Source of the DNA: a virus
UHGV virus genome: UHGV-1377030
Length of the DNA stretch: 23,643 nucleotides
Reading direction: 5' to 3' (one strand)
The notes under the pieces are model-generated. The model made no database searches and was not told where the DNA came from. It worked only from the letters and a program-made list of their open reading frames with translations. Below are positions 1 through 23,643 of the stretch, one piece after another (position 1 is the stretch's first letter; every line of letters starts with the position of its first letter). The translations under genes and the position numbers were made by a program.

Positions 1-1068
1 AACCCGAACAATACCGGCGACAGCCGGAACTGCCGTGCCGGTGTGCAGATTAATGACAGTGGTGCGGCGCTGGGATATTACGTCAGCGAGGACGGGTATC
101 CTGGCTGGATGCCGCAGAAATGGACATGGATACCCCGTGAGCTACCCGGCGGGCGCGCCTCGTTCATTCACGTCTTTGAACCCGTGGAGGACGGGCAGAC
201 CCGAGGTGCAAATGTGTTTTACAGCGTGATGGAGCAGATGAAGATGCTCGACACGCTGCAGAACACGCAGCTGCAGAGTGCCATTGTGAAGGCGATGTAT
301 GCCGCCACCATTGAAAGTGAGCTGGATACGCAGTCAGCGATGGATTTTATTCTGGGCGCGAACAGTCAGGAGCAGCGGGACAAGCTGACCGGCTGGATTG
401 GTGAAATTGCCGCGTATTACTCCGCCGCACCGGTCCGGCTGGGAGGCGCAAAAGTGCCGCACCTGATGCCGGGTGACTCACTGAACCTGCAGACGGCTCA
501 GGACACGGATAACGGCTACTCCGTGTTTGAGCAGTCACTGCTGCGGTATATCGCTGCCGGGCTGGGTGTCTCGTATGAGCAGCTTTCCCGGAATTACGCC
601 CAGATGAGCTACTCCACGGCACGGGCCAGTGCGAACGAGTCGTGGGCGTACTTTATGGGGCGGCGAAAATTCGTCGCATCCCGTCAGGCGAGCCAGATGT
701 TTCTGTGCTGGCTGGAAGAGGCCATCGCTCGCCGCGTGGTGACGTTACCTTCAAAAGCGCGCTTCAGTTTTCAGGAAGCCCGAAGTGCCTGGGGGAACTG
801 CGACTGGATAGGCTCCGGTCGTATGGCCATCGATGGTCTGAAAGAAGTGCAGGAAGCGGTGATGCTGATAGAAGCCGGACTGAGCACCTACGAGAAAGAG
901 TGCGCGAAACGCGGTGACGACTATCAGGAAATTTTTGCCCAGCAGGTCCGTGAAACGATGGAGCGCCGCGCAGCCGGTCTTAAACCGCCCGCCTGGGCGG
1001 CTGCGGCATTTGAATCCGGGCTGCGACAATCAACAGAGGAGGAGAAGAGTGACAGCAGAGCTGCGTAA
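1..1068 (+). CDS. B: Portal protein, lambda gpB-like (5' end outside window)
   Basis: Open frame from window start to stop at 1068; translation matches the C-terminal region of lambda portal protein B as I recall it; followed by C with the overlapping start typical of lambda. Confidence 0.9.
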   Translation, partial: NPNNTGDSRNCRAGVQINDSGAALGYYVSEDGYPGWMPQKWTWIPRELPGGRASFIHVFEPVEDGQTRGANVFYSVMEQMKMLDTLQNTQLQSAIVKAMYAATIESELDTQSAMDFILGANSQEQRDKLTGWIGEIAAYYSAAPVRLGGAKVPHLMPGDSLNLQTAQDTDNGYSVFEQSLLRYIAAGLGVSYEQLSRNYAQMSYSTARASANESWAYFMGRRKFVASRQASQMFLCWLEEAIARRVVTLPSKARFSFQEARSAWGNCDWIGSGRMAIDGLKEVQEAVMLIEAGLSTYEKECAKRGDDYQEIFAQQVRETMERRAAGLKPPAWAAAAFESGLRQSTEEEKSDSRAA

Positions 1069-2368
1069 TCTCCCGCATATTGCCAGCATGGCCTTTAATG
1101 AGCCGCTGATGCTTGAACCCGCCTATGCGCGGGTTTTCTTTTGTGCGCTTGCAGGCCAGCTAGGGATCAGCCGCCTGACGGATGCGGTGTCCGGCGACAG
1201 CCTGACTGCCCAGGAGGCACCCGCGACGCTGGCGTTAGCCGGTGATGGTGACGGACCACGACAGGCCCGCAGTTATCAGGTCATGAACGGCATCGCCGTG
1301 CTGCCGGTGTCCGGTACGCTGGTCAGCCGGACGCGGGCGCTGCAGCCTTATTCGGGGATGACCGGTTACAACGGCATTATCGCCCGTCTGCAACAGGCTG
1401 CCAGTGACCCGATGGTGGACGGCATTCTGCTCGATATGGACACGCCCGGTGGAATGGTGGCAGGGGCATTTGACTGCGCTGACATCATCGCCCGTGTGCG
1501 TGACATAAAACCTGTATGGGCGCTGGCCAACGACATGAACTGCAGTGCAGGTCAGCTGCTTGCCAGCGCCGCCTCCCGGCGTCTGGTCACGCAGACCGCC
1601 CGGACAGGCTCCATCGGCGTCATGATGGCTCACAGTAATTACGGTGCTGCGCTGGAGAAACAGGGCGTGGAAATCACGCTGATTTACAGCGGCAGCCATA
1701 AGGTGGATGGCAACCCCTACAGCCATCTTCCGGATGACGTCCGGGAGACACTGCAGTCCCGGATGGATGCAACCCGCCAGATGTTTGCGCAGAAGGTGTC
1801 GGCATATACCGGCCTGTCCGTGCAGGCTGTGCTGGATACCGAGGCTGCAGTGTACAGCGGTCAGGAGGCCATTGATGCCGGACTGGCTGATGAACTTGTT
1901 AACAGTACCGATGCGATCACCGTCATGCGTGATGCACTGGATGCACGTAAATCCCGTCTCTCAGGAGGGCGAATGACCAAAGAGACTCAATCAACAACTG
2001 TTTCAGCCACCGCTTCGCAGGCTGACGTTACTGACGTGGTGCAAGCGACGGAGGGCGAAAACGCCAGCGCGGCGCAGCCGGACGTGAACGCGCAGATCAC
2101 CGCAGCGGTTGCGGCAGAAAACAGCCGCATTATGGGGATCCTCAACTGTGTGGAGGCTCACGGACGCGAAGAACAGGCGCGCGTTCTGGCAGAAACCCCC
2201 GGAATGACCGTGGAAACGGCCCGCCGCATTCTGGCCGCAGCACCACAGAGTGCACAGGCGCGCAGTGACACTGCGCTGGATCGTCTGATGCAGGGTGCAC
2301 CGGCACCACTGGCTGCAGGTAACCCGGCATCTGATGCCGTTAACGATTTGCTGAACACACCAGTGTAA
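1049..2368 (+). CDS. C: Capsid assembly protease/scaffold, lambda gpC-like (S49/ClpP-like peptidase)
   Basis: GTG at 1049 in frame with the 914..2368 ORF gives MTAELRNLPHIASMAFNEPLMLEPAYARVFF..., the lambda C N-terminus; overlaps the end of B as in lambda. Confidence 0.85.
   Translation: MTAELRNLPHIASMAFNEPLMLEPAYARVFFCALAGQLGISRLTDAVSGDSLTAQEAPATLALAGDGDGPRQARSYQVMNGIAVLPVSGTLVSRTRALQPYSGMTGYNGIIARLQQAASDPMVDGILLDMDTPGGMVAGAFDCADIIARVRDIKPVWALANDMNCSAGQLLASAASRRLVTQTARTGSIGVMMAHSNYGAALEKQGVEITLIYSGSHKVDGNPYSHLPDDVRETLQSRMDATRQMFAQKVSAYTGLSVQAVLDTEAAVYSGQEAIDAGLADELVNSTDAITVMRDALDARKSRLSGGRMTKETQSTTVSATASQADVTDVVQATEGENASAAQPDVNAQITAAVAAENSRIMGILNCVEAHGREEQARVLAETPGMTVETARRILAAAPQSAQARSDTALDRLMQGAPAPLAAGNPASDAVNDLLNTPV
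1763..2368 (+). CDS. nu3: Scaffolding protein Nu3-like, nested in-frame within the 3' part of C
   Basis: In-frame ATG at 1763 (MDATRQMFAQKVS...) sharing the C stop codon; matches the known lambda arrangement where Nu3 is translated from an internal start in C. Confidence 0.6.
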   Translation: MDATRQMFAQKVSAYTGLSVQAVLDTEAAVYSGQEAIDAGLADELVNSTDAITVMRDALDARKSRLSGGRMTKETQSTTVSATASQADVTDVVQATEGENASAAQPDVNAQITAAVAAENSRIMGILNCVEAHGREEQARVLAETPGMTVETARRILAAAPQSAQARSDTALDRLMQGAPAPLAAGNPASDAVNDLLNTPV

Positions 2369-2377
2369 GGGATGTTT

Positions 2378-2710
2378 ATGACGAGCAAAGAAACCTTTAC
2401 CCATTACCAGCCGCTGGGCAACAGTGACCCGGCACATACGGCAACCGCGCCCGGCGGATTGAGTGCGAAAGCGCCTGCAATGACCCCGCTGATGCTGGAT
2501 ACCTCCACCCGTAAGCTGGTTGCGTGGGATGGCACCACCGACGGTGCTGCCGTTGGCATTCTGGCGGTTGATGCTGACCAGACCAGCACCACGCTGACGT
2601 TCTACAAGTCCGGCACGTTCCGTTATGAGGATGTGCTCTGGCCGGAGGCTGCCAGCGACGAGACGAAAAAACGGACCGCGTTTGCCGGAACGGCAATCAG
2701 CATCGTTTAA
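2378..2710 (+). CDS. D: Head decoration protein, lambda gpD-like
   Basis: [27 protein letters not shown]...[10 protein letters not shown] matches lambda gpD; ATG at 2378 is the conserved start within the 2372..2710 ORF. Confidence 0.9.
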
Positions 2711-2728
2711 CTTTACCCTTCATCACTA

Positions 2729-2752
2729 AAGGCCGCCTGTGCGGCTTTTTTT
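2729..2752 (+). terminator. GC stem-loop followed by a T-run between D and E (terminator-like / RNA-stability hairpin)
   Basis: gccgc-ctgt-gcggc stem-loop (2732..2745) followed by ttttttt (2746..2752). Confidence 0.4.
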
Positions 2753-2766
2753 ACGGGATTTTTTTT

Positions 2767-3042
2767 ATGTCGATGTACACAACCGCCCAGCTGCTGGCGG
2801 CAAATGAGCAGAAATTTAAGTTTGATCCGCTGTTTCTGCGTCTCTTTTTCCGTGAGAGCTATCCCTTCACCACGGAGAAAGTCTATCTCTCACAAATTCC
2901 GGGACTGGTAAACATGGCGCTGTACGTTTCGCCGATTGTTTCCGGTGAGGTTATCCGTTCCCGTGGCGGATCCACCTCTGAATTTACGCCGGGATATGTC
3001 AAACCCAAGCACTTAGCATGGCTTTCTGAGGCTTTCGTGTAG
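2767..3042 (+). pseudogene. E: Major capsid protein E, 5' fragment truncated by the island insertion
   Basis: MSMYTTAQLLAANEQKFKFDPLFLRLFFRESYPFTTEKVYLSQ...TPGYVKPKH matches the lambda gpE N-terminus up to about nt 3012; the frame then reads 10 unrelated codons (LAWLSEAFV) and stops at 3042. The rest of E resumes at 13730. Confidence 0.85.
3002..3011. repeat. Left copy of 10-bp direct repeat (putative attL core)
   Basis: aacccaagca; identical copy at 13728..13737. Lambda-homologous E sequence ends here. Confidence 0.55.
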
Positions 3043-3139
3043 TTGCTGGTTTTTACACTTAATCTTTTGATAATAAAGAATAAATTTATCTGGCGCTTTC
3101 ACTGAATTTTCCTCGTTATCTGTGTGTTGCAATCATCTC

Positions 3140-3160
3140 TGTATTGCAGCTTGTATTGCT
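3140..3160. repeat. Tandem direct repeat tgtattgcagc / tgtattgct (putative integrase arm-type sites, left end)
   Basis: tgtattgcagc (3140..3150) and tgtattgct (3152..3160); a near-identical pair occurs at 13632..13652 in the same orientation. Confidence 0.45.
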
Positions 3161-3174
3161 TTTTGGGGCTAAAA

Positions 3175-4410
3175 ATGGCTGGCGAGAACAAACTGAGCGA
3201 CAAAGCGCTTAAAGGATATCTGGGGAAACCCAGAGAAAAGCAGATCACCATTGCTGATGGAAAGGGGCTTTCTATTCGTGTGAGTACTAAAGGGGCTGTG
3301 AGCTTTGTTTTCTTCTACAGGTTAGCAGGTGGCCGGGCTGCTCCGGTCTGGCTAACGTTGGGTAAATATCCTGATATGTCACTCAAACAGGCAAGGGAAA
3401 AGCGCGACGAGTGCCGTGGTTGGTTGGCTGACAAACGTGATCCGCGTATCCAGATTAAGATTCAGGCTGAAGAACGCTTAAAGCCGGTCACAGTGGAGGA
3501 TGCACTAAATTACTGGTATGAAAATTACTGTAAGGTGCGTCGTAAAACTCATGCTGTAACGCTTGGCAGATTTCGAAAGCATATCTTTCCCTATATCGGT
3601 CATTTGCCCGTAAATGACACTCACCTATATGAATGGCTGGACTGTTTTGACCGAATTAAACGTAATGCACCAGTTATGGCGGCGTATGTTTTTTCTGACA
3701 CTAAATTAGCTCTTCGTTTTTGTCGGGTACGCCAGTACGCGACGTGTGATGCTTTAAAGGATTTGCGCATGAGTGATGTGGGGCAGATTGCAGGTAAGCG
3801 GGATCGGGTTCTGGATGAAGCCGAACTCGGCCAGCTCTGGAAGGCAATTTTTGTCGAGCCTGATTTAAAACTAATGTCTGAATACACGCGAAAAATGTTT
3901 GTGCTTTGTACAGTATTTGGATGTCGAATGAGTGAAGCCCGATTATCAGAATGGAGCGAATGGGATCTCGAAAGTTGGGTTTGGACTGTACCAAAAGATC
4001 ACTCAAAAACTGGTGTTGAAATCGTCAGACCAGTACCTGAAATTCTACGACAGTGGGTAACGGATGTTCACGAAGAGACAAAACATACTGGTTATGTGCT
4101 GGGAAGTCTGCGAATTAGAGAAAGCGTAAGCAAGATTGGGGGGAAAATCGGTAAACGTTTGGGCCATGAAAAACAATGGTCACTACACGACCTTAGAAGA
4201 ACGCTATCTACTCATCTAAGTGATCTCGGTGTTGAATTTTATGTAGTAGAACAACTGTTAGGCCATGCGCTACCTGGCGTGGCAGGTGTTTACAACCGGA
4301 GTAAGTTTATGGCTAAAAAACTGGATGCTCTGGAACTCTGGACTACATATCTCAATAGCATCGCAGGTGCTGATTCAAAAGTGACGATCCTCAAACAAAA
4401 GGTTGGTTAA
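3175..4410 (+). CDS. int: Tyrosine recombinase / integrase, P4-type (N-terminal arm-binding domain plus catalytic domain)
   Basis: ATG at 3175 (MAGENKLSDKALKGYLG...) in the 3124..4410 ORF. N-terminus resembles the P4-like integrase arm-binding domain (DGKGLSIRVSTKGAVSFVFFYRLAG...LGKYPDMSLKQAREKRDE); the C-terminus carries HDLRRT, LLGHA and a VYNRS tyrosine region typical of tyrosine recombinases. Start at 3124 is an alternative. Confidence 0.85.
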   Translation: MAGENKLSDKALKGYLGKPREKQITIADGKGLSIRVSTKGAVSFVFFYRLAGGRAAPVWLTLGKYPDMSLKQAREKRDECRGWLADKRDPRIQIKIQAEERLKPVTVEDALNYWYENYCKVRRKTHAVTLGRFRKHIFPYIGHLPVNDTHLYEWLDCFDRIKRNAPVMAAYVFSDTKLALRFCRVRQYATCDALKDLRMSDVGQIAGKRDRVLDEAELGQLWKAIFVEPDLKLMSEYTRKMFVLCTVFGCRMSEARLSEWSEWDLESWVWTVPKDHSKTGVEIVRPVPEILRQWVTDVHEETKHTGYVLGSLRIRESVSKIGGKIGKRLGHEKQWSLHDLRRTLSTHLSDLGVEFYVVEQLLGHALPGVAGVYNRSKFMAKKLDALELWTTYLNSIAGADSKVTILKQKVG

Positions 4411-4411
4411 C

Positions 4412-4639
4412 ATGAAAAAAATGGCAATTGTTGATAAAAAGGGTCTGGAGTACATTCCTAACATTGACCGAATGATCCGTGAGAAAGAATGTCGGGAGCT
4501 AACCACTCTTGCGAACAGCACACGCTGGAAGCTGGAGAAGGAAGGAAAATTTCCTAAGCGGATCAAGATTGGTTCCACTGCTGTTGCATATCGTCTTTCA
4601 GAAGTGCAGGCATGGATTCGAGGTGAGTGGGTAGTTTAA
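4412..4639 (+). CDS. alpA: AlpA-like phage transcriptional regulator / excisionase-like HTH protein
   Basis: MKKMAIVDKKGLEYIPNIDRMIREKECRELTTLANSTRWKLEKEGKFPKRIKIGSTAVAYRLSEVQAWIRG; short MerR/AlpA-type HTH protein immediately after int with tight spacing (int stop 4408..4410, ATG 4412). Confidence 0.75.
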   Translation: MKKMAIVDKKGLEYIPNIDRMIREKECRELTTLANSTRWKLEKEGKFPKRIKIGSTAVAYRLSEVQAWIRGEWVV

Positions 4640-4664
4640 ATTATCTCAGAATAAAATATTATGA

Positions 4665-4700
4665 ATTACTGATTTGAGAATTTGTACTCAAATCAGTAAT
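4665..4700. terminator. Perfect 14-bp inverted repeat hairpin between convergent genes (bidirectional terminator candidate)
   Basis: attactgatttgag (4665..4678) and ctcaaatcagtaat (4687..4700) with an 8-nt loop, in AT-rich context between the alpA stop and the stop of the minus-strand membrane protein gene. Confidence 0.5.
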
Positions 4701-4708
4701 AACATTCT

Positions 4709-5245
4709 TTATAAGAGATTAAATCCAAATAAAGAGTAATCATATACCGGGGTGCATTGCATTCCACTGAATATGCTGATGTTTTTTTCTGTTTCTATCC
4801 TTTTTTCAATAAGTTGTTGTATATTTTTACAGTACAATTTGTGTGTGATGTTATTATCGTAAGCCTGATATAGCAACGTCAATGTTGACGCTAGGAAACA
4901 TACAGATAAAATTAAAATAATATATGCAGTTTTTTTATTTTTTGTCCATGATCTATTTGTTTGTGAAATATAAAGAATTCTGAGGTGGATAATGGTGAGA
5001 GACAATAGCAGGCCACTCAATAAAATAAGTATTGGGTTTGCGTATTTTATTAATGGTTGAGAGCAAAAAACTATTATAGCTCCTGTGACTGCGTATGAGA
5101 AAAAGGAGTAATTAAACTTCTTACTCCTTCTCTCAAGTATTTTAATTTCATCTTGTGTGGGGGTTTTAGATGCCTCTAATATAAGTTTATTGAATGTTTC
5201 TGTTATCTTGTTTTTTGTGTTTGTGGCTATTTTTTTTAGATTCAT
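4709..5245 (-). CDS. Hypothetical membrane protein (about 3 predicted TM helices), AT-rich cargo gene
   Basis: 178-aa ORF with hydrophobic stretches (FFSYAVTGAIIVFCSQPLI, ILILLSGLLLSLTIIHLRILYI, AYIILILSVCFLASTLTLLY), a GGGAG-like SD upstream, and strongly AT-rich codon usage unlike its neighbours. No family recognised. Confidence 0.5.
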   Translation of the reverse strand: MNLKKIATNTKNKITETFNKLILEASKTPTQDEIKILERRSKKFNYSFFSYAVTGAIIVFCSQPLIKYANPILILLSGLLLSLTIIHLRILYISQTNRSWTKNKKTAYIILILSVCFLASTLTLLYQAYDNNITHKLYCKNIQQLIEKRIETEKNISIFSGMQCTPVYDYSLFGFNLL

Positions 5246-5559
5246 AGCATTCTAACTCCCTTAACTTATTTATTACTTTCTCTTTATGATAAGAGAGGGG
5301 AATGACTTGGTAAAGTGATTTGTCATTAATAATGATAATCCTTGCGATAAATATTTCTGCAAGTTATTTATCTGTTTGTTGCTATCTTGTTAAGCGTTGG
5401 GTGTGGTTTATATTTGGAGCGACTTTATTTAATCGTGATTTTATGGATTTATATTTATATCCTGTAAGATAAGCGCATGTTAGTTTAGGAGTAGTGTCAG
5501 ATAAAATTATTCGGAGTAGAACTACCTTTTCTGTTTATTGCCAGTATTTACATAGCAAT

Positions 5560-5586
5560 GCGCCGTAGTTACTCACATCACGGCGC
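5560..5586. terminator. Stem-loop downstream of the minus-strand regulator gene
   Basis: gcgccgt (5560..5566) pairs with acggcgc (5580..5586); lies just 3' of the stop of the 5596..5898 gene on its strand. Confidence 0.3.
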
Positions 5587-5595
5587 TGATACTAA

Positions 5596-5898
5596 TTATT
5601 CAGATTCTTTGGCTTTACGCCGCTGGAGTTCTTCACGAGCGACGGCTACGAGTTGCCCGATTTCCTCCGCTGCCTTGATGCCGATTTGTTCGACCTTAGC
5701 TAAGGCATCCAGTGAAGACACGAGGGGATTTTCTCCGCTTCCTTCTGCCTGGCGGCGGGCGATCTCACCGCGCATGGCGGTTACTATGAATCCGGCGTTG
5801 CTTTCGCCGTCCAGTTTTACGGATTCCATGCCCTCCATAACATCGTGGGGAACCCTGATCGTTGTCATTTGCGATTTTGCATTTTTGTATACAGACAT
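5596..5898 (-). CDS. Putative small transcriptional regulator (repressor-like; possible ribbon-helix-helix N-terminus)
   Basis: 100-aa ORF divergent from the replication operon. N-terminal MTTIRVPHDVMEGMES resembles the beta-strand of RHH (Arc/CopG-like) DNA-binding proteins. The start could instead be the internal Met at 5868. Confidence 0.45.
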   Translation of the reverse strand: MSVYKNAKSQMTTIRVPHDVMEGMESVKLDGESNAGFIVTAMRGEIARRQAEGSGENPLVSSLDALAKVEQIGIKAAEEIGQLVAVAREELQRRKAKESE

Positions 5899-5914
5899 AG
5901 TTAATCACCAATTT

Positions 5915-6025
5915 GTTATGTGTATATCACTATACACAAAAGTGAGATATAAAAACACTTGCAATGTATATCACCACAATATAATGTATATCTCACATTA
6001 TGGTCGCTATGTATCTCACAATGAT
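5915..6025. promoter_or_regulatory. Divergent promoter/operator region with four direct copies of TGTATAT(C)TCAC-like motif plus an inverted copy
   Basis: tgtatatcac (5921..5930), tgtatatcacc (5965..5975), tgtatatctcac (5985..5996), tgtatctcaca (6009..6020) and inverted gtgagatat (5942..5950), all within the 208-bp gap between divergent genes. Confidence 0.5.
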
Positions 6026-6106
6026 CGATTCATAAAAACGACGAAACCCGGCAGTGCGCGAACACTAACCGGGCTTCTAACCAAACCGTTAAACGAGGTA
6101 ACTATT

Positions 6107-6472
6107 ATGGCTGGAACACAGCATACCCAAACTCACCCTAAATTTATATACATCTTTCTGGCGCTACATCGCGATCGCATAGCAGATGGAGCAACTACGG
6201 TACATGTAGCCGCTGACACGCTGGTTGATGCCCGCAAGATGGTTAAGGAGATGGGCTATACTGCGGCTTTCTGGAAAGGGCGGGAAGAAAACACGCTGTT
6301 TATTCAGAAATGTGAAAACAATTTCCTCTGGCGTTTTATCGCCCTGAGTACGACACAACCGCGCGTGATTACCATCGAGGCCACCAGCGAACAGGAAGCC
6401 CGCCAGCAATCCCCAACTGGCTGCGTGATGATATTCGCCGCCCGTATTCGTCAGGAGGTGTGCCATGAATGA
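6107..6472 (+). CDS. Hypothetical protein (first gene of island early/replication operon)
   Basis: ATG at 6107 preceded by a GAGGT SD; the longer 5558..6472 ORF would run antisense through the regulator gene, so it is trimmed. No family recognised. Confidence 0.5.
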   Translation: MAGTQHTQTHPKFIYIFLALHRDRIADGATTVHVAADTLVDARKMVKEMGYTAAFWKGREENTLFIQKCENNFLWRFIALSTTQPRVITIEATSEQEARQQSPTGCVMIFAARIRQEVCHE

Positions 6473-6689
6473 TCTTTATTTTAAAGTGCTGACACATGCT
6501 GAAAACGCGCTCGTTTGTGGCAAAAATATGCGAGAAATCTTATCAACCTGGCTTGATGGGACAACAAATGCGGAACACGATGAACGGGATGCTAATTTAG
6601 CTGGAGCGTTAATTACGTTACTTGATCCTGTCATCAAAGAGCTGGATGAAGCTATAAAAATACACGATCAGAGCTATACCGAAGAATAA
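6465..6689 (+). CDS. Hypothetical protein
   Basis: 74-aa ORF; its ATG overlaps the upstream stop (ATGA coupling) and is preceded by an AGGAGG SD. Confidence 0.5.
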   Translation: MNDLYFKVLTHAENALVCGKNMREILSTWLDGTTNAEHDERDANLAGALITLLDPVIKELDEAIKIHDQSYTEE

Positions 6690-6691
6690 AA

Positions 6692-6979
6692 ATGAAAAAT
6701 AAATTTTCTGGCTTTATTGCTAGCGGTCAAGCTCATTCAAAAATCAGCCTTGGGGATATTTTCAAAGATAGCTATGGCTATCGGGTAAAGATTATTTCGG
6801 TTGATGATCGCCGTGTCCCTTATTTGCGTGATGGTTATGATTTTGAATGTGTTATGCCGCGTCAGCAGTTCGAAAGAGATTTCATTCTGGTAAAAAATTG
6901 CAAGACAGATAATCAGAGGCGTGCCGCAGGCTATATCCGCAAAATTCGGGCAATGTTAGTTGCCGGAGGTAATAAATGA
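6692..6979 (+). CDS. Hypothetical protein
   Basis: 95-aa ORF starting 3 nt after the previous stop; operon context. Confidence 0.45.
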   Translation: MKNKFSGFIASGQAHSKISLGDIFKDSYGYRVKIISVDDRRVPYLRDGYDFECVMPRQQFERDFILVKNCKTDNQRRAAGYIRKIRAMLVAGGNK

Positions 6980-7158
6980 AACGTGCTCCGAACTTAAAAT
7001 ACCAACCGCGCGACAAAATGACAGAAGTCATCATTTTTGCTGGCAGTGATGCCTAGAGCCATGCAAAAGAATGGAATGAATGGGCGGGTAAGCATATTGC
7101 AGCAGATGATACACCACCAGTAATTCTGGGTACGGAACAACTGGAAAACCTGGATGAT

Positions 7159-8796
7159 ATGCAAATTATCGATGAAGGCCGTCATTATGTGCGTGTTTAT
7201 CGTGCCGGAAAGATTGCAGAGAAAAATCTGACGAAGGTTGCGACATTACTTGCTATTGCAGGCGTAAAGGAAGCACGTTGTTACCGTAGCTTTGTTGATC
7301 GAGAGCCTGAAGACTGGACTCCGCGCCTTGTCGGCCTAAAAGCTGAAGCGGAGCATGGGGAAAGTCTGGTGATTGAACTGCCAGTGAAGAAGGCTGAGCG
7401 CAAAAATGACGAGCGTGCTTCATCTTTGGCGTTGAATCAGATGGGGGCCAGCCAGCGCGGTGAAGTTCTCCTTGCACATTACGGCGGCGAACTGGCAATC
7501 AATGCCGACTCTGACACCGTTCATCATTACAACGGCGTTGTATGGGAGCCGGTTCAGGATAAAGAGTTACAGCGTGCTATGGCGCAGATTTTCATTGATG
7601 CGGAGATCAGCTATTCGCAGAACGCTATTAAATCGGCGGTAGATACCATGAAGTTAAGTTTGCCTGTAATGGGGAATACAGCCCGTAACCTGATTGGATT
7701 CAGTAACGGGGTATTTGATACCAGAACTGGTAATTTTCGGGAGCATAACAAAAACGACTGGTTGTTAATTGCCAGTGAATTACCTTTCAGCCCACCAGCA
7801 GAGGGGGAAACGCTGGCAACACATGCGCCGAATTTCTGGAAGTGGTTGCGCCGTTCGGTGGCTGAGAATGACCGCAAGGCAGATCGCGTACTGGCGGCAT
7901 TATTCATGGTGCTGGCGAACCGGTACGACTGGCAGTTATTCATTGAGGTAACAGGGCCGGGGGGAAGTGGTAAAAGTGTGATGGCGGAGATTTGCACCAT
8001 GCTGGCGGGTAAGGCTAATACAGTATCAGCAAGCATGAAGGCGCTGGAAGATGCAAGGGAACGTGCGTTAGTGGTTGGCTTTTCGCTGATTATCATGCCG
8101 GATATGACCCGCTACGCTGGTGATGGGGCAGGGATTAAGGCCATTACAGGCGGTGACAAGGTGGCAATTGACCCGAAACACAAAGCCCCCTATTCAACGC
8201 GTATTCCGGCAGTAGTGCTGGCGGTTAACAATAACGCCATGTCATTCAGTGACCGCAGCGGGGGGATCTCACGTCGTCGGGTGATATTCAATTTTTCGGA
8301 AGTTGTACCGGAGAACGAACGCGATTCGATGCTGGCGGAAAAAATAGAAGGTGAGCTGGCGGTAGTGATTCGTCATCTGCTTACAAGGTTTGCTGATCAG
8401 GACGAAGCCAGACGCCTGTTATATGAGCAGCAGAAATCTGAAGAAGCACTGGCGATAAAGCGAGAGGGGGATTCGCTGGTGGACTTCTGCGGTTATCTCA
8501 TGGCATCGGTAATGTGTGATGGCCTGTTAGTGGGTAATGCTGAAATTGTGCCATTCAGCCCACGCAGGTATCTCTATCATGCCTATCTGGCTTATATGAG
8601 GGCACATGGGTTTGGTAAACCTGTAACACTGACGCGCTTCGGTAAAGATATGCCGGGGGCAATGGCGGAATATGGCAGGGAGTATATGAAACGGAAAACG
8701 AAGCACGGTTTGCGTTCAAACGTGACCCTGACGGAGGAATCAGAAGACTGGATGCCATCATGTGTATCGGTCACTAATGACGATAGCAAAAATTAA
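7159..8796 (+). CDS. Phage/plasmid primase-helicase, P4 alpha-like (D5 N-terminal-like region plus SF3 P-loop NTPase)
   Basis: Walker A GPGGSGKS in TGPGGSGKSVMAEICTMLAG, a downstream hydrophobic-acidic Walker B-like stretch (LVVGFSLIIMPDM), and overall resemblance to satellite/PICI primase-replicase proteins. Gene is followed directly by an iteron array. Confidence 0.8.
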   Translation: MQIIDEGRHYVRVYRAGKIAEKNLTKVATLLAIAGVKEARCYRSFVDREPEDWTPRLVGLKAEAEHGESLVIELPVKKAERKNDERASSLALNQMGASQRGEVLLAHYGGELAINADSDTVHHYNGVVWEPVQDKELQRAMAQIFIDAEISYSQNAIKSAVDTMKLSLPVMGNTARNLIGFSNGVFDTRTGNFREHNKNDWLLIASELPFSPPAEGETLATHAPNFWKWLRRSVAENDRKADRVLAALFMVLANRYDWQLFIEVTGPGGSGKSVMAEICTMLAGKANTVSASMKALEDARERALVVGFSLIIMPDMTRYAGDGAGIKAITGGDKVAIDPKHKAPYSTRIPAVVLAVNNNAMSFSDRSGGISRRRVIFNFSEVVPENERDSMLAEKIEGELAVVIRHLLTRFADQDEARRLLYEQQKSEEALAIKREGDSLVDFCGYLMASVMCDGLLVGNAEIVPFSPRRYLYHAYLAYMRAHGFGKPVTLTRFGKDMPGAMAEYGREYMKRKTKHGLRSNVTLTEESEDWMPSCVSVTNDDSKN

Positions 8797-8804
8797 ACTT
8801 ATGG

Positions 8805-9040
8805 AATAACTGTTCACCACTGTTCACCCTGTCATAAATATCTTTTATATCAGTATATTATAGGGTGAACAGTTATTTATGAACTGTTCACCAAACTATT
8901 CACTGTTCACCTTTTTGATTGTTTATTGAGCTTCAAGGGTGAACAGTGGTGAACAGTTGGTGAATAGTTTTTGTGAAACTGTTCACCCATTAACATTATG
9001 AATTAAAAGAGAAAATATCAAAAGGTGAACAGGTGAAGGG
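8805..9040. repeat. Iteron array, putative island replication origin
   Basis: About 10 copies of CTGTTCACC or its complement GGTGAACAG in both orientations: 8810..8818, 8820..8828, 8864..8872, 8884..8892, 8903..8911, 8938..8946, 8948..8956, 8959..8967 (degenerate), 8979..8987, 9024..9032, in AT-rich non-coding DNA just 3' of the helicase gene. Confidence 0.65.
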
Positions 9041-9083
9041 TTAAAACGCAAAAATTTTAATTTACTGCTGTGAGATAAAGCCT

Positions 9084-9329
9084 ATGACAGCGAAGCACAC
9101 AAAAAAATCACAATCGCACGCCCTTGATTTGACGGAACACTGGTTAAGGGTGTCGATAAAAATCATCGACCGCAACGCCGGGGAAGGATACGCGAAAGCA
9201 CATCCCGAACTGATTAGCGCATTCATGACAACGGCGGCTGCAAACTTTGCCACTCTGACCGAACGGGAGATTGCTGAAGCGGAGGAAGTGACAACAATCA
9301 ATATTAAGTCCGGAGAGCAGGCAGCATGA
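9084..9329 (+). CDS. Hypothetical protein
   Basis: 81-aa ORF; its stop overlaps the start of the next gene (ATGA). Weak SD. Confidence 0.4.
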   Translation: MTAKHTKKSQSHALDLTEHWLRVSIKIIDRNAGEGYAKAHPELISAFMTTAAANFATLTEREIAEAEEVTTINIKSGEQAA

Positions 9330-9775
9330 CGGCGCAAATATCAGTTTACGGGCGGTTGGTGGACGACCCGCAGACAAAACAGACCAGCAAGGGCACCCCC
9401 ATGACGCTGGCGCGTATGGCGGTATCACTGCCCTGCAGTCAGTCGGATGACGGTCAGGCGACGATGTGGTTATCTGTCCTGGCGTTTGGCAGACAAGCCG
9501 ACGCGCTGGCAAAGCATCACAAAGGCGAACTCCTGAGCGTGGCGGGTAATATGCAGGTGAGCCAGTGGACTGGACAGAACGGTGAAACGCGGCAGGGCTG
9601 GCAGGTTATCGCAGACAGCGTAATCAGTGCGCGAACGGTGCGACCGGGCGGCAAAAAAGGTCAACAGGGTCAGGCTACTGACGCACTGAACAGAGCAAAA
9701 CAACAGGCAGATCAGCAAGGAAGCCATCCACCAGTGGGAGATAATGAGCAATGGGGAGATGATATTCCGTTTTAA
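9326..9775 (+). CDS. Single-stranded DNA-binding protein-like (divergent SSB with acidic C-terminal tail)
   Basis: 149 aa ending in ...EQWGDDIPF, the characteristic SSB C-terminal tail (DDDIPF); a Gly/Gln-rich linker precedes it. Confidence 0.6.
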   Translation: MTAQISVYGRLVDDPQTKQTSKGTPMTLARMAVSLPCSQSDDGQATMWLSVLAFGRQADALAKHHKGELLSVAGNMQVSQWTGQNGETRQGWQVIADSVISARTVRPGGKKGQQGQATDALNRAKQQADQQGSHPPVGDNEQWGDDIPF

Positions 9776-9783
9776 ATATTGCC

Positions 9784-9808
9784 AATAAAAAAGGCCGGAA
9801 AAAAATAA
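9784..9808. other. Palindromic hairpin after the SSB-like gene
   Basis: gccggaaaa-aaataaa-ttttccggc perfect palindrome; terminator or operator, function unclear. Confidence 0.3.
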
Positions 9809-9992
9809 ATTTTCCGGCATGCTACATAAATCCCGACCAAAGGGAGTGAAGATATTAACACTAATTATCCGCGCTGGAGTTGTTATCCCAAAACTTTATA
9901 CAACATTGCACTCGGTTGCATGTATTCGCATGACAAATATCGGTGATAGCATATATCCACAATTATTTTTAATGAATGCAAAGAGGATGCGT

Positions 9993-11033
9993 ATGGTTGA
10001 TTTATATTCGCCTACCCAGCTTGTACAGGTGGTTAATGCTGTAGATGTACAAAAACAACTAAATGCGTTGTTTACCAGTTTGTTTTTTACTCGCTCGGTA
10101 ATGTTTGAATCGCGCGATATTATTCTTGATACAATCGACGATCCAAATATCCCAATTGCAGCGTTTTGTTCTCCTATGGTAGGTAGTAAAGTTTCACGTG
10201 ACGAAGGGTACGAATCAAAAACAATTCGTCCAGGCTATATGAAGCCGAAAAGCAGCATTGATCCAAATAAGTTAGCTGTGCGCCCTGCTGGTGTATCACC
10301 TGAGCAATACAATGCTTTTGGAGCGCGTAATATTAAAGTTAAACAGGCGATTGTAAATCAGGCTAAAGCTATTCGTGCACGTATTGAATGGTTTGCCGTT
10401 CAGGCAATCACAACGGGGAAAAATATCATTGAGGGCGATGGTATTGAACGTTATGAGCTGGACTGGAATATAAAACCACAAAATATCATCACTCAGTCTG
10501 GCGGTACTGAGTGGTCAGGTAAGGATAAAGAAACTTTTGATCCAAATGATGATATTGAGAGCTACGCAGAATTTAGTGAGGGCGTCACTAATATCATCAT
10601 TATGGGCGGTAATGTATGGAAGAAATACCGTTCATTCAGAGCGATAAAAGAGGCTCTGGATACCCGTCGTGGTTCTAATTCCGAACTGGAAACGGCCCTT
10701 AAAGACCTTGGTGATTCGGTGAGTTTTAAAGGGTATATGGGCGATGTTGCGATTGTTGTATACAGCGGGCGTTATACCGACGAGGACGGAACTGAAAAAC
10801 ATTTCCTTGATCCTGATTTGATGGTGCTTGGCAATACGGCTCTTCAGGGGATTGTCGCCTATGGCGGTATTCAGGATCCGGAGCTAATCCGAATGGGGCT
10901 GACTAAAGCCGAACTTGCACCGAAAAACTATATTGTGCCTGGTGATCCGGCTATTGAATATGTGCAGACACATTCAGCACCACAGCCAATACCGGCCCGC
11001 ATCAATCGTTTTGTTACCGTTCGCATTGGCTAA
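9993..11033 (+). CDS. Island-encoded major capsid protein homologue (lambda gpE-like, full length)
   Basis: ATG at 9993 with an AGAGGA SD 5 nt upstream. MVDLYSPTQLVQ... aligns with the gpE N-terminus, and the C-terminal half is clearly homologous (ITQSGGTEWS, LDTRRGSNSELETA, GDVAIVVYSG, MVLGNT, GDPA), visible even at nucleotide level. Confidence 0.85.
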   Translation: MVDLYSPTQLVQVVNAVDVQKQLNALFTSLFFTRSVMFESRDIILDTIDDPNIPIAAFCSPMVGSKVSRDEGYESKTIRPGYMKPKSSIDPNKLAVRPAGVSPEQYNAFGARNIKVKQAIVNQAKAIRARIEWFAVQAITTGKNIIEGDGIERYELDWNIKPQNIITQSGGTEWSGKDKETFDPNDDIESYAEFSEGVTNIIIMGGNVWKKYRSFRAIKEALDTRRGSNSELETALKDLGDSVSFKGYMGDVAIVVYSGRYTDEDGTEKHFLDPDLMVLGNTALQGIVAYGGIQDPELIRMGLTKAELAPKNYIVPGDPAIEYVQTHSAPQPIPARINRFVTVRIG

Positions 11034-11042
11034 GGGGGAGCA

Positions 11043-11384
11043 ATGGCTACTCATTACACTGAACTCATGGCTGGCACTGAAGCACTGGTGACTACGCTGG
11101 GGATATTTTCAGCTAATAAAGGGGTAATTCCTGCATTTACGCCACTGATGCAGGAAGATGCAACAGGTGCACTGGTGGTATGGGATGGTTCGAGCGTAGG
11201 TAAAGCGGTTTATGTTTCCGCTGTACAAATCGACACCGCGAAAAAAACACAGGCTCAGGTCTATAAGACAGGTGTCTTAAATGTTGATGCTCTGAACTGG
11301 CCTGAGTCTGTAAAAGAACTGTCAGTAAAGATTGCAGCGTTTGTTGGCTCAGGTATTTCTGTTCAGCCGCTGGCTCGTGTGTAA
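11043..11384 (+). CDS. Island-encoded head decoration protein homologue (lambda gpD-like)
   Basis: 113 aa with strong SD (AAGGGGGAG). TPLMQEDATGALVVWDGSSVGKAVYVSAVQ...FVGSGISV parallels gp[30 protein letters not shown]...FAGTAISIV; similar length. Confidence 0.7.
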   Translation: MATHYTELMAGTEALVTTLGIFSANKGVIPAFTPLMQEDATGALVVWDGSSVGKAVYVSAVQIDTAKKTQAQVYKTGVLNVDALNWPESVKELSVKIAAFVGSGISVQPLARV

Positions 11385-11395
11385 AGGGGGATACA

Positions 11396-11779
11396 ATGCA
11401 GAATGATTACAATGACCTTAAGCCACTTGCCGAAATGATGTACCCGAATCCAGCTGTAGAGGAATTAAAAGCTATCGCTGACAAAATGTGTTTAAGCGAG
11501 CGCCTTGTTGATATGAATCAGGTGATGGAAATTACAACCCTGAGTCGGCGTACACTGCTAAACCTTGAGGCTAGTGGAGAGTTCCCGGAGCGTGTGCAGG
11601 TTACGGAAGGGCGTAAGGCCTGGTATTTAAGTGAAGTGATCGACTGGATAAATAATATTCCTCGCGCTTCTGAATATTGCCGCGTACCTGTCCCAAAAAA
11701 GCCAGATGCGGCGCTATGCCTCAAGATTGAGCGTGTACGCCGCAATGCACGGGATGGTCGCTATAAGCTGATTGGTTGA
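11396..11779 (+). CDS. Small HTH DNA-binding protein (AlpA/MerR-like winged helix), candidate cos-binding or packaging-redirecting protein
   Basis: 127 aa with strong SD. Central segment MEITTLSRRTLLNLEASGEFPERVQVTEGRKAWYLSEVIDWINN has AlpA-like HTH architecture; gene sits directly upstream of the island cos site. Confidence 0.55.
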   Translation: MQNDYNDLKPLAEMMYPNPAVEELKAIADKMCLSERLVDMNQVMEITTLSRRTLLNLEASGEFPERVQVTEGRKAWYLSEVIDWINNIPRASEYCRVPVPKKPDAALCLKIERVRRNARDGRYKLIG

Positions 11780-11832
11780 TGAAATTAGGGCCCGCTCTGG
11801 CTGGCGGGTCCTTTCCGGCGATCTGACAGGCT

Positions 11833-12000
11833 ACGGGGCGTCAGGCGCGCAGTTTTTTGCTATTTGTGAAAATTTTCCTGTTTAAGGCGTTTCCGTTCTT
11901 CTTCGCCGTAACTTAATGTTTTTATTAAAAACACCCCCTAAAAAGAAAGGAAACGACAGGTGCTAAAAACAGGCTTTTTGGCCTCTGTCGTTTCCTTTCT
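11833..12000 (+). other. Lambda-type cos site carried by the island (cosN-like plus cosB R3, I1 region, R2, R1)
   Basis: Sequence from ctacggggcg... through gcgtttccgttcttcttcg (R3-like, 11888..11905), agaaaggaaacgacag (R2-like, 11944..11959) and ctgtcgtttcctttct (R1-like, 11985..12000) closely parallels the left end of lambda DNA as I recall it. The R-site region is near-identical; the cosN segment differs at several positions. Confidence 0.75.
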
Positions 12001-12345
12001 CTGGTTTTGTTGCCATCCGTCGCGGTCTATCACCAGAAAAAATCTTATCCCTGAGTTGAATCAGGCCCTATTCAGAAGCGGCCAATAACGCGCCGCTAGC
12101 TTCACTTCATAGTTATGGCCTACTTCTGCGCCATTGCAATTGCTTTATGCGCCTTGATGGTGGAATATAGAGCAAGCAGTTTGCGAATAACAAAGTTTCA
12201 TATGTTTTTTGCTGTGTGGCTAGACAACTTTACAGCAGAGTTTTGTGTCAGTTCTTTATGTGTGCAAGCAAGCTTGAGGGGGAATTACTTCTGGCTGCAT
12301 CTTTGCTTAAGAACAGCAATAATTTAATCATAAGGAAATGTATAT

Positions 12346-12368
12346 AAGCCTGATTAAATTTCAGGCTT
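12346..12368 (-). terminator. Hairpin immediately 3' of the TIR-domain gene
   Basis: aagcctga (12346..12353) pairs with tcaggctt (12361..12368) around a 7-nt loop, 10 nt beyond the gene stop, in AT-rich context. Confidence 0.4.
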
Positions 12369-12377
12369 ATTGAAATG

Positions 12378-13520
12378 TTAACTCCTTATTAGAGAGTAAA
12401 TTCCATCCTCTTTAAGGAAGTCTATTACTTCAAAGAATGAGATAAAGAATTCCCAAGAACCAAAAGCATATGCATGAATTTCGTAAGGTGCAAAATGGAA
12501 TCTAAATCCATCACTATTTATTGTGAACGAGTCTAAGTTACTATCCATGATACCCGTTGCAAACGTACTAATGTCGTCCTCACTTGGTTTTTCACCAGTT
12601 TTCTCCCAAAATTCACGAGCTGATTCAGAGATTATTTTTTGTTTTATCTTATTAATCGCTTCTTGCTCTTTCCCTTCGGTAAATACATCCCATAAACTAA
12701 ATTTGTATGCGTAGTCATCCTTGGTTATTACGAAATTACTAGTTTCAAAATGACTGTTAGGGTGTGCTGCTCCCGCACCATACCAATGTACGGAATGAAG
12801 GATGCTCATAACATTTTCGTTACAGTATGAGATGTTATAACTTTCATTATAGGAACTAGTGTAAGTGTGTTTATATTCTTCATCCCAATATGGTGTTCCT
12901 GGCCATAGTGATGTGCGTTCAGAAAAAATATGTAAAGCCGCTTTTCCTGAAAAGTAATCACTAATGAGTTTTGCTGATTTCGGTAATGTATGGCTTTCAA
13001 TTCTTGGATATGCTATTTCAATTTCATGCCCTGGGATCTTGTTATATTCTTCCTTGAAAACCTCGCTGCTAAAGTTAAATGGCCCATAAGTGATACCTTG
13101 AGATATTTCAAGTTTTTGTTGCGATGCTGCTAATCTTAAAGATCTAGATAAAATGTCCCAACCATCATTTCTCTTAAAATCAATGAATTGGAGCTTGCTT
13201 GATATGTAGGCGGGTACTTCGCAATCATCAATAAGTAATGGTATCACGAACACATCATCTGGTTTGTAATACTTTAGTTTATCAATGGCGTCATTTATTT
13301 CGCGGCGAATATAACCATTTTTCTGAGTGCTCACTTTGCTAAGGATAAGGATTATCAAGTTTGAATTAGCGAAGTTTTTTTGGATTTCATAATCCCAGTT
13401 TACGCCAGCGGGTATATCTTTTACATCCATCCAAGGGGAATATCCTCCACTTTTTAGCCTTTCATAGATTTCTTCAGTTATCGTTTCATCTTCTTTTGCA
13501 TGAGCAAGAAAAATTTTCAT
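12378..13520 (-). CDS. TIR-domain protein with uncharacterised ~240-aa C-terminal domain (candidate anti-phage defence cargo)
   Basis: 380-aa ORF with an AAGGAA SD 6 nt upstream. N-terminus MKIFLAHAKEDETITEEIYERLKSGGYSPWMDVKDIPAGVNW...LIILILSKVSTQKNGYIRREINDAI fits the bacterial TIR pattern (K-I/V-F-L/I-S/A-H/Y start, W at box 2, S-x-x-S...E catalytic-type segment). Strongly AT-rich relative to island and phage genes. Confidence 0.75.
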   Translation of the reverse strand: MKIFLAHAKEDETITEEIYERLKSGGYSPWMDVKDIPAGVNWDYEIQKNFANSNLIILILSKVSTQKNGYIRREINDAIDKLKYYKPDDVFVIPLLIDDCEVPAYISSKLQFIDFKRNDGWDILSRSLRLAASQQKLEISQGITYGPFNFSSEVFKEEYNKIPGHEIEIAYPRIESHTLPKSAKLISDYFSGKAALHIFSERTSLWPGTPYWDEEYKHTYTSSYNESYNISYCNENVMSILHSVHWYGAGAAHPNSHFETSNFVITKDDYAYKFSLWDVFTEGKEQEAINKIKQKIISESAREFWEKTGEKPSEDDISTFATGIMDSNLDSFTINSDGFRFHFAPYEIHAYAFGSWEFFISFFEVIDFLKEDGIYSLIRS

Positions 13521-13631
13521 TGAATATTCCTTTATAATTTAACTAATTAAGTGAAGGAGGCTTTACTTGGCTGTGTTAGAAAAAATTCGGTTTGTTTTTT
13601 GTACGATGCCAAGAAGGCTTTTCCCTAACCA

Positions 13632-13652
13632 TGTATTGCAGCATGTATTGCT
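13632..13652. repeat. Tandem direct repeat tgtattgcagc / tgtattgct (putative integrase arm-type sites, right end)
   Basis: tgtattgcagc (13632..13642) and tgtattgct (13644..13652), matching the pair at 3140..3160. Confidence 0.45.
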
Positions 13653-13727
13653 ACGTAATTCTGCACCCTCTCATTTATAAAATAAATCTCTGTTAAATCA
13701 AGTATCTTTTTTCTATTTGACTCATGT

Positions 13728-13737
13728 AACCCAAGCA
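13728..13737. repeat. Right copy of 10-bp direct repeat (putative attR core)
   Basis: aacccaagca; lambda E-homologous sequence resumes exactly here. Confidence 0.55.
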
Positions 13738-14518
13738 TGAGGTGAATCCGCAGATGACCCTGCGTCGCCTGCCGGATGAAGATCCGCAGAATCTGGCGGA
13801 CCCGGCTTACCGCCGCCGTCGCATCATCATGCAGAACATGCGTGACGAAGAGCTGGCCATTGCTCAGGTCGAAGAGATGCAGGCCGTTTCTGCCGTGCTT
13901 AAGGGCAAATACACCATGACCGGTGAAGCCTTCGATCCGGTTGAGGTGGATATGGGCCGCAGTGCGGCGAATAACATCACGCAGTCCGGCGGCACGGAGT
14001 GGAGCAAGCGTGACAAGTCCACGTATGACCCGACCGACGATATCGAAGCCTACGCGCTGAACGCCAGCGGTGTGGTGAATATCATCGTGTTTGATCCGAA
14101 AGGCTGGGCGCTGTTCCGTTCCTTCAAAGCCGTCAAGGAGAAGCTGGATACCCGTCGTGGCTCTAATTCCGAGCTGGAGACAGCGGTGAAAGACCTGGGT
14201 AAAGCGGTGTCCTATAAGGGGATGTATGGCGATGTTGCCATCGTCGTGTATTCCGGACAGTACGTGGAAAACGGCGTCAAAAAGAACTTCCTGCCGGACA
14301 ACACGATGGTGCTGGGGAACACTCAGGCACGCGGTCTGCGTACCTATGGCTGTATTCAGGATGCGGACGCACAGCGCGAAGGCATTAACGCCTCTGCCCG
14401 TTACCCGAAAAACTGGGTGACCACCGGCGATCCGGCGCGTGAGTTCACCATGATTCAGTCAGCACCGCTGATGCTGCTGGCTGACCCTGATGAGTTCGTG
14501 TCCGTACAACTGGCGTAA
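13730..14518 (+). pseudogene. E: Major capsid protein E, 3' fragment (continuation of the gene interrupted at about 3012)
   Basis: PKHEVNPQMTLRRLPDEDPQNLADPAYRRRR...DEFVSVQLA matches lambda gpE from about residue 80 to the C-terminus. An in-frame TAA at 13727..13729 precedes it, so the fragment lacks its N-terminal part. Confidence 0.85.
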
Positions 14519-14522
14519 TCGT

Positions 14523-14547
14523 GGCCCTTCGGGGCCATTTTCTCTCT
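14523..14547 (+). terminator. GC stem with tetraloop followed by T-rich tract after E (terminator-like / RNA-stability hairpin)
   Basis: ggccc-ttcg-gggcc (14523..14536) followed by attttctctct. Confidence 0.4.
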
Positions 14548-14559
14548 GTGGAGGAGTCC

Positions 14560-14958
14560 ATGACGAAAGATGAACTGATTGCCCGTCTCCGCTCGCTGGG
14601 TGAACAACTGAACCGTGATGTCAGTCTGACGGGGACGAAAGAAGAACTGGCGCTCCGTGTGGCAGAGCTGGAAGAAGAGCTTGATGACACGGGCGACACT
14701 GCCGGTCAGGATACCCCTCTCAGCCCGGAAAATGTGCTGACCGGGCATGAACATGAGGTGGTATCAGCGCAGCCGGATACCGTGATTCAGGATACGGCTG
14801 AACTGGTCACGGTCGTGGCACTGGTGACGCTGCATACTGATGCACTTCACGCCACGCGGGATGAACCTGTGGCATTTGTGCTGCCGGGAACGGCGTTCCG
14901 TGTCTCTGCCGGTGTGGCAGCTGAAATGACAGAGCGCGGCCTGGCCAGAATGCAATAA
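14560..14958 (+). CDS. FI: DNA-packaging/head assembly protein, lambda gpFI-like
   Basis: ATG at 14560 gives MTKDELIARLRSLGEQLNRDVSLTGTKEELALRVAELEEELDD..., matching lambda FI; GGAGG SD upstream. Confidence 0.85.
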   Translation: MTKDELIARLRSLGEQLNRDVSLTGTKEELALRVAELEEELDDTGDTAGQDTPLSPENVLTGHEHEVVSAQPDTVIQDTAELVTVVALVTLHTDALHATRDEPVAFVLPGTAFRVSAGVAAEMTERGLARMQ

Positions 14959-14969
14959 CGGGAGGCGCT

Positions 14970-15323
14970 GTGGCTGATTTCGATAACCTGTTCGATGCTG
15001 CCATTGCCCGCGCCGATGAAACGATACGCGGGTACATGGGAACGTCAGCCACCATGACATCCGGTGAGCAGTCCGGCGCAGTAATACGTGGTGTTTTTGA
15101 TGACCCTGAAAATATCAGCTATGCCGGACAGGGCGTGCGCGTTGAAGGCTCCAGCCCGTCCCTGTTTGTCCGGACTGATGATGTGCGGCAACTGCGGCGT
15201 GGAGACACGCTGACCATCGGTGAGGAAAACTTCTGGATAGATCGTGTTTCGCCGGATGATGGCGGAAGCTGTCATCTCTGGCTTGGACGGGGCGTACCGC
15301 CTGCCGTTAACCGTCGCCGCTGA
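14970..15323 (+). CDS. FII: Head-tail joining protein, lambda gpFII-like
   Basis: GTG start; MADFDNLFDAAIARADETIRGYMGTSAT... matches lambda FII. Confidence 0.85.
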   Translation: MADFDNLFDAAIARADETIRGYMGTSATMTSGEQSGAVIRGVFDDPENISYAGQGVRVEGSSPSLFVRTDDVRQLRRGDTLTIGEENFWIDRVSPDDGGSCHLWLGRGVPPAVNRRR

Positions 15324-15334
15324 AAGGGGGATGT

Positions 15335-15913
15335 ATGGCCATAAAAGGTCTTGAGCAGGCCGTTGAAAACCTCAGCCGTATCAGCAAAACGGCGGTGCCT
15401 GGTGCCGCCGCAATGGCCATTAACCGCGTTGCTTCATCCGCGATATCGCAGTCGGCGTCACAGGTTGCCCGTGAGACAAAGGTACGCCGGAAACTGGTAA
15501 AGGAAAGGGCCAGGCTGAAAAGGGCCACGGTTAAAAATCCGCAGGCCAGAATCAAGGTTAACCGGGGGGATTTGCCCGTAATAAAGCTGGGTAACGCGCG
15601 GATTGTCCTGTCCCGACGCAGGCGTCGTAAAAAGGGGCAGCGTTCAGCCCTGAAAGGTGGCGGCAGCGTGCTTGTGGTGGGAAACCGTCGTATTCCCGGC
15701 GCGTTTATTCAGCAACTGAAAAATGGCCGCTGGCATGTTATGCAGCGTGTGGCCGGGAAAAACCGTTACCCCATTGATGTAGTGAAAATCCCGATGGCGG
15801 TGCCGCTGACCACGGCGTTTAAACAAAATATTGAGCGGATACGGCGTGAACGTCTTCCGAAAGAGCTGGGCTATGCGCTGCAGCATCAACTGAGGATGGT
15901 AATAAAGCGATGA
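15335..15913 (+). CDS. Z: Tail completion protein, lambda gpZ-like
   Basis: MAIKGLEQAVENLSRISKTAVPGAAAMAINRV... matches lambda Z. Confidence 0.85.
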   Translation: MAIKGLEQAVENLSRISKTAVPGAAAMAINRVASSAISQSASQVARETKVRRKLVKERARLKRATVKNPQARIKVNRGDLPVIKLGNARIVLSRRRRRKKGQRSALKGGGSVLVVGNRRIPGAFIQQLKNGRWHVMQRVAGKNRYPIDVVKIPMAVPLTTAFKQNIERIRRERLPKELGYALQHQLRMVIKR

Positions 15914-16305
15914 AACATACTGAACTCCGTGCAGCCGTACTGGATGCACTGGAGAAGCATGACACCGGGGCGACGCTTTTTGATGGTCGCCCCGCTGTTT
16001 TTGATGAGGCGGATTTTCCGGCAATTGCCGTTTATCTCACCGGCGCTGAATACACGGGCGAAGAGCTGGACAGCGATACCTGGCAGGCGGAGCTGCATAT
16101 TGAAGTTTTCCTGCCTGCTCAGGTGCCGGATTCAGAGCTGGATGCGTGGATGGAGTCCCGGATTTATCCGGTGATGAGCGATATTCCGGCACTGTCAGAT
16201 TTGATCACCAGTATGGTGGCCAGTGGCTATGACTACCGACGCGACGATGATGCGGGCCTGTGGAGTTCAGCCGATCTGACGTATGTCATTACCTATGAAA
16301 TGTGA
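15910..16305 (+). CDS. U: Tail terminator protein, lambda gpU-like
   Basis: [43 protein letters not shown]... matches lambda U; ATGA overlap with the Z stop. Confidence 0.85.
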
Positions 16306-16312
16306 GGACGAT

Positions 16313-16972
16313 ATGCCTGTACCAAATCCAGTAATGCCGGTGAAAGGTGCCGGGACCACACTGTGGGTTTATAAGGGGAACGGTGACCCTTATGCGAACC
16401 CGCTTTCAGACGTTGACTGGTCGCGTCTGGCAAAAGTTAAAGACCTGACGCCCGGCGAACTGACCGCTGAGTCCTATGACGACAGCTATCTCGATGATGA
16501 AGATGCAGACTGGACTGCGACCGGGCAGGGGCAGAAATCTGCCGGAGATACCAGCTTCACGCTGGCGTGGATGCCCGGAGAGCAGGGGCAGCAGGCGCTG
16601 CTGGCGTGGTTTAATGAAGGTGATACCCGTGCCTATAAAATCCGCTTTCCGAACGGCACGGTCGATGTGTTCCGTGGCTGGGTCAGCAGTATCGGTAAGG
16701 CGGTGACGGCGGCAACCGGCATGACGGTAACGCCAGCCAGTGCGTCCGTAGTGAAAGGGCAGAGCACCACGCTGACCGTGGCATTCCAGCCGGAAGGCGT
16801 AACCGACAAGAGCTTCCGTGCGGTGTCTGCGGATAAAACAAAAGCCACCGTGTCGGTCAGTGGTATGACCATCACCGTGAAAGGTGTTGCTGCAGGCAAG
16901 GTCAACATTCCGGTTGTATCCGGTAATGGTGAACTTGCTGCGGTTGCAGAAATTACCGTCACCGCCAGTTAA
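16313..16972 (+). CDS. V: Major tail tube protein, lambda gpV-like (with C-terminal Ig-like domain)
   Basis: ATG at 16313 after a GAGGA SD; [22 protein letters not shown]... matches lambda V. Confidence 0.85.
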
Positions 16973-16987
16973 TCCGGAGAGTCAGCG

Positions 16988-17410
16988 ATGTTCCTGAAAA
17001 CCGAATCATTTGAACATAACGGTGTGACCGTCACGCTTTCTGAACTGTCAGCCCTGCAGCGCATTGAGCATCTCGCCCTGATGAAACGGCAGGCAGAACA
17101 GGCGGAGTCAGACAGCAACCGGAAGTTTACTGTGGAAGACGCCATCAGAACCGGCGCGTTTCTGGTGGCGATGTCCCTGTGGCATAACCATCCGCAGAAG
17201 ACGCAGATGCCGTCCATGAATGAAGCCGTTAAACAGATTGAGCAGGAAGTGCTTACCACCTGGCCCACGGAGGCAATTTCTCATGCTGAAAACGTGGTGT
17301 ACCGGCTGTCTGGTATGTATGAGTTTGTGGTGAATGATGCTCCTGAACAGACAGAGGACGCCGGGCCCGCAGAGCCTGTTTCTGCGGGAAAGTGTTCGAC
17401 GGTGAGCTGA
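16988..17410 (+). CDS. G: Tail assembly chaperone, lambda gpG-like
   Basis: MFLKTESFEHNGVTVTLSELSALQRIEHLALMKRQAEQ... matches lambda G; contains the slippery site near its 3' end. Confidence 0.85.
   Translation: MFLKTESFEHNGVTVTLSELSALQRIEHLALMKRQAEQAESDSNRKFTVEDAIRTGAFLVAMSLWHNHPQKTQMPSMNEAVKQIEQEVLTTWPTEAISHAENVVYRLSGMYEFVVNDAPEQTEDAGPAEPVSAGKCSTVS
17386..17392 (+). other. Programmed -1 ribosomal frameshift slippery heptamer G GGA AAG (G to G-T)
   Basis: gggaaag at 17386..17392 read as G-GGA-AAG in the G frame; the -1 frame continues into the T ORF (17392..17850). Confidence 0.65.
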
Positions 17411-17850
17411 GTTTTGCCCTGAAACTGGCGCGTGAGATGGGGCGACCCGACTGGCGTGCCATGCTTGCCGGGATGTCATCCACGGAGTATGCCGACTGGC
17501 ACCGCTTTTACAGTACCCATTATTTTCATGATGTTCTGCTGGATATGCACTTTTCCGGGCTGACGTACACCGTGCTCAGCCTGTTTTTCAGCGATCCGGA
17601 TATGCATCCGCTGGATTTCAGTCTGCTTAACCGGCGCGAGGCTGACGAAGAGCCTGAAGATGATGTGCTGATGCAGAAAGCGGCAGGGCTTGCCGGAGGT
17701 GTCCGCTTTGGCCCGGACGGGAATGAAGTTATCCCCGCTTCCCCGTATGTGGCGGACATGACGGAGGATGACGTAATGCTGATGACAGTATCAGAAGGGA
17801 TCGCAGGAGGAGTCCGGTATGGCTGCACCGGTAGGCGATCTGGTCGTTGA
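17392..17850 (+). CDS. T: Tail assembly protein T region, expressed mainly as a G-T fusion by -1 frameshift (fusion spans 16988..17850)
   Basis: -1 frame ORF MFDGELSFALKLAREMGRPDWRAMLAGMSSTEYADWHRFY... matches lambda T; no independent SD, consistent with frameshift expression. Confidence 0.7.
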   Translation: MFDGELSFALKLAREMGRPDWRAMLAGMSSTEYADWHRFYSTHYFHDVLLDMHFSGLTYTVLSLFFSDPDMHPLDFSLLNRREADEEPEDDVLMQKAAGLAGGVRFGPDGNEVIPASPYVADMTEDDVMLMTVSEGIAGGVRYGCTGRRSGR

Positions 17851-20365
17851 TTTAAGTCTGGATGCGGCCAGATTTGACGAGCAGATGGCCAGAGTCAGGC
17901 GTCATTTTTCCGGTACGGAAAGTGATGCGAAAAAAACAGCGGCAGTCGTTGAACAGTCAATGAACCGGCAGGCGCTGGCTGCACAGAAAGCGGGGATTTC
18001 CGTCGGGCAGTATAAAGCTGCCATGCGTATGCTGCCTGCGCAGTTCACCGACGTGGCCACGCAGCTTGCAGGGGGGCAGAATCCGTGGCTCATCCTGCTG
18101 CAACAGGGTGGTCAGGTGAAGGACTCCTTCGGCGGGATGATCCCCATGTTCAGGGGGCTTGCCGGTGCGATCACCCTGCCGATGGTTGGTATCACTTCGC
18201 TGGCGGTGGCGACCGGTGCGCTGGCGTATGCCTGGTATCAGGGTGACTCAACCCTGTCCGATTTCAACAAAACGCTGGTCCTTTCCGGTAATCAGGCGGG
18301 ACTGACGGCAGATCGTATGCTGGCCCTGTCCAGAGCCGGGCAGGCGGCAGGGCTGACGTTTAACCAGACCAGCGAGTCACTGACGGCGCTGGTGAATGCC
18401 GGTGTGCGTGGTGGTGAGCAGTTTGAGGCAATCAGCCAGAGTGTGGCGCGTTTCTCCTCTGCATCCGGCGTGGAGGTGGACAAGGTCGCTGAAGCCTTCG
18501 GGAAGCTGACCACTGACCCGACGTCTGGGTTGACGGCGATGGCACGTCAGTTCCATAACGTGACGGCGGAGCAGATTGCGTATGTTGCTCAGTTGCAGCG
18601 TTCCGGCGATGAAGCCGGGGCATTGCAGGCGGCGAACGAGGCCGCAACGAAAGGGTTTGATGACCAGACCCGCCGCCTGAAAGAGAACATGGGCACGCTG
18701 GAGACCTGGGCAGACAGGACTGCGCGGGCATTCAAATCCATGTGGGATGCGGTGCTGGATATTGGTCGTCCTGATACCGCGCAGGAGATGCTGATTAAGG
18801 CAGAGGCTGCGTTTAAGAAAGCAGACGACATCTGGAATCTGCGCAAGGATGATTATTTTGTTAACGATGAAGCGCGGGCGCGTTACTGGGATGATCGTGA
18901 AAAGGCCCGTCTTGCGCTTGAAGCCGCCCGAAAGAAGGCTGAGCAGCAGACTCAACAGGACAAAAATGCGCAGCAGCAGAGCGATACCGAAGCGTCACGG
19001 CTGAAATATACCGAAGAGGCGCAGAAGGCTTACGAACGGCTGCAGACGCCGCTGGAGAAATATACCGCCCGTCAGGAAGAACTGAACAAGGCACTGAAAG
19101 ACGGGAAAATCCTGCAGGCGGATTACAACACGCTGATGGCGGCGGCGAAAAAGGATTATGAAGCGACGCTGAAAAAGCCGAAACAGTCCGGCGTGAAGGT
19201 GTCTGCGGGCGATCGTCAGGAAGACAGTGCTCATGCTGCCCTGCTGACGCTTCAGGCAGAACTCCGGACGCTGGAGAAGCATGCCGGAGCGAATGAGAAA
19301 ATCAGCCAGCAGCGCCGGGATTTGTGGAAGGCGGAGAGTCAGTTCGCGGTACTGGAGGAGGCGGCGCAACGTCGCCAGCTGTCTGCACAGGAGAAATCCC
19401 TGCTGGCGCATAAAGATGAGACGCTGGAGTACAAACGCCAGCTGGCTGCACTTGGCGACAAGGTCACGTATCAGGAGCACCTGAACGCGCTGGCGCAGCA
19501 GGCGGATAAATTCGCACAGCAGCAACGGGCAAAACGGGCCGCCATTGATGCGAAAAGCCGGGGGCTGACTGACCGGCAGGCAGAACGGGAAGCCACGGAA
19601 CAGCGCCTGAAGGAACAGTATGGCGATAATCCGCTGGCGCTGAATAGCGTCATGTCAGAGCAGAAAAAGACCTGGGCGGCTGAAGACCAGCTTCGCGGGA
19701 GCTGGATGGCAGGCCTCAGGTCAGGCTGGAGTGAGTGGGAAGAGAGCGCCACGGACAGTATGTCGCAGGTTAAAAGTGCAGCCACGCAGACCTTTGATGG
19801 TATTGCACAGAATATGGCGGCGATGCTGACCGGCAGTGAGCAGAACTGGCGCAGCTTCACCCGTTCCGTGCTGTCCATGATGACAGAAATTCTGCTTAAG
19901 CAGGCAATGGTGGGGATCGTCGGGAGTGTCGGCAGTGTCATTGGCGGTGCATCAGCGTCAGGCGGTACAGCCATTCAGGCATCTGCGGCGAAATTCCATT
20001 TTGCGACCGGAGGATTTACGGGAACCGGCGGCAAATATGAGCCAGCGGGGATTGTTCACCGTGGTGAATTTGTCTTCACGAAGGAGGCAACCAGCCGGAT
20101 TGGCGTGGGGAATCTTTACCGGCTTATGCGCGGCTATGCCACCGGCGGTTATGTCGGTACACCGGGCAGCATGGCGGACAGTCGGTCGCAGGCGTCCGGG
20201 ACGTTTGAGCAGAATAACCATGTGGTGATTAACAACGACGGCACGAACGGTCAGATAGGGCCACAGGCGCTGAAGGCTGTTTATGACGTAGCCCGTAAGG
20301 CGGCAATGGATGTTGTGACCGGGCAGATGCGTGATGGTGGTCTGTTCTCCGGAGGTGGACGATGA
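17819..20365 (+). CDS. H: Tail tape-measure protein, lambda gpH-like
   Basis: 848-aa ORF; MAAPVGDLVVDLSLDAARFDEQMARVRRHFSG... with long coiled-coil-rich middle and Gly-rich C-terminus, matching lambda H. Confidence 0.9.
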   Translation: MAAPVGDLVVDLSLDAARFDEQMARVRRHFSGTESDAKKTAAVVEQSMNRQALAAQKAGISVGQYKAAMRMLPAQFTDVATQLAGGQNPWLILLQQGGQVKDSFGGMIPMFRGLAGAITLPMVGITSLAVATGALAYAWYQGDSTLSDFNKTLVLSGNQAGLTADRMLALSRAGQAAGLTFNQTSESLTALVNAGVRGGEQFEAISQSVARFSSASGVEVDKVAEAFGKLTTDPTSGLTAMARQFHNVTAEQIAYVAQLQRSGDEAGALQAANEAATKGFDDQTRRLKENMGTLETWADRTARAFKSMWDAVLDIGRPDTAQEMLIKAEAAFKKADDIWNLRKDDYFVNDEARARYWDDREKARLALEAARKKAEQQTQQDKNAQQQSDTEASRLKYTEEAQKAYERLQTPLEKYTARQEELNKALKDGKILQADYNTLMAAAKKDYEATLKKPKQSGVKVSAGDRQEDSAHAALLTLQAELRTLEKHAGANEKISQQRRDLWKAESQFAVLEEAAQRRQLSAQEKSLLAHKDETLEYKRQLAALGDKVTYQEHLNALAQQADKFAQQQRAKRAAIDAKSRGLTDRQAEREATEQRLKEQYGDNPLALNSVMSEQKKTWAAEDQLRGSWMAGLRSGWSEWEESATDSMSQVKSAATQTFDGIAQNMAAMLTGSEQNWRSFTRSVLSMMTEILLKQAMVGIVGSVGSVIGGASASGGTAIQASAAKFHFATGGFTGTGGKYEPAGIVHRGEFVFTKEATSRIGVGNLYRLMRGYATGGYVGTPGSMADSRSQASGTFEQNNHVVINNDGTNGQIGPQALKAVYDVARKAAMDVVTGQMRDGGLFSGGGR

Positions 20366-20691
20366 AAACCTTCCGCTGGAAAGTGAAACCCGGTATGGAT
20401 GTGGCTTCGGCCCCTTCTGTAAGAAAGGTGCGCTTTGGTGATGGCTATTCCCAGCGAGCGCCTGCCGGGCTGAATGCCAACCTGAAAACGTACAGCGTGA
20501 CGCTTTCTGTTCCCCGTTGGGAGGCCGCGGCGCTGGAGTCGTTTCTGGAAGAGCACGGGGGCTGGAAAGCCTTTCTGTGGACGCCGCCTTATGAGTGGCG
20601 GCAGATAAAGGTGACCTGCGCAAAATGGTCGTCGCGGGTCAGTATGCTGCGTGTTGAGTTCAGCGCAGAGTTTGAACAGGTGGTGAACTGA
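20362..20691 (+). CDS. M: Tail tip protein, lambda gpM-like
   Basis: MKTFRWKVKPGMDVASAPSVRKVRFGDGYSQRAPAGLNANL... matches lambda M; ATGA overlap with H. Confidence 0.85.
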   Translation: MKTFRWKVKPGMDVASAPSVRKVRFGDGYSQRAPAGLNANLKTYSVTLSVPRWEAAALESFLEEHGGWKAFLWTPPYEWRQIKVTCAKWSSRVSMLRVEFSAEFEQVVN

Positions 20692-21389
20692 TGCAGGATA
20701 TCCGGCAGGAAACACTGAATGAATGCACCCGTGCGGAGCAGTCGGCCAGCGTGGTGCTCTGGGAAATCGACCTGACAGAGGTCGGTGGAGAACGTTATTT
20801 TTTCTGTAATGAGCAGAACGAAAAAGGTGAGCCGGTCACCTGGCAGGGGCGACAGTATCAGCCGTATCCCATTCAGGGGAGTGGTTTTGAACTGAATGGC
20901 AAAGGCACCAGTACGCGCCCCACGCTGACGGTTTCTAACCTGTACGGTATGGTCACCGGGATGGTGGAAGATCTGCAGAGTCTGGTCGGCGGAACGGTGG
21001 TCAGGCGTAAGGTTTACGCCCGTTTTCTGGATGCGGTGAATTTCGTCAACGGAAACAGCGATGCCGATCCGGAGCAGGAGGTGATCAGCCGCTGGCGCGT
21101 CGAGCAGTGCAGCGAACTGAGCGCGGTCAGTGCCTCCTTTGTGTTGTCCACGCCGACGGAAACGGATGGTGCTGTTTTTCCGGGGCGCATCATGCTGGCC
21201 AACACCTGCACCTGGACCTATCGCGGTGATGAGTGCGGTTATAGCGGTCCGGCGGTCGCGGATGAATATGACCAGCCGACGTCCGATATCACGAAGGATA
21301 AATGCAGCAAATGCCTGAGTGGTTGTAAGTTTCGCAATAATGTCGGCAACTTTGGCGGCTTCCTTTCTATTAACAAACTTTCGCAGTAA
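20691..21389 (+). CDS. L: Tail tip protein, lambda gpL-like
   Basis: MQDIRQETLNECTRAEQSASVVLWEIDLTEVGGERYFFCNE... matches lambda L; C-terminal Cys cluster (CSKCLSGC). Confidence 0.85.
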   Translation: MQDIRQETLNECTRAEQSASVVLWEIDLTEVGGERYFFCNEQNEKGEPVTWQGRQYQPYPIQGSGFELNGKGTSTRPTLTVSNLYGMVTGMVEDLQSLVGGTVVRRKVYARFLDAVNFVNGNSDADPEQEVISRWRVEQCSELSAVSASFVLSTPTETDGAVFPGRIMLANTCTWTYRGDECGYSGPAVADEYDQPTSDITKDKCSKCLSGCKFRNNVGNFGGFLSINKLSQ

Positions 21390-21393
21390 TCCC

Positions 21394-22137
21394 ATGACAG
21401 AGACAGAATCAGCGATTCTGGCGCACGCCCGGCGATGTGCGCCAGCGGAGTCGTGCGGCTTCGTAGTGAGAACGCCGGAGGGGGAAAGATATTTTCCCTG
21501 CGTGAATATCTCCGGTGAGCCGGAGGCGTATTTCCGTATGTCGCCGGAAGACTGGCTGCAGGCAGAAATGCAGGGTGAGATTGTGGCGCTGGTCCACAGC
21601 CACCCCGGTGGTCTGCCCTGGCTGAGTGAGGCTGACCGGCGGCTGCAGGTGCAGAGTGATTTGCCGTGGTGGCTGTTCTGCCGGGGGACGATTCATAAGT
21701 TCCGCTGTGTGCCGCATCTCACCGGGCGGCGCTTTGAGCACGGGGTGACGGACTGTTACACGCTGTTCCGGGATGCTTATCATCTGGCGGGGATTGAGAT
21801 GCCGGATTTTCATCGCGGGGATGACTGGTGGCGTCACGGTCAGAATCTCTATCTGGATAATCTGGAGGCCACAGGGCTGTATCAGGTGCCGTTGTCATCA
21901 GCACAACCGGGCGATGTGCTGCTGTGCTGTTTTGGTTCATCGGTGCCGAATCATGCCGCCATTTACTGTGGTGATGGCGAGCTGCTGCACCATATTCCTG
22001 AACAACTGAGCAAACGAGAGAGGTATACCGACAAATGGCAGCGACGCACACACTCCCTCTGGCGTCACCGGGAATGGCACGCATCTGCCTTTACGGGGAT
22101 TTGCAACGATTTGGCCGCCGCATCGACCTTCGTGTGA
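21394..22137 (+). CDS. K: Tail tip assembly protein, lambda gpK-like (JAB/MPN plus NlpC/P60-like)
   Basis: ATG at 21394; MTETESAILAHARRCAPAESCGFVV...HSHPGG... matches lambda K. Confidence 0.85.
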   Translation: MTETESAILAHARRCAPAESCGFVVRTPEGERYFPCVNISGEPEAYFRMSPEDWLQAEMQGEIVALVHSHPGGLPWLSEADRRLQVQSDLPWWLFCRGTIHKFRCVPHLTGRRFEHGVTDCYTLFRDAYHLAGIEMPDFHRGDDWWRHGQNLYLDNLEATGLYQVPLSSAQPGDVLLCCFGSSVPNHAAIYCGDGELLHHIPEQLSKRERYTDKWQRRTHSLWRHREWHASAFTGICNDLAAASTFV

Positions 22138-22706
22138 AAACGGGGGCTGAAGCCATCCGCGCACTGGCCACACAGCTCCCGGCGTTTCGTCAGAAACTGA
22201 GCGACGGCTGGTATCAGGTACGGATTGCCGGGCAGGATGTCAGCACGTCCGGATTAACGGCGCAGTTACATGAGACTCTGCCTGATGGCGCTGTGATTCA
22301 TATTGTTCCCAGAGTCGCCGGGGCCAAGTCAGGTGGCGTATTCCAGATTGTCCTGGGGGCTGCCGCCATTGCCGGATCATTCTTTACCGCCGGGGCCACC
22401 CTTGCAGCATGGGGGGCAGCCATTGGGGCCGGTGGTATGACCGGCATCCTGTTTTCTCTCGGTGCCAGTATGGTGCTCGGTGGTGTGGCGCAGATGCTGG
22501 CACCGAAAGCCAGAACTCCCCGTACACAGACAACGGATAACGGCAAACAGAACACCTATTTCTCCTCACTGGATAACATGGTTGCCCAGGGCAATGTTCT
22601 GCCGGTTCTGTACGGTGAAATGCGCGTGGGGTCACGTGTGGTATCTCAGGAGATCAGTACAGCTGATGAAGGTGATGGTGGTGAAATCGTGGTGATTGGT
22701 CGCTGA
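22035..22706 (+). CDS. I: Tail tip assembly protein, lambda gpI-like
   Basis: MAATHTLPLASPGMARICLYGDLQRFGRRIDLRVKTGAEAIRALATQLPAF... matches lambda I; overlaps the 3' end of K in another frame, as in lambda. Confidence 0.85.
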   Translation: MAATHTLPLASPGMARICLYGDLQRFGRRIDLRVKTGAEAIRALATQLPAFRQKLSDGWYQVRIAGQDVSTSGLTAQLHETLPDGAVIHIVPRVAGAKSGGVFQIVLGAAAIAGSFFTAGATLAAWGAAIGAGGMTGILFSLGASMVLGGVAQMLAPKARTPRTQTTDNGKQNTYFSSLDNMVAQGNVLPVLYGEMRVGSRVVSQEISTADEGDGGEIVVIGR

Positions 22707-22729
22707 TGGAACATGTTTTATGTGAAACC

Positions 22730-22752
22730 GCCTGCGGGCGGTTTTGTCGTTT
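22730..22752 (+). other. Stem-loop between I and J
   Basis: aaccgcc-tgcg-ggcggtt followed by ttgtcgttt; terminator-like but inside the late operon. Confidence 0.3.
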
Positions 22753-22766
22753 ATGGAGCATGAGGA

Positions 22767-23643
22767 ATGGGTAAAGGTAGCAGTAAGGGGCATACCCCGC
22801 GCGAAGCGAAGGACAACCTGAAATCCACGCAGTTACTGAGTGTGATCGATGTCATCAGCGAAGGGCCGATTGAAGGTCCGGTGGATGGATTAAAAAGCGT
22901 GCTGCTGAACAGTACACCGGTGCTGGACAGTGAGGGGAATACCAACATCTCCGGTGTCACGGTGGTGTTCCGGGCAGGTGAGCAGGAGCAGACACCGCCG
23001 GAGGGATTTGAATCCTCCGGTTCCGAGACGGTGCTGGGTACGGAAGTGAAATACGACACGCCGATCACCCGGACCATCACGTCTGCAAACATCGACCGTC
23101 TGCGCTTTACCTTCGGTGTGCAGGCTCTGGTGGAAACCACCTCAAAGGGGGACCGGAATCCGTCGGAAGTCCGCCTGCTGGTTCAGATCCAGCGTAATGG
23201 TGGCTGGGTGACGGAAAAAGACATCACCATTAAGGGCAAAACCACCTCGCAGTATCTGGCCTCGGTGGTGGTGGGTAACCTGCCGCCGCGCCCGTTTAAT
23301 ATCCGGATGCGCAGAATGACGCCGGACAGCACCACAGACCAGCTGCAGAACAAAACGCTCTGGTCGTCATACACCGAAATCATCGATGTGAAACAGTGCT
23401 ACCCGAACACGGCACTGGTCGGCGTGCAGGTGGATTCGGAGCAGTTCGGCAGCCAGCAGGTGAGCCGTAATTATCATCTTCGCGGGCGCATTCTGCAGGT
23501 GCCGTCGAACTATAACCCGCAGACGCGACAATACAGCGGTATCTGGGACGGAACGTTAAAACCAGCATACAGCAACAACATGGCCTGGTGTCTGTGGGAT
23601 ATGCTGACCCACCCGCGCTACGGCATGGGGAAACGTCTTGGTG
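22767..23643 (+). CDS. J: Central tail fibre / host specificity protein, lambda gpJ-like (3' end outside window)
   Basis: ATG at 22767; MGKGSSKGHTPREAKDNLKSTQLLSVIDVISEGPIEGPVDGLKSVLLNSTPVLD... matches the lambda J N-terminus. Frame stays open to the window end, so it is absent from the complete-ORF track. Confidence 0.85.
   Translation, partial: MGKGSSKGHTPREAKDNLKSTQLLSVIDVISEGPIEGPVDGLKSVLLNSTPVLDSEGNTNISGVTVVFRAGEQEQTPPEGFESSGSETVLGTEVKYDTPITRTITSANIDRLRFTFGVQALVETTSKGDRNPSEVRLLVQIQRNGGWVTEKDITIKGKTTSQYLASVVVGNLPPRPFNIRMRRMTPDSTTDQLQNKTLWSSYTEIIDVKQCYPNTALVGVQVDSEQFGSQQVSRNYHLRGRILQVPSNYNPQTRQYSGIWDGTLKPAYSNNMAWCLWDMLTHPRYGMGKRLG

Follow-up and report, generated by a model that had tools for sequence, protein, structure and literature searches.

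Results

A satellite inserted in the capsid gene of its helper

The window analysed here, a 23,643-nucleotide stretch of virus genome UHGV-1377030, carries the head and tail genes of a helper prophage whose lambda-type major capsid gene E is interrupted at codon ~82 by a phage satellite of 10,726 bp, inserted by its own tyrosine integrase (Table 1). E is split without replacement sequence: its 5' and 3' fragments flank the island and rejoin at the core, and in-silico excision at the 10-bp repeat AACCCAAGCA yields an intact 341-aa E that can be aligned from end to end with the major capsid protein of lambda. The open frame of the 5' fragment (E') continues into the island as far as a stop at 3040-3042. 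A natural empty site is found in LF82, where the same prophage has an intact E with the predicted attB and a single copy of the core. Using a junction probe, we found the E'-attL-int junction in 173 of 5426 complete E. coli genomes; where E is intact in other genomes, the match is exact as far as base 3011.

By its sequence, the element is an HE-PICI (helper-embedded PICI) of site group E:Phage_cap_E:80 and the Eco567.11capE family. The island segments are 98-100% identical to Eco567.11capE of E. coli NRG857c, the type element of the HE-PICIs, cargo and cos excepted; the two elements share the E target site, the 10-bp core, the doubled TGTATTGC motifs and the gene order, and their int, alpA, primase, capsid and decoration genes match. 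They differ in cargo, which is DUF262-HEPN in NRG857c and TIR-DUF3298 in the window, and their P arms have diverged outside the motifs. The TIR-DUF3298 protein is a probable anti-phage defence protein, and other copies of the element hold different cargo at this position. The order int, alpA, variable zone, primase/ori and late zone is that of Gram-negative PICIs, as are the length (typically ~10-15 kb) and the absence of lysis and tail genes from the island. An Rfam scan of 2300-14600 found no P4-type immunity RNAs (C4, isrK); the sole match in that range was a sub-threshold symR-like one at 6040-6112 on the minus strand.

Table 1. Features of the satellite and of the helper genes that flank it, in window coordinates.
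Feature	Position	Strand	Remarks
Portal B (partial)	43-1068	+	Pfam Phage_portal_2; annotation of identical region in AR_0013
S49 prohead protease/scaffold C-Nu3	~1049-2368	+	Pfam Peptidase_S49; AR_0013 annotation
Helper head decoration gene D	2378-2710	+	Pfam HDPD 2.6e-22; annotation
Lambda-native D/E intergenic hairpin	2728-2749	+	9-bp stem, then U-run; fold -14.5 kcal/mol, z -2.7
E 5' fragment (E')	2767-3011	+	codons 1-81; Pfam Phage_cap_E positions 1-78
attL copy of 10-bp crossover identity block AACCCAAGCA	3002-3011
P' arm of attP, also int leader	3012-3174	+	163 nt, crossover to int start codon
Doubled motif TGTATTGCAGCTTGTATTGC	3140-3159	+	start 133 bp from att centre
int, tyrosine integrase, HE-PICI clade	3175-4410	+	Pfam Arm-DNA-bind_3 + Phage_integrase
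alpA (excisionase/activator family)	4412-4639	+	Pfam Phage_AlpA 3e-15; phrog_2790
Hairpin between alpA and convergent gene	4665-4700		14-bp stem; z -4.15
Membrane protein gene	4709-5245	-
YlcI/YnfO-family gene	5596-5898	-
icd-like gene	6107-6472	+	start of early/replication zone (6107-9775)
Early-zone ORF	6465-6689	+
DUF4222 gene	6692-6979	+
D5-type primase	6976-8796	+
Iteron-rich origin	8795-9032
Replication-zone ORF	9084-9329	+
SSB	9326-9775	+
Island E-like capsid gene	9993-11033	+	42% identical to helper E; late zone 9993-11779
D-like decoration gene	11043-11384	+	38% identical
Second AlpA-family gene	11396-11779	+
Island cos region	11805-12009	+	88% identical to helper cos; substitutions clustered in cosN
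Cargo: TIR-DUF3298 protein gene	12378-13520	-
Second doubled TGTATTGC motif, P arm	13632-13651	+	end 81 bp before att centre
attR copy of 10-bp core AACCCAAGCA	13728-13737
E 3' part	13738-14518	+	Pfam Phage_cap_E 94-328; then FI and tail genes up to window end

Orientation of int and alpA

The earlier note had placed int and alpA co-directional with the helper late genes and directly downstream of the truncated E 5' fragment, and the coordinates bear this out: D, E', int and alpA all lie on the + strand, with E' ending at 3011 and int starting at 3175. The primase is likewise co-oriented with the interrupted gene. At a single locus co-orientation amounts to a coin flip, and the asymmetry of the core dictates it for any given att site; it exceeds chance because it is repeated across independent sites. 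All six independent late-gene targets in our sample (E, Clp protease, portal ~239, portal N-terminus, tail tube and tail T) are co-oriented with int, as are 14 of 14 published helper-embedded sites (Tommasini, Mageeney and Williams 2023, PMC10111431), and on these counts we reject chance orientation.

The int-alpA unit

The first transcription unit past the junction consists of int and alpA, which are separated by 1 nt (int stop TAA at 4408-4410, alpA ATG at 4412), and alpA is translationally coupled to int. The int gene is 99.6% identical in nucleotides to the NRG857c 11capE int, the identity by which we place it in its clade; alpA is 98.2% identical to the NRG857c copy, and the two proteins are identical and carry the same accession. 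The hairpin that follows alpA, judged by its predicted fold, closes the unit for unmodified polymerase. Such tight spacing is characteristic of embedded elements: int and alpA lie -29 to +9 nt apart in 14/14 helper-embedded loci versus 116-1291 nt in 53 non-embedded relatives. Because the helper-embedded elements form a monophyletic clade, the abutting pair may be a single inherited trait.

The junction between E' and int

Given the position of the P' arm between E' and int, we scanned 3012-3174 for signals that could stop or start transcription. No terminator-like site was found on the + strand in this interval, and its RNA folds no better than shuffled sequences (z +0.38). The sole promoter match is a weak sigma-70-like one (9/12) at 3052-3081, in a stretch with an att-arm-like build; promoter-like sites across the scanned region were only two standard deviations above the shuffle mean. 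The conserved TTGAT there is better suited to an IHF-type site than to a -35 box; an IHF-consensus-like TAATCTTTTGATA lies at 3060-3072.

HE-PICIs carry a doubled TGTATTGC motif ~81 bp upstream and ~132 bp downstream of the attP centre (PMC10111431), and both doubled motifs of the island sit at these published distances. Among 80 integrase-relative loci the doubled motif occurs in 14. Four of these are chromosomal loci, off-target or uncertain, and two are contigs whose shortness prevents classification; the others are the late-gene-embedded loci. Terminator frequency in the 220 nt upstream of int, which we also compared, did not discriminate (2/14 embedded vs 6/62 non-embedded), and the two embedded matches overlap the doubled motif.

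Upstream of E', the GC hairpin and U-tract between D and E should halt ordinary polymerase and should not halt Q-modified polymerase; Q-modified polymerase ignores terminators.

State of the host prophage

The nearest genomes in the E. coli collection are 99.3% identical over the window and 100% over the island, and the helper early region is inferred from these relatives. The two nearest genomes carry the composite at the argU/DLP12 locus, in a remnant prophage with a truncated integrase and IS elements, in which cI, cro, N, O and P are not annotated; the NRG857c composite, in contrast, is an inducible icd-site prophage. The helper is intact in both NRG857c and 22KM0354. Q and the complete late operon are kept in the closest genome. 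There, in a region outside the window, a Q-family gene carries at its 3' end a promoter-like site, and a terminator with a 9-bp stem lies ~100 nt downstream (both consensus matches only), after which the lysis and head genes follow on one strand.

In the window's copy int and alpA are intact, as are the two att arms, the core, cos and every late gene, and 22KM0354 encodes the same Int and AlpA proteins. The primase has an in-frame stop at 7054-7056 (codon 27) and is intact in NRG857c and 22KM0354; this nonsense codon argues against autonomous replication of the island. Taken with the remnant prophage of the nearest genomes, which lacks immunity and replication genes, it suggests that ordinary induction of the helper may fail to set off the window's copy.

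Discussion

We lean, somewhat, toward the interpretation that late-operon read-through into int-alpA releases islands of the Eco567.11capE type. That helper late transcription runs into int was already hypothesized for Eco567.11capE (PMC10111431). The type element excises precisely after helper induction, as determined by qPCR and sequencing; by qPCR, the composite excises at 1 h and then replicates, and the satellite excises at 2 h; virions were not recovered even for this element (PMC10111431). Our literature search returned no later transcript-level work on helper-embedded PICIs. The earlier note had proposed that read-through drives excision once the helper commits to lysis. The anatomy fits the read-through part of the proposal, since int-alpA is the first unit, no terminator intervenes and co-orientation is recurrent, but the commitment to lysis may not apply to a remnant host prophage.

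In the sequence of events that we envisage, late-promoter transcripts made without Q would end at tR' and the D/E hairpin, leaving int-alpA silent and the island stable. With Q, terminator-resistant transcription would proceed through Nu1-A-W-B-C-D-E' and the 163-nt P' arm into the coupled int-alpA pair, as anatomy and lambda biology suggest. Int and AlpA, the latter as directionality factor, would then excise the island at AACCCAAGCA and rebuild E, a step that for the window is represented in silico and by the natural empty site. AlpA expression alone triggers excision and replication of EcCICFT073 (PMC6092414), and by analogy AlpA would turn on the island replication genes; packaging of the island, from its own cos, would then use the terminase and tails of the helper. 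For the window's copy the trigger would have to be supplied by the remnant prophage, with its own Q, or by a superinfecting phage whose Q is compatible.

A different explanation, which we consider unlikely, is that a helper factor acts in trans on a promoter of the island, located in the P' arm or within int, to express alpA and int, and that read-through is incidental. An EcCICFT073 alpA reporter is indeed induced in trans by helper phages, and AlpA autoactivates (PMC6092414); the sigma-70-like match in the junction could serve as such a promoter, and the late excision of the type element fits equally well. Against this, the single nucleotide between int and alpA leaves no room for an alpA promoter, non-embedded relatives keep wider gaps at this point, and the junction match is weak, lies in an att-arm-like stretch and belongs to a class of sites only slightly enriched over shuffled sequence. 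We give still less credence to the proposal that selection favoured co-orientation because it makes transcription compatible and lets the island capsid, decoration and cos-proximal genes be expressed late, and not for control of excision. Late transcription would on that account cross the island to FI-J without head-on conflict, and int-alpA would come first as the ancestral PICI order. Almost every gene of the island, the E-like and D-like ones included, does face one way, the tail genes of the helper follow downstream of it, and the order int-alpA-pri-late is general among PICIs; the proposal leaves unexplained, however, why the tight int-alpA pair is restricted to embedded elements and why it has its own closing hairpin. 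Compatibility and read-through are not mutually exclusive.

It is somewhat unlikely, in our estimate, that the window's genome holds a mere fossil, a non-inducible remnant prophage with a replication-defective satellite in which nothing is sensed or excised. The argU/DLP12 composite of the nearest genomes, with its truncated integrase, its IS elements and its missing early annotations, points in that direction, as does the primase stop. The intact excision, packaging and late genes, the Int and AlpA proteins preserved as in 22KM0354 (AlpA also as in NRG857c) and the retention of Q with a complete late operon argue against it, and in K-12 the late genes of DLP12 are known to be expressed under Q and RpoE control. 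Returning to read-through, one extension of it is a speculation that we hold to be improbable: a DLP12-locus remnant reduced to Q, late promoter and late operon, together with its embedded satellite, might form a standing trap for superinfecting lambdoid phages. A compatible Q from the incoming phage would activate the remnant late operon and with it int-alpA, releasing a satellite that hijacks the phage, and the tight int-alpA fusion of embedded elements would be an adaptation tying excision to upstream read-through.

Comparison with known systems places the element among Gram-negative PICIs such as EcCICFT073 (Fillol-Salom et al. 2018, PMC6092414), with which it shares int, alpA and pri-ori modules, mostly unidirectional genes, a length of ~11 kb, lambdoid helpers, cos packaging and AlpA as cycle activator; those elements differ in occupying chromosomal-gene sites, in being induced by the helper in trans and in having an alpA with its own promoter (PMC6092414). 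P4, the satellite of P2, is alike in having an integrase of the same larger clade, the AlpA-family Vis, a D5-type primase and helper-driven cos packaging; it differs in its tRNA-gene integration, its cross-activation in trans (P2 Ogr, P4 Delta) and its RNA immunity system. The skin element in sigK of Bacillus subtilis and phi10403S in comK of Listeria, an analogy drawn in PMC10111431, also split a gene that is rebuilt by timed, precise excision; here, in contrast, the gene that is split is part of another mobile element, and timed excision would serve the satellite and not the cell.

The arrangement and the read-through idea have been known since 2023 under the name "helper-embedded PICI" (PMC10111431), and the concept, the element family and the timing data are published, so the value of the present analysis lies in confirmation and refinement: we add the co-orientation at six of six sites, the embedded-specific int-alpA fusion, the occupied/empty pair of NRG857c and LF82 and the warning about a remnant prophage. 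The arrangement is present in ~3% of complete E. coli genomes. If the read-through model is true, it would constitute a cis-wired link between satellite and helper, by which a satellite does without a sensor protein of its own, and the helper capsid gene would be delayed until the satellite departs, a distinct parasitic strategy.

Structure of the interrupted capsid gene

A lambda-like late operon on the + strand fills the window (portal, S49 protease, D, E, FI and tail genes to J, at 55-60% G+C), broken from about 3012 to 13727 by a low-G+C block (33-50%) that divides the helper capsid gene E. The 10-bp AACCCAAGCA is present on both sides of the break, and in silico removal of one copy plus the intervening 10,726 bp restores a 341-aa E, whose alignment to the solved lambda major capsid protein (E value 5e-228) covers its full length. 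When a 461-nt junction probe was run against 5426 complete E. coli genomes, 173 had the junction of the E 5' fragment (E') with the island as in the window, and more than 3000 genomes with intact E matched the probe exactly as far as base 3011.

The island begins with int, alpA, two minus-strand genes, an icd-like gene, a D5-type primase with an iteron-rich origin, and SSB, and continues with E-like and D-like genes (products 42% and 38% identical to helper E and D), a second AlpA-family gene, a lambda-type cos and a minus-strand TIR-DUF3298 cargo gene. Cargo and cos aside, it shares 98-100% identity with the element of E. coli strain NRG857c, which is Eco567.11capE, the type "helper-embedded PICI" of Tommasini, Mageeney and Williams 2023 (PMC10111431). 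That study reported a 10-bp identity block, a doubled motif 81 and 132 bp from the att centre, 201 instances at the same E site as in the window, and 14 late-gene sites, every one co-oriented; the distances in the window, 81 and 133 bp, agree.

Features of the interrupted E gene and of the island, in window coordinates
Feature	Position	Strand	Evidence or remark
Lambda-native D/E intergenic hairpin	2728-2749		9-bp stem and U-run, z -2.7; upstream of the int-alpA unit
E codons 1-81	2767-3011	+	domain match
AACCCAAGCA, two copies	3002-3011; 13728-13737		10 bp
Stop of truncated E frame	3040-3042		132 nt 5' of int ATG
Promoter-like match	3052-3081		score 9/12
TAATCTTTTGATA	3060-3072		IHF-consensus-like
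Doubled TGTATTGC	3140-3159; 13632-13651		motif and twin copy
int	3175-4410	+	arm-binding, SAM-like and catalytic domains
alpA	4412-4639	+	Phage_AlpA, E value 3e-15; phrog "excisionase and transcriptional regulator"
Hairpin between alpA and convergent gene	4665-4700		14-bp stem, z -4.15
SymR-like match	6040-6112	-	35 bits, Rfam gathering score 61, E value 0.0012
Primase	6976-8796		stop at 7054-7056; ORF restart at 7159
GGTGAACAGT-type repeats	8795-9032		just 3' of primase
Second AlpA-family gene	11396-11779		phrog_2790, full length, 2e-49
Island cos	11805-12009		205 bp
TIR-DUF3298 cargo	12378-13520	-	PADLOC, best 1.6e-17
Remainder of E	13738-14518	+	domain match

The dense direct and inverted GGTGAACAGT-type repeats are probably the replication origin. 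The second AlpA-family gene, directly 5' of cos, matches phrog_2790 (an AlpA-family protein group) more strongly than does the int-adjacent alpA; in some genomes at least one gene of the island family is annotated 'terminase small subunit'. Island and helper cos are 88% identical, with the substitutions concentrated in cosN (near 11830-11850; GGGCGGCGACCT in the helper, GGGCGTCAGGCG in the island), so the cohesive ends of the satellite would differ from those of the helper, and this divergence may be linked to packaging discrimination. The cargo matches TIR-containing defence proteins through its TIR domain only; since DUF262-HEPN, DUF2971 or Abi genes occupy its position in other copies, this is a defence-gene hotspot. 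The sub-threshold match to SymR antitoxin RNA lies on the strand opposite the beginning of the icd-like gene and may represent a small antisense regulator or have arisen by chance.

The junction upstream of int

The earlier note placed int and alpA co-directional with the late operon and immediately 3' of truncated E, and the coordinates, + strand and domains bear this out; the two genes are 1 nt apart. A terminator scan of the junction found no terminator-like site on the + strand between E' and int, and RNA from 3000-3190 is no more stably folded than shuffled sequence (z +0.38). The int-alpA unit is framed by two hairpins, and by what is established for lambda the upstream one, between D and E, should halt unmodified polymerase but not Q-modified polymerase.

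Judged by its sequence, the 163 nt 5' of int resembles an att arm, not a promoter region: TAATCTTTTGATA is located between crossover and doubled TGTATTGC, both keep constant spacing across elements with different target genes, and before int there is a single promoter-like match. The IHF consensus match is partly conserved at aligned positions in L069-L083, loci whose elements have different late-gene targets.

Comparison with integrase relatives

From an alignment of diverse integrase relatives we fetched 80 loci, one genome per species, and found the doubled motif 5' of int in 14. The motif loci embedded in late genes represent six targets (E, a Clp-type prohead protease, portal at about profile position 239, the portal N-terminus after gpA, tail tube protein and tail protein T), with int co-oriented with the split gene at all six; chromosomal off-target insertions show both orientations (L081 opposite, L083 same). 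In all 14 motif-bearing loci, the window included, alpA is directly adjacent to int or overlaps it (-29 to +9 nt), whereas in 53 non-embedded relatives it lies 116-1291 nt 3' of int (median 960), in most cases separated from it by a further + strand ORF, a contrast that we did not find in Tommasini 2023 (PMC10111431). This is consistent with embedded elements expressing both genes from upstream, and would fit non-embedded elements having kept a distinct promoter for alpA, as demonstrated in EcCICFT073 (PMC6092414). Because the embedded clade is monophyletic, the spacing may reflect a single evolutionary event. One integrase relative, the 391-aa P0004 (81% identical over 77% of the query), has an N-terminal Phage_Nu1 Pfam domain, which points either to a gene call that spans a junction with a small terminase gene and fuses the two or to another target site.

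Proposed late read-through and its alternatives

The idea that helper late transcription reads into int-alpA and drives island excision is sound but not new, since the discussion of Tommasini 2023 (PMC10111431) already expects late transcription to run on into the integrated satellite; we regard it as plausible and partly supported. In the mechanism that we consider most likely, Q-dependent late transcription would cross the terminator-free P' arm (3012-3174), leading to expression of Int and AlpA; these would excise the island and rebuild E, as shown for the type element, and AlpA would switch on the island cycle by analogy with EcCICFT073, in which AlpA expression by itself leads to excision and replication (PMC6092414). 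By qPCR and sequencing, the composite of prophage and embedded satellite excises at 1 h and then replicates, and the satellite excises not before 2 h (Tommasini 2023, PMC10111431). Transcript data are absent from that paper, and a literature search for a later study on helper-embedded PICIs found none.

A serious rival to read-through is that a helper factor activates an island promoter in trans, as this route is proven for ordinary PICIs. Selection for transcriptional compatibility, or for expressing the island capsid genes late, could also account for the co-orientation at all late-gene targets, with no role in excision.

State of the window lineage and a natural empty site

The window is 99.3% identical overall, and 100% across the island, to the best genomes in the collection, AR_0013 and AF57, none being identical throughout. 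In both, the composite occupies the argU/DLP12 locus, bounded at one end by ompT-envY and at the other by a truncated integrase accompanied by IS elements. Their host prophage has no annotated cI, cro, N, O or P and keeps the Q gene and full late operon, with a promoter-like site and a strong terminator 3' of Q; in K-12, the DLP12 late genes reportedly respond to RpoE and to a Q-type antiterminator. Upstream of the part equivalent to the window, the nin region of these genomes lies between an IS3/IS629 element and a group II intron, and the moron genes include iss. Commitment of the helper to lysis by ordinary SOS induction probably cannot happen in this lineage, and read-through would then require either Q from the remnant itself or a superinfecting phage; the read-through idea is possibly moot for this copy. 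At codon 27 the primase of the window, AR_0013 and AF57 is interrupted by an in-frame stop, with a 545-aa ORF restarting downstream; the stop is confined to this lineage, the gene being intact in NRG857c and 22KM0354. Strain 22KM0354 carries the same TIR-bearing island in an icd-site prophage, so at least two prophage backbones have carried the element.

LF82 is closely related to NRG857c and shares its icd-site prophage, with identical neighbouring proteins. The LF82 E gene is uninterrupted (16413-17438 of locus L153), and across the site it matches the predicted attB exactly, making NRG857c and LF82 a natural pair of occupied and empty strains.

Follow-up and report, generated by a model that had tools for sequence, protein, structure and literature searches.

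The window analysed here is a stretch of 23,643 nucleotides from a virus (UHGV genome UHGV-1377030), in which a lambda-type major capsid gene E is interrupted by an island of 10,716 bp. The island lies between two copies of the direct repeat AACCCAAGCA, which has no third copy in the window and is not extended by even one further identical base at either flank. The E frame opens with an ATG at 2767, remains lambda-like up to ...TPGYVKPKH, departs from E at 3012 and runs into a stop at 3040–3042; the fused frame would encode a stub of 91 aa. Capsid sequence is picked up again at 13728/13738 and terminates at 14518, and the repeat itself spans codons K79–H82 of E. The GC content is about 0.58 in the flanks versus 0.31–0.52 within the insert. 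The island is co-oriented with the prophage late operon, with int, alpA and pri all on the late-operon strand. Its genes and sites are collected in Table 1.

Joining 2767–3011 to 13738–14518 in silico yields an ORF of 1026 nt and 341 codons. This rejoined gene is 98.7% identical to lambda E (J02459.1, 6135–7160) over 100% of its length in a single piece, and 100% identical to the uninterrupted major capsid gene of E. coli LST200A. Moreover, window positions 1–3011 and 13728–16711 map to neighbouring stretches of the LST200A prophage, and the overlap between them is exactly the 10-bp core. The chance probability of a 10-bp overlap at breakpoints that homology fixes independently is about 4^-10. 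The initial annotation had described a lambda-like frame that leaves for unrelated DNA near 3012 and returns at the right end, a 10-bp direct repeat around the insert, and an intact E frame after deletion of the insert and one repeat copy; all of this was borne out, and the alignment to an uninterrupted lambda E that it proposed gave a clean insertion.

Table 1. Coordinates of the island, its attachment sites and the flanking capsid gene fragments.
Feature	Position	Strand	Evidence and remarks
5' fragment of prophage E	2767..3011	+	codons 1–81 plus 2 nt; PGAP on identical stretch: 'major capsid protein, missing C-terminus'
attL core AACCCAAGCA	3002..3011	+	identity block common to attL and attR
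Doubled motif TGTATTGCagctTGTATTGC, presumed arm-type site	3140..3159	+	same sequence in NRG857c
Tyrosine integrase (int), P4-type architecture, 411 aa	3175..4410	+	Pfam Arm-DNA-bind_3, Phage_int_SAM_3, Phage_integrase
AlpA-family regulator/excisionase	4412..4639	+	Pfam Phage_AlpA, E = 3e-15; coordinates from PGAP annotation of identical island
Hypothetical protein, 178 aa, in AT-rich stretch	4709..5245	-	appears hydrophobic; GC 0.31–0.33
YlcI/YnfO-family small protein	5596..5898	-	PGAP name; phrog_6522, E = 2e-61
Icd-like protein	6107..6472	+	PGAP name; phrog_6196, phrog_1743
Small conserved gene	6465–6689	+	phrog_2196 member (PHROG match)
DUF4222 protein, small conserved gene	6692–6979	+	profile match (Pfam/PHROGs)
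Primase/helicase gene pri	6976..8796	+	Pfam D5_N, DUF5906, Pox_D5
Putative replication origin	8797..9035	.	nine iterons CTGTTCACC/GGTGAACAG, both orientations, directly 3' of pri
Small conserved gene	9084–9329	+	phrog_1231 (PHROG match)
Single-strand DNA-binding protein (ssb)	9326–9775	+	profile match (Pfam/PHROGs)
Island major capsid protein E homologue, 346 aa	9993..11033	+	full length; Pfam Phage_cap_E, E = 8e-41
Island head decoration protein D homologue	11043..11384	+	Pfam HDPD
Second AlpA-like winged-HTH protein, 127 aa	11396..11779	+	Pfam Phage_AlpA; phrog_2790; just upstream of cos-like site
cos-like packaging site	11805..12009	+	88% identical to helper prophage cos region
Cargo gene, TIR-domain plus DUF3298 protein, 380 aa	12378..13520	-	Pfam TIR_2, E = 3e-21; DUF3298
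Doubled motif TGTATTGCagcaTGTATTGC, presumed arm-type site	13632..13651	+	kept in NRG857c despite diverged surrounding DNA
attR core AACCCAAGCA	13728..13737	+	second copy of identity block
3' fragment of prophage E	13738..14518	+	codon 82 onward, ...HEVNPQ... to stop; PGAP: 'major capsid protein, missing N-terminus'

Modules of the island

The P4-type integrase and AlpA just within the left end, already named in the initial annotation, are supported by their Pfam domains. The integrase is identical at 409 of 411 residues to that of the type element 11capE in NRG857c, and it is placed in the clade of helper-embedded PICIs (HE-PICIs) by this identity. The insertion was presumably made by this enzyme. 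On the downstream side, the doubled motif TGTATTGCagctTGTATTGC begins 133.5 bp from the core centre, and on the upstream side TGTATTGCagcaTGTATTGC ends 81.5 bp from it; in the published family, the doubled TGTATTGC motif lies 81 ± 2 bp before and 132 ± 2 bp after the attP centre (PMC10111431). Both doubled copies are co-oriented and stand at these family positions. They are presumed to be arm-type binding sites. No further doubled TGTATTGC copy was found, and there is one extra single match, on the minus strand at 10304. The earlier reading of site-specific integration into the helper capsid gene is sustained, with the 10-bp core, the clean insertion and the P4-type tyrosine integrase. Its corollary that E is inactive until excision stands as well: no E expression is possible before the satellite departs.

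Among the genes between alpA and pri, the 178-aa protein has sub-threshold matches only in Pfam and none in PHROGs or PADLOC, and the C-terminal 50 aa of the Icd-like protein match a 'transcriptional repressor' PHROG. The replication module carries a lesion: compared with the intact 606-aa gene of NRG857c, pri has a TGG>TAG change at codon 27 (W27*, 7054–7056), and PGAP marks the gene of an identical island with an 'internal stop'. A possible restart at 7159 would give an ORF of 545 aa with all recognised primase/helicase domains retained. The nine iterons of the putative origin span 8810–9032, which is where the ori of Gram-negative PICIs has been placed.

The island E homologue shares 42% identity with the interrupted helper E, and the D homologue shares 38% with helper D (both BLASTP). 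The att core is absent from the island E homologue; at the position equivalent to att, only 12 nt out of 24 agree. For the winged-HTH protein, the PDB match is 8c3t, an AlpA-family protein; nothing else in the PDB matched significantly at E <= 1, so that a solved Rpp structure was not among the matches at the sequence level. The cos-like site retains helper-like cosB R-elements, and its 12-nt cosN overhang reads GGGCGTCAGGCG in the island versus GGGCGGCGACCT in the helper, differing at 5 of 12 bases. A shared cos-like segment of 258 bp has been reported for 11capE (PMC10111431). The initial annotation had missed that the island has E and D homologues and a cos site of its own, and that both this copy and its prophage show signs of decay.

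Positions 12011–13716 form a variable cargo slot, which is occupied by other cargo in relatives. The matches of the TIR-DUF3298 protein in PADLOC are to the TIR domain only, and this cargo probably serves anti-phage defence.

Relationship to described satellites

The configuration is already known: helper-embedded PICIs at the site E:Phage_cap_E:80 were described by Tommasini, Mageeney and Williams (NAR Genom Bioinform 2023; PMC10111431), and the window is one more instance of them, not a discovery. The novelty that the initial annotation implied for a capsid-gene attachment target accordingly falls away. Their catalogue holds 491 helper-embedded PICIs, of which 201 are at E:Phage_cap_E:80 (PMC10111431). 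The insert is almost certainly an HE-PICI of this group and a close relative of its type element Eco567.11capE; no contradicting evidence was found. Supplementary File 1 of that paper includes an island of 100% identity (AR_0013, CP032204.1) under the name Eco10186.11.E_Phage_cap_E_80, and the supplement gives the identity block aacccaagca for it and for its site group (PMC10111431). Furthermore, nucleotide identity to 11capE is 97–99% over window positions 3012–12010, from attL through the cos region.

The two elements share the target gene, the 10-bp core, the orientation, the spacing of the doubled motifs and the gene order int-alpA-...-pri-ori-ssb-capsid E-D-HTH-cos. They differ in the cargo slot, which holds TIR-DUF3298 here and a HEPN plus DUF262 (NsnA/PD-T4-2-like) pair in 11capE, and in pri, which carries W27* here but is intact in 11capE. 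They also differ in the prophage, a DLP12-type remnant at tRNA-Arg in the nearest relatives of the window whereas 11capE resides in a 50-kb icd prophage.

Gram-negative PICIs have been defined by a size of 10–20 kb, the genes int, alpA and pri, an ori downstream of pri, and a mostly unidirectional layout, and further by induction, packaging and high-frequency transfer that depend on a helper (Fillol-Salom 2018; PMC6092414). At 10.7 kb, and with int, alpA and pri followed by the putative iteron ori, the island has this layout; it lacks terminase and lysis genes, its virion genes are the E and D homologues only, and its cos is of helper type. EcCICFT073 (Fillol-Salom et al. 2018, 2019; PMC6092414, PMC6739421) is similar in size class and int-alpA-pri-ori layout, carries capsid E-like and decoration D-like genes of its own, and lacks terS while bearing a cos site for packaging by a lambdoid helper terminase, a route that is predicted for the island. 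However, EcCICFT073 sits in the chromosome apart from its helper, and its cosB, which an Rpp-TerS complex recognises, is unlike that of the phage (PMC6092414, PMC6739421), whereas the island has helper-like cosB R-elements and a changed cosN overhang. Rpp-type packaging redirection was considered and set aside, given the helper-like cosB and an HTH protein that matches an AlpA-family protein only.

Satellite phage P4 and P4-like elements have in common with the island the P4-type integrase architecture, a regulator of the AlpA family and a primase/helicase of D5 type. In contrast to them, the island has a lambda-type rather than a P2-type helper, and its cos resembles that of lambda and not the P2/P4 type. 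Neither Pfam nor PHROGs gave any match among the island genes to the capsid-size and transactivation genes of Psu, Sid or Delta type, and with this result and the lambda-like cos an assignment to the P4-like satellites was rejected.

State of this copy and alternative readings

The published experiments on a relative give the expected cycle. In NRG857c, induction leads to excision and replication of the entire prophage-plus-satellite composite, and satellite excision comes only later; the circular excision product and the repaired E were seen by qPCR and deep sequencing (PMC10111431). By analogy, the composite in the window would excise and replicate as a whole, and the satellite would leave later, restoring E. 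Read-through from helper late transcription together with AlpA may drive int and the satellite genes, replication may proceed from the satellite's own pri gene and iteron ori, and the helper terminase would package the satellite through its own cos into lambda-type particles. Even for 11capE, infectious particles of helper or satellite were not obtained (PMC10111431), and packaging and transfer are thus predictions for all members of the E-site group.

The surroundings of this copy show signs of decay. The prophage tail tube gene V has an in-frame deletion of 81 bp, removing 27 codons. Identity between the window and the nearest complete genome is only 99.3%, and the window's own chromosomal context is therefore deduced from relatives rather than seen. 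The prophage around the island in AR_0013 and AF57, the two closest genomes, is a remnant of DLP12 type at tRNA-Arg, with an integrase fragment only, IS3 copies and none of the immunity and replication genes cI, N, O or P. Judged from the pri nonsense codon and from the missing integrase, immunity and replication genes of the relatives' prophage, this copy is probably impaired or stranded. It can be argued from these lesions and the gene V deletion that the composite is unable to complete the published cycle without help.

A stronger version of this view holds that the island is an immobile fossil of the HE-PICI family in a decayed DLP12-type remnant, kept for its TIR defence or by vertical inheritance, and we give it somewhat less than an even chance. 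Besides the lesions in pri, gene V and the relatives' prophage, islands of 100.0% or 99.9% identity occur in six genomes, as is consistent with clonal inheritance. On the other hand, int and alpA are intact, as are the two att cores, the two doubled motifs, the iterons of the ori and cos, and the restart product of pri would keep every recognised primase/helicase domain. Moreover, a co-resident or superinfecting lambdoid phage could provide late activation and virion parts in trans, and TIGER mapping still scores the AR_0013 surround as a 52-kb prophage at the tRNA-Arg gene (PMC10111431).

A classification of the island as a capsid-forming PICI (cf-PICI) or miniature phage, which would build its own heads and borrow helper tails only, is very unlikely. 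Like the cf-PICIs, it encodes a major capsid protein; this protein is full length and accompanied by a decoration protein, and the island has its own cos with a distinct cosN overhang. Unlike the cf-PICIs, it has E and D homologues only; genes for portal, prohead protease/scaffold, head-tail connector and terminase are absent from its ORFs. In addition, the related EcCICFT073 tolerates deletion of the equivalent capsid and decoration genes, and knockout of a PICI capsid gene still allowed helper-assisted transfer (PMC6092414, PMC6739421).

Among 5,426 complete E. coli genomes, the left E junction occurs in about 173 and an uninterrupted E gene in more than 3,100. The integrase gene is present in 176 complete genomes; the search for its flanks in other genomes, suggested in the initial annotation, finds it at E in 173 of these carriers. 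An assembly chimera, the objection raised there against the split gene, is excluded because the identical attL junction is shared by 173 independently assembled complete genomes, and random insertion has a negligible probability as well: nothing was found in favour of either, the exact 10-bp core is duplicated, the empty sites agree to the base, and precise excision has been seen experimentally in the relative NRG857c (PMC10111431).

Implications for satellite biology

The role of the island E and D homologues is unproven. One conceivable, though improbable, reading combines three features into a single strategy: the E and D homologues of the island, disruption of helper E, and a cos site with a distinct cosN. 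Before excision, only the satellite capsid protein would be available, and the first proheads would be built from satellite E and D on the helper portal and protease; distinct cohesive ends would separate satellite concatemers and termini from helper DNA. If this were true, the E-site HE-PICIs would be an intermediate between capsid-stealing and capsid-forming PICIs. A 'backup copy' idea was touched on in passing in the 2023 paper, which makes no mention of the cosN difference (PMC10111431).

To the known family, this window adds a TIR cargo in the slot, an apparently decaying composite and a satellite cosN that differs from the helper's. The TIR gene in the right-end slot supports the presence of swappable defence cargo in HE-PICI satellites, a subject that was not discussed in the original HE-PICI paper (PMC10111431). 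As was already pointed out in 2023 (PMC10111431), the satellite uses the essential capsid gene of its helper as an attachment site. Owing to this location, it travels and replicates with its helper in cis, and helper capsid production is gated on satellite excision.

Insertion in the capsid gene E

The window covers the late genes of a lambda-type prophage, namely portal, S49 protease, D, E, FI, FII, Z, U, V, G/T, H, M, L, K, I and J, and the capsid gene E of this helper is interrupted by an insert of 10,716 bp, where the GC content falls from ~0.58 outside to 0.31-0.52 within. The decamer AACCCAAGCA occurs exactly twice in the window, with no flanking identity on either side. Fusion of 2767-3011 to 13738-14518 yields an ORF of 1026 nt (341 codons). 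The initial annotation of an E gene split around a 10-bp repeat, and intact after in silico removal of the insert, is borne out in every detail. The rejoined gene is 98.7% identical to uninterrupted lambda E (J02459.1 6135-7160) in a single alignment that spans it end to end, indicating a clean insertion, and is 100% identical to the unsplit gene of E. coli LST200A. Aligned to the LST200A locus, the window flanks fall on neighbouring stretches whose overlap is precisely the 10-bp core. The prophages of LST200A and AR_0013 (CP032204.1) share the same RefSeq accessions for portal, protease and D, and that of AR_0013 is the closest to the window. The P4-type integrase and AlpA were also located just inside the left end, as initially annotated.

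Features of the island and of the split helper gene (window positions)
Feature	Position	Strand	Remarks
Helper E, 5' part	start 2767		lambda-like through ...TPGYVKPKH; foreign DNA from 3012, stop 3040-3042
attL/attR core	3002-3011, 13728-13737		10-bp identity block
Doubled TGTATTGC motif	3140-3159		presumed arm-type; starts 133.5 bp after core centre
Tyrosine integrase	3175-4410		P4-type
AlpA	4412-4639
Hypothetical 178-aa protein and YlcI/YnfO-family gene		minus (both)	AT-rich zone after AlpA
Icd-like ORF	6107-6472		followed by two small conserved genes and a DUF4222 gene
pri	6976-8796		D5-type primase/helicase
Iteron cluster	8797-9035 (copies 8810-9032)	both orientations	nine dense CTGTTCACC/GGTGAACAG copies directly 3' of pri; probable satellite replication origin
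Small conserved gene and ssb			between iteron cluster and island E homologue
Island capsid E homologue	9993-11033		full-length; 42% identity to split helper E
Island decoration protein D homologue	11043-11384		38% identity to helper D
Second AlpA-like HTH protein			just upstream of cos-like segment
cos-like segment	11805-12009		205 bp; 88% identity to helper cos region; cosN ~11836-11847
Variable cargo slot	12011-13716		next to attR
TIR-DUF3298 gene		minus	last in island; Pfam TIR_2, E = 3e-21
Doubled TGTATTGC motif	13632-13651		presumed arm-type; ends 81.5 bp before core centre
Helper E, 3' part	restarts 13728/13738, end 14518

Family membership and distribution in E. coli

The attachment target had been thought undescribed, which is wrong, as satellites at this E site were published in 2023 (PMC10111431). 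The type element, Eco567.11capE (hereafter 11capE) of E. coli NRG857c, is an 11-kb PICI lying within and co-oriented with the capsid gene E of a lambda-type prophage, with a capsid homologue of its own and an attL/attR identity block of 10 bp; the configuration was named helper-embedded PICI (HE-PICI) and the site E:Phage_cap_E:80 (PMC10111431). Upon mitomycin C treatment of NRG857c, the composite was excised precisely and then replicated, and the satellite came out at 2 h (qPCR and deep sequencing), its excision restoring the capsid attB; infectious particles of 11capE were not obtained (PMC10111431). The mechanism first proposed for the window, site-specific integration in the helper capsid gene, was right. 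In this relative, 99% identical, the precise excision that restores E was delayed.

The window integrase is identical to that of 11capE at 409 of 411 positions, and from attL to position 12010 the two islands are 97-99% identical. A doubled motif, tgTGTATTGCantgTGTATTGCa, was described in HE-PICIs only, on the upstream side of the attP centre at 81 +/- 2 bp and on the downstream side at 132 +/- 2 bp (PMC10111431), and the window carries its doubled motifs at matching distances. Comparison of the window with NRG857c shows that the attR arm has kept its motif and its last ~20 bp but has diverged in the DNA between these, as one would expect if the sites were functional. Furthermore, Supplementary File 1 lists Eco10186.11.E_Phage_cap_E_80 at CP032204.1/5242183-5231458 with the identity block aacccaagca (PMC10111431), and the window island is 100% identical to this copy. 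Owing to these matches in integrase, island, motif spacing and catalogue, the element belongs to the described family, whose catalogue already contains an identical copy. A cf-PICI is out, as E and D are the only homologues among capsid and packaging genes; a P4-like satellite is likewise out, with no Psu/Sid/Delta-type matches in Pfam or PHROGs and a lambda-like cos.

Of 5,426 complete E. coli genomes, 176 have the integrase gene (at least 95% nucleotide identity) and 173 the E-attL junction, and E is the location of essentially all integrase copies. These two served as census probes in place of the attR junction, which recovered no more than 16 genomes owing to variation in the right arm and the cargo. 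An assembly chimera is excluded by the repetition of the attL junction across those 173 genomes. A universally split gene with no empty site is equally excluded, since more than 3,100 of the genomes carry an unsplit E-type gene. Additionally, E. coli IAI39 (NC_011750.1) has a 100% identical island minus its first 487 bp, and so lacks attL together with the 5' portion of int; this copy looks truncated and immobilised.

Possible regulatory RNA, cos and cargo regions of the island

At the position equivalent to the att site, the island E homologue shares only 12 of 24 nt with it and is thus diverged enough to offer no target for self-integration. Rfam gave no match in the whole window at gathering thresholds, and hence no P4 CI/C4-type immunity RNA is claimed. 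With relaxed thresholds over 4600-7000, the sole match was a sub-threshold one to the SymR antitoxin sRNA (35 bits, where the gathering score is 61; E = 2e-4). It lies at 6040-6112 on the minus strand, in antisense orientation to the beginning of the Icd-like ORF, and may reflect either an antisense RNA with a regulatory or immunity role in the dynamic zone of the satellite or mere chance.

The island cosN has the 12-nt overhang GGGCGTCAGGCG, differing at 5 of 12 bases from the GGGCGGCGACCT of the helper and lambda. Scanning the island for GGGCGGCGACCT at two mismatches or fewer returned only a chance-level match inside pri; it missed the cos because the island overhang itself differs, and the site was found by aligning the whole helper cos region. 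The helper-type cosB R-elements are kept, whereas EcCICFT073 has a different cosB, read by Rpp-TerS. Compared by sequence with the PDB (E <= 1), the HTH protein upstream of cos matched an AlpA-family protein only and no solved Rpp structure, and Rpp homology was therefore dropped. The same cosN variant is found in 11capE and is carried by ~81 complete E. coli genomes; the published account notes the shared cos-like segment with no mention of the cosN difference (PMC10111431).

The cargo slot differs from that of 11capE. PICIs with defence cargo are well known. PADLOC matched the window cargo in the TIR domain only, to several different systems and with no full-length system assignment, and it is therefore labelled a putative defence gene. 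In NRG857c, the slot instead holds a HEPN protein and a DUF262 protein matching NsnA/PD-T4-2_A, and in other relatives it holds DUF2971 or Abi genes. The slot looks like a defence-gene exchange hotspot of E-site HE-PICIs. Defence cargo is not discussed in the HE-PICI paper (PMC10111431).

State of this copy and proposed working of the element

Codon 27 of pri is a nonsense codon (TGG>TAG, 7054-7056); the NRG857c orthologue is intact, and the identical islands carry this internal stop in their PGAP annotation too. A restart at 7159 would retain every recognised pri domain. The major tail gene V (16313-16972) is short of 81 bp in frame (27 codons) relative to AR_0013 and LST200A, a deletion between 11-bp direct repeats (junction near 16701-16711) that probably inactivates the tail tube protein and that, among the best matches, is shared only with isolate AF57 (OZ546943), to which the window aligns in one piece at 99.3% identity. 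In AF57 and AR_0013, the two closest genomes, the composite sits in a DLP12-type remnant adjoining tRNA-Arg, where the DNA upstream of the window's left end has only an integrase fragment, IS3 copies and, in AR_0013, also a group II intron. The late region of these remnants is nearly complete, and the immunity and replication genes cI, N, O and P are absent from both. If the same holds for the genome of the window, the helper in cis would be unable to induce, excise or replicate alone, and the satellite would then depend on a second lambdoid phage or be a fossil. The premature stop in pri, the shortened gene V and the missing early genes of the nearest genomes all favour a fossil, a substantial possibility that falls slightly below the balance of probability.

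Seen in the window are the anatomy of a site-specific insertion, conserved presumed arm-type motifs, pri with its probable iteron origin, and a cos site. In such an element, late read-through transcription from the helper would drive int and the satellite genes, the helper terminase would package the satellite at its own cos, and the island E and D homologues may act as backup or modifiers. The difference in the cosN overhang is the basis for a further, improbable reading, in which the satellite E and D, its own cosN and the disruption of helper E could form a joint strategy.

Follow-up and report, generated by a model that had tools for sequence, protein, structure and literature searches.

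Paired tandem repeats in both arms of a capsid-gene satellite as probable arm-type sites of its own integrase

Close to either end of a 10.7 kb island (approximately 3012-13737) in the viral genome UHGV-1377030, the same short tandem repeat occurs, raising the question of which protein reads it and whether it serves recombination or gene control. The window, that is, the whole stretch of 23,643 nucleotides that was analysed, carries the left copy at 3140-3160 (TGTATTGCAGCTTGTATTGCT) and the right copy at 13632-13652 (TGTATTGCAGCATGTATTGCT); both lie on the + strand with 20 of 21 positions identical, as the initial annotation had noticed for their position and shared orientation. Each copy is a doublet of two 8-nt units with a 12-bp period, TGTATTGC-N4-TGTATTGC. 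At up to three mismatches, the doublet matches the window at these two places only, as compared to 0.00 matches expected by chance (100 dinucleotide-preserving shuffles). The single octamer with one mismatch allowed is not enriched (21 occurrences vs. 23 expected), and since octamers occur at chance rate, it is the doublet that is informative. Measured inwards from the left junction, the left doublet begins at 129 bp, and 15 nt separate its end from the int ATG at 3175; the right one ends 76 bp before the right identity block and 81 bp before its centre, so that the distances first estimated (about 130 and 80 bp) were accurate.

The island is a phage satellite, a helper-embedded PICI (HE-PICI), and interrupts the lambda-like major capsid gene E of a prophage of E. 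coli AR_0013; the window is 100 % identical to NZ_CP032204.1. Uninterrupted capsid genes of other E. coli genomes align to it only up to base 3011, and a 10-bp direct repeat, AACCCAAGCA, flanks the island at 3002-3011 and 13728-13737. The insertion falls at codon 81/82 of gene E, between the head-decoration and FI genes of the prophage. The translation of 2767-3011 matches the N-terminus of lambda gpE up to ...PGYVKPKH, and the frame resumes at 13738 (...KPKH/EVNPQMTLRRL...), as in lambda gpE. Insertion into a late gene of a helper-type prophage, combined with a short identity block, is characteristic of an HE-PICI. The gene order (int, alpA, Icd-like, DUF4222, D5-type primase, iterons, SSB, capsid E homologue, decoration D homologue, and a cos-like region) is furthermore that of Gram-negative PICIs, with int-alpA, a variable zone, primase/replication functions with an origin, and a late zone with captured phage genes.

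Both the motif and the island are already known. Tommasini, Mageeney and Williams (2023, NAR Genom Bioinform 5:lqad036, PMC10111431) described a 'doubled motif' of helper-embedded PICIs, tgTGTATTGCantgTGTATTGCa, of which two co-oriented copies lie 81±2 bp upstream and 132±2 bp downstream of the attP centre. They also list the present island in their Suppl. File 1 (Eco10186.11.E_Phage_cap_E_80, CP032204.1/5242183-5231458, identity block aacccaagca), and the initial annotation adds nothing to this description, its hypothesis included. The binder was left open between the arm domains of Int, AlpA, and an unknown protein, and the motif was said to be absent from other PICIs, including those at fis. 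In the literature searched, no report of a gel-shift, footprint or att-site mutagenesis on the motif was found. The features on which the present argument draws are the following.

2767-3011, + strand: 5' part of capsid gene E (81 codons), the attB-derived side of attL; partial major capsid protein in RefSeq
3002-3011, + strand: left identity block AACCCAAGCA, crossover region, attL; also given for the island in Suppl. File 1 of PMC10111431
3012-3139, + strand: spacer of the putative P' arm from core to doublet, core-proximal CTTAGCATGGCTTTCTGAGGCTTTC conserved
3123-3130, + strand: possible degenerate third unit TGTGTTGC (GCGTTGCA in relatives), status uncertain
3140-3159, + strand: putative P' arm doublet, two TGTATTGC units (3140-3147, 3152-3159)
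3175-4410, + strand: int, P4-family tyrosine integrase of 411 aa (Pfam PF13356 and PF00589)
3175-3459, + strand: part of int coding for residues 1-95, the N-terminal arm-binding domain that is proposed to read the doublets (PF13356, 3JU0/3JTZ, covariation)
4412-4639, + strand: alpA, excisionase/transcription factor family (Pfam PF05930), rival candidate binder
12378-13520, - strand: TIR-DUF3298 cargo gene (Pfam PF13676 and PF11738), variable region adjoining the right arm
13632-13651, + strand: putative P arm doublet, two TGTATTGC units (13632-13639, 13644-13651)
13652-13727, + strand: spacer of the putative P arm, variable except for the core-proximal TTGACTCATGT (13717-13727), of fixed length despite unrelated sequences
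13728-13737, + strand: right identity block AACCCAAGCA, attR; listed in Suppl. File 1
13738-14518, + strand: 3' part of capsid gene E; partial major capsid protein in RefSeq

Conservation in related islands, one of the checks proposed at the outset, speaks for a function of the doublets. In the capsid-gene group (about 70 related islands, int 83-100 % identical), both doublets are present in every locus that spans both ends; variation around the fixed octamers affects the 4-nt spacer, the arm sequence and the cargo flank. A set of 45 distinct right arms shows invariant octamers (with one AGTATTGC), at least 16 versions of the 4-nt spacer, and unrelated cargo-side flanks, yet the start of the doublet always lies 87-88 bp from GACTCATGTA despite unrelated spacer sequences. 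In 40 distinct left arms, CTTAGCAT is separated from the doublet by 128 bp every time. The same TGTATTGC doublets recur in the groups inserted at the portal, ClpP protease, and large terminase sites, whose Ints are only 49-57 % identical. With respect to the block centre, the doublets are found 81 bp upstream and approximately 132 bp downstream, constant within 1-2 bp in all relatives, and their unit differs from the core surroundings TTGACTCATGT-AACCCAAGCA-CTTAGCATGG, both as expected of arm-type sites; TTGACTCATGT at 13717-13727 is likely a core-type Int site. This diversity stems from an E. coli 'distant' blastn and a metagenome scan seeded with fis-type Ints, as an Int-seeded scan of genome contigs yielded 3 loci only and an alignment-seeded scan of viral contigs mostly near-identical islands. 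A chance match or a functionless leftover duplication, for which the near-chance rate of single octamers could be cited, is already refuted by these comparative data and deserves practically no credence: no such pair is expected in the shuffles, and the octamers persist in unrelated surroundings and down to approximately 50 % Int identity.

Conserved doublets could conceivably be operators through which a regulator, encoded by island or host, co-controls int and the right-end cargo (here TIR) without any role in recombination. The left copy indeed lies just upstream of int and the right copy 111 nt upstream of the start codon of the divergently oriented TIR gene, and the nearest cargo ORF faces away from the doublet in 17 of 23 distinct flanks, which would place its promoter near the arm. 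However, at least 23 different flanks adjoin the right arm among related islands, with the neighbouring cargo gene on the - strand in 17 of 23 and on the + strand, thus facing the doublet, in the remaining 6; its distance to the doublet ranges from 2 to 925 bp, whereas that from doublet to core is fixed within 1 bp. Likewise, the P' doublet keeps its position relative to the core and not to the int ATG, at a distance of 130-132 bp that is maintained when the ATG is shifted (locus L141), and a host factor cannot account for units that vary in step with the Int N-domain of the element itself (see below). We therefore consider operators very improbable. The initial placement of the right copy in the TIR promoter region is correct as to position but has no conserved meaning, since the neighbouring cargo gene varies, and the location upstream of TIR is incidental. 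Because the unit differs from element to element, a site for a host factor (IHF/Fis) was likewise rejected. A sigma-70 promoter scan at the left and right doublets gave no convincing promoter, and hence no mapped int promoter is claimed; the element at 3123-3130 (TGTGTTGC), which both the capsid-gene and the ClpP-gene group retain as GCGTTGCA(A/G), may be a degenerate third unit or, equally, a -35-like element.

Contrary to the restriction of the motif to HE-PICIs stated in 2023, satellites at the fis site do show doublets in the same place, with the same 12-bp period and geometry and with other units, namely TGTATCAC, TGTATCAA, TGTAGTC, TGTATAAA, GTGGGGTAC, GTGTAACTAT or CTAGCCA. Matching copies occur in the other arm for the fis unit classes B, E and G, where the locus extends that far; for classes C, D, F and H, none was found within the 10-kb flanks, which these islands probably exceed. 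In reconstructed attP sites, the doublets are spaced 231-235 bp apart across three HE-PICI core types and the fis classes B, E and G, and in the present island, drawn as a circle, 234 bp from start to start.

The exchange of units on a constant geometry allows the binder to be traced by covariation. Residues 7-93 of Int correspond to Pfam PF13356 (Arm-DNA-bind_3, E=3.7e-19), and phmmer matches the N-domain to the solved arm-binding domains PDB 3JU0 (E=2.1e-5) and 3JTZ; the entire protein is 100 % identical to a cluster of 1098 member sequences. In a sample of 59 distinct Ints, with N-domain clusters cut at 70 % identity, the adjusted Rand index against unit class reached 0.96 for the N-domain, as compared to 0.60 at best for the rest of Int and 0.58 at best for AlpA. 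Among 143 pairs whose N-domains share 80 % identity or more, not one differed in unit (13 of 156 for the rest of Int). Loci L132 and L141 represent a natural swap, in which AlpA (93 %) and the rest of Int (87 %) are far more similar than the N-domains (62 %) and the units are TGTATAAA and GTGGGGTAC, respectively. A double dissociation points in the same direction: HE-PICIs with one unit and different cores share 63-72 % identity in the N-domain and 42-50 % in the rest of Int, whereas two fis satellites with different units and one core share 60 % and 71 %, respectively. Column-wise mutual information with unit class (0.29 for the N-domain vs. 0.25; 15 of the top 25 columns within residues 1-95) is confounded by phylogeny and gives a modest signal, and we therefore relied on the pairwise and cluster statistics and on the natural swaps. 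As the P' doublet adjoins the DNA for the N-domain, part of the covariation could be due to linkage; the case against this rests on the mosaic order of attP (P doublet, core, P' doublet, N-domain, catalytic domains), for which both-arm data come from unit classes A, B, E and G. The unit thus appears to follow the N-terminal domain of Int, in what is a correlation only.

These data also bear on AlpA, which might bind the doublets as an excisionase (directionality factor) and/or as an activator of int and neighbouring genes. Its gene lies directly downstream of int, and tandem direct repeats in att arms are frequent targets of proteins of its family, such as Xis, TorI and Vis. Moreover, AlpA was named as a candidate in 2023 and described as tightly conserved in HE-PICIs (PMC10111431). 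Nonetheless, 75 of 222 pairs with AlpA cores at least 80 % identical differ in unit, and even AlpA pairs of 93 % identity may do so (TGTATAAA vs. GTGGGGTAC or TGTATCAA). Two fis satellites, from Klebsiella and Yersinia, combine near-identical AlpA helix-turn-helix regions with different units, while in the large-terminase HE-PICI the AlpA recognition region diverges (RRHRSLL vs. NSTRWKL) and the unit is unchanged, so that the unit does not follow the DNA-binding region of AlpA. In fis satellites, another gene stands between int and alpA, and the 15 nt from the left doublet to the int ATG leave no space for a downstream promoter served by an activator. Binding by AlpA is hence very unlikely, although slightly less so than the operators discussed above, and the comparative evidence favours Int as the answer to the question left in 2023. 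A second AlpA-like gene (11396-11779) was rejected as well, because a ClpP-site HE-PICI with TGTATTGC doublets lacks it.

The layout has a counterpart in phage P4, whose record (NC_001609) annotates two 12-nt-period pairs as 'attP arm sequence repeat', with the core between the pairs. The Int family, the co-oriented tandem pairs and the end of the int-proximal pair 15 nt before the int ATG are shared with the present island, whereas the P4 unit is GGGGGCA instead of TGTATTGC, the pairs are spaced 209 bp apart instead of 231-235 bp, and P4 alone carries an additional inverted copy across the int start codon and another within int. The integration target of P4 is a tRNA-Leu gene, unlike the phage gene used here, and its attP arm repeats reportedly go back to work by Pierson and Kahn in 1987. 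In lambda, Int is heterobivalent, its N-terminal domain reading arm-type sites (P1, P2, P'1-P'3) that are unlike the core sites; adjacent tandem arm sites lie about one helical turn apart, and bridging from arm to core builds the recombination complex. The present N-domain belongs to PF13356 and not to the lambda type, and the sites form a symmetric 2+2 layout in one orientation as compared to 2+3 in lambda; no IHF-like or Xis-like sites were identifiable in this island. For KplE1 (CPS-53), it was demonstrated experimentally that the arm-type sites of IntS overlap the intS promoter and that IntS represses intS (Panis et al. 2010, PMC2951348). There, too, int adjoins attL and points inward with arm-type P' sites upstream of it, but TorI sites are interleaved with those of IntS. 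No 12-bp-period doublet was seen in the attL/int upstream region of KplE1, which accordingly serves as an analogue for regulation only.

The PF13356 domain, the fixed core distances, the covariation with the N-domain and the P4-like layout support the initial view of arm-type sites within a single element, and on this comparative footing the doublets are very probably the P and P' arm-type binding sites of the satellite's own integrase. The C-terminal core-binding and catalytic domains of Int would recognise the crossover region around AACCCAAGCA, and the N-terminal domain (residues ~1-95) would recognise the TGTATTGC units. In the circular island, the doublets lie to either side of the core, at 81 bp upstream of the core centre and ~132 bp downstream, presumably offering four units, one for each subunit of an Int tetramer. 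Int bound there could fold the arms back on the core and, by tetramer bridging, assemble a recombination complex, such that arm binding would control integration into and excision from the capsid gene of the helper prophage. As the left doublet directly precedes the int ribosome-binding site, bound Int probably also lowers int transcription, by analogy with IntS of KplE1; this step is the weaker one, since autoregulation was demonstrated in KplE1 and is putative here, with no convincing sigma-70 promoter around the left doublet.

The identification of Int as binder and its wider generalisation appear to be unpublished, as the 2023 paper places the motif in HE-PICIs alone. We lean slightly towards the view that the arm-binding domain, together with its 2+2 doublets, acts as a specificity module that can be exchanged within the P4-like integrase clade of Gram-negative satellites, with different dialects on one rigid scaffold of ~233 bp. 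At least eight arm dialects may exist (TGTATTGC, TGTATCAC, TGTATCAA, TGTAGTC, TGTATAAA, GTGGGGTAC, GTGTAACTAT and CTAGCCA); satellites that share the fis site may diversify the arm dialect, and helper-embedded ones may keep one dialect and diversify the core. Such diversification could insulate co-resident or tandem islands from each other's integrase. The doublets are not peculiar to helper-embedded satellites but one version of an architecture common to fis-site satellites and phage P4. The natural domain swaps provide a table that pairs N-domains with arm sequences, which could guide the design of orthogonal integrases and help to explain how satellites competing for one attachment site avoid cross-excision.

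The two doublets, each of which consists of two copies of the octamer TGTATTGC with a period of 12 bp, lie just inside the ends of a 10.7-kb island with a G+C content of 31-52% (54-62% in the flanks). They are the only matches in the window with up to three mismatches, while none were expected from 100 dinucleotide-preserving shuffles, and the repeat pair that the initial annotation had noticed near both island ends is thus confirmed. A single octamer, with one mismatch allowed, is not above chance in the window (21 found versus 23 expected). The organization of the island is that of a Gram-negative phage-inducible chromosomal island (PICI):

Features of the island (window positions, in island order)
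3002-3011 and 13728-13737: identity block AACCCAAGCA, 10-bp direct repeat bounding the island
3140-3160, plus strand: left doublet TGTATTGCAGCTTGTATTGCT
3175-4410: int, P4-type integrase with Arm-DNA-bind_3 domain, first gene of the island
4412-4639: alpA
After alpA, opposite strand: membrane protein gene and YlcI/YnfO-like gene
After the YlcI/YnfO-like gene: Icd-like and DUF4222 genes
6976-8796: D5-type primase gene
8795-9032, directly past the primase gene: CTGTTCACC iterons, direct and inverted cluster
After the iterons, in order: SSB, capsid E homologue, decoration protein D homologue and second AlpA-like gene
After the second AlpA-like gene: lambda-like cos region
12378-13520, minus strand: TIR-DUF3298 gene, last gene of the island
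13632-13652, plus strand: right doublet TGTATTGCAGCATGTATTGCT

A lambda-like major capsid gene E is interrupted by the island, the break falling between ...PGYVKPKH and EVNPQMTLRRL..., and the match of intact capsid genes from other E. coli genomes to the window ends at base 3011. NZ_CP032204.1 (E. coli AR_0013) is 100% identical to the window; there, the interrupted gene belongs to a lambdoid prophage, with the head-decoration gene on one side and FI on the other. The reading frame of the primase gene in the window is broken by a stop behind codon 26 (…FAGSDA*), and RefSeq lists the gene as a pseudogene; this copy of the island may be incapable of autonomous replication. The iteron cluster is most likely the replication origin of the island. 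The non-coding stretch 11800-12010, which shares 90-93% identity with unannotated lambdoid phage regions, resembles the lambda cos sequence and includes a 26-nt inverted repeat (11944-12000), is probably the cos site of the island, as reported for 11capE (PMC10111431). The island, which interrupts the E gene of the helper, has its own homologues of lambda capsid E (a 404-aa ORF; 346 aa from the RefSeq start) and decoration protein D at 9819-11384.

Neither motif nor island is new. Helper-embedded PICIs (HE-PICIs), which are integrated in prophage late genes, were described by Tommasini, Mageeney and Williams in 2023; their founder 11capE resides in a capsid gene of lambda type, where its identity block is 10 bp long, and the island in the window is listed in Supplementary File 1 as Eco10186.11.E_Phage_cap_E_80 (CP032204.1/5242183-5231458, block aacccaagca) (PMC10111431). 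The same study reported a "doubled motif", tgTGTATTGCantgTGTATTGCa, that occurs twice in the same orientation, 81±2 bp upstream and 132±2 bp downstream of the attP centre, and stated that it is absent from other PICIs, close fis PICI relatives included (PMC10111431). In attP order, the distances in the window from the block centre to the end of the right doublet (81 bp) and to the start of the left one (~133 bp) agree with these figures, and the finding is therefore a rediscovery. A role as arm sites of Int is one of three possibilities published for the motif, the other candidate binders being AlpA and an unknown protein (PMC10111431).

The int region is present in 174 of 5426 complete E. coli genomes. 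In a comparison set of 67 IMG/VR loci plus one Kosakonia and one Cedecea genome (Int 83-100% identical), both doublets were found at every locus spanning both ends. The 45 distinct right arms show no relationship in their cargo-side sequence, and their arm spacers belong to several families without resemblance to each other; within the doublet, at least 16 versions of the 4-nt spacer occur. The octamers do not vary save for one AGTATTGC, and the doublet begins 87-88 bp from GACTCATGTA. On the other side, the distance from doublet to CTTAGCAT is a constant 128 bp (40 distinct left arms). The same doublets also occur in HE-PICIs at other sites with Ints just 49-57% identical, namely in the portal gene (L074), a ClpP/capsid fusion gene (L072), the large terminase gene (L073) and loci L079-L094.

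Several of these loci have peculiarities of their own. On one prophage contig (L023), two HE-PICIs are found, where 2.9 kb separate the right end of the first, in a portal gene, from the left end of the second, in a capsid gene; their arm doublets (2183-2202 and 5127-5146) have the unit TGTATTGC in common. The HE-PICI of L072 (12514-24745) occupies the ClpP-protease/capsid fusion gene of an apparent second PICI beside a tRNA-Ile gene, which looks like a satellite nested within another satellite, and its right arm has additional single units close to the core. An extra single unit also occurs in some relatives (L074, 12680-12687; L084, 9955-9962; L141, 9954-9961; L109, 9894-9901), either between doublet and int ATG or ~70 bp upstream of the doublet; its only counterpart in the window is a weaker, degenerate unit, TGTGTTGC, at 3123-3130. 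In several capsid-gene loci (L001-L071), the block in attL differs from that in attR at positions 2 and 5, sometimes 8 (for example, AACCCAAGCA left and AGCCGAAGCA right); strand exchange is therefore probably limited to the last ~5 bases (AAGCA), or mismatches are tolerated.

The initial annotation had also assigned the right doublet to the presumed promoter region of the TIR gene. Its distance upstream from the TIR start codon is indeed 111 nt, but across 23 distinct cargo flanks the nearest ORF is 2-925 bp away, 17 of these ORFs being minus-strand and 6 plus-strand, and a promoter scan at the right doublet found no promoter-like site. The right doublet is tied to the core rather than to the cargo. 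A cargo hot spot extends from the cos-like region to the right doublet, with at least 23 different flanks (right ends of L001-L071 and window 12378-13520), whose genes mostly face away from the island end; in the window, its cargo is the TIR-DUF3298 gene, which is likely an anti-phage defence gene.

A Klebsiella fis PICI, reached via an Int homologue, is without TGTATTGC; instead, its int is immediately preceded by GTATATCACTATGTGTATCACT, and TGTATCACTGGATGTATCACT lies in the opposite arm, again with a 12-bp period. A Yersinia fis PICI has the doublet GGTGTAGTCTATGGTGTAGTCT. Scanning metagenomes with fis-type Ints as seeds provided 55 further loci. The doublets of fis-site PICIs lie at 7113-7134 and 17828-17847 in L075, at 9954-9975 in L077 and ahead of int among L095-L150. 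At each of the 61 loci taken into the co-variation analysis, int is preceded by a doublet with a 12-bp period, and three or four tandem units occur at some loci (three in L102, four in L130). No exact doublet was found at L129, L142, L147 and L148, of which L129 and L148 have a mismatched version.

Classes of arm unit
A: TGTATTGC
B: TGTATCAC
C: TGTATCAA
D: TGTAGTC(T/A)
E: TGTATAAA
F: GTGGGGTAC
G: GTGTAACTAT
H: CTAGCCA

For classes B and G, the opposite arm was found to contain matching copies, as it was for class E in L114. In the latter, a single metagenome stretch (4288-4540) contains right-arm doublet, fis-type core and left-arm doublet, the doublets being 233 bp apart, and represents either a circle formed on excision or tandem copies of a class-E fis PICI. 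In reconstructed attP sites, the doublets are spaced 231-235 bp apart (capsid, ClpP and portal HE-PICIs; fis classes B, E and G), and the int-proximal P' doublet lies 130-132 bp from the core, even in L141 with the int ATG 129 nt further on. The same layout is annotated in the GenBank record of phage P4, where "attP arm sequence repeat" pairs (4174-4151 and 3965-3942; period 12 nt, unit GGGGGCA) flank the core (4097-4078) with a pair spacing of 209 bp, the second pair ending 15 nt ahead of the int ATG. The doubled-motif architecture hence extends, with other units, to fis PICIs and P4, which qualifies its published restriction to HE-PICIs (PMC10111431). In KplE1, the intS promoter is overlapped by IntS arm sites and Int represses its own gene (PMC2951348); no 12-bp doublet was seen on inspection of KplE1.

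Candidate binders of the doublets include the N-domain of Int (residues 1-95) and AlpA, which we compared across 59 distinct Ints (AlpA identifiable for 52). Clusters of the N-domain at 70% identity match the unit classes with an adjusted Rand index of 0.96, compared to at best 0.60 for the rest of Int and 0.58 for AlpA. None of 143 N-domain pairs with at least 80% identity differ in their unit, versus 75 of 222 such AlpA core pairs and 13 of 156 pairs for the rest of Int. With the rest of Int matched at 70-90% identity, N-domain identity is 88% for a shared unit and 59.5% for different ones. In a natural swap (L132/L141), AlpA is 93%, the rest of Int 87% and the N-domain 62% identical, and the units are TGTATAAA and GTGGGGTAC, respectively. 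HE-PICIs of four site groups have a common unit and different cores (N-domain 63-72%, rest 42-50% identical); the Klebsiella and Yersinia fis PICIs have a common core and different units (N-domain 60%, rest 71%). The helix-turn-helix regions of AlpA are near-identical among fis PICIs with different units, and the terminase-site HE-PICI combines a divergent AlpA region with the standard class-A unit. Within Int, 15 of the 25 columns most informative on the unit fall in residues 1-95 (~6 expected), clustering at 23-25, 30, 47 and 54-59; alignment to 3JU0 and 3JTZ, together with what is known of that fold, suggests that they lie on the beta-sheet.

As a caveat, such co-variation could reflect linkage, since the P' doublet abuts the DNA encoding the N-domain. 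The attP order, however, is P (right-arm) doublet, core, P' doublet, N-domain and catalytic domains, in which both doublets and the N-domain share one pattern of variation and the core and catalytic domains another; a single linkage block would not produce this order, which rests on both-arm data for unit classes A, B, E and G. Conservation, fixed geometry and co-variation thus support the arm-site reading proposed initially, and the arm domain of Int is very probably the binder of the doublets, as judged from these sequence comparisons.

In the mechanism proposed here, the C-terminal domains of Int would read the core and its N-terminal domains the four TGTATTGC units. With 2+2 units at fixed helical phase round the core, a tetramer would link the arms to the core, so that the island can integrate into the capsid gene of the helper and be excised from it. 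When occupied, the int-proximal doublet would probably also dampen int expression. Summed up, the added value lies in comparative evidence that gives the doubled motif to Int instead of AlpA.

Follow-up and report, generated by a model that had tools for sequence, protein, structure and literature searches.

The 'dynamic zone' of the helper-embedded PICI described here holds two independent things side by side: a small membrane protein (orf178), which occupies an exchangeable cargo slot next to alpA, and a regulator of the YlcI/YnfO family, whose predicted DNA-reading strand covaries with a cluster of operator-like repeats overlapping a candidate early promoter. Both are real genes with identifiable families. 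What either protein does biochemically, and with which phenotype, we infer, and our overall explanation, in which orf178 would be exclusion cargo and the regulator a repressor assisted by an antisense RNA layer, is a tentative one to which we give slightly less than an even chance.

The island and the cargo slot after alpA

The window analysed here is the whole 23,643-nucleotide sequence of the virus genome UHGV-1377030. The island spans ~3002-13737 and is inserted in the major-capsid gene of an E. coli lambdoid prophage, which it splits into parts at 2767-3012 and about 13730-14518. Its att core, AACCCAAGCA, is a 10-bp direct repeat found at both island junctions (3002-3011 and 13728-13737), and Pfam domains identify an integrase and AlpA. 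Integrase, AlpA, split capsid gene and junction repeats together make this a helper-embedded PICI as defined in PMC10111431, and its type matches the E:Phage_cap_E elements of that study, which included strain NRG857c, a carrier of the orf178 cassette at 99.3% identity. Since both helper-embedded PICIs and satellites with defence cargo were known before, the island is no new kind of element. In the elements described previously, the stretch from alpA to the replication genes, called the 'dynamic/Bro zone', holds Bro-network proteins and the C4 and isrK immunity RNAs (PMC10111431). An Rfam search of the window found neither C4 nor isrK, whether gathering thresholds were applied or matches up to E<=5 admitted; the sister island L018 has both (75 and 62 bits). 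The features on which the following sections depend are these:

4403-4639, plus strand: alpA, AlpA-family regulator/excisionase (Pfam Phage_AlpA, E 3.1e-15; RefSeq CDS 4412-4639), conserved left border of the slot
4665-4700, no strand: perfect 14-bp inverted repeat (terminator scan; 100% complementary) between the convergent alpA and orf178, probably a bidirectional terminator
4709-5245, minus strand: orf178, 178 aa, ATG start (ORF listing; RefSeq CDS in identical island copies)
5246-5314, minus strand: orf178 ribosome-binding site AAGGGAG, about 10 nt before the ATG (read from the sequence), and candidate sigma-70 promoter (scan)
5560-5586, minus strand: GC-rich hairpin GCGCCG...CGGCGC just past the regulator stop codon (read from the sequence)
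5596-5898, minus strand: regulator, 100 aa, ATG start (ORF listing; RefSeq CDS in identical island copies)
5919-6020, no strand: five operator-like repeats of the type TGTATATC(A/T)CAC, spaced 20-25 bp (pattern search)
5959-5987, plus strand: candidate promoter for rightward transcription of the icd-like/replication operon (-35 TTGCAA at 5959-5964, -10 TAATGT at 5982-5987)
6040-6125, minus strand: SymR-like cis-antisense RNA gene (Rfam SymR match)
6107-6472, plus strand: icd-like (P4 Kil/Eta-type) gene (NCBIfam phage_ICD_like, E 6.6e-23; RefSeq annotation)

A previous sequence-only reading had proposed that two minus-strand genes, for a 178-aa membrane protein and a 100-aa RHH-like regulator, form an AT-rich accessory slot between alpA and the replication operon. 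Both ORFs are exactly as it described them, and they lie between alpA and a plus-strand operon that begins with the icd-like gene at 6107. The orf178 region is indeed among the most AT-rich, the lowest GC of the window being 0.30 at 4601-5200 (orf178 itself has 30%) against about 0.55-0.60 in the prophage flanks. The hairpin at 5560-5586, which may act as a terminator and has a similar counterpart at the equivalent position of the sister island L003, sets the right-hand limit of the AT-rich cargo cassette, which spans about 4640-5557. That the slot is an accessory one is borne out by the sister islands, which keep alpA and, on the other side of the slot, a small divergent regulator, differ in sequence directly downstream of alpA, and between them hold at least seven different cargoes. 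Because these cargoes include PD-T7-1 (E 1e-114), a validated defence gene, the TIR protein of the candidate system PDC-S35 (E 7e-67), DUF2971 and unknown genes, we regard the slot after alpA as a hotspot for defence-type cargo.

A YlcI/YnfO-family candidate repressor and operator-like repeats

By its sequence profile the regulator belongs to the YlcI/YnfO family: it matches NCBIfam NF041551 (YlcI_YnfO_N) at 70.5 bits (cut-off 30; E 8.5e-20), residues 8-49 aligning to profile positions 1-42 of 42, and phrog_6522 with E 1.7e-61. Its homologues number 249 across Enterobacterales, two of which carry the UniRef name 'Arc-like DNA binding domain'. We know of no function for the E. coli K-12 YlcI/YnfO members. 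The AlphaFold2 model shows an extended segment at residues 12-17 followed by helices at 18-27, 34-52 and 58-99, and the N-terminal domain (about residues 8-52) is on this model probably a ribbon-helix-helix, to which the long C-terminal helix 58-99 is added. The RHH-like label given to the protein from sequence is thus likely in the light of the modelled strand-helix-helix layout, but it does not reach statistical significance with Foldseek or hhalign. Foldseek returned just two PDB matches, both of them RHH proteins (NikR and pCXC100 ParB) and both weak (E 3.6 and 4.8); hhalign placed Arc at E 0.007 with a probability of 5.5% and Mnt at E 0.13, neither a significant similarity, and a profile search against the PDB found no RHH protein. 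All that this profile search gave was a weak, helix-hairpin-helix-like match between the C-terminal half and Hef (E 0.025), to which we attach no weight.

Upstream of the regulator lie the five operator-like repeats, at 5922-5931 (plus), 5943-5952 (minus), 5966-5975 (plus), 5986-5995 (plus) and 6011-6020 (plus). They make up five of the seven matches to the pattern in the window, where 1.9 would be expected, and none of 100 shuffles reached seven. One copy lies within the 17-nt spacer of the candidate rightward promoter. This promoter, predicted from sequence at 5959-5987, is weak by consensus and falls short of the threshold that the scan applies; each sister island carries a TTGACA-like hexamer at the matching position, with an operator copy in the spacer. 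All of them also have a small gene at the same divergent position as the regulator, which encodes a long or short YlcI protein, a HicB-family protein or a 59-aa unassigned protein.

The regulators vary at residues 11-14, inside an otherwise invariant KSQ....R.PH frame, and the repeats vary with them. The strands QMTTIR and QMTTLR pair with the repeat TGTATATCWCAC, QLTTVR with GTGTGTTTCA, QSLTAR with TGTAAGMC and QTVAAR with GGTGTTCAACACC, giving five strand variants and four distinct repeat types over seven YlcI-family loci. In the sister islands the repeat sequence tracks the regulator allele and not the type of downstream leader. With clustered repeats that lie across the candidate promoter and change in step with the regulator's predicted DNA-reading strand, the sequences support a repressor-operator module of the immunity type, and we consider it likely that the regulator represses the rightward operon, of which the icd-like gene is the first gene. 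A Mnt-like RHH regulator would occupy the five repeats at 5919-6020 by cooperative binding and, as these would overlap both the candidate rightward promoter and the regulator's own leftward promoter, would silence the early operon of the satellite until it is overridden by AlpA and the helper.

The earlier suggestion that this protein may be the island repressor therefore gains support in silico from the repeats, their overlap with the promoter and their covariation, but repression would not be the sole layer of control, given the activator AlpA and an antisense RNA over the start of the icd-like gene. The antisense RNA gene has its -10 element at 6125-6120, a start at about 6112-6113 and a terminator hairpin at 6047-6073 followed by a U-rich tail, and its product covers the icd-like Shine-Dalgarno sequence and ATG (6107). 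It matches the full length of the Rfam SymR model (RF01809) with 35.3 bits (E 1.9e-4), below the gathering score of 61; the corresponding score in L018 is 33.6 bits. Its predicted structure comprises 24 pairs over nine loci, seven of them with compensatory changes. A TGnTATRMT extended -10 is kept in most of the nine loci, the TG lying one base further upstream in the window and in the locus L004, and the U-rich tails are found on the minus strand only. As a second layer of control, the SymR-like RNA would also keep the icd-like (Kil-type) gene from being translated.

AlpA is the established, helper-induced activator and master switch of Gram-negative PICIs (PMC6092414, PMC11773190), and a global repressor in these elements has been called 'unclear' (PMC6092414). 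The covariation of operators and regulator nominates the YlcI/YnfO family as a Gram-negative PICI repressor and supplies precise sites.

The predicted membrane protein orf178 and its possible roles

The orf178 gene appears to be transcribed from its own promoter. The candidate, TTTACC-17-TATCAT from 5314 to 5286, has 9 of 12 matches in the scan and is predicted from consensus matching only; it lies in the 350-bp gap that separates orf178 from the regulator, in which the alleles differ at only three positions. The expectation of about three transmembrane segments agrees with three hydrophobic stretches seen by hydropathy (about residues 45-65, 71-93 and 106-128) and with the distribution of charge: 11 Lys and Arg residues fall in the N-terminal 44 residues, four in the loop 94-105 and one in the turn 66-70. 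Because this is a positive-inside distribution the N terminus is placed in the cytoplasm, and orf178 is predicted to be an N-in/C-out three-pass inner-membrane protein. Its C-terminal tail (about residues 129-165), which contains the invariant C139 and C164, is predicted to be periplasmic and is probably disulfide-bonded. These assignments combine hydropathy and positive-inside charge with the two invariant cysteines and the helices of the AlphaFold2 model, which is all-helical with a mean pLDDT of 84. Within the family, conservation reaches 0.62-0.66 in the turn and tail predicted to be periplasmic, as against 0.34-0.42 in the cytoplasmic parts and TM3. The differences between orf178 alleles cluster in one mosaic segment, the cytoplasm-side TM2-loop-TM3 segment, with a dN/dS of about 0.8, and could point instead to a cytoplasmic interaction; outside this segment there are no non-synonymous and three synonymous differences. 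The whole-gene dN/dS of about 0.5 is not a clean test of selection because the mosaic segment drives the value.

Among 1.84 billion proteins the orf178 family has eight representatives, of similar length and 30-37% identical. It spans several gammaproteobacterial genera at 24-37% identity, with P71, G78, C139, Q143, E153, F159 and C164 invariant, and orf178 itself is present in 68 E. coli genomes, about 1.3% of complete E. coli genomes. Searches for relatives outside the family gave no match above cut-off in Pfam or NCBIfam, the weak ones being of the composition type, a non-significant match (E 0.023) in PHROGs, and no match by tblastn in 50,697 phage genomes (E<=1). In PADLOC-DB 2.0 neither orf178 nor the regulator matched any family at E<=0.1, and the orf178 homologue P0015 likewise matched none. 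The fold had no match in BFVD (best Foldseek E 0.83) or the PDB, and no sequence or fold relative was detected among known superinfection-exclusion proteins such as SieA, gp15, Imm, Sp, SieB and Cor, or among Abi and defence families. Two effector assignments were considered and rejected, SLATT (DUF4231; 15.6 bits against a cut-off of 24.7) and the SAVED-fused two-TM effector (Saf_2TM; 14.1 against 29.5), each of which appeared in one of nine family members.

A distant homologue occupies the same slot in a Kosakonia helper-embedded PICI. Further distant homologues share no conserved partner gene. One, in Pseudomonas mandelii, is found 49 bp after the gene for a type XI retron RT-protease (E 1e-174), on the same strand, a link seen at this single locus only; the 242-aa neighbour of the homologue in a Pseudomonas sp. 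is unrelated to that RT-protease. Another follows closely on a gene for a Hachiman-like HamB helicase, with one unannotated gene between. A homologue in Pantoea stands directly after tssF-tssG-tssJ in a T6SS cluster, and one in Pseudomonas has an S-type pyocin a few kb away; these two contexts are not defence-like.

A role for orf178 as a superinfection-exclusion or abortive-infection factor, as suggested from its position, is plausible on its genomic context and on the conservation pattern of its predicted periplasmic face. By guilt by association and predicted topology we lean, if only a little, towards anti-phage cargo, a single-gene factor that would guard the lysogen from other phages. 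The mechanism we favour is exclusion at the inner membrane, with genome entry blocked through the periplasm-facing turn and tail, although action specifically by entry exclusion is, taken singly, a doubtful proposition. The protein might instead be a pore-forming or depolarising abortive-infection effector that kills or arrests the infected cell, after the models of RexB, the two-TM effector of retron Ec48 or the SLATT/CBASS two-TM effectors. The retron neighbour in P. mandelii, the weak Pfam matches to DUF4231 and Saf_2TM (E 0.02-0.04) and the cytoplasmic location of the allelic mosaic segment would fit such an effector; but those matches lie far under cut-off and in single family members, the homologues have no conserved adjacent sensor, the residues conserved in the family concentrate on the face predicted to be periplasmic, and published accounts of type XI retrons (PMC7736814) give them a single gene and no membrane partner, so that we hold this role to be improbable. 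It is also conceivable, but quite improbable, that orf178 is an orphan immunity protein, protecting from a toxin that acts on the membrane or periplasm, such as a pore-forming bacteriocin or a T6SS effector. Immunity proteins against pore-forming colicins are similar to orf178 in size and layout. Three TM segments in 178 aa, a promoter of its own, an orientation opposite to its neighbours and the T6SS and pyocin neighbourhoods of homologues are all compatible with immunity, yet Pfam gives no match to a colicin-immunity or other immunity family, no toxin gene adjoins orf178 in the island, nor are its homologues flanked by one at most of their loci, and the occupants of the slot elsewhere include phage-defence genes.

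The remaining alternatives concern both genes. Regulator and orf178 are adjacent and co-oriented with no strong terminator between them, and many toxin-antitoxin loci place a toxin gene after one for an RHH protein. They could then form one module, an RHH antitoxin or dedicated regulator with a membrane toxin, and the regulator would not be the island repressor. This we judge very unlikely in view of the 350-bp gap and of the separate ribosome-binding site and candidate promoter of orf178; moreover, 517 genomes match an alpA-regulator query, most through the regulator gene, compared with the 68 that have orf178, the regulator gene in E. coli usually adjoins icd-like genes, and homologues of orf178 elsewhere come without the regulator. 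The operator repeats lie on the icd-like side with none near orf178, and a recombination breakpoint separates the cassette from the regulator N-terminus and the operators. As a type II toxin-antitoxin pair the two genes were rejected, neither a tight operon nor consistent co-occurrence being found. It is hardly credible, finally, that one or both ORFs are not real, orf178 being a chance ORF in AT-rich DNA and the 100-aa ORF the shadow of a real Eta-like gene on the plus strand at 5558-6472. That frame, which the sequence-only reading does not mention, is open for 304 codons, 69 of them intergenic, as it overlaps the regulator and runs through the intergenic region into the icd-like gene (6107-6472); a 470-aa plus-strand CDS is annotated over the same region in strain ETEC-2264, and P4 has its Eta ORF at an equivalent place (PMC10111431). 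Against this, the orf178 family is conserved across genera with invariant residues and a confident model, the two other frames on its strand hold 14-15 stops each, and the regulator matches a curated family also found as stand-alone genes. The plus-strand translation is of low complexity, and the frame has its third codon positions at the same bases as the regulator gene. RefSeq leaves it out of the annotation of this island, and in several sister islands it is broken, its fragments being marked as pseudogenes. We judge it a shadow or remnant ORF and not an equivalent of P4 Eta.

As an unannotated family in a slot that otherwise holds validated defence genes, orf178 is a candidate, both cheap and well defined, for a new factor that acts as a single gene in phage defence or exclusion. 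A bolder joint reading is that YlcI/YnfO RHH proteins would supply the repressors, or immunity determinants, that have been missing from Gram-negative PICIs, with allele-specific operator sets over the early promoter and a SymR-like antisense RNA silencing a Kil/Icd-type gene, and that orf178 would found a new family of periplasm-facing single-gene exclusion proteins that satellites carry as swappable cargo; in its entirety we think this unlikely.

Comparison with known systems

P22 SieA, HK97 gp15 and T4 Imm are small helical inner-membrane exclusion proteins encoded by AT-rich, independently expressed 'moron'-type cargo. Orf178 is similar as predicted small helical membrane cargo, but without similarity to them in sequence or fold; membrane-acting superinfection exclusion of an incoming phage is treated as a concept in PMC11364771. 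With the E:Phage_cap_E PICIs (Tommasini, Mageeney and Williams 2023, PMC10111431) the island shares the element type, the integration site in a prophage major-capsid gene and the order of zones, namely integration, dynamic, replication and late. The main text of that paper makes no mention of an orf178-type membrane protein or of a YlcI/YnfO regulator with operators.

The predicted antisense RNA, on the minus strand and ~75 nt long, resembles SymR (RF01809) in that it starts inside its target CDS, covers the Shine-Dalgarno sequence and AUG and ends in a terminator hairpin; SymR targets SymE, whereas the target of the island RNA would be the icd-like (P4 Kil-type) gene. The regulator recalls Stl/Rpr of Gram-positive PICIs (SaPIs), which is likewise divergent from the replication/early operon and lies between the integrase and replication sides (PMC6092414). 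Stl/Rpr differs from it in fold and size, and in Gram-negative PICIs it is the helper-induced AlpA that is the established switch. In layout the regulator also resembles Mnt and Arc, the RHH repressors of P22 (immI region), which are small and have a DNA-reading N-terminal strand followed by two helices, as predicted for the regulator; Mnt has an added C-terminal helix, as does the regulator model, that could mediate higher-order assembly. The P22 proteins act at a single palindromic operator, in contrast to the five repeats of the island, but they have in common with the regulator an R-x-P-x-(D/E)-V motif after the strand and repeated operators overlapping a promoter.

Island identity and the variable cargo slot

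The window is Escherichia coli DNA: two complete genomes match positions 2700-13800 at 100% identity, and at least 80% of this segment is covered in 27 genomes. A satellite (about 3002-13737) is inserted, in the same orientation, in a lambdoid prophage's major capsid gene, of which parts remain at 2767-3012 and 13728-14518. Its att core, a 10-bp direct repeat (AACCCAAGCA), occurs once at each junction, at 3002-3011 and at 13728-13737. The sequence-only reading had placed two minus-strand genes, here orf178 and the regulator, between alpA and the replication genes; both are present in the ORF listing and in an identical RefSeq copy.

Table. Gene order in the identical RefSeq copy
Left prophage part: portal, S49 peptidase, head decoration (lambdoid prophage head genes)
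Major capsid N-terminal fragment, then integrase, then AlpA-type regulator (alpA, 4403/4412-4639)
Hypothetical protein (orf178, 4709-5245), then YlcI/YnfO-family protein (the regulator, 5596-5898); both minus strand
Icd-like protein, then two small genes
Primase, labelled pseudogene, then SSB
Second major capsid gene, head decoration gene, HTH protein
TIR protein; minus strand
Prophage capsid gene C-terminal fragment, tail genes after it

The primase/helicase gene (6976-8796), a pseudogene in RefSeq, has an early stop at codon 27 (about 7054), and a 545-aa ORF restarts within it at 7159; replication of the satellite may be defective, or it may rely on the internal start.

In sister islands at the capsid site (capE), alpA and a small divergent regulator hold conserved positions while the content between them varies, as expected of the accessory slot proposed earlier. 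This slot is a cargo hotspot.

Table. Slot cargo in sister islands
L002, L021: DUF2971 protein
L003: 305-aa unknown protein
L004: TIR protein, PADLOC candidate system PDC-S35 (E 7e-67)
L022: PD-T7-1 as two split ORFs (E 1e-114)
L023: 273-aa unknown protein
L024: 467-aa unknown protein

A second AT-rich cargo slot lies at the right island end (12378-13520, minus strand) and holds a 380-aa TIR-domain protein. PADLOC matched it to pAgo-associated and Thoeris-type TIR domains (best E 1.6e-17), and no known system was matched in full. Apparently at this same right-end slot, sister islands have DUF262/HEPN or other genes.

An orphan membrane protein family

At 30% GC, orf178 lies where the window is richest in AT; the sequence-only reading had counted the gene among the most AT-rich stretches. 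It has a ribosome-binding site (AAGGGAG) about 10 nt 5' of the ATG and a candidate promoter at 5314-5286 (minus strand), and a perfect 14-bp hairpin (4665-4700) separates it from the convergent alpA. The expectation of about three transmembrane segments is borne out by hydrophobic stretches at about residues 45-65, 71-93 and 106-128, and the AlphaFold2 model is all-helical and confident (mean pLDDT 84). Lysine and arginine are concentrated in the N-terminal 44 residues (11) and the loop 94-105 (four), with one in the turn 66-70, a distribution that, under the positive-inside rule, predicts an N-in, C-out topology.

The family is real but orphan. A word-indexed search of 5.8 billion proteins returned only E. 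coli variants of at least 83% identity. Searching 1.84 billion representatives exhaustively with HMMER yielded eight family members (mostly 165-178 aa, with two shorter ones of 113 and 148 aa), of which those outside E. coli are 30-37% identical to the query, and a profile search yielded 15 proteins. Matches in Pfam, NCBIfam, PADLOC and PHROGs were at most at noise level, and tblastn against 50,697 phage genomes gave no match at E<=1. P71, G78, C139, Q143, E153, F159 and C164 are invariant in the alignment, and two motifs stand out, QPLxKYANP at the TM1-TM2 turn and HDxYC...EKNSxIFNNMQCR in the C-terminal tail. Conservation is highest on the predicted periplasmic side (turn 0.66; tail, residues 129-165, 0.62) and lower in the cytoplasmic N-terminus (0.36), the cytoplasmic loop (0.42) and TM3 (0.34). 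With the tail predicted to be periplasmic, its two invariant cysteines would be compatible with a disulfide.

The orf178 cassette is present, always on the chromosome, in 68 of 5,426 complete E. coli genomes. Nearly all differences between the two main alleles fall in codons 78-120 (window about 4886-5014), which run from the last part of TM2 across the loop into the first part of TM3; dS there is 0.48 and dN 0.38. This 124-nt segment is about 32% divergent in nucleotides and the remainder is near-identical, with no non-synonymous and three synonymous changes in the rest of the gene and three changes in the 350-bp upstream spacer. Because the differences are so confined, they indicate that recombination made a mosaic of an otherwise intact gene, with its centre at the predicted cytoplasmic TM2-TM3 loop. 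In one genome (strain 1218KP, NZ_CM173878.1, hits H28 and H125) an IS5 element interrupts the cassette, so the gene can evidently be lost.

Table. Neighbourhoods of distant orf178 homologues
Kosakonia: same slot, in an island embedded in a prophage capsid gene
Pseudomonas mandelii (L013 5303-7447): 49 bp 3' of a type XI retron RT-protease (PADLOC E 1e-174)
HamB locus: shortly 3' of a Hachiman-like HamB helicase gene, one unannotated gene between
Pantoea: directly after tssF, tssG and tssJ; HNH protein next
Another Pseudomonas: a few kb from an S-type pyocin

The P. mandelii locus, flanked by Fic and DUF4238 genes, is the single one seen with the retron, whose RT-protease has been described as a single-gene system (PMC7736814). 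No neighbour gene common to the homologue loci was found, and orf178 therefore appears to act alone or with host or phage partners.

A predicted repressor-operator module and further control layers

The 100-aa regulator matches NCBIfam YlcI_YnfO_N (70.5 bits, cut-off 30) and phrog_6522 (E 1.7e-61). Its homologues of about 100 aa (249 matches) are widespread in Enterobacterales, and UniRef names two of them 'Arc-like DNA binding domain'. In their alignment a variable tetrad (residues 11-14) sits inside an invariant K8-S9-Q10 ... R15-x-P17-H18 frame, the pattern expected of a ribbon-helix-helix (RHH) DNA-reading strand, as in Arc and Mnt. The AlphaFold2 model (mean pLDDT 79) is extended at 12-17, followed by two helices (18-27, 34-52) and a long third one (58-99), a layout similar to that of Mnt. 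Tetrad and layout agree with the earlier description 'RHH-like'. Foldseek against the PDB gave two matches only, both RHH proteins (NikR and pCXC100 ParB) and both weak (E 3.6 and 4.8), and hhalign against Arc gave E 0.007 at a probability of only 5.5%. An RHH fold is therefore likely, although neither comparison reaches significance.

The 208-bp region between the regulator and icd-like genes carries five copies of a GTATATC(A/T)CA-type, operator-like motif (5922, 5943 (inverted), 5966, 5986 and 6011), spaced 20-25 bp, or about two helical turns, apart. These are five of the seven matches in the window, where 1.9 were expected; none of 100 shuffles reached seven. One repeat lies inside the 17-nt spacer of the candidate promoter and another directly after the candidate -10, and a TTGACA-like hexamer (TTGCAA, 5959-5964) keeps its position in all sister islands.

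Table. Regulator strand residues and repeats
Window: QMTTIR; TGTATATCWCAC
L017 (different integrase and site): QMTTLR; TGTATATCWCAC
L005: QLTTVR; GTGTGTTTCA
L018 and L019: QSLTAR; TGTAAG(A/C)C
L003 (59-aa short form): QTVAAR; GGTGTTCAACACC
L004 (unrelated 59-aa protein; no Pfam family found): -; ATGTAATGTGT

Because the repeat sequence tracks the regulator allele and not the type of downstream leader hairpin, we predict that regulator and repeats form a repressor-operator specificity module. The suggestion that the regulator is the island repressor thus gains support in silico, from the clustered repeats and their covariation with the regulator strand. Two further islands (L022 and L023) have a HicB-family protein in the regulator position. 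The literature searched gave no account of the regulator as a repressor, and the main text of the helper-embedded PICI (HE-PICI) paper (PMC10111431) makes no mention of a YlcI/YnfO-type regulator.

Just past the regulator stop codon, a GC-rich hairpin (GCGCCG...CGGCGC, 5560-5586; also in L003 at about 6300-6330) marks the border of conserved backbone with variable cargo; it may act as a terminator or serve as a landmark in recombination.

On the plus strand, a 304-aa ORF (5558-6472) overlaps the regulator in antisense, crosses the operator region and continues into the icd-like gene. ORF and regulator share their third codon positions, a classic shadow frame, and the translation of the ORF is of low complexity; RefSeq leaves it unannotated in the window, and sister islands have it in the form of pseudogene fragments. 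We regard it as a probable shadow or remnant and treat only its last 121 codons (6107-6472, Icd-like, E 6.6e-23) as a gene. In ETEC-2264 (L020 1839-3251) the plus-strand ORF is annotated as a 470-aa 'Icd-like' CDS and the minus-strand gene is intact too; by eye, the N-terminus of this CDS resembles the Bro-N type, reminiscent of P4 Eta.

A second regulatory layer is predicted in a SymR-like cis-antisense RNA (6040-6125, minus strand). The full-length Rfam SymR match at 6040-6112 on the minus strand scores 35.3 bits (E 1.9e-4) and falls short of the gathering score, 61. Across nine loci the region forms two hairpins with 24 predicted pairs, seven of them with compensatory changes; some pairs are G-U on the minus strand only, and only there does a U-rich tail follow the second hairpin. 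Most loci keep an extended -10 (TGnTATRMT) within codons 3-7 of their icd-like genes, which otherwise diverge; in the window and L004 its TG lies one base further upstream. The predicted RNA would span both the Shine-Dalgarno sequence and the AUG of the icd-like gene, which PMC10111431 equates with P4 Kil. We found no description of a SymR-like antisense RNA in PICIs in the literature. P4-type C4 and isrK RNAs are absent from the window by Rfam; L018 has both (75 and 62 bits), at 3153-3338 between leader hairpin and icd-like gene, as P4 CI-type immunity RNAs. The same locus has a YlcI-type regulator and a SymR-like element, so that the control layers appear modular and stackable.

Proposed role and relation to known satellites

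We favour an anti-phage role for orf178, because it is a stand-alone gene in variable, defence-rich neighbourhoods with a conserved surface predicted to face the periplasm; among anti-phage mechanisms, exclusion at the inner membrane is the most likely. The rival readings make it a membrane effector of Abi type or an orphan immunity protein. The sequence-only reading is upheld in part: the accessory slot stands, as does the repressor in silico, and what favours an exclusion or Abi role is genomic context and predicted topology.

The satellite-in-capsid-gene arrangement corresponds to the published HE-PICI configuration (PMC10111431), and NRG857c, a strain studied there, has the examined cassette at 99.3% identity. 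Both orf178 and the regulator fall in the dynamic (Bro) zone of that work, between the integration and replication zones. The element class and satellite-borne defence cargo are already known; orf178 is a new, uncharacterised family in a known kind of slot, and the regulator belongs to a known family that has no assigned function, and for it our sequence analysis offers a specific, testable role.

Follow-up and report, generated by a model that had tools for sequence, protein, structure and literature searches.

A small phage-type repressor acting on an operator array over divergent promoters is a familiar kind of system. The P22 repressor Mnt has a DNA-reading domain followed by a long C-terminal helix, ribbon-helix-helix dimers of the omega (pSM19035)/CopG type bind arrays of short asymmetric repeats, in mixed orientation, over promoters, and Stl and Rpr, of SaPIs and Gram-positive PICIs, are larger helix-turn-helix proteins. 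Among Gram-negative PICIs, induction has a single published route, through the activator AlpA, and the matter of a global repressor was called 'unclear' (PMC6092414). Helper-embedded islands of this group at the capsid-E site, Eco567.11capE among them, are described by Mageeney et al. 2023 (PMC10111431), whose account deals with their integration, Bro, replication and late zones; immunity RNAs of the C4/CI type are mentioned as well.

The window, by which we mean the whole 23,643-bp stretch of DNA that was analysed, is an exact match to part of the chromosome of E. coli AR_0013. It carries a satellite island of ~10.6 kb (~3050-13700) that lies inside the lambda-E-like major capsid gene of a lambdoid prophage, with the two halves of that gene (2767-3012 and ~13730-14518, RefSeq annotation) flanking it. 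The gene content recognized by Pfam and NCBIfam comprises a tyrosine integrase, AlpA (4403-4639), a divergent regulator, a P4/D5-type primase and SSB. The island also encodes a second AlpA-like gene, a TIR-domain protein, its own capsid E-like gene (about 9994-11033) and its own decoration gene (11043-11384). Because it combines int and alpA, a P4/D5-type primase, iterons past the primase, small size and insertion in a capsid gene, the island belongs, judged by its genes and its place, to a class already known, the helper-embedded Gram-negative PICIs of the capsid-E site. The TIR-domain protein (380 aa, 12378-13520, minus strand) stands at the far end of the island on the opposite strand and is a candidate anti-phage defence cargo. 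The model PICI EcCICFT073 was not located within the 1.395-1.480 Mb of the CFT073 genome that was covered, where the icd prophage alone was found.

The rightward operon of the island runs from an Icd-like gene through two small ORFs and DUF4222 to the P4/D5-type primase. Its first gene (6107..6472, plus strand) encodes an Icd-like protein of 121 aa, recognized by NCBIfam NF033153 with 80.5 bits and named in the same way by RefSeq. The primase reading frame (6976-8796) is interrupted by an in-frame stop at codon 27 (7054-7056) and is a pseudogene in RefSeq; an ORF of 545 aa restarts at 7159, downstream of the stop. Because the primase gene carries this stop, the replication module of this particular copy may be defective, and autonomous replication may be lost with it. 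On the other side of the gap, a 178-aa multi-pass membrane protein (4709-5245, minus strand) is encoded between the regulator and alpA. Many relatives have an AntA/AntB or Bro-N family gene there instead (loci L002, L003, L008, L129, L132-L135 and L137-L139), and these neighbours offer, as a lead, a possible antirepressor route to induction.

The minus-strand reading frame of the regulator (5596-5898) and the plus-strand frame starting at 6107 are separated by 208 bp (5899-6106). An earlier note on this DNA had placed four direct copies and one inverted copy of a repeat in a 208-bp gap between a putative regulator and a replication operon; its count is borne out, the gap is as long as was said, and the operon had been correctly described. 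As 10-mers, all five sites are exact instances of TRTATMTCAC, beginning at 5921(+), 5942(-), 5965(+), 5987(+) and 6010(+). Site O1, TGTATATCAC (5921..5930, plus strand), overlaps the -10 and the start of the presumed leftward promoter, and the inverted site O2, GTGAGATATA, which is TATATCTCAC on the minus strand (5942..5951), lies in the spacer of that promoter. Site O3, also TGTATATCAC (5965..5974, plus strand), directly abuts the rightward -35 within the promoter spacer, and site O4, TATATCTCAC (5987..5996, plus strand), given in the earlier note as the longer copy TGTATATCTCAC (5985-5996), overlaps the rightward -10 and transcription start. Site O5, TGTATCTCAC (6010..6019, plus strand), falls in the leader at about +16 to +25 and is the least conserved of the five. 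The centre-to-centre spacings, which the earlier note did not give, are 21, 23, 22 and 23 bp, or about two helical turns.

Outside the five sites, TRTATMTCAC has no match in the 23,643-bp window, and the comparison of five copies with the 0.11 expected is partly circular because the consensus was derived from the same sites. An unbiased count was therefore made of 10-mers repeated with at most one mismatch on either strand, in the gap and in 300 shuffled versions of it with the dinucleotide content preserved. The top-repeated 10-mer of the gap has five non-overlapping copies, and the maximum reached in the shuffles was three.

The rightward promoter has its -35, TTGCAA, at 5959..5964 (plus strand); the corresponding element is TTGAC in most relatives, and its position is kept in all types. 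Its -10 falls at 5980..5987 (plus strand) and can be read either as TATAAT (5980-5985) after a 15-nt spacer or as TAATGT (5982-5987) after a 17-nt spacer, the latter being the spacing found in relatives by manual sequence comparison. When promoters were scored by a custom log-odds scan against the sigma-70 consensus, the rightward promoter received the best plus-strand score in 5860-6160 (11.3, at least at the 95th percentile of the window background); at the stringency of a standard promoter/terminator scan, no promoter was called in the gap. On the other strand, TATAGT (5929..5934) is invariant in the alignment of loci of the window's type and belongs to a TATACA(C)AAAA block that is kept with small variations in most specificity types. 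We infer a leftward promoter for the regulator with this TATAGT as its -10, and treat it as presumed because its sigma-70 consensus score is weak and its -35 poor, which counts against the operator reading. The -10 of the rightward promoter, the one with the best score, has O3 and O4 on its two sides, and the conserved TATAGT has O1 and O2, so that the repeated sites overlap core elements of both promoters, the leftward one being presumed.

The comparison across relatives drew on ~140 loci that encode relatives of the regulator and have 11 variants of its putative reading segment. They were collected from complete E. coli genomes, GTDB representative genomes, metagenomes, IMG/VR and exact-protein look-ups, with six loci from the GTDB representatives and most from IMG/VR, metagenomes and the look-ups, and they come from E. 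coli, Enterobacter, Yersinia, Klebsiella, Serratia, Xenorhabdus and Photorhabdus. In all of the ~140 loci the regulator is divergent from an operon leading to DUF4222 and a primase. The layout of the gap is constant as well: a site, the TATACA(C)AAAA block, a second site, an A-tract, the TTGAC -35, a third site, ~17 nt ending in a TAnnnT -10, a fourth and in some cases a fifth site, a GC hairpin and TCTAACC. The offsets of the sites from the regulator start codon are fixed at about 23, 44, 67, 89 and 112.

The earlier note would have given up its reading if the repeats were not conserved in related islands, and on this check the sites proved to be conserved. In an alignment of eight copies of the window's type, from E. 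coli, Enterobacter ludwigii and Yersinia enterocolitica, the sites are kept and the flanks drift; 34 of 50 positions within sites are invariant as against 19 of 68 outside them (Fisher p=3e-5), and within O1, 8 of the 10 positions are the same in all copies from these three genera. In the LTTVR type, copies from Xenorhabdus and Photorhabdus likewise keep TGTGTTTCA/TGAAACACA while the intervening spacer changes. The orientation +-+++ of the window's type is kept from E. coli to Yersinia, and that of the LTTVR type (L005/L024) is +-+--; such variation in site orientation between specificity types is a point against the operator reading.

Within one locus, all sites switch jointly to a new sequence, and each site sequence pairs with one variant of residues 11-14 of the regulator. 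No exception was seen in the ~140 loci, which correspond to ~10 independent co-variation events because a few closely related E. coli lineages dominate the sample. Giving residues 11-15 in each case, MTT[ILV]R accompanies the site TGTAYMTCAC, LTTVR and LFTVR accompany TGTGTTTCA, SLTAR accompanies TGTAAGACA, QISIR TGTGATTCA, MKNIR TGTRTAYACA, QLNAR GGTATTCAC, MISTR GTGTAGKCA, IKNVR GTGTGYATTCA and ALAAR GTGTTTACA. When every motif was matched against the gaps of every type, the well-sampled types had 4-7 matches per gap to their own motif and 0-1 to most foreign motifs; LTTVR and QISIR, with motifs one base apart, form the main exception and cross-match 2-3 times. Types represented by one to four loci had just 1-3 matches to the reference 10-mer chosen for each. 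A skeleton TG-N5-CA, with palindromic ends and an asymmetric centre, is common to all site types. It would suit a symmetric dimer whose invariant R15 contacts the two ends while its variable residues contact the centre.

The regulator (5596..5898, minus strand, 100 aa) is a member of the YlcI/YnfO family and bears the same name in RefSeq. Its N-terminal domain of 42 residues (residues 8-49, profile positions 1-42) matches NCBIfam NF041551 with 70.5 bits against a curated cutoff of 30 (E=8.5e-20). PHROG 6522, the family to which it belongs, is labelled 'unknown function', and neither a Pfam match at threshold nor a helix-turn-helix match was found for the protein. An AlphaFold model of the monomer, built with 31 homologues (pLDDT 81), has an extended N-terminus followed by helices at residues 18-27, 34-54 and 58-99, and has no strand at residues 11-17. 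A Foldseek search of this model against PDB and BFVD gave nothing significant. Searches of the PDB with the full-length protein, with the N-terminal 53 aa and with a 31-sequence profile returned nothing meaningful except a weak match to Hef. This helix-hairpin-helix-like match (1x2i, E=0.01, residues 45-86) was rejected, AlphaFold drawing a single long helix there instead.

Several weak indications point to a ribbon-helix-helix fold, which is plausible for the regulator and not established. In an hhalign comparison with P22 Arc, KSQMTTIRVPHDV of the regulator is aligned with the DNA-reading strand of Arc, KMPQFNLRWPREV, so that RVP of the regulator is paired with RWP of Arc (E=0.007, at a probability of just 5%); the corresponding comparison with Mnt aligned 11 columns (E=0.14) and gave nothing useful. 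PF07704, which we take to be an antitoxin family of the ribbon-helix-helix clan, gives weak matches, all below the cutoff, in 24 of 31 members of the regulator family, and some sources name homologues 'Arc-like DNA binding domain'. Residues 11-14 are MTTI in the window's regulator and stand just before the invariant R15-x-P17. Variation in the family is concentrated at these four residues, the remainder being ~90% identical across specificity types, and we presume that they form a DNA-reading segment of the Arc-like pattern "xxxxRxP". That DNA specificity lies in residues of this N-terminal segment is indicated by comparative evidence, from the ~140 loci. The C-terminal half (residues 50-100, window 5596-5750) is likewise ~90% identical across all specificity types and could serve in oligomerization or as a site for a partner.

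Taken together, conserved sites that stand on promoter elements and co-vary with a segment of the regulator lend the operator reading of the earlier note strong support. Its proposal of a repressor-controlled switch governing island replication is the best reading, in which binding by the protein and the sign of its effect are the parts that we infer. The note's further suggestion, that helper induction is sensed at this point, is a bare possibility. We think it probable that the regulator, filling sites on one face of the helix cooperatively, represses the operon from the Icd-like gene to the primase and autoregulates its own gene. The five TRTATMTCAC repeats would be operator subsites of the divergently encoded YlcI/YnfO-family protein (5596-5898), which would read the DNA with its N-terminal Arc-like segment, variable at residues 11-14 and invariant at R15, probably as a ribbon-helix-helix dimer. 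A candidate for joining dimers is the long conserved C-terminal helix of the protein, and dimers or dimers of dimers would fill the sites, ~22 bp apart, cooperatively. O3 and O4 would bracket the -10 of the rightward operon (Icd-like gene, two small ORFs, DUF4222 and primase) with O5 just downstream, and O1 and O2 would bracket the -10 of the regulator's own promoter. Since sites bracket both -10 elements, their occupancy should shut off the replication operon and autoregulate the regulator. Islands carrying different matched pairs of segment and site may then behave like immunity types with interchangeable specificities, and the conservation of the C-terminal half argues for an induction signal, common to all types, by which repression would be lifted.

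A pertinent question is whether the YlcI-like protein is the one that occupies the sites. Another island or helper protein, such as AlpA, a Cro-like rightward product or the Icd-like protein, could bind them, with the YlcI-like N-terminus co-varying by adjacency. The co-varying codons and the sites do lie within ~120 bp, and the C-terminal domain of the Icd-like protein matches PHROG families annotated as transcriptional repressor. We nevertheless regard this as unlikely, since the first downstream gene and the leader hairpin, equally close to the sites, reassort freely against operator type. Within one operator type there are 4-6 leader hairpin variants and 3-5 types of first downstream gene; the hairpin is 27 bp from O5, whereas the codons of the reading segment, at least 53 bp from O1, never reassort, so that linkage alone is no explanation. 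AlpA genes, moreover, are >1 kb away and differ among islands that share one operator type, and the variation of the YlcI-like protein is confined to the segment that aligns with a known DNA-reading strand.

If the YlcI-like protein does bind the sites, it might still be an activator of the rightward promoter or an architectural factor for it. AlpA, the regulator known from Gram-negative PICIs, acts by activation (PMC6092414), and the 15-nt spacing between TTGCAA and TATAAT is suboptimal and could call for a helper factor. Sites that lie, as these do, within the spacer, on the -10 and start point, and farther downstream are, however, typical of repressors, activators normally binding upstream of or at the -35, and the bracket arrangement recurs on the regulator's own promoter. 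Activation is accordingly a decidedly unlikely alternative to repression.

It is very improbable that the repeats are replication-origin iterons or binding sites for the primase or another initiator, as their short, regularly spaced direct copies, the AT-rich gap and the adjacent replication genes might suggest. The 5921-6019 motif occurs nowhere else in the window, and a different iteron forms a separate dense array (8805-9035) directly past the primase, with ~11 copies of ACTGTTCACC / GGTGAACAGT around AT-rich stretches; the iteron reading of the gap was rejected on these grounds. Gram-negative PICI origins have been mapped downstream of the primase (PMC6092414, PMC10111431), and the array at 8805-9035, not the 208-bp gap, is likely to be the replication origin of the island. 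The primase type, moreover, varies among loci (D5/P4-type, DUF927, RepA-like), and the DUF927 type accompanies several operator types. Chance, acting in AT-rich promoter DNA of low complexity, is a scarcely credible source of the repeats, for although A and T predominate in the gap and TATA-like words abound in it, even four copies were reached in 0 of 300 local dinucleotide shuffles and the sites are kept across genera while their flanks diverge.

Beside the proposed operators, the Rfam SymR model, the predicted fold and covariation point to a putative cis-antisense RNA of ~78 nt (6035..6112, minus strand) that lies across the beginning of the Icd-like gene, over its ribosome-binding site and start codon, and probably masks both. 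The full SymR model (RF01809) matches 6040-6112 on the minus strand with 35.3 bits (E=4e-5 in a 401-nt search); because this is below the gathering score of 61, the RNA is not, by the Rfam criterion, a member of the SymR family. A SymR match at the equivalent place in a Xenorhabdus island (L009), at 38.7 bits, is also sub-threshold. The minus-strand RNA folds into a 5' hairpin and a GC-rich terminator hairpin (6043-6077) followed by the U-tract UUUCGUCGUUUUU (z=-3.5), and among 23 distinct relatives 22 consensus pairs are predicted, 8 of them with compensatory changes. G-U pairs are frequent among them, and because such a pair would turn into an A-C mismatch in a plus-strand RNA, the structure is that of a minus-strand transcript. 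TATGCT (6120..6125, minus strand), 7 nt upstream of the 5' AGCC, is the presumed -10 of the promoter of this RNA, and the TAnnnT box is kept at the 7-nt distance inside three unrelated downstream coding sequences.

At gathering thresholds there is no Rfam match in the window, and no C4/CI-type immunity RNA was found there; two related islands have such an RNA. Some relatives have a C4 antisense RNA with a1/b1 targets (P1/P4-type) in the rightward operon, and an int-alpA RNA as well (L005 3766-3970; L136 699-786; L003 257-324). Given this varied RNA content, related islands would seem to combine a protein switch with different RNA locks.

A broader proposal is possible, and we put it forward tentatively: the master repressor so far missing from a large clade of Gram-negative PICIs may be a YlcI/YnfO protein, modular in specificity and with the SymR-like RNA as a second lock. 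In such a modular arrangement, the four-residue segment and the five-site array would be exchanged as a unit, so that some ten or more immunity groups arise; one inducing signal, common to them all, would act on the conserved C-terminal half, and the SymR-like cis-antisense RNA would add its lock on the first gene of the replication operon. The 1.1-kb stretch from the regulator through the gap to the Icd-like gene has matches in 811 of 5,426 complete E. coli genomes, 38 of which cover at least 80% of it, and relatives of the regulator are found in six genera besides that of E. coli. A literature search found no paper describing the regulator, its operators or the antisense RNA. A satellite group without a described repressor thus gains a concrete candidate, a protein and five sites defined to the base, and if the reading is true, a role can be assigned to the uncharacterized YlcI/YnfO proteins (PHROG 6522). 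The pairing of four residues with the four central base pairs of a TG-N5-CA site would amount to a natural specificity code, which could be reused as orthogonal repressor/operator pairs.

Among described islands, the one in the window resembles Eco567.11capE in its integrase, AlpA, primase, SSB and own capsid E-like and decoration genes, and in its insertion in the lambda-E-like capsid gene of a lambdoid prophage (PMC10111431); a YlcI-like regulator, its operators and a SymR-like RNA were not found described in the passages of that paper that were searched. The antisense RNA is like SymR of the SymE/SymR pair in being a two-hairpin RNA (~77 nt in SymR) antisense to the ribosome-binding site and start codon of its neighbour, and unlike it in that the target is the Icd-like gene and not symE. 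With Stl of SaPIs and Rpr of Gram-positive PICIs, the regulator shares a position divergent from the primase/replication operon of a satellite (PMC6092414) and a proposed role in island quiescence, a likeness that rests on gene layout. It differs from them in its size of 100 aa and in the lack of a helix-turn-helix match or of a Pfam match at threshold. Stl proteins, furthermore, diverge to sense different helper proteins, whereas the part of the window's family that does not read DNA is ~90% conserved.

The closest parallels in the proposed manner of DNA recognition are with the small repressors. The +-+++ and +-+-- site patterns are like those of omega/CopG-type proteins, although the omega sites are contiguous heptads and those of the window are 10-bp sites 21-23 bp apart, and homology is not part of this likeness. 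The similarity to Arc and Mnt of P22 is marginal, and each of these has one operator with half-sites about one turn apart, unlike the five subsites ~22 bp apart over two back-to-back promoters in the window. As in the P22 proteins, however, a small protein presents an N-terminal 'xxxxRxP', here aligned with the DNA-reading strand of Arc, and the operator subsites overlap promoter elements. The order of a reading domain and then a long C-terminal helix, the latter drawn by AlphaFold for the regulator, is also that of Mnt, and such a helix could join dimers.

Follow-up and report, generated by a model that had tools for sequence, protein, structure and literature searches.

A cluster of short repeats at 8810-9040 probably serves as the replication origin of a satellite element embedded in a prophage; from the sequence of the repeats and their place next to the gene for the element's initiator-helicase (Rep), we put the probability of this reading at about 0.85. 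The repeats lie in a window of 23,643 nucleotides, the whole stretch of DNA analysed, from virus genome UHGV-1377030. They use the same 8-base sites as satellite phage P4, and the array belongs to an already known origin type.

The array lies in the non-coding ori region of the island (8797-9061), which runs from the stop codon of the initiator-helicase (8794-8796) to the next gene and is marked out by its lack of open reading frames, its low GC content, and a blastn match to the P4 origin. No ORF of at least 50 amino acids overlaps 8797-9061, and the GC content across 8750-9100 is 31-36%, compared with ~45-57% in the upstream helicase gene. A sequence-only reading of this DNA had described about ten copies of a 9-mer in both orientations; we confirmed this array, finding nine exact copies, one with a single mismatch, and two degenerate copies, in the order + + - + (+) + - - - + - (-) along the plus strand, where brackets mark the degenerate copies. 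Same-sense adjacent iterons are spaced by 10-11 bp.

The first iteron begins 14 bp past the helicase stop codon. Iterons 1 (8810-8818) and 2 (8820-8828), the latter 10 bp past the former, are exact plus-strand copies of CTGTTCACC; across an AT-rich spacer (spacer 1, 8829-8863) they face iteron 3, an exact copy on the complementary strand (8864-8872). Iteron 4 (8884-8892, plus, exact) is followed by a degenerate copy, CTATTCACT, with two mismatches (8896-8904, plus), where relatives carry GTATTCACC, and by iteron 5 (8903-8911, plus, exact). Iteron 6 (8938-8946, minus, exact) opens a block laid out like the P4 ori, with iteron 7 (8948-8956, minus, exact) 10 bp further on and iteron 8 (8959-8967, minus), which has one mismatch (CTATTCACC), 11 bp past iteron 7. 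The block continues with iteron 9 (8979-8987, plus, exact), a second AT-rich spacer between facing iterons (spacer 2, 8988-9023), iteron 10 (9024-9032, minus, exact), and a degenerate terminal copy, GGTGAAGGG, with two mismatches (9032-9040, minus), where a second, well-matched terminal iteron stands in the P4 ori and in most relatives. Both spacers are candidate DNA-unwinding elements. The array thus shows the arrangement of a PICI origin, two opposed iteron sets around AT-rich DNA, with + + [AT] - + + in its left half and - - - + [AT] - - in its right half.

The clustering of these copies goes well past what chance would give. All nine exact copies of CTGTTCACC or its complement fall within 8810-9032, with zero elsewhere in the 23.6-kb window, whereas 0.0007 exact copies are expected by chance in 236 bp of the local base composition and 0.19 in the whole window at window composition. 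The core octamer, TGTTCACC, occurs exactly nine times in 8811-9031; two further exact copies in the window both lie in helper genes and none lies elsewhere in the island, which therefore has a single cluster. Copies with at most one mismatch number 24 across the window, compared with 4.8 ± 2.0 in shuffled sequences, and 0 of 100 shuffles reach 24. On these numbers we rejected chance or low-complexity repeats. Of all 30-step duplexes in the window, 8833-8863 has the lowest stability (dG -28.5 kcal/mol; mean -43.0, sd 4.2), and 8989-9019 (dG -30.7) is within the ten least stable. An Rfam scan of the window at gathering thresholds gave no match, and no C4/isrK-type immunity RNA was detected.

The likeness to the P4 ori that had been suggested from the sequence is borne out by an identical octamer, the same spacing pattern, and a P4 alpha-type origin-binding domain encoded alongside. 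GenBank X51522 annotates TGTTCACC as the "ori type 1 repeat" in P4 ori and crr, and all 11 exact octamers in P4 lie inside these two annotated regions. When the ori region was compared by blastn with 50,697 phage records, P4 ori was matched with an E-value of 6e-6; in the full-text literature, the bare octamer was found in primer lists only. The right half of the array (8938-, 8948-, 8959-, 8980+, 9024-; spacings 10/11/21/44) has the order, orientation, and spacing of P4 ori (9310-, 9320-, 9331-, 9353+, 9396-, 9406-; spacings 10/11/22/43/10). The left half (8811+, 8821+, 8864-, 8885+, 8904+; spacings 10/43/21/19) is close to one 120-bp P4 crr unit (9/43/18/14), differing in that its fourth iteron is inverted relative to crr. 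Spacer 1 is weakly homologous to the P4 crr spacers (crr2, z=2.8; crr1, z=1.6, the latter not significant alone) and spacer 2 aligns to the 35-bp P4 ori spacer at 9361-9395 (z=2.4); such matches occur in the corresponding window/P4 pairs and are absent in the cross pairs.

The position of the array is also shared with P4: it immediately follows the initiator gene on the 3' side, just as crr follows the alpha gene. P4 crr is required in cis, and a role for it as a start site is not established in the literature consulted. In contrast to the single ~230-bp block of the island, P4 has two clusters 4.5 kb apart, and its crr consists of two tandem 120-bp units. We take P4 alpha to bind the type 1 iterons, going by the X51522 annotation and by how PDB entry 1KA8 is named and titled.

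The Rep gene (6976-8796, plus strand; defined from PGAP, Pfam, and alignment to P4 alpha) has 606 codons when intact and is interrupted by an amber codon in this window. By Pfam, the protein consists of an N-terminal region of ~160 aa, D5_N, an SF3 helicase (DUF5906), and a C-terminal origin-binding domain. The helicase core matches SaPI5 PriRep (7OLA) with an E-value of 2.2e-10. The origin-binding domain, residues 437-533 of the 545-aa ORF that follows the amber codon (codons 8467-8757, plus), is supported by Pfam Pox_D5 and matches the structure of the P4 alpha origin-binding domain, 1KA8 (E 1.6e-24, phmmer against the PDB).

Although the gene had been read as a primase-helicase, it has no primase domain. 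Rep aligns to P4 alpha over residues 323-771 only, the part with the helicase and origin-binding domains, with 51% identity, leaving unaligned residues 1-322, which carry the Zn-ribbon/Toprim primase of alpha. Pfam found neither a Zn-ribbon nor a Toprim domain in the intact 606-aa Rep even at E<=1, whereas one relative (L011) has both. Searches with Pfam, PHROGs, and NCBIfam likewise revealed no recognisable primase in the neighbouring ORFs or anywhere in the island; the ORFs near Rep yielded only an Icd-like C-terminus, a DUF4222 protein, and unknowns. With no primase domain in Rep, primers would have to be supplied by the host or the helper; the lack of a recognisable primase in the island speaks against the proposed origin.

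The amber codon, a TAG in place of the TGG of Trp27, lies at 7054-7056 (plus strand); PGAP labels the gene "DNA primase family protein, internal stop" and it carries a pseudogene flag in RefSeq. The ORF at 7159-8796 (plus), which had been taken for the helicase gene, does encode the helicase, but it is only the remainder of the interrupted 606-codon gene: a residual frame of 545 codons 3' of the amber codon that would require re-initiation at Met62, the nearest in-frame ATG, where an obvious ribosome-binding site is absent. According to Pfam, a product starting there would retain the D5_N, helicase, and origin-binding domains. The exact amber allele is found in 3 of the 71 E. coli genomes carrying this gene segment, strains IAI39, AF57, and AR_0013 being of the amber type, and the gene is intact in loci L027-L030. 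With so early an amber codon, the origin may fire only by means of the truncated protein or of a compatible initiator in trans; the lesion suggests that the island in this lineage may depend on the helper or another element for its replication.

We compared the array with 23 loci from other Enterobacterales, 13 kb each. A cluster of repeated motifs directly follows the Rep stop codon in 22 of the 23, and the layout + + [AT] - + + ... - - + [AT] - - is found in 21; one of the remaining loci (L017) has the left half only and the other (L025) has none. The relatives use six iteron variants, including TGTCTACC, TCTCCACC, and TGTCCGCC besides TGTTCACC; in each 13-kb locus, exact copies hardly occur outside the array, and there is no second iteron cluster within +/-6 kb. 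For relatives with an overall identity of 64-72%, conservation is 84.5% in iteron columns and 57.2% in spacer columns, a difference that 0 of 264 shifted masks reach. To the right of the array, relatives have a conserved block in common, AAACGCA(A/T)ATTTTTTAATTT. The ori region is 100% identical in three other E. coli copies, and 594 of 5426 complete E. coli genomes (~11%) contain the array at >=90% identity, in up to 6 places per genome; no annotated feature lies under the ori match among the 30 matches listed.

The iterons change together with a short segment of the origin-binding domain, residues 509-525 (…MKRKTKHGLRSN…; codons 8683-8733, plus). From its alignment to the winged-helix domain, this segment is probably the wing; a single-sequence AlphaFold model of the C-terminal domain (pLDDT 37) was left out of this assignment. 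Normalised mutual information with iteron type is 0.52 in residues 509-525, compared with 0.08-0.22 elsewhere. Thr514 is found in 12 of 12 proteins of the TGTTCACC type and in 0 of 13 others, and the motif K-(R/H)-TK-x-G-(I/L/M)-(R/Q)-(S/T) is confined to TGTTCACC-type proteins. At equal core identity, two proteins of the same type have a wing identity of 0.68 and two of different types one of 0.31 (0/5000 permutations reach this); for pairs with a core identity of at least 0.85, the values are 0.90 and 0.30 (0/5000 permutations). In these alignments, the 17-residue putative wing tracks iteron type independently of relatedness.

Judged by its sequence, the element that carries the array, a 10.7-kb satellite at ~3011-13738 in the major capsid gene of a lambdoid prophage, is a PICI of the published 11capE type. 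Its left att core, AACCCAAGCA (3001-3010), marks the point at which the helper's lambda-E-like capsid gene is interrupted, and its right att core, again AACCCAAGCA, lies at 13729-13738; a 10-bp identity block at att has been reported for 11capE (PMC10111431). Fragments of the E gene flank the island at 2767-3042 and 13742-14518, and the island is co-oriented with E. The PICI gene set is present (integrase, AlpA-type regulator, Rep, SSB, and its own capsid homologue) and the genes are mostly unidirectional. The single-stranded DNA-binding protein (9326-9775, plus; Pfam SSB 2.6e-16, TIGR00621) is encoded in the replication zone, at the same position as in the PICI EcCICFT073. Eco567.11capE of E. 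coli NRG857c (Tommasini, Mageeney and Williams 2023, PMC10111431) is 99.3% identical over 95% of the island; it has the same insertion point with an att block of 10 bp, likewise carries a capsid gene of its own, and has a cos-like segment in common with the helper. In the window, the stretch in common with the helper cos region spans 11805-12009 (88% over 205 bp). The NRG857c island differs in that its Rep is intact (606 aa), whereas the copy in the window is the amber allele, and in its right-end cargo, HEPN/DUF262 proteins in NRG857c and a TIR-domain protein in the window.

The 11capE work also bears on how strongly the origin can be expected to act. In the founder, whose Rep is intact, three repeats were reported, two with a ratio of attP to attB of ~1 and one with 1.6-1.9; no particles were recovered, and the composite of helper and island replicates before the island is excised (PMC10111431). 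The proposal that the array is a P4-type iteron origin of an integrated island stands, but the claim that it implies autonomous replication is too strong, given that the founder ratio is mostly ~1 and that the helper copies the island passively. The post-excision replication measured in the 11capE type is only slight (PMC10111431), short of vigorous autonomous replication.

Origins of related satellites have the same arrangement. In EcCICFT073, a Gram-negative PICI, rep together with its 3' region drives plasmid replication, and deleting either one abolishes or reduces replication (Fillol-Salom et al. 2018, PMC6092414). We located its array at 33997-34284 of the corresponding locus (L032), with the same architecture as the array in the window: two iteron sets around AT-rich DNA immediately 3' of rep. 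Spacer 1 is weakly homologous to the EcCICFT073 spacer (z=2.9). The gene order is also alike (DUF4222 protein, Rep, a gap of ~290 bp, small ORF, SSB, capsid and decoration genes), and the domain composition of the two Rep proteins is identical, likewise without a primase domain. In contrast, the EcCICFT073 iterons are T(G/A/C)TCTACC rather than TGTTCACC, its Rep is only 42% identical with a different wing, and it sits in the chromosome, whereas the island in the window sits inside its helper.

In the pathogenicity islands of Staphylococcus aureus (SaPIs), the ori lies directly downstream of rep, with 6-12 iterons split around a central AT-rich region; a winged helix within the C-terminal domain of Rep reads these iterons, and Rep is a self-loading 3'->5' helicase (PMC9371898). 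The island resembles SaPIs in having its ori 3' of rep, opposed iterons around AT-rich DNA, a C-terminal winged helix, and an SF3/MCM-type helicase. The differences are that SaPI iterons are 5-6 nt long and unrelated in sequence, that SaPIs encode a separate or fused primase, that their hosts are Gram-positive, and that overall identity is low.

These comparisons suggest how the origin might work. The C-terminal domains of Rep would bind the ~12 TGTTCACC sites. One helical turn separates neighbours of the same sense, which places them on one face of the DNA and could support cooperative assembly. The sites would form two modules, in each of which iterons face each other across an AT-rich spacer of ~35 bp (8829-8863 and 8988-9023), and the duplex would open at these two spacers, the easiest DNA of the window to melt. 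The hexameric 3'->5' helicase would then load itself at the spacers, in the manner reported for P4 alpha and for the Rep proteins of SaPIs, with primers presumably supplied by the host or the helper and with the island SSB coating the unwound strands. The ~230-bp block joins a crr-like unit (the left half) to an ori-like unit (the right half).

It is possible, if doubtful, that the array is a silent origin here, its initiator dead and the island copied only passively within the helper prophage before excision. The amber at codon 27 and the "internal stop" pseudogene call by PGAP point in this direction, as do the attP:attB ratio of ~1 in two of three repeats even in the intact founder and the replication of the composite before excision (PMC10111431). 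The DNA of the array has not decayed, however, since it is 100% identical to copies next to intact genes and the lesion is rare and recent (3/71 genomes). Moreover, translation from Met62 would yield a 545-aa protein in which the D5_N, helicase, and origin-binding domains are all present, and another element could provide, in trans, an initiator with the same specificity, given that the array is found in 594 of 5426 E. coli genomes. A different view of the same layout, that the array is a crr-like accessory site acting in cis (an enhancer, or a site of looping or handcuffing for copy control) while replication starts elsewhere, seems unlikely to us. In its favour, the array has the place of crr next to the initiator gene, and the layout of its left half, as well as, weakly, the spacer there, is like that of a crr unit. 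Against it, the right half is laid out as in P4 ori, the array contains the least stable DNA of the window, and a second iteron cluster is absent from the island and from relatives within +/-6 kb. The equivalent block of EcCICFT073 together with rep suffices for plasmid replication (PMC6092414).

Two further readings assign the array a role outside replication. Initiators of iteron replicons often autoregulate, and the array lies between two co-oriented transcription units, with the conserved block AAACGCA(A/T)ATTTTTTAATTT to its right; it could thus be mainly a transcriptional operator through which the helicase protein regulates the downstream operon (small ORF, SSB, and capsid genes) or terminates its own transcript. 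We consider this very unlikely as the main role: a consensus scan of 8600-9400 found no sigma-70-like promoter and no intrinsic terminator, and twelve sites in two inverted modules with AT-rich spacers are the architecture of an origin, which the homologous elements indeed are. An operator role could coexist with origin function. Finally, repeat-rich, AT-rich intergenic DNA in a satellite that needs packaging might be a cos/pac site, or might be left over from a repeat-bearing mobile element, a reading to which we give almost no weight. The lambda cosN pattern was not found, but comparison with the helper located the shared cos segment at 11805-12009, away from the array, on which ground we rejected a packaging site; the array itself does not resemble the helper cos region significantly, and its repeats co-vary with the DNA-binding domain of the helicase rather than with terminases.

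With the array taken as the origin of the island, ~11% of complete E. coli genomes have a defined candidate origin with mapped sites in what was an unannotated gap of 265 bp, and the widespread "DNA primase" label is corrected for an initiator that has no primase domain. P4 and PICI satellites are usually treated as separate, and here a PICI origin has the iteron and the spacing of P4 ori and crr. Tentatively, the compact PICI origin and the split ori/crr of P4 may be the same module, with origin and wing exchanged together and a P4-like alpha able to fire the origin in trans. On this view the island would have a crr-like and an ori-like unit fused into one self-sufficient block that an alpha-type binding domain reads. 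If this were true, the split ori/crr of P4 would be derived from a PICI-type origin by rearrangement, or the reverse, and origin and wing would be swapped as a cassette with at least six specificities. Because the island and P4 have the same specificity, its origin could be fired in trans by a resident alpha of the P4 kind or by another PICI Rep of the Thr514 type; copies with a defective Rep, like the one in the window, could then persist as "satellites of satellites", or co-resident satellites would compete for one initiator. The six natural pairs of iteron and wing would provide a system for studying how winged helices read their sites and for predicting cross-activation or exclusion among satellites.

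The non-coding gap at 8797-9061, between the helicase stop codon (8794-8796) and the next gene at 9084, has no ORF of at least 50 aa on either strand. It holds nine exact copies of CTGTTCACC or its complement, all between 8810 and 9032; the rest of the 23,643-base window has none, and the local base composition predicts 0.0007 exact copies in the 236 bases of the array. A tenth copy (8959-8967) has one mismatch, and two degenerate copies (8896-8904 and 9032-9040) have two mismatches each, exactly where relatives carry good copies. With up to one mismatch allowed, the window has 24 matches, compared to 4.8 +/- 2.0 in shuffles. The GC content is 31-36% in the array and about 45-57% in the upstream helicase gene. 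Given these copy counts, the chance expectation, and the GC content, the sequence-only reading was correct in describing about ten copies, in both orientations, in some 235 bp of AT-rich DNA beside the helicase gene.

On the + strand, the iterons run + +, a 35-bp AT spacer, and - + (+) + in the left half, followed by - - - +, a 36-bp AT spacer, and - (-) in the right half. Same-sense neighbors lie 10-11 bp apart, one helical turn, and both spacers are flanked by iterons facing each other. Nearest-neighbor calculations place the lowest 30-step duplex stability of the entire window in the first spacer, at 8833-8863 (dG of -28.5 kcal/mol; window mean -43.0, sd 4.2); the second, at 8989-9019, also ranks in the bottom ten. 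There is also a 9-bp direct repeat, GCAAAAATT, on either side of the array (8786-8794 and 9048-9056), and a block to its right, TTAAAACGCAAAAATTTTAATTT (9040-9063), that is kept in relatives; this block might mark the edge of a module, bind a host factor, or act as a promoter.

The proposed likeness to the origin of phage P4 is borne out at the level of individual sites. A blastn search of the region against 50,697 phage records matched P4 ori, and TGTTCACC is annotated as the 'ori type 1 repeat' in GenBank X51522, both in the P4 origin (9086-9809) and in crr, the cis-required region directly 3' of the alpha gene. The right half of the array (8938-, 8948-, 8959-, 8980+, 9024-; spacings 10/11/21/44) closely follows P4 ori (9310-, 9320-, 9331-, 9353+, 9396-, 9406-; 10/11/22/43/10), and the left half (8811+, 8821+, 8864-, 8885+, 8904+; 10/43/21/19) follows one 120-bp crr unit (4314+, 4323+, 4366-, 4384-, 4398+; 9/43/18/14). 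The AT spacers lend modest support to this pairing at the sequence level: the left one scores z = 2.8 against the spacer of crr2 but only 1.6 against that of crr1, and the right one scores z = 2.4 against that of ori, whereas the cross pairs show no alignment (z = 0.7 and -0.3). In contrast to P4, there is a single iteron cluster in the island. In the relative from Erwinia rhapontici (L025), whose reading frame is 812 codons long (795 for P4 alpha, counted in the same way), one TGTTCACC cluster (3052-3137) precedes the gene by about 1.8 kb and another (9508-9603) follows it by about 2.1 kb, a P4-like bipartite arrangement unlike the compact PICI block.

The 545-aa ORF upstream of the array (7159-8796) contains the Pfam domains D5_N, DUF5906 (the SF3 helicase P-loop), and Pox_D5. 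In a search against solved structures, its residues 437-533 match the origin-binding domain of P4 alpha (PDB 1KA8, E 1.6e-24), and the helicase core matches SaPI5 PriRep (7OLA, E 2.2e-10). This protein had been called a primase-helicase; Pfam, however, finds no primase domain in it, and BLASTP aligns it (51% identity) to alpha residues 323-771 only, with no counterpart of the primase part (1-322). The name is therefore a misnomer inherited from databases, and the protein is an initiator-helicase. Searches of the other island ORFs with Pfam, PHROGs, and NCBIfam likewise found no primase. The N-terminal ~160 aa of the full-length Rep (6976-7450), which are not a primase, match nothing in Pfam at a threshold as loose as E<=1. 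The Enterobacter hormaechei relative (L011) does have a true Zn-ribbon and Toprim primase fused to the same helicase, with a compact 3' array.

We compared 23 loci from other Enterobacterales, one genome per species, with helicase relatives at 55-80% identity. A cluster of repeated motifs directly follows the stop codon in 22 of them; the exception is L025, and the cluster of L012 is built from just a shorter core, GGTGAA/TTCACC. The overall layout is the same in 21 loci, while L017 has only the left half, and exact copies fall nearly all inside the 3' block of each 13-kb locus. Within the TGTTCACC group, whose DNA is 64-72% identical overall, conservation is 84.5% in iteron columns and 57.2% in spacer columns, a gap reached by none of 264 shifted masks.

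The iteron itself differs among groups (TGTTCACC, TGTCTACC, TATCTACC, TCTCCACC, TGTCCGCC, TGTCCACC), so that nature has in effect run a specificity experiment. When 25 proteins are aligned (the window protein, P4 alpha, and the 23 relatives), the positions most informative about iteron type are residues 510-525 (mutual information 0.52 versus 0.08-0.22 elsewhere), and Thr514 is present in 12/12 proteins of the TGTTCACC type and in 0/13 others. Same-iteron and different-iteron pairs are equally related in the helicase core (identity 0.76 and 0.74), but at residues 509-525 they differ (0.68 versus 0.31); when only pairs with a core identity of 85% or more are considered, the contrast is 0.90 versus 0.30. 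An association this strong did not arise in any of 5000 label permutations. For instance, L008 has a core 93% identical to the window protein yet a different iteron and wing, while P4 alpha, only 52% identical in the core, shares both the iteron and the wing motif. From their position after the presumed recognition helix, we infer that residues 509-525 form the wing of a winged helix.

Gram-negative PICI EcCICFT073 (L032, 27.9-38.7 kb) has the same gene order and array architecture, although its iterons are T(G/A/C)TCTACC and its Rep is 42% identical to that of the window, with the same domains and again no primase domain; its 'Pri-Rep' N-terminal domain also lacks a Pfam match at E<=1 and is not a primase. 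Its rep-ori segment maintains a plasmid at restrictive temperature; the rep mutant gave no colonies and deletion of ori significantly reduced colony numbers (Fillol-Salom et al., PMC6092414). SaPIs have the same origin design and a self-loading 3'->5' initiator-helicase (PMC9371898). The sites and their arrangement, their likeness to known origins, the match of the Rep C-terminus to an origin-binding domain, and the co-variation of iteron and Rep are observed; the steps of initiation are inferred. The C-terminal Rep domains would bind the iterons, and phased neighbors would help them assemble cooperatively to the left and right of each AT spacer; the spacers would melt, the SF3 hexamer would load itself and unwind 3'->5', and the island SSB (9326-9775) would coat the strands. 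Because Rep lacks a primase domain, primers would come from the host or helper.

The array belongs to an island flanked in the window by lambdoid head and tail genes. The island spans 3011-13738 and interrupts the lambda-E-like major capsid gene of the helper prophage, leaving N-terminal (2767-3042) and C-terminal (13742-14518) fragments, with the 10-bp att core AACCCAAGCA at both junctions (3001-3010 and 13729-13738); excision must therefore precede any synthesis of the helper's capsid protein. The island is 11capE, the 'helper-embedded PICI' of Tommasini, Mageeney and Williams 2023 (PMC10111431), an 11-kb element in the E-like gene of the NRG857c icd prophage, with a 10-bp att block, its own capsid gene, and a cos-like segment common to the helper; NRG857c (hit H20) is 99.3% identical over 95% of the island. 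The island's lambda-E-like capsid and D-like decoration genes (9819-11033 and 11043-11384) are paralogues of helper D (2372-2710) and the split E; EcCICFT073 has the same pair, whose deletion reportedly had no effect on transfer. An 18-nt repeat, AAAAATAAATTTTC(T/C)GGC (6695-6712 and 9801-9818), lies at or just before the starts of the DUF4222 gene and the long-form capsid ORF. In a 304-aa ORF (5558-6472), only the last ~50 residues match a known family, an Icd-like cell-division inhibitor (PHROG 'transcriptional repressor'); RefSeq calls no more than its 3' third (~6107-6472) and puts a YlcI/YnfO gene on the opposite strand (5596-5898). The variable cargo slot at the right end holds a TIR-domain and DUF3298 protein (12378-13520, - strand), probably for anti-phage defense; elsewhere the slot carries a small terminase and DUF2971 (L028), HEPN and DUF262 (L030, NRG857c), or hypothetical proteins (L029).

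Taken as a whole, the array is very probably the island's replication origin. That it is a packaging site or repeat remnant is scarcely credible: the cos-like segment lies far away, at 11805-12009, and is 88% identical over 205 bp to helper sequence (L026 5603-5807) just upstream of the helper small terminase gene. A transcriptional operator, which could coexist with origin function, is very improbable; a consensus scan of 8600-9400 found neither a sigma-70-type promoter nor an intrinsic terminator. Only slightly less improbable is a crr-like accessory site without initiation.

A possible, if doubtful, alternative concerns activity rather than identity: the origin may be silent in this copy. 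RefSeq flags the Rep gene (6976-8796) with an internal stop, an amber at codon 27 (7054-7056, TGG->TAG; ...IIFAGSDA*SHAKEW...), a position that is W or Y in eleven relatives. The 606-codon gene is intact in copies that are 98% identical, among them the published founder in NRG857c, and only 3 of 71 complete E. coli genomes with the gene segment carry the exact allele (AR_0013, IAI39, AF57); every other copy examined is uninterrupted. For the origin to fire here, either translation must re-initiate at Met62 or a compatible initiator must be supplied in trans. In three induction repeats of 11capE, attP:attB stayed close to 1 twice and reached 1.6-1.9 once (PMC10111431). While embedded, the island could plausibly be copied passively by the helper and transcribed from the helper's late operon, as PMC10111431 argues.

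Origins of this kind are known from P4 ori/crr, from PICIs and SaPIs, and from this island type. Of 5426 complete E. coli genomes, 594 carry the array (>=90% identity), and none of the 30 hits listed has an annotated feature beneath it. What is new is the site-level map, the exact match to P4 in iteron and spacing, an array that looks like ori and crr fused, the six specificity pairs of iteron and wing, an initiator lacking a primase domain, and the private amber allele. The same TGTTCACC array also lies 3' of a 'DNA primase' gene in Escherichia phage vB_KppS-Ant (L002 11721-11949; LR881103.1). That record, a 16.5-kb 'induced prophage', has terminase, capsid, and portal genes of its own, which suggests that the origin and its binding domain are a module shared with capsid-forming satellites.

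Follow-up and report, generated by a model that had tools for sequence, protein, structure and literature searches.

A satellite island within the E gene of a lambda-like prophage carries a conserved capsid–decoration gene pair

The island and its setting

The analysed window, a stretch of 23,643 nucleotides from the virus genome UHGV-1377030, corresponds to the late region of a lambda-like prophage, with all helper genes on the + strand. The helper genes run in the order portal, S49 protease/scaffold, D, split E, FI, FII and tail genes; the portal, protease and D genes lie upstream of an inserted island, and FI, FII and the tail genes lie downstream of it. Over roughly 2.8–13.7 kb the GC content falls from ~0.59 to 0.32–0.50, and this lower-GC stretch is the inserted island. 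Helper E is interrupted at 3011/13738, at codon ~81, after the residues KPKH. Because the 10-bp block AACCCAAGCA recurs at both ends of the insertion (Table 1), the island size is set at 10,726 bp, in agreement with the ~10.7 kb given in an earlier reading made from the sequence alone (the sequence-only reading). The same 10-bp block has been reported for islands of the 11capE type.

Within 10.7 kb the island holds four PICI zones, namely int/AlpA, an Icd-like/YlcI region, primase–ori–SSB, and capsid–decoration–cos, with a premature stop in the primase ORF. The integrase is an inward-pointing tyrosine integrase of the HE-PICI clade and has AlpA next to it; an opposite-strand membrane protein, a YlcI/Icd-like regulatory region and DUF4222 follow. 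In the replication zone, the D5_N/DUF5906/Pox_D5 primase (6976–8796) is stopped at codon 27 and reopens at 7159, the iteron origin (8805–9042) contains approximately eleven GGTGAACAG iterons, and the SSB gene occupies 9326–9775. The capsid and decoration genes, here called sE and sD, are followed by a second AlpA-family gene (AlpA2), which lies downstream of sD in nearly all of the 86 related loci described below. Beyond the cos site, a TIR-DUF3298 protein is encoded on the opposite strand, and its TIR gene is defence-like.

Scans of the island ORFs against Pfam and PHROGs recovered no portal, protease or terminase, as the sequence-only reading had stated, and likewise no head–tail connectors, TerS/TerL or HNH; the island also lacks genes for tails and lysis. 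The same scans gave no family match to sid, psu or delta, so that the analogy to P4 drawn in that reading fails on content, and no Rfam match to P4-like C4/isrK immunity RNAs was obtained at the gathering threshold. That reading had also argued that the island is not a fragment of a second prophage, and it is indeed a phage satellite. Its identity is near certain: a helper-embedded PICI of the 11capE type, whose sE and sD genes are the conserved capsid–decoration late module of enterobacterial PICIs.

Table 1. Features of the island and the flanking helper genes in the window
Feature	Coordinates	Strand	Description and support
Helper D (decoration)	2372..2710	+	Upstream of helper E; phage order D then E
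Helper E, N-terminal fragment	2767..3011	+	Codons 1-81 (...GYVKPKH); frame runs 9 codons into the island
attL identity block AACCCAAGCA	3002..3011	+	10 bp, inside helper E codons 79-82
Integration zone	3124..4639	+	Tyrosine integrase (ORF 3124-4410; PGAP start 3175) and AlpA (4403-4639); Pfam Arm-DNA-bind_3, Phage_integrase, Phage_AlpA; PGAP
Replication zone	6976..9775	+	Primase, iteron origin, 81-aa ORF, SSB
Upstream element	9893..9951	+	Three (A/G)TTGCA(C/T) repeats ~11 bp apart, then GGTGATAGCA; conserved across genera
sE	9993..11033	+	Major capsid protein, lambda gpE family, 346 aa; Pfam PF03864 Phage_cap_E, 4.7e-41
sD	11043..11384	+	Head decoration protein, gpD/SHP family, 113 aa; Pfam PF02924 HDPD, 4.4e-15
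AlpA2	11396..11779	+	Second AlpA-family HTH protein; Pfam Phage_AlpA, 7.6e-09; PHROG excisionase/transcriptional regulator, 2e-49
Lambda-type cos	11790..12010	+	cosQ, cosN allele GGGCGTCAGGCG, cosB R3-I1-R2-R1; aligns to helper and lambda cos
attR identity block AACCCAAGCA	13728..13737	+	10 bp
Helper E, C-terminal fragment	13738..14518	+	Codons 82-341 (EVNPQM...)

The capsid–decoration pair and the adjacent cos site

Both genes proved to be full-length homologues of lambda E and D, with exactly the coordinates that the sequence-only reading had assigned to them and matches in Pfam and PHROGs. The match of sE to Phage_cap_E spans profile positions 4–327 of 329, and PHROGs assigned it as a major head protein (1.6e-88). 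The protein is 42% identical to lambda gpE and shows 42% amino acid identity to the reconstituted helper E from end to end, with 12 gap positions in 349. Most of the divergence from helper E lies in the first 160 and last 60 residues; compared with gpE, residues 1–160 are only ~25–28% identical and residues 161–280 are 60–68% identical. At the nucleotide level, the longest exact match between sE and helper E is 17 nt.

In sequence comparison with the PDB, the best match to sE was 3BQW (8.5e-121), deposited as 'putative capsid protein of prophage (E. coli CFT073)', followed by lambda gpE (7VI9, 6e-77). A comparison of the predicted structure with the HK97 fold of gpE, which had been suggested beforehand, was carried out: the AF2 model of sE gave TM scores of 0.85 to 3BQW and 0.79–0.84 to gpE. 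Modelling thus predicts a full-length HK97 fold with all domains present, and it supports folds only, shell curvature and triangulation number being beyond its reach. In length (351 aa), 3BQW equals the product of the capsid gene in the E. coli Nissle island, and from this equality we take it to be, probably, the EcCICFT073 capsid protein c1499.

A Shine–Dalgarno sequence (AGAGGA) precedes the sE ATG at 9993, and PGAP sets the same start. A longer sE of 404 aa, beginning at an ATG at 9819 and bearing an N-terminal scaffold-like extension, was considered and rejected; in five diverged relatives, stop codons interrupt the frame upstream of sE, and because the longer in-frame ORF is not conserved in relatives, the start is placed at 9993. 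The sD product matches the HDPD profile and fold over its full length and was assigned by PHROGs to head decoration (1.2e-25). It is 38% identical to helper D and matches phage 21 SHP (1TD0) at 6e-16 and gpD at 1e-11; its model, of moderate confidence (pLDDT 65), reached TM scores of 0.67–0.78 to SHP/gpD. The sD start codon lies 9 nt past the sE stop in the same frame, with GGGGGAG ahead of the ATG at 11043. Programmed read-through from E into D was rejected: since the in-frame relation is lost in the Nissle-type clade and a single fusion sequence was found (P0005, 463 aa), the shared frame is attributed to chance.

Upstream of sE, the three repeats and the adjoining GGTGATAGCA are conserved in islands of E. 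coli, Kluyvera, Kosakonia, Superficieibacter and Cedecea, whereas the surrounding intergenic DNA is not. This pattern suggests a putative regulated promoter or operator for sE–sD. A generic scan for sigma-70 promoters and terminators around sE yielded no excess over shuffled sequence.

A complete cos lies ~400 bp downstream of sD, and most of its cosB columns are identical to those of the helper and lambda cos. Its cosN allele GGGCGTCAGGCG differs from the canonical allele of the helper, GGGCGGCGACCT, and the canonical lambda cosN is absent from the window. The GGGCGTCAGGCG allele is shared with intact lambda-like prophages that encode Nu1 and A at 99% identity to those of the helper; because of this, the helper terminase should cut the island cosN. 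The idea that GGGCGTCAGGCG provides private satellite cohesive ends is weakened by the same prophages, in which it is a natural allele of the phage group. No Rpp or TerS-like gene follows cos in the island, and sibling islands carry Nu1-like genes (72% or 36% identity). Four copies of the 10.7-kb island would amount to ~43 kb, a length that a normal lambda head can hold. Tommasini et al. (PMC10111431) had described a shared cos-like segment of 258 bp.

Gene order, phylogeny and selection across satellites

A total of 86 related loci (two from E. coli genomes, four from other genera and 80 from IMG/VR) were compared, and sE was directly followed by sD in every one. The same order was found in distant satellites, including the tRNA-Pro island of E. 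coli Nissle, an island at abgR-smrA, and a Lelliottia island at fis, in which an S49 protease/scaffold gene comes directly after D. In an Edwardsiella island located inside the portal gene, the satellite has E then D and the flanking helper, at the same locus, has D then E. Overall, satellites at five kinds of integration site all carry E then D, whereas all phages examined carry D then E, lambda and the helper in the window among them; the inversion relative to lambda noted in the sequence-only reading is thus seen directly, with both orders on the + strand. One apparent E-then-D fusion in a phage (P0079) turned out to lie at a locus with the lambda order, D then E, followed by FI and FII. 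The E-then-D order is a fixed trait of the satellite lineage and not a rearrangement local to this island.

Among 50,697 phage records, no phage protein exceeded 42.3% identity to sE. The database matches of sE extend from 99% down to ~50% identity and then drop to ~42%, the level of lambda-type proteins; those at ~50–99% come from Escherichia, Cedecea, Scandinavium, Serratia, Edwardsiella, Salmonella and Lelliottia. By sequence, sE thus belongs to a satellite-specific clade that is separate from the phage clade and that, in the sample compared, contains satellites only. The genera with sE homologues also contain sD homologues, which often share a contig with them. Conservation of the pair extends over at least 10 enterobacterial genera, a breadth that relies mainly on protein database matches because the genome contig scan yielded only four loci.

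The ORFs are intact at 78 of 79 loci for sE and at 85 of 86 for sD. The dN/dS values were 0.06–0.08 for sE and 0.07–0.13 for sD, with synonymous sites saturated between genera, and these estimates indicate strong purifying selection on both genes. The same conserved residue occupies 68 positions in the satellite and phage clades, and per-site variability is correlated between the two (Spearman 0.53). Such a conservation pattern would be expected if sE shares the structural constraints of a working capsid protein.

The module is 97–100% identical in islands whose integrase is only 25–52% identical and whose primase is only 41–44% identical. Nine of the islands with such a near-identical module are inserted upstream of the portal gene, and in seven of these helper E is visibly intact; chromosomal islands carry it as well. 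Because near-identical copies occur in islands that leave helper E intact, the sE–sD module is not tied to the disruption of E.

Function of the pair and comparison with known satellites

Many enterobacterial satellites keep the capsid–decoration pair under purifying selection, yet the sole deletion experiments gave no phenotype. These experiments concern c1499 (capsid) and c1500 (head decoration) of EcCICFT073, which Fillol-Salom et al. 2018 (PMC6092414) described and deleted in a direct test of the small-capsid hypothesis, citing SaPIbov5 Ccm. Deletion of either gene left island transfer and lambda interference unchanged and did not restore lambda plaques, and all packaged EcCICFT073 DNA was phage-sized. 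This outcome may not transfer to the present island in either direction, because the two pairs are ~55% identical and EcCICFT073 is not located in E. Within the collection of papers searched, no later functional study of PICI capsid/decoration genes was found. E-embedded islands are a natural place to ask why the pair is kept, as helper E is unavailable until excision.

Our proposal is that sE–sD may be a working shell-plus-cement module that is redundant with the helper. The sE product would be a shell protein with the HK97 fold and competent for assembly, and sD the trimeric cement protein that goes with it. Both would be late products, expressed from an activator-dependent promoter of their own at the ATTGCA repeats or through transcription running on from the helper late operon. 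Alone or mixed with helper gpE, they would form normal-size heads on the helper portal and protease/scaffold. The helper terminase would fill these heads from the lambda-type cos downstream of the pair, probably with concatemers some four island copies long; packaging of ~43 kb in this manner would be consistent with the phage-sized DNA of EcCICFT073. The module would then act as a helper-independent shell supply, dispensable while the helper makes ample gpE and gpD, and of use where its E is split, limiting or incompatible. Since the EcCICFT073 deletions were without effect, a structural role would have to be redundant under the conditions tested there, and its value would be confined to particular conditions of this kind. 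Lambda gpD is required only for stabilising heads with near-full-length DNA. The presence of a cognate decoration protein would make little sense if sE shells did not form and fill with DNA. As a mechanism this proposal is tentative and leans somewhat towards doubt; the explanation as a whole, with identity and mechanism blended, is about evenly poised between right and wrong.

A further-reaching version would regard sE–sD islands as 'shell-providing' satellites, a step between classical PICIs, whose head parts are all stolen, and cfPICIs. Here sE and sD would form the actual shell of the transducing particle on the helper portal, protease/scaffold, terminase and tails. With the island inside E, only satellite-type shells would be made until excision, tying helper head production to the satellite, and the conserved ATTGCA-repeat element would time expression. 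We consider this version rather unlikely.

The pair might instead interfere with assembly, with sE and/or sD acting as a dominant-negative poison of helper or competing lambda-like heads, either for defence or as a restraint on the helper. Interference with the helper is common among satellites, defences that block assembly are known (PMC10884400, PMC11364771), and the same island carries the defence-like TIR gene; sE, being 42% identical to helper E, might join it in mixed capsomers that are non-productive. However, lambda plaques were not restored on EcCICFT073 hosts by the c1499 or c1500 deletions, an observation in which Rpp may mask an effect, and PADLOC gave no match to sE or sD. A poison would also need neither a co-inherited cognate decoration protein nor phage-like conservation across the whole fold, and we regard a decoy role as unlikely.

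The sequence-only reading had offered replacement of the disrupted E as one purpose of the pair; in its full form, this account holds that the pair exists because the island destroys E, for which it substitutes in the composite. The island does split E, and sE is co-oriented within the same late transcription unit; Tommasini et al. (PMC10111431) suggested that, until excision, an intact copy that was captured may stand in for the interrupted gene. Replacement cannot be the general reason, because the 97–100% identical module is present upstream of the portal gene at the seven loci where helper E is intact, and the module is also found in chromosomal PICIs at tRNA-Pro, abgR-smrA and fis and in the portal-embedded Edwardsiella island. 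Moreover, sD is kept although helper D is intact, and the unexcised composite, consisting of the helper plus 10.7 kb, would exceed the lambda packaging limit. Dedicated replacement is therefore improbable as an explanation of the pair, and the part of the idea that stands is that substitution for E may be a local benefit.

The same reading had also proposed that the pair may redirect helper proheads to a smaller capsid. In this account sE, like SaPIbov5 Ccm, would join or replace gpE to give small heads with room for the island but not for the helper genome. The island is ~1/5 of the helper in size, SaPIbov5 offers a precedent for a major capsid protein homologue of this kind, and small heads are made by a Pasteurella PICI that encodes a capsid protein (PMC6092414); scaled by volume, a lambda-type shell was estimated to hold roughly two 10.7-kb copies at T=4 and roughly one at T=3. 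The EcCICFT073 results speak against redirection, as the DNA was all phage-sized and the capsid/decoration deletions did not relieve interference (PMC6092414), and the cfPICI paper places this E. coli PICI family in large capsids. The small indels by which sE differs from gpE and the fit of four island copies to a normal lambda head also count against it, and we consider size redirection very unlikely. That the pair is a relic without function, or was copied recently from the prophage head genes by recombination, an outcome that the sequence-only reading had allowed for and that the absent deletion phenotype in EcCICFT073 would suit, is hardly credible given the low dN/dS, the ORFs intact in nearly all loci across the enterobacterial genera, the saturated synonymous sites, and the low identity to helper E with its short longest exact match.

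If sE does build particles, capsid-stealing and capsid-making satellites would form a continuum; if it does not, the pair must have a non-structural role. For annotation, an E-then-D pair beside int–alpA–primase marks a satellite, not a degraded prophage.

The arrangement itself has already been published. Islands in E. coli AR_0013 and IAI39 match the present one at 100% identity. Across 83% of the island, nucleotide identity is 99.3% to Eco567.11capE of E. coli NRG857c, which Tommasini, Mageeney & Williams 2023 (PMC10111431) presented as the prototype HE-PICI, with the site E:Phage_cap_E_80. They reported the 10-bp identity block and 201 instances at the E site, their data comprise 491 HE-PICIs and about 3,500 fis PICIs, and plaques from a 50icd helper were not obtained; in the main text of that paper, the word 'decoration' is absent and cosN is not found. 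The two islands have in common the E site, the 10-bp block and the int–alpA–primase–SSB–capsid–decoration–AlpA-like–cos backbone. They differ in the cargo after cos, which is TIR-DUF3298 in the present island and HEPN and DUF262 in NRG857c, and in the premature primase stop, which is a feature of this copy. New here are the constancy of the gene order, the satellite clade, the selection on the pair, the copies in islands with E intact, and the lambda-type cos directly downstream.

The likeness to PICIs that carry capsid homologues, which the sequence-only reading had pointed out, is apt. EcCICFT073 has the same E-then-D pair after primase–SSB, belonging to the same satellite-specific clade; measured on the copy in the related strain Nissle, the pair is ~55% identical for sE and ~54% for sD. 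In contrast to the present island, EcCICFT073 is chromosomal and not prophage-embedded, with Rpp and a cos without lambda R sites, whereas the cosB of the present island is of the complete lambda type and neither Rpp nor a TerS-like gene is present. In SatelliteFinder, a capsid gene is a core PICI component in Proteobacteria, and the capsid genes of PICIs and cfPICIs fall into separate clades (PMC10085698). The cfPICIs (e.g., EcCIEDL933) are also satellites with int–alpA–primase and their own HK97-fold capsid protein. They encode, in addition, protease, portal, head–tail connectors, HNH, TerS and TerL and make small capsids of their own, whereas the present island has shell and decoration genes only.

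The small cos-packaged satellites that act on the helper capsid through SaPIbov5 Ccm or P4 Sid/Psu are comparable in that Ccm is a major capsid protein homologue and Psu is decoration-like; the island pair has no sequence relationship to any of them, and the island shares with P4 only the D5_N/Pox_D5 primase and AlpA. Finally, lambda gpE and gpD and the SHP of phage 21 belong to the same Pfam families and have the same folds as sE and sD, whereas the gene order is reversed and the clade is separate.

Mosaic organization, cos, and the cargo slot

Strong mosaicism was observed among the sibling islands (IMG/VR loci L007-L086 and loci L094-L142). The block comprising SSB, the island capsid protein of the gpE family (sE), the island decoration protein of the gpD family (sD), the second AlpA-family protein (AlpA2), and cos was constant at 97–100% identity, and the integrase (25–52%) and primase (41–44%) were exchanged. 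After cos, sibling islands either lacked a terminase gene or carried a Nu1-like gene at approximately 72% or 36% identity. The coordinates of the features are listed in the table.

Features of the island and of the interrupted helper gene
Feature	Window coordinates	Strand	Details
ORF left by interrupted helper E	2767-3042		91 aa; 82 E residues + 9 from island DNA
Primase ORF	6976-8796		Premature stop at codon 27 (7054-7056); reopens at ATG 7159
Replication origin	8805-9042		Downstream of primase; ~11 copies of GGTGAACAG(T), both orientations
Three (A/G)TTGCA(C/T) repeats	9893-9951		~11 bp apart; upstream of sE; conserved across genera
Lambda-type cos, complete	11790-12010		cosQ, cosB R3-I1-R2-R1
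TIR + DUF3298 protein	12378-13520	-	Cargo slot after cos

Compared with the cos sites of the helper prophage and lambda, that of the island was nearly identical through cosB, and its cosN allele was GGGCGTCAGGCG in place of GGGCGGCGACCT. Among the islands inserted in E, GGGCGTCAGGCG was common to most and GGGCGGAAGGCG was found in a few, while islands at other sites carried the canonical cosN. The variant cosN was also used by intact lambda-like prophages with a 99% identical terminase. In the slot after cos, the TIR domain of the encoded protein matched PADLOC models of TIR-containing argonaute-associated proteins (1.6e-17), and the same slot was occupied in sibling islands by HEPN + DUF262, DUF2971, or an Abi protein; it looks like a swappable position for anti-phage cargo.

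Replication genes and shared repeats

The primase in the 100% identical island of E. coli AR_0013 was labeled 'internal stop' by PGAP, and the gene was intact (606 aa) in E. coli NRG857c, which carries the 11capE prototype island. With the premature stop in its own primase ORF, the window's island may be impaired in replication, or the internal start at 7159 may be used.

A doubled motif, TGTATTGCAGC(T/A)TGTATTGCT, was located just within both island ends (window 3140-3160 and 13632-13652), and it had an ATTGCA core and spacing in common with the repeats upstream of sE. One DNA-binding protein (AlpA, AlpA2, or the island integrase) might act on both the sE-upstream repeats and the island ends.

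Capsid and decoration genes

From the remaining ORF of helper E, a truncated N-arm peptide could be produced off the late transcript prior to excision. A hybrid capsid gene was found in an ENA metagenome scaffold (L143, 2801-3829), where residues 1 to approximately 235 were of the helper E type and the rest was 100% identical to sE, with helper D before the gene and sD and AlpA2 after it. The switch point corresponded to the sole 17-nt exact match of sE and helper E, CTGGATACCCGTCGTGG, which lies at window 10656 and 14144. Either helper and satellite genes truly recombined here, or the hybrid is a chimera produced by the assembly.

The sE and sD genes are in frame with each other, and TAA plus two codons lie between them (window 11031-11045). 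A single database sequence, the protein P0005 of 463 aa, was an sE-sD fusion, and the shared frame was not kept in the Nissle-type clade of diverged satellite relatives. A PICI at fis in Lelliottia sp. SL45 (L091, 9001-11752) carried a capsid gene, a decoration gene, and then an S49 protease/scaffold gene, which is the exact reverse of the C-D-E order of lambda, with the orientation kept.

Follow-up and report, generated by a model that had tools for sequence, protein, structure and literature searches.

An island in the capsid gene of a lambda-like prophage

The window (the whole stretch of 23,643 nucleotides that was analysed) is E. coli chromosome that contains a lambda-like prophage, and shares 99.3% identity with NZ_OZ546943 and NZ_CP032204. 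The major capsid (E-like) gene of the prophage is present as two fragments that flank an island of low GC content. The N-terminal part extends from 2767 to 3011 and the C-terminal part from 13738 to 14518, and in the annotated 99.3%-identical record both fragments appear as partial major capsid proteins. The same 10-mer, AACCCAAGCA, is found at both junctions. The left copy (attL core, 3002-3011, + strand) is where the reading frame of E is broken, and the helper E gene resumes after the right copy (attR core, 13728-13737, + strand). Measured from core to core, the island is 10,726 bp. It lies inside the major capsid gene of its presumed helper prophage and in the same orientation. The helper's own capsid protein cannot be made until the island excises.

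We determined the gene order from the annotation that RefSeq gives for the 99.3%-identical record, together with Pfam hits for AlpA, SSB, Phage_cap_E, and HDPD. The island begins with genes for an integrase and an AlpA-family regulator, which are followed by several genes for small proteins and then by those for a primase, an SSB, and capsid and decoration proteins of the E and D families. Next come the gene for a second AlpA-family protein (127 amino acids) and, on the other strand, that for a TIR-domain protein. This is the gene order of a PICI: int-alpA, a dynamic zone, a replication zone with primase and SSB, and a late zone with captured late genes. The island belongs to a published type of helper-embedded PICI, capE. 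Membership in the capE group is indicated by the split of the helper E gene at AACCCAAGCA, and insertion into E with a 10-bp att core is the published configuration of helper-embedded PICIs.

Two features of the island genes bear on how it might replicate and be packaged. The primase gene (6976-8796) has a premature TAG at codon 27 (7054-7056), and the 99.3%-identical record lists it as a pseudogene; it is intact in four relatives (L324, L325, L326, and L327; L numbers are our labels). E. coli TUM14697 (NZ_CP128888) and DSM 103246 are examples of composite lysogens in which the island primase is intact. With its primase interrupted, this copy of the island may not be capable of independent replication. 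The E-family capsid and D-family decoration proteins (encoded at 9819-11384) are related to those of the helper, the capsid protein being ~42-47% identical to helper E over its C-terminal part and the decoration protein ~38% identical to its helper counterpart. The island has no portal, protease, or terminase gene. As an alternative to packaging in heads of phage size, smaller heads suited to the 10.7-kb genome might be assembled from these two proteins.

The island contains a lambda-type cos

An earlier note on this DNA had drawn attention to a cos-like region after the capsid genes, in the orientation of the left end of lambda, with R3, inverted R2, and R1 elements close to those of lambda and a different cohesive end. 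We aligned the region with the joined ends of lambda (J02459). The similarity was far beyond chance, with 88.9% identity over 207 bp and 1 gap (blastn, E 2.5e-75), and the orientation was as described. The island cos was 88.3% identical over 205 bp, with no gaps, to the resident prophage's own cos (blastn). The homology to lambda starts upstream of the region first noticed, stops at 12010, and includes more than had been listed, that is, cosQ and the spacing of the elements. Based on the sequence, positions 11806-12010 are a full lambda-type cos, with cosQ, cosN, and cosB (R3, I1, R2, and R1).

The individual elements are as follows. The cosQ heptamer GGGTCCT (11806-11812, + strand), the packaging-termination element, is the same as lambda's and lies exactly 30 bp upstream of the cohesive end's bp 1, as in lambda. 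In cosN (11834-11849, + strand), the 12-mer GGGCGTCAGGCG (11836-11847) is flanked on each side by CG. By homology, nicks would be made at 11835/11836 on the top strand and at 11847/11848 on the bottom strand. R3 (11885-11900, + strand; lambda bp 50-65) is identical to lambda and has its core, CGTTTCCGTTCT, at 11888-11899. There is no indel between cosN and R3, and the R3 core is at bp 53-64, as in lambda; the role of R3 and of the cosN-to-R3 spacing has been described (PMC9026076). The I1 segment between R3 and R2 (11901-11943, + strand) is homologous to lambda bp 66-108 and contains a block, TAACTTAATGTTTTTATT, that is identical to lambda's. I1 is the region bent by IHF in lambda and, by analogy with lambda, would be expected to bind IHF here. 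The R2 core (11944-11955, - strand) is inverted, reading AGAAAGGAAACG on the + strand and CGTTTCCTTTCT on the - strand, and is at bp 109-120, as in lambda. The R1 core, CGTTTCCTTTCT, is at 11989-12000 on the + strand. It is 1 bp closer than in the lambda reference, a difference that the resident prophage cos shares.

The R3, R2, and R1 elements quoted in the earlier note are thus present where it had placed them, and all three cores are identical to those of lambda. We searched the window for the pattern CGTTTCCKTTCT, allowing at most one mismatch. There were exactly three matches in the 23.6 kb, R3, R2, and R1, compared to 0.24 expected, and none of 100 shuffled sequences had three. The proposal that the island is built for a lambda-like Nu1 and terminase holds insofar as this cosB is predicted to be read directly by lambda-type Nu1.

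The island cos is bordered by an 8-bp GC-rich hairpin (11788-11811, + strand; arms GGGCCCGC and GCGGGTCC, loop TCTGGCTG) that is specific to islands and whose 3' arm overlaps cosQ. In IMG/VR, CCCGCTCTGGCTGGCGGGTCC identifies island-type cos sites at 57 loci, and phage cos sites have other sequence at this position. A hairpin at cosQ might end late transcription, or might alter access to cosQ when the DNA is single-stranded or transcribed. A scan for terminators and promoters around cos found nothing above chance.

Genes next to cos

The last gene of the island late module (11396-11779, + strand) ends 27 bp before cosQ and encodes a 127-amino acid winged-HTH protein of the AlpA family (Pfam PF05930, E 7.6e-9; PDB 8c3t, 'AlpA family phage regulatory protein', E 2e-9). 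The protein has an N-terminal extension of ~35 amino acids and is 94-100% identical across all sibling islands, whatever their type of cosB. It could have a role in late regulation or in packaging.

We considered two candidates for an Rpp. One was this 127-amino acid protein. The other was the product of a 70-amino acid open reading frame (12115-12327), the sole one on the + strand after cos. In sequence searches, neither had a PDB match to RppC at E<=1, and the 127-amino acid protein belongs instead to the AlpA family. The island differs from the Rpp-type PICIs in having all three lambda R elements (R3, R2, and R1), and we found no rpp directly downstream of cos.

The region downstream of cos has been exchanged

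In the typical arrangement, cos is immediately upstream of terS (Nu1). This island has no terS. The position of terS is occupied by cargo (12011-13520, - strand; GC ~0.36-0.38) that begins 10 bp after R1 and includes a gene encoding a protein with TIR and DUF3298 domains (12378-13520, - strand; N-terminal TIR_2, E 2.8e-21; C-terminal DUF3298, E 1e-10). Analysis of the TIR cargo protein with PADLOC gave TIR-domain matches only and no named defence system.

The absence of a terminase gene after cos, which the earlier note had pointed out, is correct for this copy and is secondary. Eight sibling islands (L008, L016, L035, L040, L060, L072, L078, and L081) have a nu1-like terS (183 amino acids; 5580-6113 in L008) right after the same cos. 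The window and these siblings are identical through a stretch ending in CTCTGGTTTTGT (window 12010) and then diverge. Because of this shared boundary, the cos described here is considered to sit in the normal cos-terS position, with the TIR cargo having replaced terS from 10 bp after R1.

The Nu1-like protein of the siblings differs from lambda Nu1 at 2 positions in residues 1-102 and is ~45% identical to it in the C-terminal 80 residues. That is, the protein is chimeric: the part near that of lambda corresponds to DNA binding and dimerisation, and the divergent part is where lambda Nu1 binds gpA. The chimeric Nu1 could have a different TerL partner or could function in interference.

Other siblings from IMG/VR (L219, L218, L044, L216, L217, and L224) have the same upstream gene, hairpin, and cosQ, followed by an entirely different cosB and then, in each, a different type of terS, including a phage-21-type terS in L219. 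The cosN alleles in this group are lambda's, GGGCGGAAGGCG, GGGCGGCAGACG, and GGGCGGCTGACG. The terS-like protein of the L044-type siblings had no PDB match. Because islands that share the upstream gene and hairpin carry varied cosB and terS types, the cos-terS block behaves as an exchangeable cassette, with a crossover inside cos. This fits the idea of 'late gene capture' (PMC10111431).

It is possible that the island cos is an inert relic that was dragged in with captured late genes and is no longer used. The primase of this copy is interrupted, PICI capsid genes are dispensable for transfer (PMC6092414), and no virions were seen for the published composite (PMC10111431). However, the cos block has been kept intact even though the cargo changes immediately after it, with a breakpoint 10 bp past R1, and all of the subsites and their spacings are kept in more than 40 islands with a lambda cosB. 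In addition, the module consisting of the capsid, decoration, and HTH genes and cos is found, at >=80% coverage, in 394 of 5,426 complete E. coli genomes, and the primase is intact in the four sequences mentioned above. We regard a relic as highly unlikely.

The cosN allele of the island is also found in phages

The 12-mer of the island, GGGCGTCAGGCG, differs from that of lambda (J02459), GGGCGGCGACCT, at 5 of 12 positions (bp 6, 8, 9, 10, and 12), so the divergence of the cohesive end reported in the earlier note is real. The flanking ACG and CGC, bp 1-5 (GGGCG), and bp 11 are unchanged. Different cohesive ends would indeed be generated if the site is cut at the homologous positions. However, such ends are not special to the island.

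A 16-mer, GGGGCGTCAGGCGCGC, occurs together with a lambda-type cosB in 39 IMG/VR contigs, mostly capE islands. In three of the others (L022, L077, and L094), however, the variant 12-mer is directly upstream of genes for Nu1 (98-99% identical to lambda) and gpA (99-100%). A fourth (L036) has the same phage-type upstream context beside the variant allele, and its contig ends before nu1. Because the same allele precedes Nu1 and gpA that are 98-100% identical to those of lambda, the variant is not specific to islands and is best described as a standing natural allele. A third allele, GGGCGGAAGGCG, which has the island's bp 8-12, is found in the deposited phages PhiR46_1 (L096, about 3030) and YDC107_1 (L098, about 3030), both with Nu1 and gpA of lambda type. 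Going by these sequences, a minimum of three alleles of the 12-mer are in circulation alongside what is essentially a single terminase.

We compiled 180 lambda-type cos sites, 118 in phage context and 62 in island context, a sample partly enriched by an allele-specific scan. The phage-context sites had the lambda allele in 103 cases, GGGCGGAAGGCG in 8, GGGCGTCAGGCG in 5, and singletons in 2. The island-context sites had GGGCGTCAGGCG in 50 cases, the lambda allele in 6, GGGCGGAAGGCG in 4, and GGGCGGCAGACG and GGGCGGCTGACG in one each. Across cosN and its flanks in all 180 sites, the unconstrained positions that vary are bp 6-10 and 12 only. In a set that included an allele-neutral scan for R2, the variant allele was present in 3 of roughly 112 phage-context sites. 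In phage context it was found just in prophage-derived IMG/VR contigs. The exact allele was absent from 50,697 deposited phage genomes, in which the best match (97.3%) carried GGGCGGAAGGCG.

A scan for ACGGGGCGTCAGGCGCGC with one genome per species was uninformative about spread outside E. coli. The 98 matches were at the level of chance and mostly in GC-rich genomes. The sole match to pass a loose filter for cos context (L318) was a GC-rich sequence without a lambda-type cos.

These findings are consistent with what is known of cosN. Lambda-like phages commonly differ at bp 7-12, and lambda TerL nicks such variant sites efficiently (Feiss et al. 2015, PMC4669245). By the same account, cosQ, the left half of cosN, and the CG pairs on its flanks are conserved, and mutations in the left half are severe, whereas the symmetric changes in the right half are not (PMC4669245). 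A study that surveyed how cosN varies in nature (Vahanian et al. 2017, Virology 509:140) came to the same view, according to a second-hand summary. The G to T change at bp 6 is the single island difference outside the published tolerant zone (bp 7-12) and is at the edge of the sensitive left half. The allele series, 180 sites with almost identical terminases, independently supports the notion that TerL reads the left half of cosN and its flanks. It also supports the published view that TerL is positioned on the right half of cosN by cosB.

It could also be that the difference in cosN reflects real specificity. If so, the island would be cut only by the terminase of rare lambda-type phages that have GGGCGTCAGGCG, and the resident prophage would not be its packaging helper. 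The position of bp 6 in the mutation-sensitive half of cosN (PMC4669245) is in keeping with this, as is the rarity of the allele in phage context, where it is found in a few percent of lambda-type cos sites (3 of ~112, or 5 of 118 overall). In addition, the gpA of L077, the one full-length gpA beside the TCAGGCG allele, has the changes S269G and V377L. We found no gpA residue that tracks the allele among 52 full-length gpA sequences, a comparison of low power with just that 1 beside the TCAGGCG allele. V377L, however, is also found with lambda-type alleles, the gpA beside the variant has 99-100% identity with lambda's, and TerL is reported not to be cosN-specific for right-half changes (PMC4669245). 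The helpers of the embedded islands, described below, also argue against such specificity.

Helper and island have different cohesive-end sequences

We found that the helper prophage has the lambda 12-mer and the embedded island has GGGCGTCAGGCG in all of the composites compared (11/11). The composites come from 5 complete genomes, in which the prophages are at different chromosomal sites, and from 6 IMG/VR contigs. The island cos and the helper cos are 15.2 kb apart and in the same orientation, and their ends would match at 7 of 12 positions. This consistent mismatch between the 12-mers of helper and island appears to be new. Based on the 11 composites, these islands can evidently persist without matching the cosN of the helper. 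If only a terminase from a phage with the variant allele could cut the island, then none of the 11 embedded islands would have a matching helper, and the embedded lifestyle would be pointless. We consider that kind of specificity unlikely.

It is possible that the mismatch is adaptive and has been selected. Hybrid chromosomes that extend from one cos to the other would be unable to circularise, and incompatible cohesive ends would be a barrier between the parasite and its host phage. A mismatch at 2 of 12 positions of the ends is already enough to lower yield about fourfold (PMC4669245). If selection of this kind has occurred, the mismatch would separate satellite and helper DNA while TerS and cosB are shared, and the barrier would matter most when both cos sites are on one replicating composite molecule, 15.2 kb apart and in the same orientation. 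In addition to its presence in 11/11 composites, the mismatch has a distribution that might be taken as a sign of selection. The variant 12-mer is present in every sampled island with a lambda cosB, but 6 of the islands with other cosB and terS types have that of lambda. The 12-mer is also constant, even though mosaicism reaches to within 10 nt of it on both sides. The uniformity of the lambda-cosB islands counts against our preferred explanation (below), since selection rather than neutrality could account for it.

However, descent alone explains the mismatch, because the lambda allele is carried by ~90% of lambda-type phages, and so of helpers, and this module is nearly clonal among the islands. 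An island allele that is fixed will mismatch most helpers. With 98-100% identity among the islands in the adjacent genes, the counts are not independent. We identified no clear gain in fitness to the island from killing hybrid chromosomes. An adaptive mismatch seems improbable to us. Whatever its origin, the mismatch is a sequence tag that would tell island ends from helper ends in DNA from particles.

A model for packaging of the island

The most likely explanation is that the site is the cos of a capE-type HE-PICI, acquired from a lambda-type phage as a cos-terS block, that the island is packaged by its helper, and that the cosN allele is near-neutral. We estimate a probability of about 0.7 for this explanation as a whole.

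In this model, packaging follows induction of the prophage and excision and replication of the island. Dimers of helper Nu1 (TerS) would bind R3 and R2, and also R1, which in the island match those of the helper in sequence and spacing. IHF would bend I1 between the Nu1-bound R3 and R2. The gpA protein (TerL), anchored by Nu1 at R3, would then nick the variant cosN, generating 12-nt 5' ends with the sequence GGGCGTCAGGCG. DNA would be translocated rightwards, and packaging would terminate at the next downstream cosQ-cosN once the head was sufficiently full. The five differences in cosN would represent a neutral or near-neutral allele, at positions where lambda TerL is not strict, and would not confer new specificity.

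Because cosB is shared with the helper, the island would not need an Rpp-like protein to redirect the terminase. With a lambda cosB and no Rpp found, the island should compete directly with the helper for unmodified Nu1. Four copies of the island genome come to 42.9 kb, near a lambda headful. This is in line with EcCICFT073, of which lambda and phi80 package concatemers of phage length (PMC6092414).

Comparison with known systems

An island with a helper-like cos has already been published as the helper-embedded PICI Eco567.11capE (Tommasini, Mageeney and Williams 2023, PMC10111431). Eco567.11capE is an 11-kb PICI that is inserted into gene E, the capsid gene of the lambdoid prophage 50icd, and has the same orientation as that gene. 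The element has a 10-bp identity block at its att sites and encodes a capsid protein itself. It shares with its helper a segment of 258 bp at 90% identity at the position of the lambda cos, and since the island lacks terS, the authors presumed packaging by the helper's cos machinery. They did not detect helper virions. The site was not divided into subsites in that paper, and cosN is not mentioned (0 occurrences). The island described here has in common with 11capE a size of ~11 kb, insertion in a lambdoid E gene, int-alpA, a primase, an E-family capsid gene of its own, no terS, and, at the end of the late zone, a segment of ~200-260 bp that is ~90% identical to the helper cos. The helper prophages differ: here they are in the DLP12 and Qin neighbourhoods (11capE, from NRG857c, was compared by description). 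The island family and cosN variation of this kind are already described, and our finding is real but largely ordinary.

Compared to the lambda cos, the island cos has the same order, orientation, and spacing of subsites (except that R1 is 1 bp closer), with identical R cores, cosQ, CG flanks, and cosN bp 1-5 and 11. It is unlike the lambda cos in its variant 12-mer, in having no Nu1 gene downstream in this island, and in the island-specific hairpin that abuts cosQ. Natural cosN variants are known from N15 and phiD326 (bp 9 and 12), Gifsy-1 (bp 8, 9, and 11), and mEp213/LLS (GGGCGGCGCGCT). The island allele has more differences from lambda (5/12) than the variants of N15, phiD326, Gifsy-1, and mEp213, and one of its differences is at bp 6.

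Satellites of the SaPIbov5 type in Staphylococcus likewise carry the cos of their helper and rely on its terminase (PMC6092414). Unlike the island, they belong with an unrelated phage family and an HNH-dependent terminase system, and they are not helper-embedded.

A further comparison is with the Rpp-type PICIs. EcCICFT073 and its relatives have a cosQ and cosN near those of lambda; their cosB is unrelated and has just one proposed R site. That cosB is read by an Rpp-TerS heterodimer, and rpp is just downstream (PMC6739421, PMC9026076). As in the island described here, the cos of these elements (EcCICFT073 cos1; Fillol-Salom 2018, 2019; Murialdo and Feiss 2022) is at the end of a late module with E-like and D-like genes, and packaging depends on the helper's lambda-type TerS and TerL. 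The arrangement within cos is the opposite: here cosB is that of lambda, cosN differs, and no Rpp was found. The comparison shows that islands that parasitise lambda use more than one solution to packaging. The Rpp-type PICIs have kept cosN and changed cosB, whereas the capE islands have kept the helper's cosB and tolerate a variant cosN, sometimes with a nu1-like terS of their own.

What the first reader, a model, noticed from the sequence alone, without database searches (positions are those of the whole stretch)
12378..13520. AT-rich cargo gene encoding a TIR-domain protein with an unknown C-terminal domain
A single 380-aa gene lies between cos and the right attachment repeat, flanked by an SD and a 3' hairpin, and is much more AT-rich than the rest of the island, suggesting separate acquisition. 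Residues 1..135 fit a bacterial TIR domain, with a glutamate (E74 by my count, in YIRREINDAI) at the position expected for the NAD-cleaving catalytic residue. The ~240-aa C-terminal region (aromatic-rich, with HWYGAGAAHP) matches nothing I recognise. No ThsA-like, STING, SAVED or NLR partner gene is adjacent. This looks like a candidate single-gene TIR defence or abortive-infection system carried as satellite cargo.
Basis: partly seen in the sequence, partly recalled or inferred. Interest (0 to 1): 0.8.

Follow-up and report, generated by a model that had tools for sequence, protein, structure and literature searches.

The report
Satellite-borne TIR enzyme with RsiV-like sensor
A phage satellite lodged inside an E. 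coli prophage carries one foreign gene that fuses a TIR domain (predicted NAD-degrading) to a domain folded like the bacterial lysozyme receptor RsiV; it is most likely an undescribed single-gene anti-phage suicide switch.

Summary
A 380-aa ORF lies at 12378..13520 on the minus strand, antisense to the island and to the helper's late genes. It has an AAGGA Shine-Dalgarno, a 10-bp hairpin after the stop, and GC 0.355 against 0.45 for the rest of the island and 0.57-0.59 for the prophage.

The island is a known helper-embedded PICI inserted in a lambda-like capsid gene. Its slot after cos is a cargo hotspot. Sibling islands hold a PD-T4-2-like pair or a PDC-S31 candidate there; 365 E. coli genomes have the island module and 16 have this gene.

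Relatives sit in prophages, ICEs and islands of many phyla. In 68 loci no neighbouring gene family recurs in more than 5.

Best reading, at confidence 0.6, is a single-polypeptide abortive-infection NADase with an RsiV-like sensor. No model in PADLOC v2.0.0 covers the full length and no paper on it was found. Function is untested.

The parts
12378..13520 (-). CDS of 380 aa (identical to WP_000688840.1), a TIR plus DUF4163/DUF3298 fusion; the stop codon is 12378-12380
13116..13520 (-). TIR domain, residues 1-135 (predicted NADase effector)
13299..13301 (-). Codon GAA for E74, the putative catalytic glutamate
   Evidence: Invariant in 66 homologues. Aligns with SPARTA TIR-APAZ residue 77. Codon checked.
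12381..13115 (-). C-terminal DUF4163/DUF3298 (RsiV-like) module, residues 136-380; proposed sensor
12756..12785 (-). Invariant motif WYGAGAAHPN (residues 246-255). It is the family's GGAHP signature. A252 aligns by a two-step alignment with RsiV S169, a lysozyme-contact residue.
   Evidence: RsiV residues from PMC5014341
12459..12494 (-). Conserved motif FAPYEIHAYAFG (residues 343-354), the DUF3298 signature. A350 and A352 align with RsiV P259 and Y261.
13528..13532 (-). Shine-Dalgarno-like AAGGA, 7 nt upstream of the ATG
12344..12370 (-). 3' hairpin with a 10-bp stem and no T-run; probable transcript end or stabiliser
   Evidence: z = -3.3; not called by the terminator scan
13673..13701 (-). 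Possible sigma-70 promoter, TTGATT-17-ATAAAT, read by eye and below the scan's criteria
   Evidence: Sequence; not reported, so this is weak.
12011..13672 (.). Variable cargo cassette: the stretch not shared with sibling islands
   Evidence: blastn against sibling islands and the alignment
11804..12010 (+). cos-type region copied from lambdoid phages. In phage PhiR46_1 the homologous stretch ends 15 bp before Nu1.
13728..13737 (+). attR core AACCCAAGCA of the helper-embedded PICI; the attL copy is at 3002-3011
   Evidence: A 10-bp identity block is described for 11capE in PMC10111431.

Best explanation
The gene encodes a self-contained, single-polypeptide anti-phage abortive-infection system carried as swappable cargo of a helper-embedded PICI.

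The gene would be transcribed antisense to the island and to the helper's late operon. It is presumably expressed on its own in the lysogen. That step is inferred.

The N-terminal TIR domain is the effector. It is an NAD+ glycohydrolase using E74 and is inactive as an isolated protomer.

The C-terminal DUF4163/DUF3298 module is a cytoplasmic version of the fold that RsiV uses to bind lysozyme. It is proposed to be the sensor and to bind a phage-derived or infection-derived ligand on the surface formed by the invariant WYGAGAAHPN and PY..AY.FG loops.

Ligand binding would bring protomers together, so that the TIR domains assemble into an active oligomer. NAD+ would then be depleted and the infected cell would die or arrest before phage release.

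Shown here: the two folds, the invariant Glu, the absence of a partner gene, the cargo-hotspot position and the association with mobile elements. Inferred: NADase activity, activation by oligomerisation, the identity of the trigger and the anti-phage phenotype.
For: Effector:
- TIR_2 at 2.8e-21.
- TIR fold in a pLDDT 89.9 model.
- The closest solved relatives by sequence are the NADase TIRs of SPARTA.
- E74, W30, D32, G39 and W42 are invariant across 66 homologues down to 22% identity.

Sensor:
- The C-terminal half diverges faster than the TIR half: 60% against 78% identity among close homologues.
- The same module is also fused to DUF4062 in P0221. DUF4062 is a TIR-like NADase family shown to give portal-activated abortive infection (preprint 10.64898/2026.05.01.722283).

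Autonomy:
- 68 loci show no conserved neighbour.
- DNA similarity to the other loci fetched up to then (Cronobacter, Yersinia and others), about 68%, is confined to the CDS.

Context:
- The slot is a hotspot. Among 365 E. coli genomes with the island's capsid-decoration-AlpA module, 16 have this gene.
- Siblings carry a PD-T4-2-like pair (7e-39 and 1e-4) or a PDC-S31 gene (2e-25) there.
- Relatives sit in prophages of Burkholderia and Xanthomonas and in ICE- or plasmid-like regions of Yersinia and Sphingomonas. Others lie next to AbiTii, a pair of reverse-transcriptase (RVT_1) genes, nSTAND3+Mrr_cat and GmrSD_N+HEPN genes.
- 14 full-length copies occur in IMG/VR viral contigs.
- Distribution is patchy across Proteobacteria, Deinococcus, Bacteroidetes and Acidobacteria.

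Precedent:
- 12 of 32 tested E. coli TIR systems are abortive-type defences that need the TIR active site, several of them single-gene (PMC11350192).
Against: - There is no experimental datum for this protein or any homologue.
- No model in PADLOC v2.0.0 covers the full length; only the TIR part matches.
- The invariant C-terminal motifs are signatures of the whole DUF4163/DUF3298 family, including extracytoplasmic proteins. They may be structural rather than a ligand site.
- Sensors of variable phage proteins usually lack such invariance.
- 20 of 32 E. coli TIR candidates gave no defence in the published screen, so a TIR domain alone is a weak predictor.
- No homologue is present in 50,697 isolated phage genomes.
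- The promoter is only a by-eye match.
- The TIR product could be a signal rather than NAD+ depletion.
Confidence: 0.6

Rival explanations
1. It is a signal-producing TIR, like Thoeris ThsB. The protein would make a cADPR-type messenger on infection, and an effector encoded elsewhere in the genome would execute the defence.
For: There are weak ThsB-type hits: ThsB_TIR 0.08, PADLOC ThsB1 8.5e-5 and NCBIfam ThcB4 0.003. Many bacterial TIRs are signal generators (10.64898/2025.12.03.692087).
Against: No effector or any other conserved gene lies within 3.5 kb in 68 loci. The gene travels alone on satellites, prophages and ICEs into unrelated hosts. That would separate it from a trans-encoded effector. 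The best sequence relatives are the NAD-depleting SPARTA TIRs.
Confidence: 0.08
2. It serves the satellite itself. It might interfere with the helper phage or act as an addiction toxin that stabilises the island, rather than defend against other phages.
For: The gene sits next to attR. The doubled integrase-type motif at 13632-13651 lies in its 5' region. Satellites commonly interfere with their helpers (PMC10111431).
Against: Homologues occur in ordinary prophages, ICE-like elements and chromosomal islets with no satellite present. Most sibling islands lack the gene: 365 genomes have the module and 16 have the gene. So it is not part of the satellite life cycle. No antitoxin-like neighbour is seen.
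Confidence: 0.08
3. It is a host-directed virulence factor. It would be a bacterial TIR mimic, like TcpC or BtpA, that subverts animal TLR signalling.
Against: The ORF starts directly with the TIR strand, and Pfam reports nothing but the TIR and DUF3298-type domains. No dedicated signal-peptide or transmembrane predictor was run. Most relatives are in soil, water and plant bacteria such as Pseudomonas, Burkholderia, Collimonas, Methylosinus and Acidobacteria. The catalytic Glu is invariant, which adaptor-type mimicry would not need. TcpC and BtpA are recalled from my own knowledge.
Confidence: 0.04
4. It is a passenger with a non-immune or no current function, for example an NAD-linked regulator responding to a cell-envelope cue, or a decaying gene.
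For: This island lineage shows decay. The primase has an internal stop and there is no terS. Twenty of 32 E. coli TIR candidates gave no defence.
Against: All 16 E. coli copies are at least 99.9% identical at the DNA level, and all are annotated as an intact TIR-domain CDS. The three examined in detail (IAI39, 1002W03, DSM 103246) encode the identical protein WP_000688840.1. The helpers around those three differ in several proteins. Full-length conservation with invariant active-site and motif residues extends over very distant taxa.
Confidence: 0.15

Closest known systems
SPARTA TIR-APAZ (short prokaryotic Argonaute system)
   Same: It is the closest solved TIR by sequence: E about 4e-8 over residues 2-118, with shared W30, D32, G39 and W42 equivalents and Glu at the same column. 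Foldseek also matches it. The logic is the same: an N-terminal TIR NADase is switched on when a C-terminal module drives oligomerisation.
   Different: There is no APAZ domain and no pAgo gene. The C-terminus is DUF4163/DUF3298. The system is one gene rather than two.
RsiV, the anti-sigma-V lysozyme receptor of Firmicutes (PDB 5JEN)
   Different: RsiV is a membrane anti-sigma factor with an extracytoplasmic receptor domain and has lost the GGAHP motif (TQASSYTQ instead). This protein has a TIR at its N-terminus, no sigma-binding region, and no transmembrane segment evident. Lysozyme binding is not general in the family, since Mpt64 does not bind it (PMC5014341).
Swarozyc (a DUF4062 TIR-like NADase plus an auxiliary domain)
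   Same: It is a single-polypeptide NADase with a C-terminal sensor, activated by a phage protein (the portal) and causing abortive infection. A relative of the present C-terminal module is fused to DUF4062 in P0221.
   Different: Its effector is DUF4062 rather than TIR_2. The Swarozyc auxiliary domain is an HTH/winged fold, not DUF3298.
Single-gene TIR defences of E. coli (TIR-II, V, VI and IX of Wang et al. 2024) and SpbK of ICEBs1
   Different: None is reported with a DUF3298-type domain. The domains listed in that paper are TM, AAA, TPR and DUF4238. I could not check whether this protein was among the 64 clusters or the 32 tested, because Supplementary Data 2 is not held. That SpbK senses the SPbeta portal is from my own knowledge.
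Helper-embedded PICI (11capE type)
   Same: The carrier island matches it. It is integrated in a lambda-like capsid gene E with a 10-bp core, carries its own capsid E and decoration genes, an AlpA-type regulator and a primase, and is co-oriented with the helper's late genes.
   Different: The main text and held supplements of that paper have no hit for 'cargo', 'accessory' or a TIR domain, and one hit for 'defense' that lies in its reference list. This copy lacks terS and has a broken primase.

Membership tests
TIR domain (Pfam TIR_2, STIR clan), NADase type | Sequence match above the curated threshold | tested here: met
   76.7 bits against a cut-off of 28, residues 3-122
TIR domain (Pfam TIR_2, STIR clan), NADase type | Flavodoxin-like TIR fold | tested here: met
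TIR domain (Pfam TIR_2, STIR clan), NADase type | Conserved catalytic glutamate | tested here: met
   E74 is invariant in 66 sequences and aligns with residue 77 of SPARTA TIR-APAZ. That E77 is catalytic is from my own knowledge.
TIR domain (Pfam TIR_2, STIR clan), NADase type | NAD+ cleavage activity | not testable with these tools
   Needs an enzyme assay.
DUF4163/DUF3298 superfamily (RsiV, PdaC N-terminal region, Mpt64, 3CYG) | DUF3298 sequence match above threshold | tested here: met
   42.8 bits against 24.1, residues 278-362. The profile hits 3cyg at 6e-9 and 3s5t at 5e-7.
DUF4163/DUF3298 superfamily (RsiV, PdaC N-terminal region, Mpt64, 3CYG) | DUF4163 (PdaC) sequence match above threshold | tested here: not met
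   16.4 bits against a cut-off of 29.1. However, the fold match covers this half too, and relative P0294 reaches 28.5 bits.
DUF4163/DUF3298 superfamily (RsiV, PdaC N-terminal region, Mpt64, 3CYG) | Two-domain fold | tested here: met
RsiV anti-sigma factor proper | N-terminal sigma-V-binding region plus a transmembrane segment; gene next to an ECF sigma factor | tested here: not met
   The N-terminus is a TIR domain and Pfam reports no other region; no transmembrane predictor was run. The neighbours are satellite genes and attR.
RsiV anti-sigma factor proper | Binds C-type lysozyme | not testable with these tools
   Needs a binding assay. RsiV's contact residues map onto the motifs conserved here, but Mpt64 does not bind lysozyme.
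Thoeris | A ThsB-type TIR gene adjacent to an effector gene (ThsA or another) | tested here: not met
   No conserved neighbour in 68 loci. In the window the only gene in the cassette is this one.
SPARTA / short pAgo | APAZ domain and an adjacent short pAgo gene | tested here: not met
   PADLOC and PDB matches stop at about residue 120. There is no Argonaute gene nearby.
Swarozyc | DUF4062 effector with an HTH/winged auxiliary domain | tested here: not met
   The effector is TIR_2 and the C-terminus is DUF3298. The auxiliary fold is described.
Catalogued defence system (PADLOC-DB v2.0.0) | Full-length match to a system model | tested here: not met
   All 11 hits cover only the TIR part, within residues 2-122.
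Cargo of a helper-embedded PICI | Lies inside an island bounded by att repeats within a prophage late gene, in a region that varies between sibling islands | tested here: met
   att cores are at 3002-3011 and 13728-13737 within capsid gene E. The variable region is 12011-13672. Siblings carry other cargo.

The most novel reading that the evidence does not exclude
The RsiV-like domain is a cytoplasmic receptor for the phage lysis machinery or its products. It would bind a lysozyme-fold endolysin accumulating in the cytoplasm late in infection, or imported muropeptides that signal cell-wall damage, and would couple that directly to TIR-mediated NAD+ depletion. That would be a bacterial counterpart of peptidoglycan- or lysozyme-based innate immune sensing. 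It would also assign a first function to the cytoplasmic branch of the large DUF3298 family.
Probability: 0.12. Interest if true: 0.85.

Novelty: new variant of a known kind. Interest (0 to 1): 0.55.

Why it matters
Single-protein TIR defences are known, but how they sense infection is understood for only a few. Here the sensor belongs to a family whose one ligand known to me is lysozyme.

The family is well defined. A profile of the C-terminal module finds 123 representatives of 50%-identity clusters at E <= 1e-30, and nearly all the top hits are about 380 aa with the module at residues ~140-380. Family members carry two invariant loops that suggest where to mutate.

If it defends, three things follow. 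It adds a new sensor class to bacterial immunity. It gives a concrete, cheap test of whether phage endolysins or cell-wall fragments can be immune triggers. It also shows that helper-embedded PICIs have a defence-cargo hotspot comparable to those of P2 and P4 elements.

Tried and rejected
- Literature. TIR+DUF3298 found 0 papers and WP_000688840 found 0. The RsiV/TIR/phage-defence search found nothing specific. The DefensePredictor main text and supplements had no hit, nor did the HE-PICI supplements.
- The accession table of the Wang et al. 2024 E. coli TIR survey is not held. I cannot say whether this protein was among their 64 clusters or the 32 tested.
- Isolated phage genomes gave no homologue. 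Viral structure library BFVD gave nothing below E 1e-3. Library afdb50 was unavailable.
- Plasmids gave only two distant full-length relatives, on large Agrobacterium and Rhizobium replicons.
- The C-terminal profile searches mostly re-found TIR fusions. Apparent short N-termini (P0210, P0235, P0249) are truncated TIRs from short contigs.
- Recurrent neighbours in the 68-locus test turned out to be generic families, or ORFs with no family hit shared mainly by duplicate or closely related records.
- The lambda cos 12-mer GGGCGGCGACCT is not in the window. The cos-type region here is of another lambdoid type.
- Membership of SPARTA, Thoeris, Swarozyc and RsiV proper was considered and rejected; see the membership tests.

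Full report
**1. What is there**

The finding's coordinates delimit a real ORF of 380 aa with an ATG start, but it runs on the minus strand (13520 to 12378). It is therefore antisense to every other recognisable gene of the island and to the late genes of the surrounding prophage.

- An AAGGA lies 7 nt upstream of the ATG (13528-13532).
- Just after the stop codon a 10-bp-stem hairpin (12344-12370) folds at -14.5 kcal/mol. Shuffles average -6.3, z is -3.3, and 0 of 200 shuffles fold as well. It lacks a T-run, so the terminator scan did not list it.
- The gene has GC 0.355 and GC3 0.30. The rest of the island has 0.45 and the flanking prophage 0.57-0.59.

**2. The carrier**

The island spans roughly 3002-13737. 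It consists of an integrase, a short regulatory and Icd-like region, DUF4222, a D5-type primase, SSB, a lambda E-type capsid gene, a gpD-type decoration gene and an AlpA-type regulator. It interrupts a lambda-like major capsid gene, whose N-terminal fragment is at 2767-3042 and C-terminal fragment at 13742-14518. A 10-bp core, AACCCAAGCA, is repeated at both junctions.

This is the helper-embedded PICI ("11capE") described by Mageeney, Williams and colleagues (PMC10111431).

Right after the AlpA gene lies a stretch (11804-12010) that is 91-93% identical to the non-coding region ending 15 bp before Nu1 in lambdoid phages. That makes it a cos-type region.

**3. The slot is a cargo hotspot**

- 365 of 5426 complete E. 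coli genomes carry the capsid-decoration-AlpA module at 80% coverage or more. Only 16 carry the TIR gene.
- In the three carriers examined (IAI39, 1002W03, DSM 103246) the gene sits in the same place and encodes the identical protein WP_000688840.1. The helper prophages around it differ in several proteins.
- Similarity between the window and sibling islands stops at 12010 (12192 for one) and resumes at 13673-13710. The cassette in between contains only this gene.
- In siblings the same slot holds one of several things. Some have a terS gene plus a small ORF, and one has a 311-aa hypothetical gene. Strains TUM9757, CS18F and E04 have a counter-oriented DUF262+HEPN pair matching PD-T4-2 (7e-39 and 1e-4). 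Strain 184/2aE has a DUF2971 gene matching candidate system PDC-S31 (2e-25).
- A second variable slot, between the integrase and the Icd-like gene, holds another TIR protein in some siblings (PDC-S35, 7e-67).

So the gene is swappable cargo in a position used for defence or candidate-defence genes.

**4. The protein**

*N-terminal half*

- Residues 3-122 match Pfam TIR_2 at 2.8e-21.
- The nearest solved sequences are the TIR-APAZ subunits of SPARTA, at about 4e-8. E74 falls on their residue 77.
- In an alignment of 66 homologues reaching 22% identity, the invariant TIR-half residues are F4, W30, D32, G39, W42, S61 and E74.
- An AlphaFold2 model built on that alignment has mean pLDDT 89.9.

*C-terminal half*

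- A profile of this half finds 3CYG (6e-9), BF2082/3S5T (5e-7) and Mpt64 (0.045).
The second invariant block, FAPYEIHAYAFG, is the DUF3298 signature.
- In the RsiV paper the residues needed for lysozyme binding are S169, P259 and Y261, on loops at the top of the fold (PMC5014341).
- I chained the HMMER alignment of a canonical family member to 5JEN with the motif alignments. By that route those three residues correspond to A252, A350 and A352 here, inside the two most conserved segments of this family.
- That correspondence rests on two chained alignments and is an inference.
- It identifies the likely functional surface. It does not show that the ligand is lysozyme: Mpt64, another family member, does not bind lysozyme.

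**5. The family and its contexts**

- The TIR+DUF3298 architecture is found in Enterobacterales at 63-71% identity. It also occurs in many Beta-, Gamma- and Alphaproteobacteria at 25-47% identity.
- It is sparse among 185,579 species-representative genomes, with about 50 full-length copies. These include Deinococcus, Bacteroidetes and Acidobacteria.
- An exhaustive profile search of the C-terminal half gives 123 representatives of 50%-identity clusters at E <= 1e-30. Nearly all the top hits are about 380 aa with the module at residues ~140-380, the position it has in the TIR fusions.
- There are instructive exceptions. P0221 joins the same module to DUF4062. P0202 adds a beta-helix domain at the C-terminal end.
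- DUF4062 was recently shown to be a TIR-like NADase. In the Swarozyc system it is activated by a phage portal and causes abortive infection (preprint 10.64898/2026.05.01.722283).
- Two NADase families sharing one C-terminal module fits an effector-sensor design.
- Among close homologues the C-terminal half is 60% identical and the TIR half 78%.

Contexts of homologues:

| Host | Context |
|---|---|
| Cronobacter | a small chromosomal islet beside an AbiTii gene |
| Yersinia | three different neighbourhoods, two of them in a TrfA/TrbL element; neighbours include two reverse-transcriptase genes, an SMC-like ATPase or a YobI-type ATPase |
| Burkholderia | a prophage, on the opposite strand between replication genes and terS, with an nSTAND3+Mrr_cat gene nearby |
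| Xanthomonas | a prophage |
| Pantoea | next to an integrase, with GmrSD_N, HEPN and RelA_SpoT genes nearby |
| Sphingomonas | a region with a MobA_MobL gene and a DUF2971 gene |

Fourteen full-length copies are on IMG/VR viral contigs.

I tested for a partner gene directly. In 68 loci with a full-length relative, ORFs of at least 70 aa within 3.5 kb were clustered by blastp. No cluster is present in more than five loci. The recurrent ones are near-duplicate genomes, generic families such as integrase, resolvase, SDR and GGDEF, or ORFs with no family hit. DNA similarity to the loci fetched (about 68%) is confined to the CDS. The gene is an autonomous unit.

**6. Mechanism proposed**

The best-supported reading is a single-polypeptide abortive-infection system. 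The steps are:

1. The RsiV-like domain binds an infection-derived ligand.
2. Protomers are brought together.
3. The TIR domains assemble into an active oligomer, as established for SPARTA, SARM1 and other TIR NADases (my knowledge).
4. NAD+ is consumed and the cell dies or arrests.

The published survey of E. coli TIR proteins gives the base rate. Twelve of 32 tested candidates defended. All of those needed the TIR active site and acted by death or arrest, and their triggers were individual phage proteins (PMC11350192).

I put 0.6 on this reading. Everything beyond folds, conservation and context is inferred. The rivals are scored separately: a trans-acting Thoeris-like signaller, a satellite-serving function, an animal-directed TIR mimic, and an inert or non-immune passenger.

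**7. Known or new**

No model in PADLOC v2.0.0 covers the full length; only the TIR part matches. No paper in the library combines TIR with DUF3298 or names the accession.

I could not check the accession table of the E. coli TIR survey. The domains that paper reports for its active systems are TM, AAA, TPR and DUF4238, and do not include DUF3298.

I therefore class this as a new variant of a known kind: a TIR abortive-infection protein with a sensor class not previously linked to immunity, as far as these sources show. The carrier island type is already known.

The most novel reading not excluded is direct sensing of phage endolysin or of muropeptides by the RsiV-like domain. I give it a probability of about 0.12.

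Noticed in passing
window 3002-13737 (att cores 3002-3011 and 13728-13737); capsid fragments 2767-3042 and 13742-14518: The whole island is a helper-embedded PICI of the published 11capE type. It splits the helper prophage's major capsid gene E and carries its own E-type capsid gene (9819-11033) and gpD-type decoration gene (11043-11384).
   Followed up: yes
window 6976-8796, stop codon TAG at 7054-7056: The satellite's D5-type primase gene has an in-frame stop at codon 27. The same gene is annotated as a pseudogene with an internal stop in IAI39. Sibling islands have an intact 606-aa gene. This TIR-carrying lineage may not replicate autonomously.
   Followed up: partly
window 12011 onward, compared with L003 7207-7758, L004 7163-7705 and L005 7162-7704: Many sibling islands have a small-terminase (terS/Nu1-like) gene right after the cos-type region. 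This island has none. The cargo cassette starts exactly where terS would begin. Two cos/terS types exist among siblings: some carry the exact lambda cos GGGCGGCGACCT, and this island carries another type.
   Followed up: partly
window 4709-5245, minus strand: There is a second, even more AT-rich (GC 0.30) counter-oriented cargo gene of 178 aa in the integrase-Icd slot. It has only weak membrane-protein-like Pfam hits and no PADLOC or PHROG match. In sibling islands this slot holds a 291-aa TIR protein (PDC-S35, 7e-67), DUF2971, SWIM or BRO-N genes.
   Followed up: partly
window 3140-3159 and 13632-13651: A doubled motif, TGTATTGCAGC(T/A)TGTATTGC, lies near each end of the island. It probably corresponds to the 'doubled DNA motif' reported as unique to HE-PICIs, possibly integrase arm sites. 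The right copy sits between the TIR gene's possible promoter and its start codon, so recombinase binding might affect TIR expression.
   Followed up: no
L018 6965-8681, L020 8165-9881, L002 10713-11961; L003 7865-8623: Sibling HE-PICIs carry a DUF262+HEPN pair resembling PD-T4-2/NsnA, or a DUF2971 (PDC-S31) gene, in the same slot. In the main text and held supplements of the HE-PICI paper, my term searches for 'cargo', 'accessory' and TIR found nothing relevant, and the single 'defense' hit lies in its reference list.
   Followed up: partly
proteins P0221 and P0202: The same RsiV-like module is fused to DUF4062 (the Swarozyc-type TIR-like NADase) in P0221. In P0202 it sits in a TIR+DUF3298 protein with an added C-terminal beta-helix domain.
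   Followed up: partly
L017 7099-7632 and matching ORFs in L033, L034 and L081: In the most distant subclade (about 420-aa proteins in Sphingomonas and two IMG/VR contigs), a 177-aa ORF with no Pfam match recurs about 0.5 kb upstream. It could be a clade-specific partner. L017 and L081 are the same genome.
   Followed up: no
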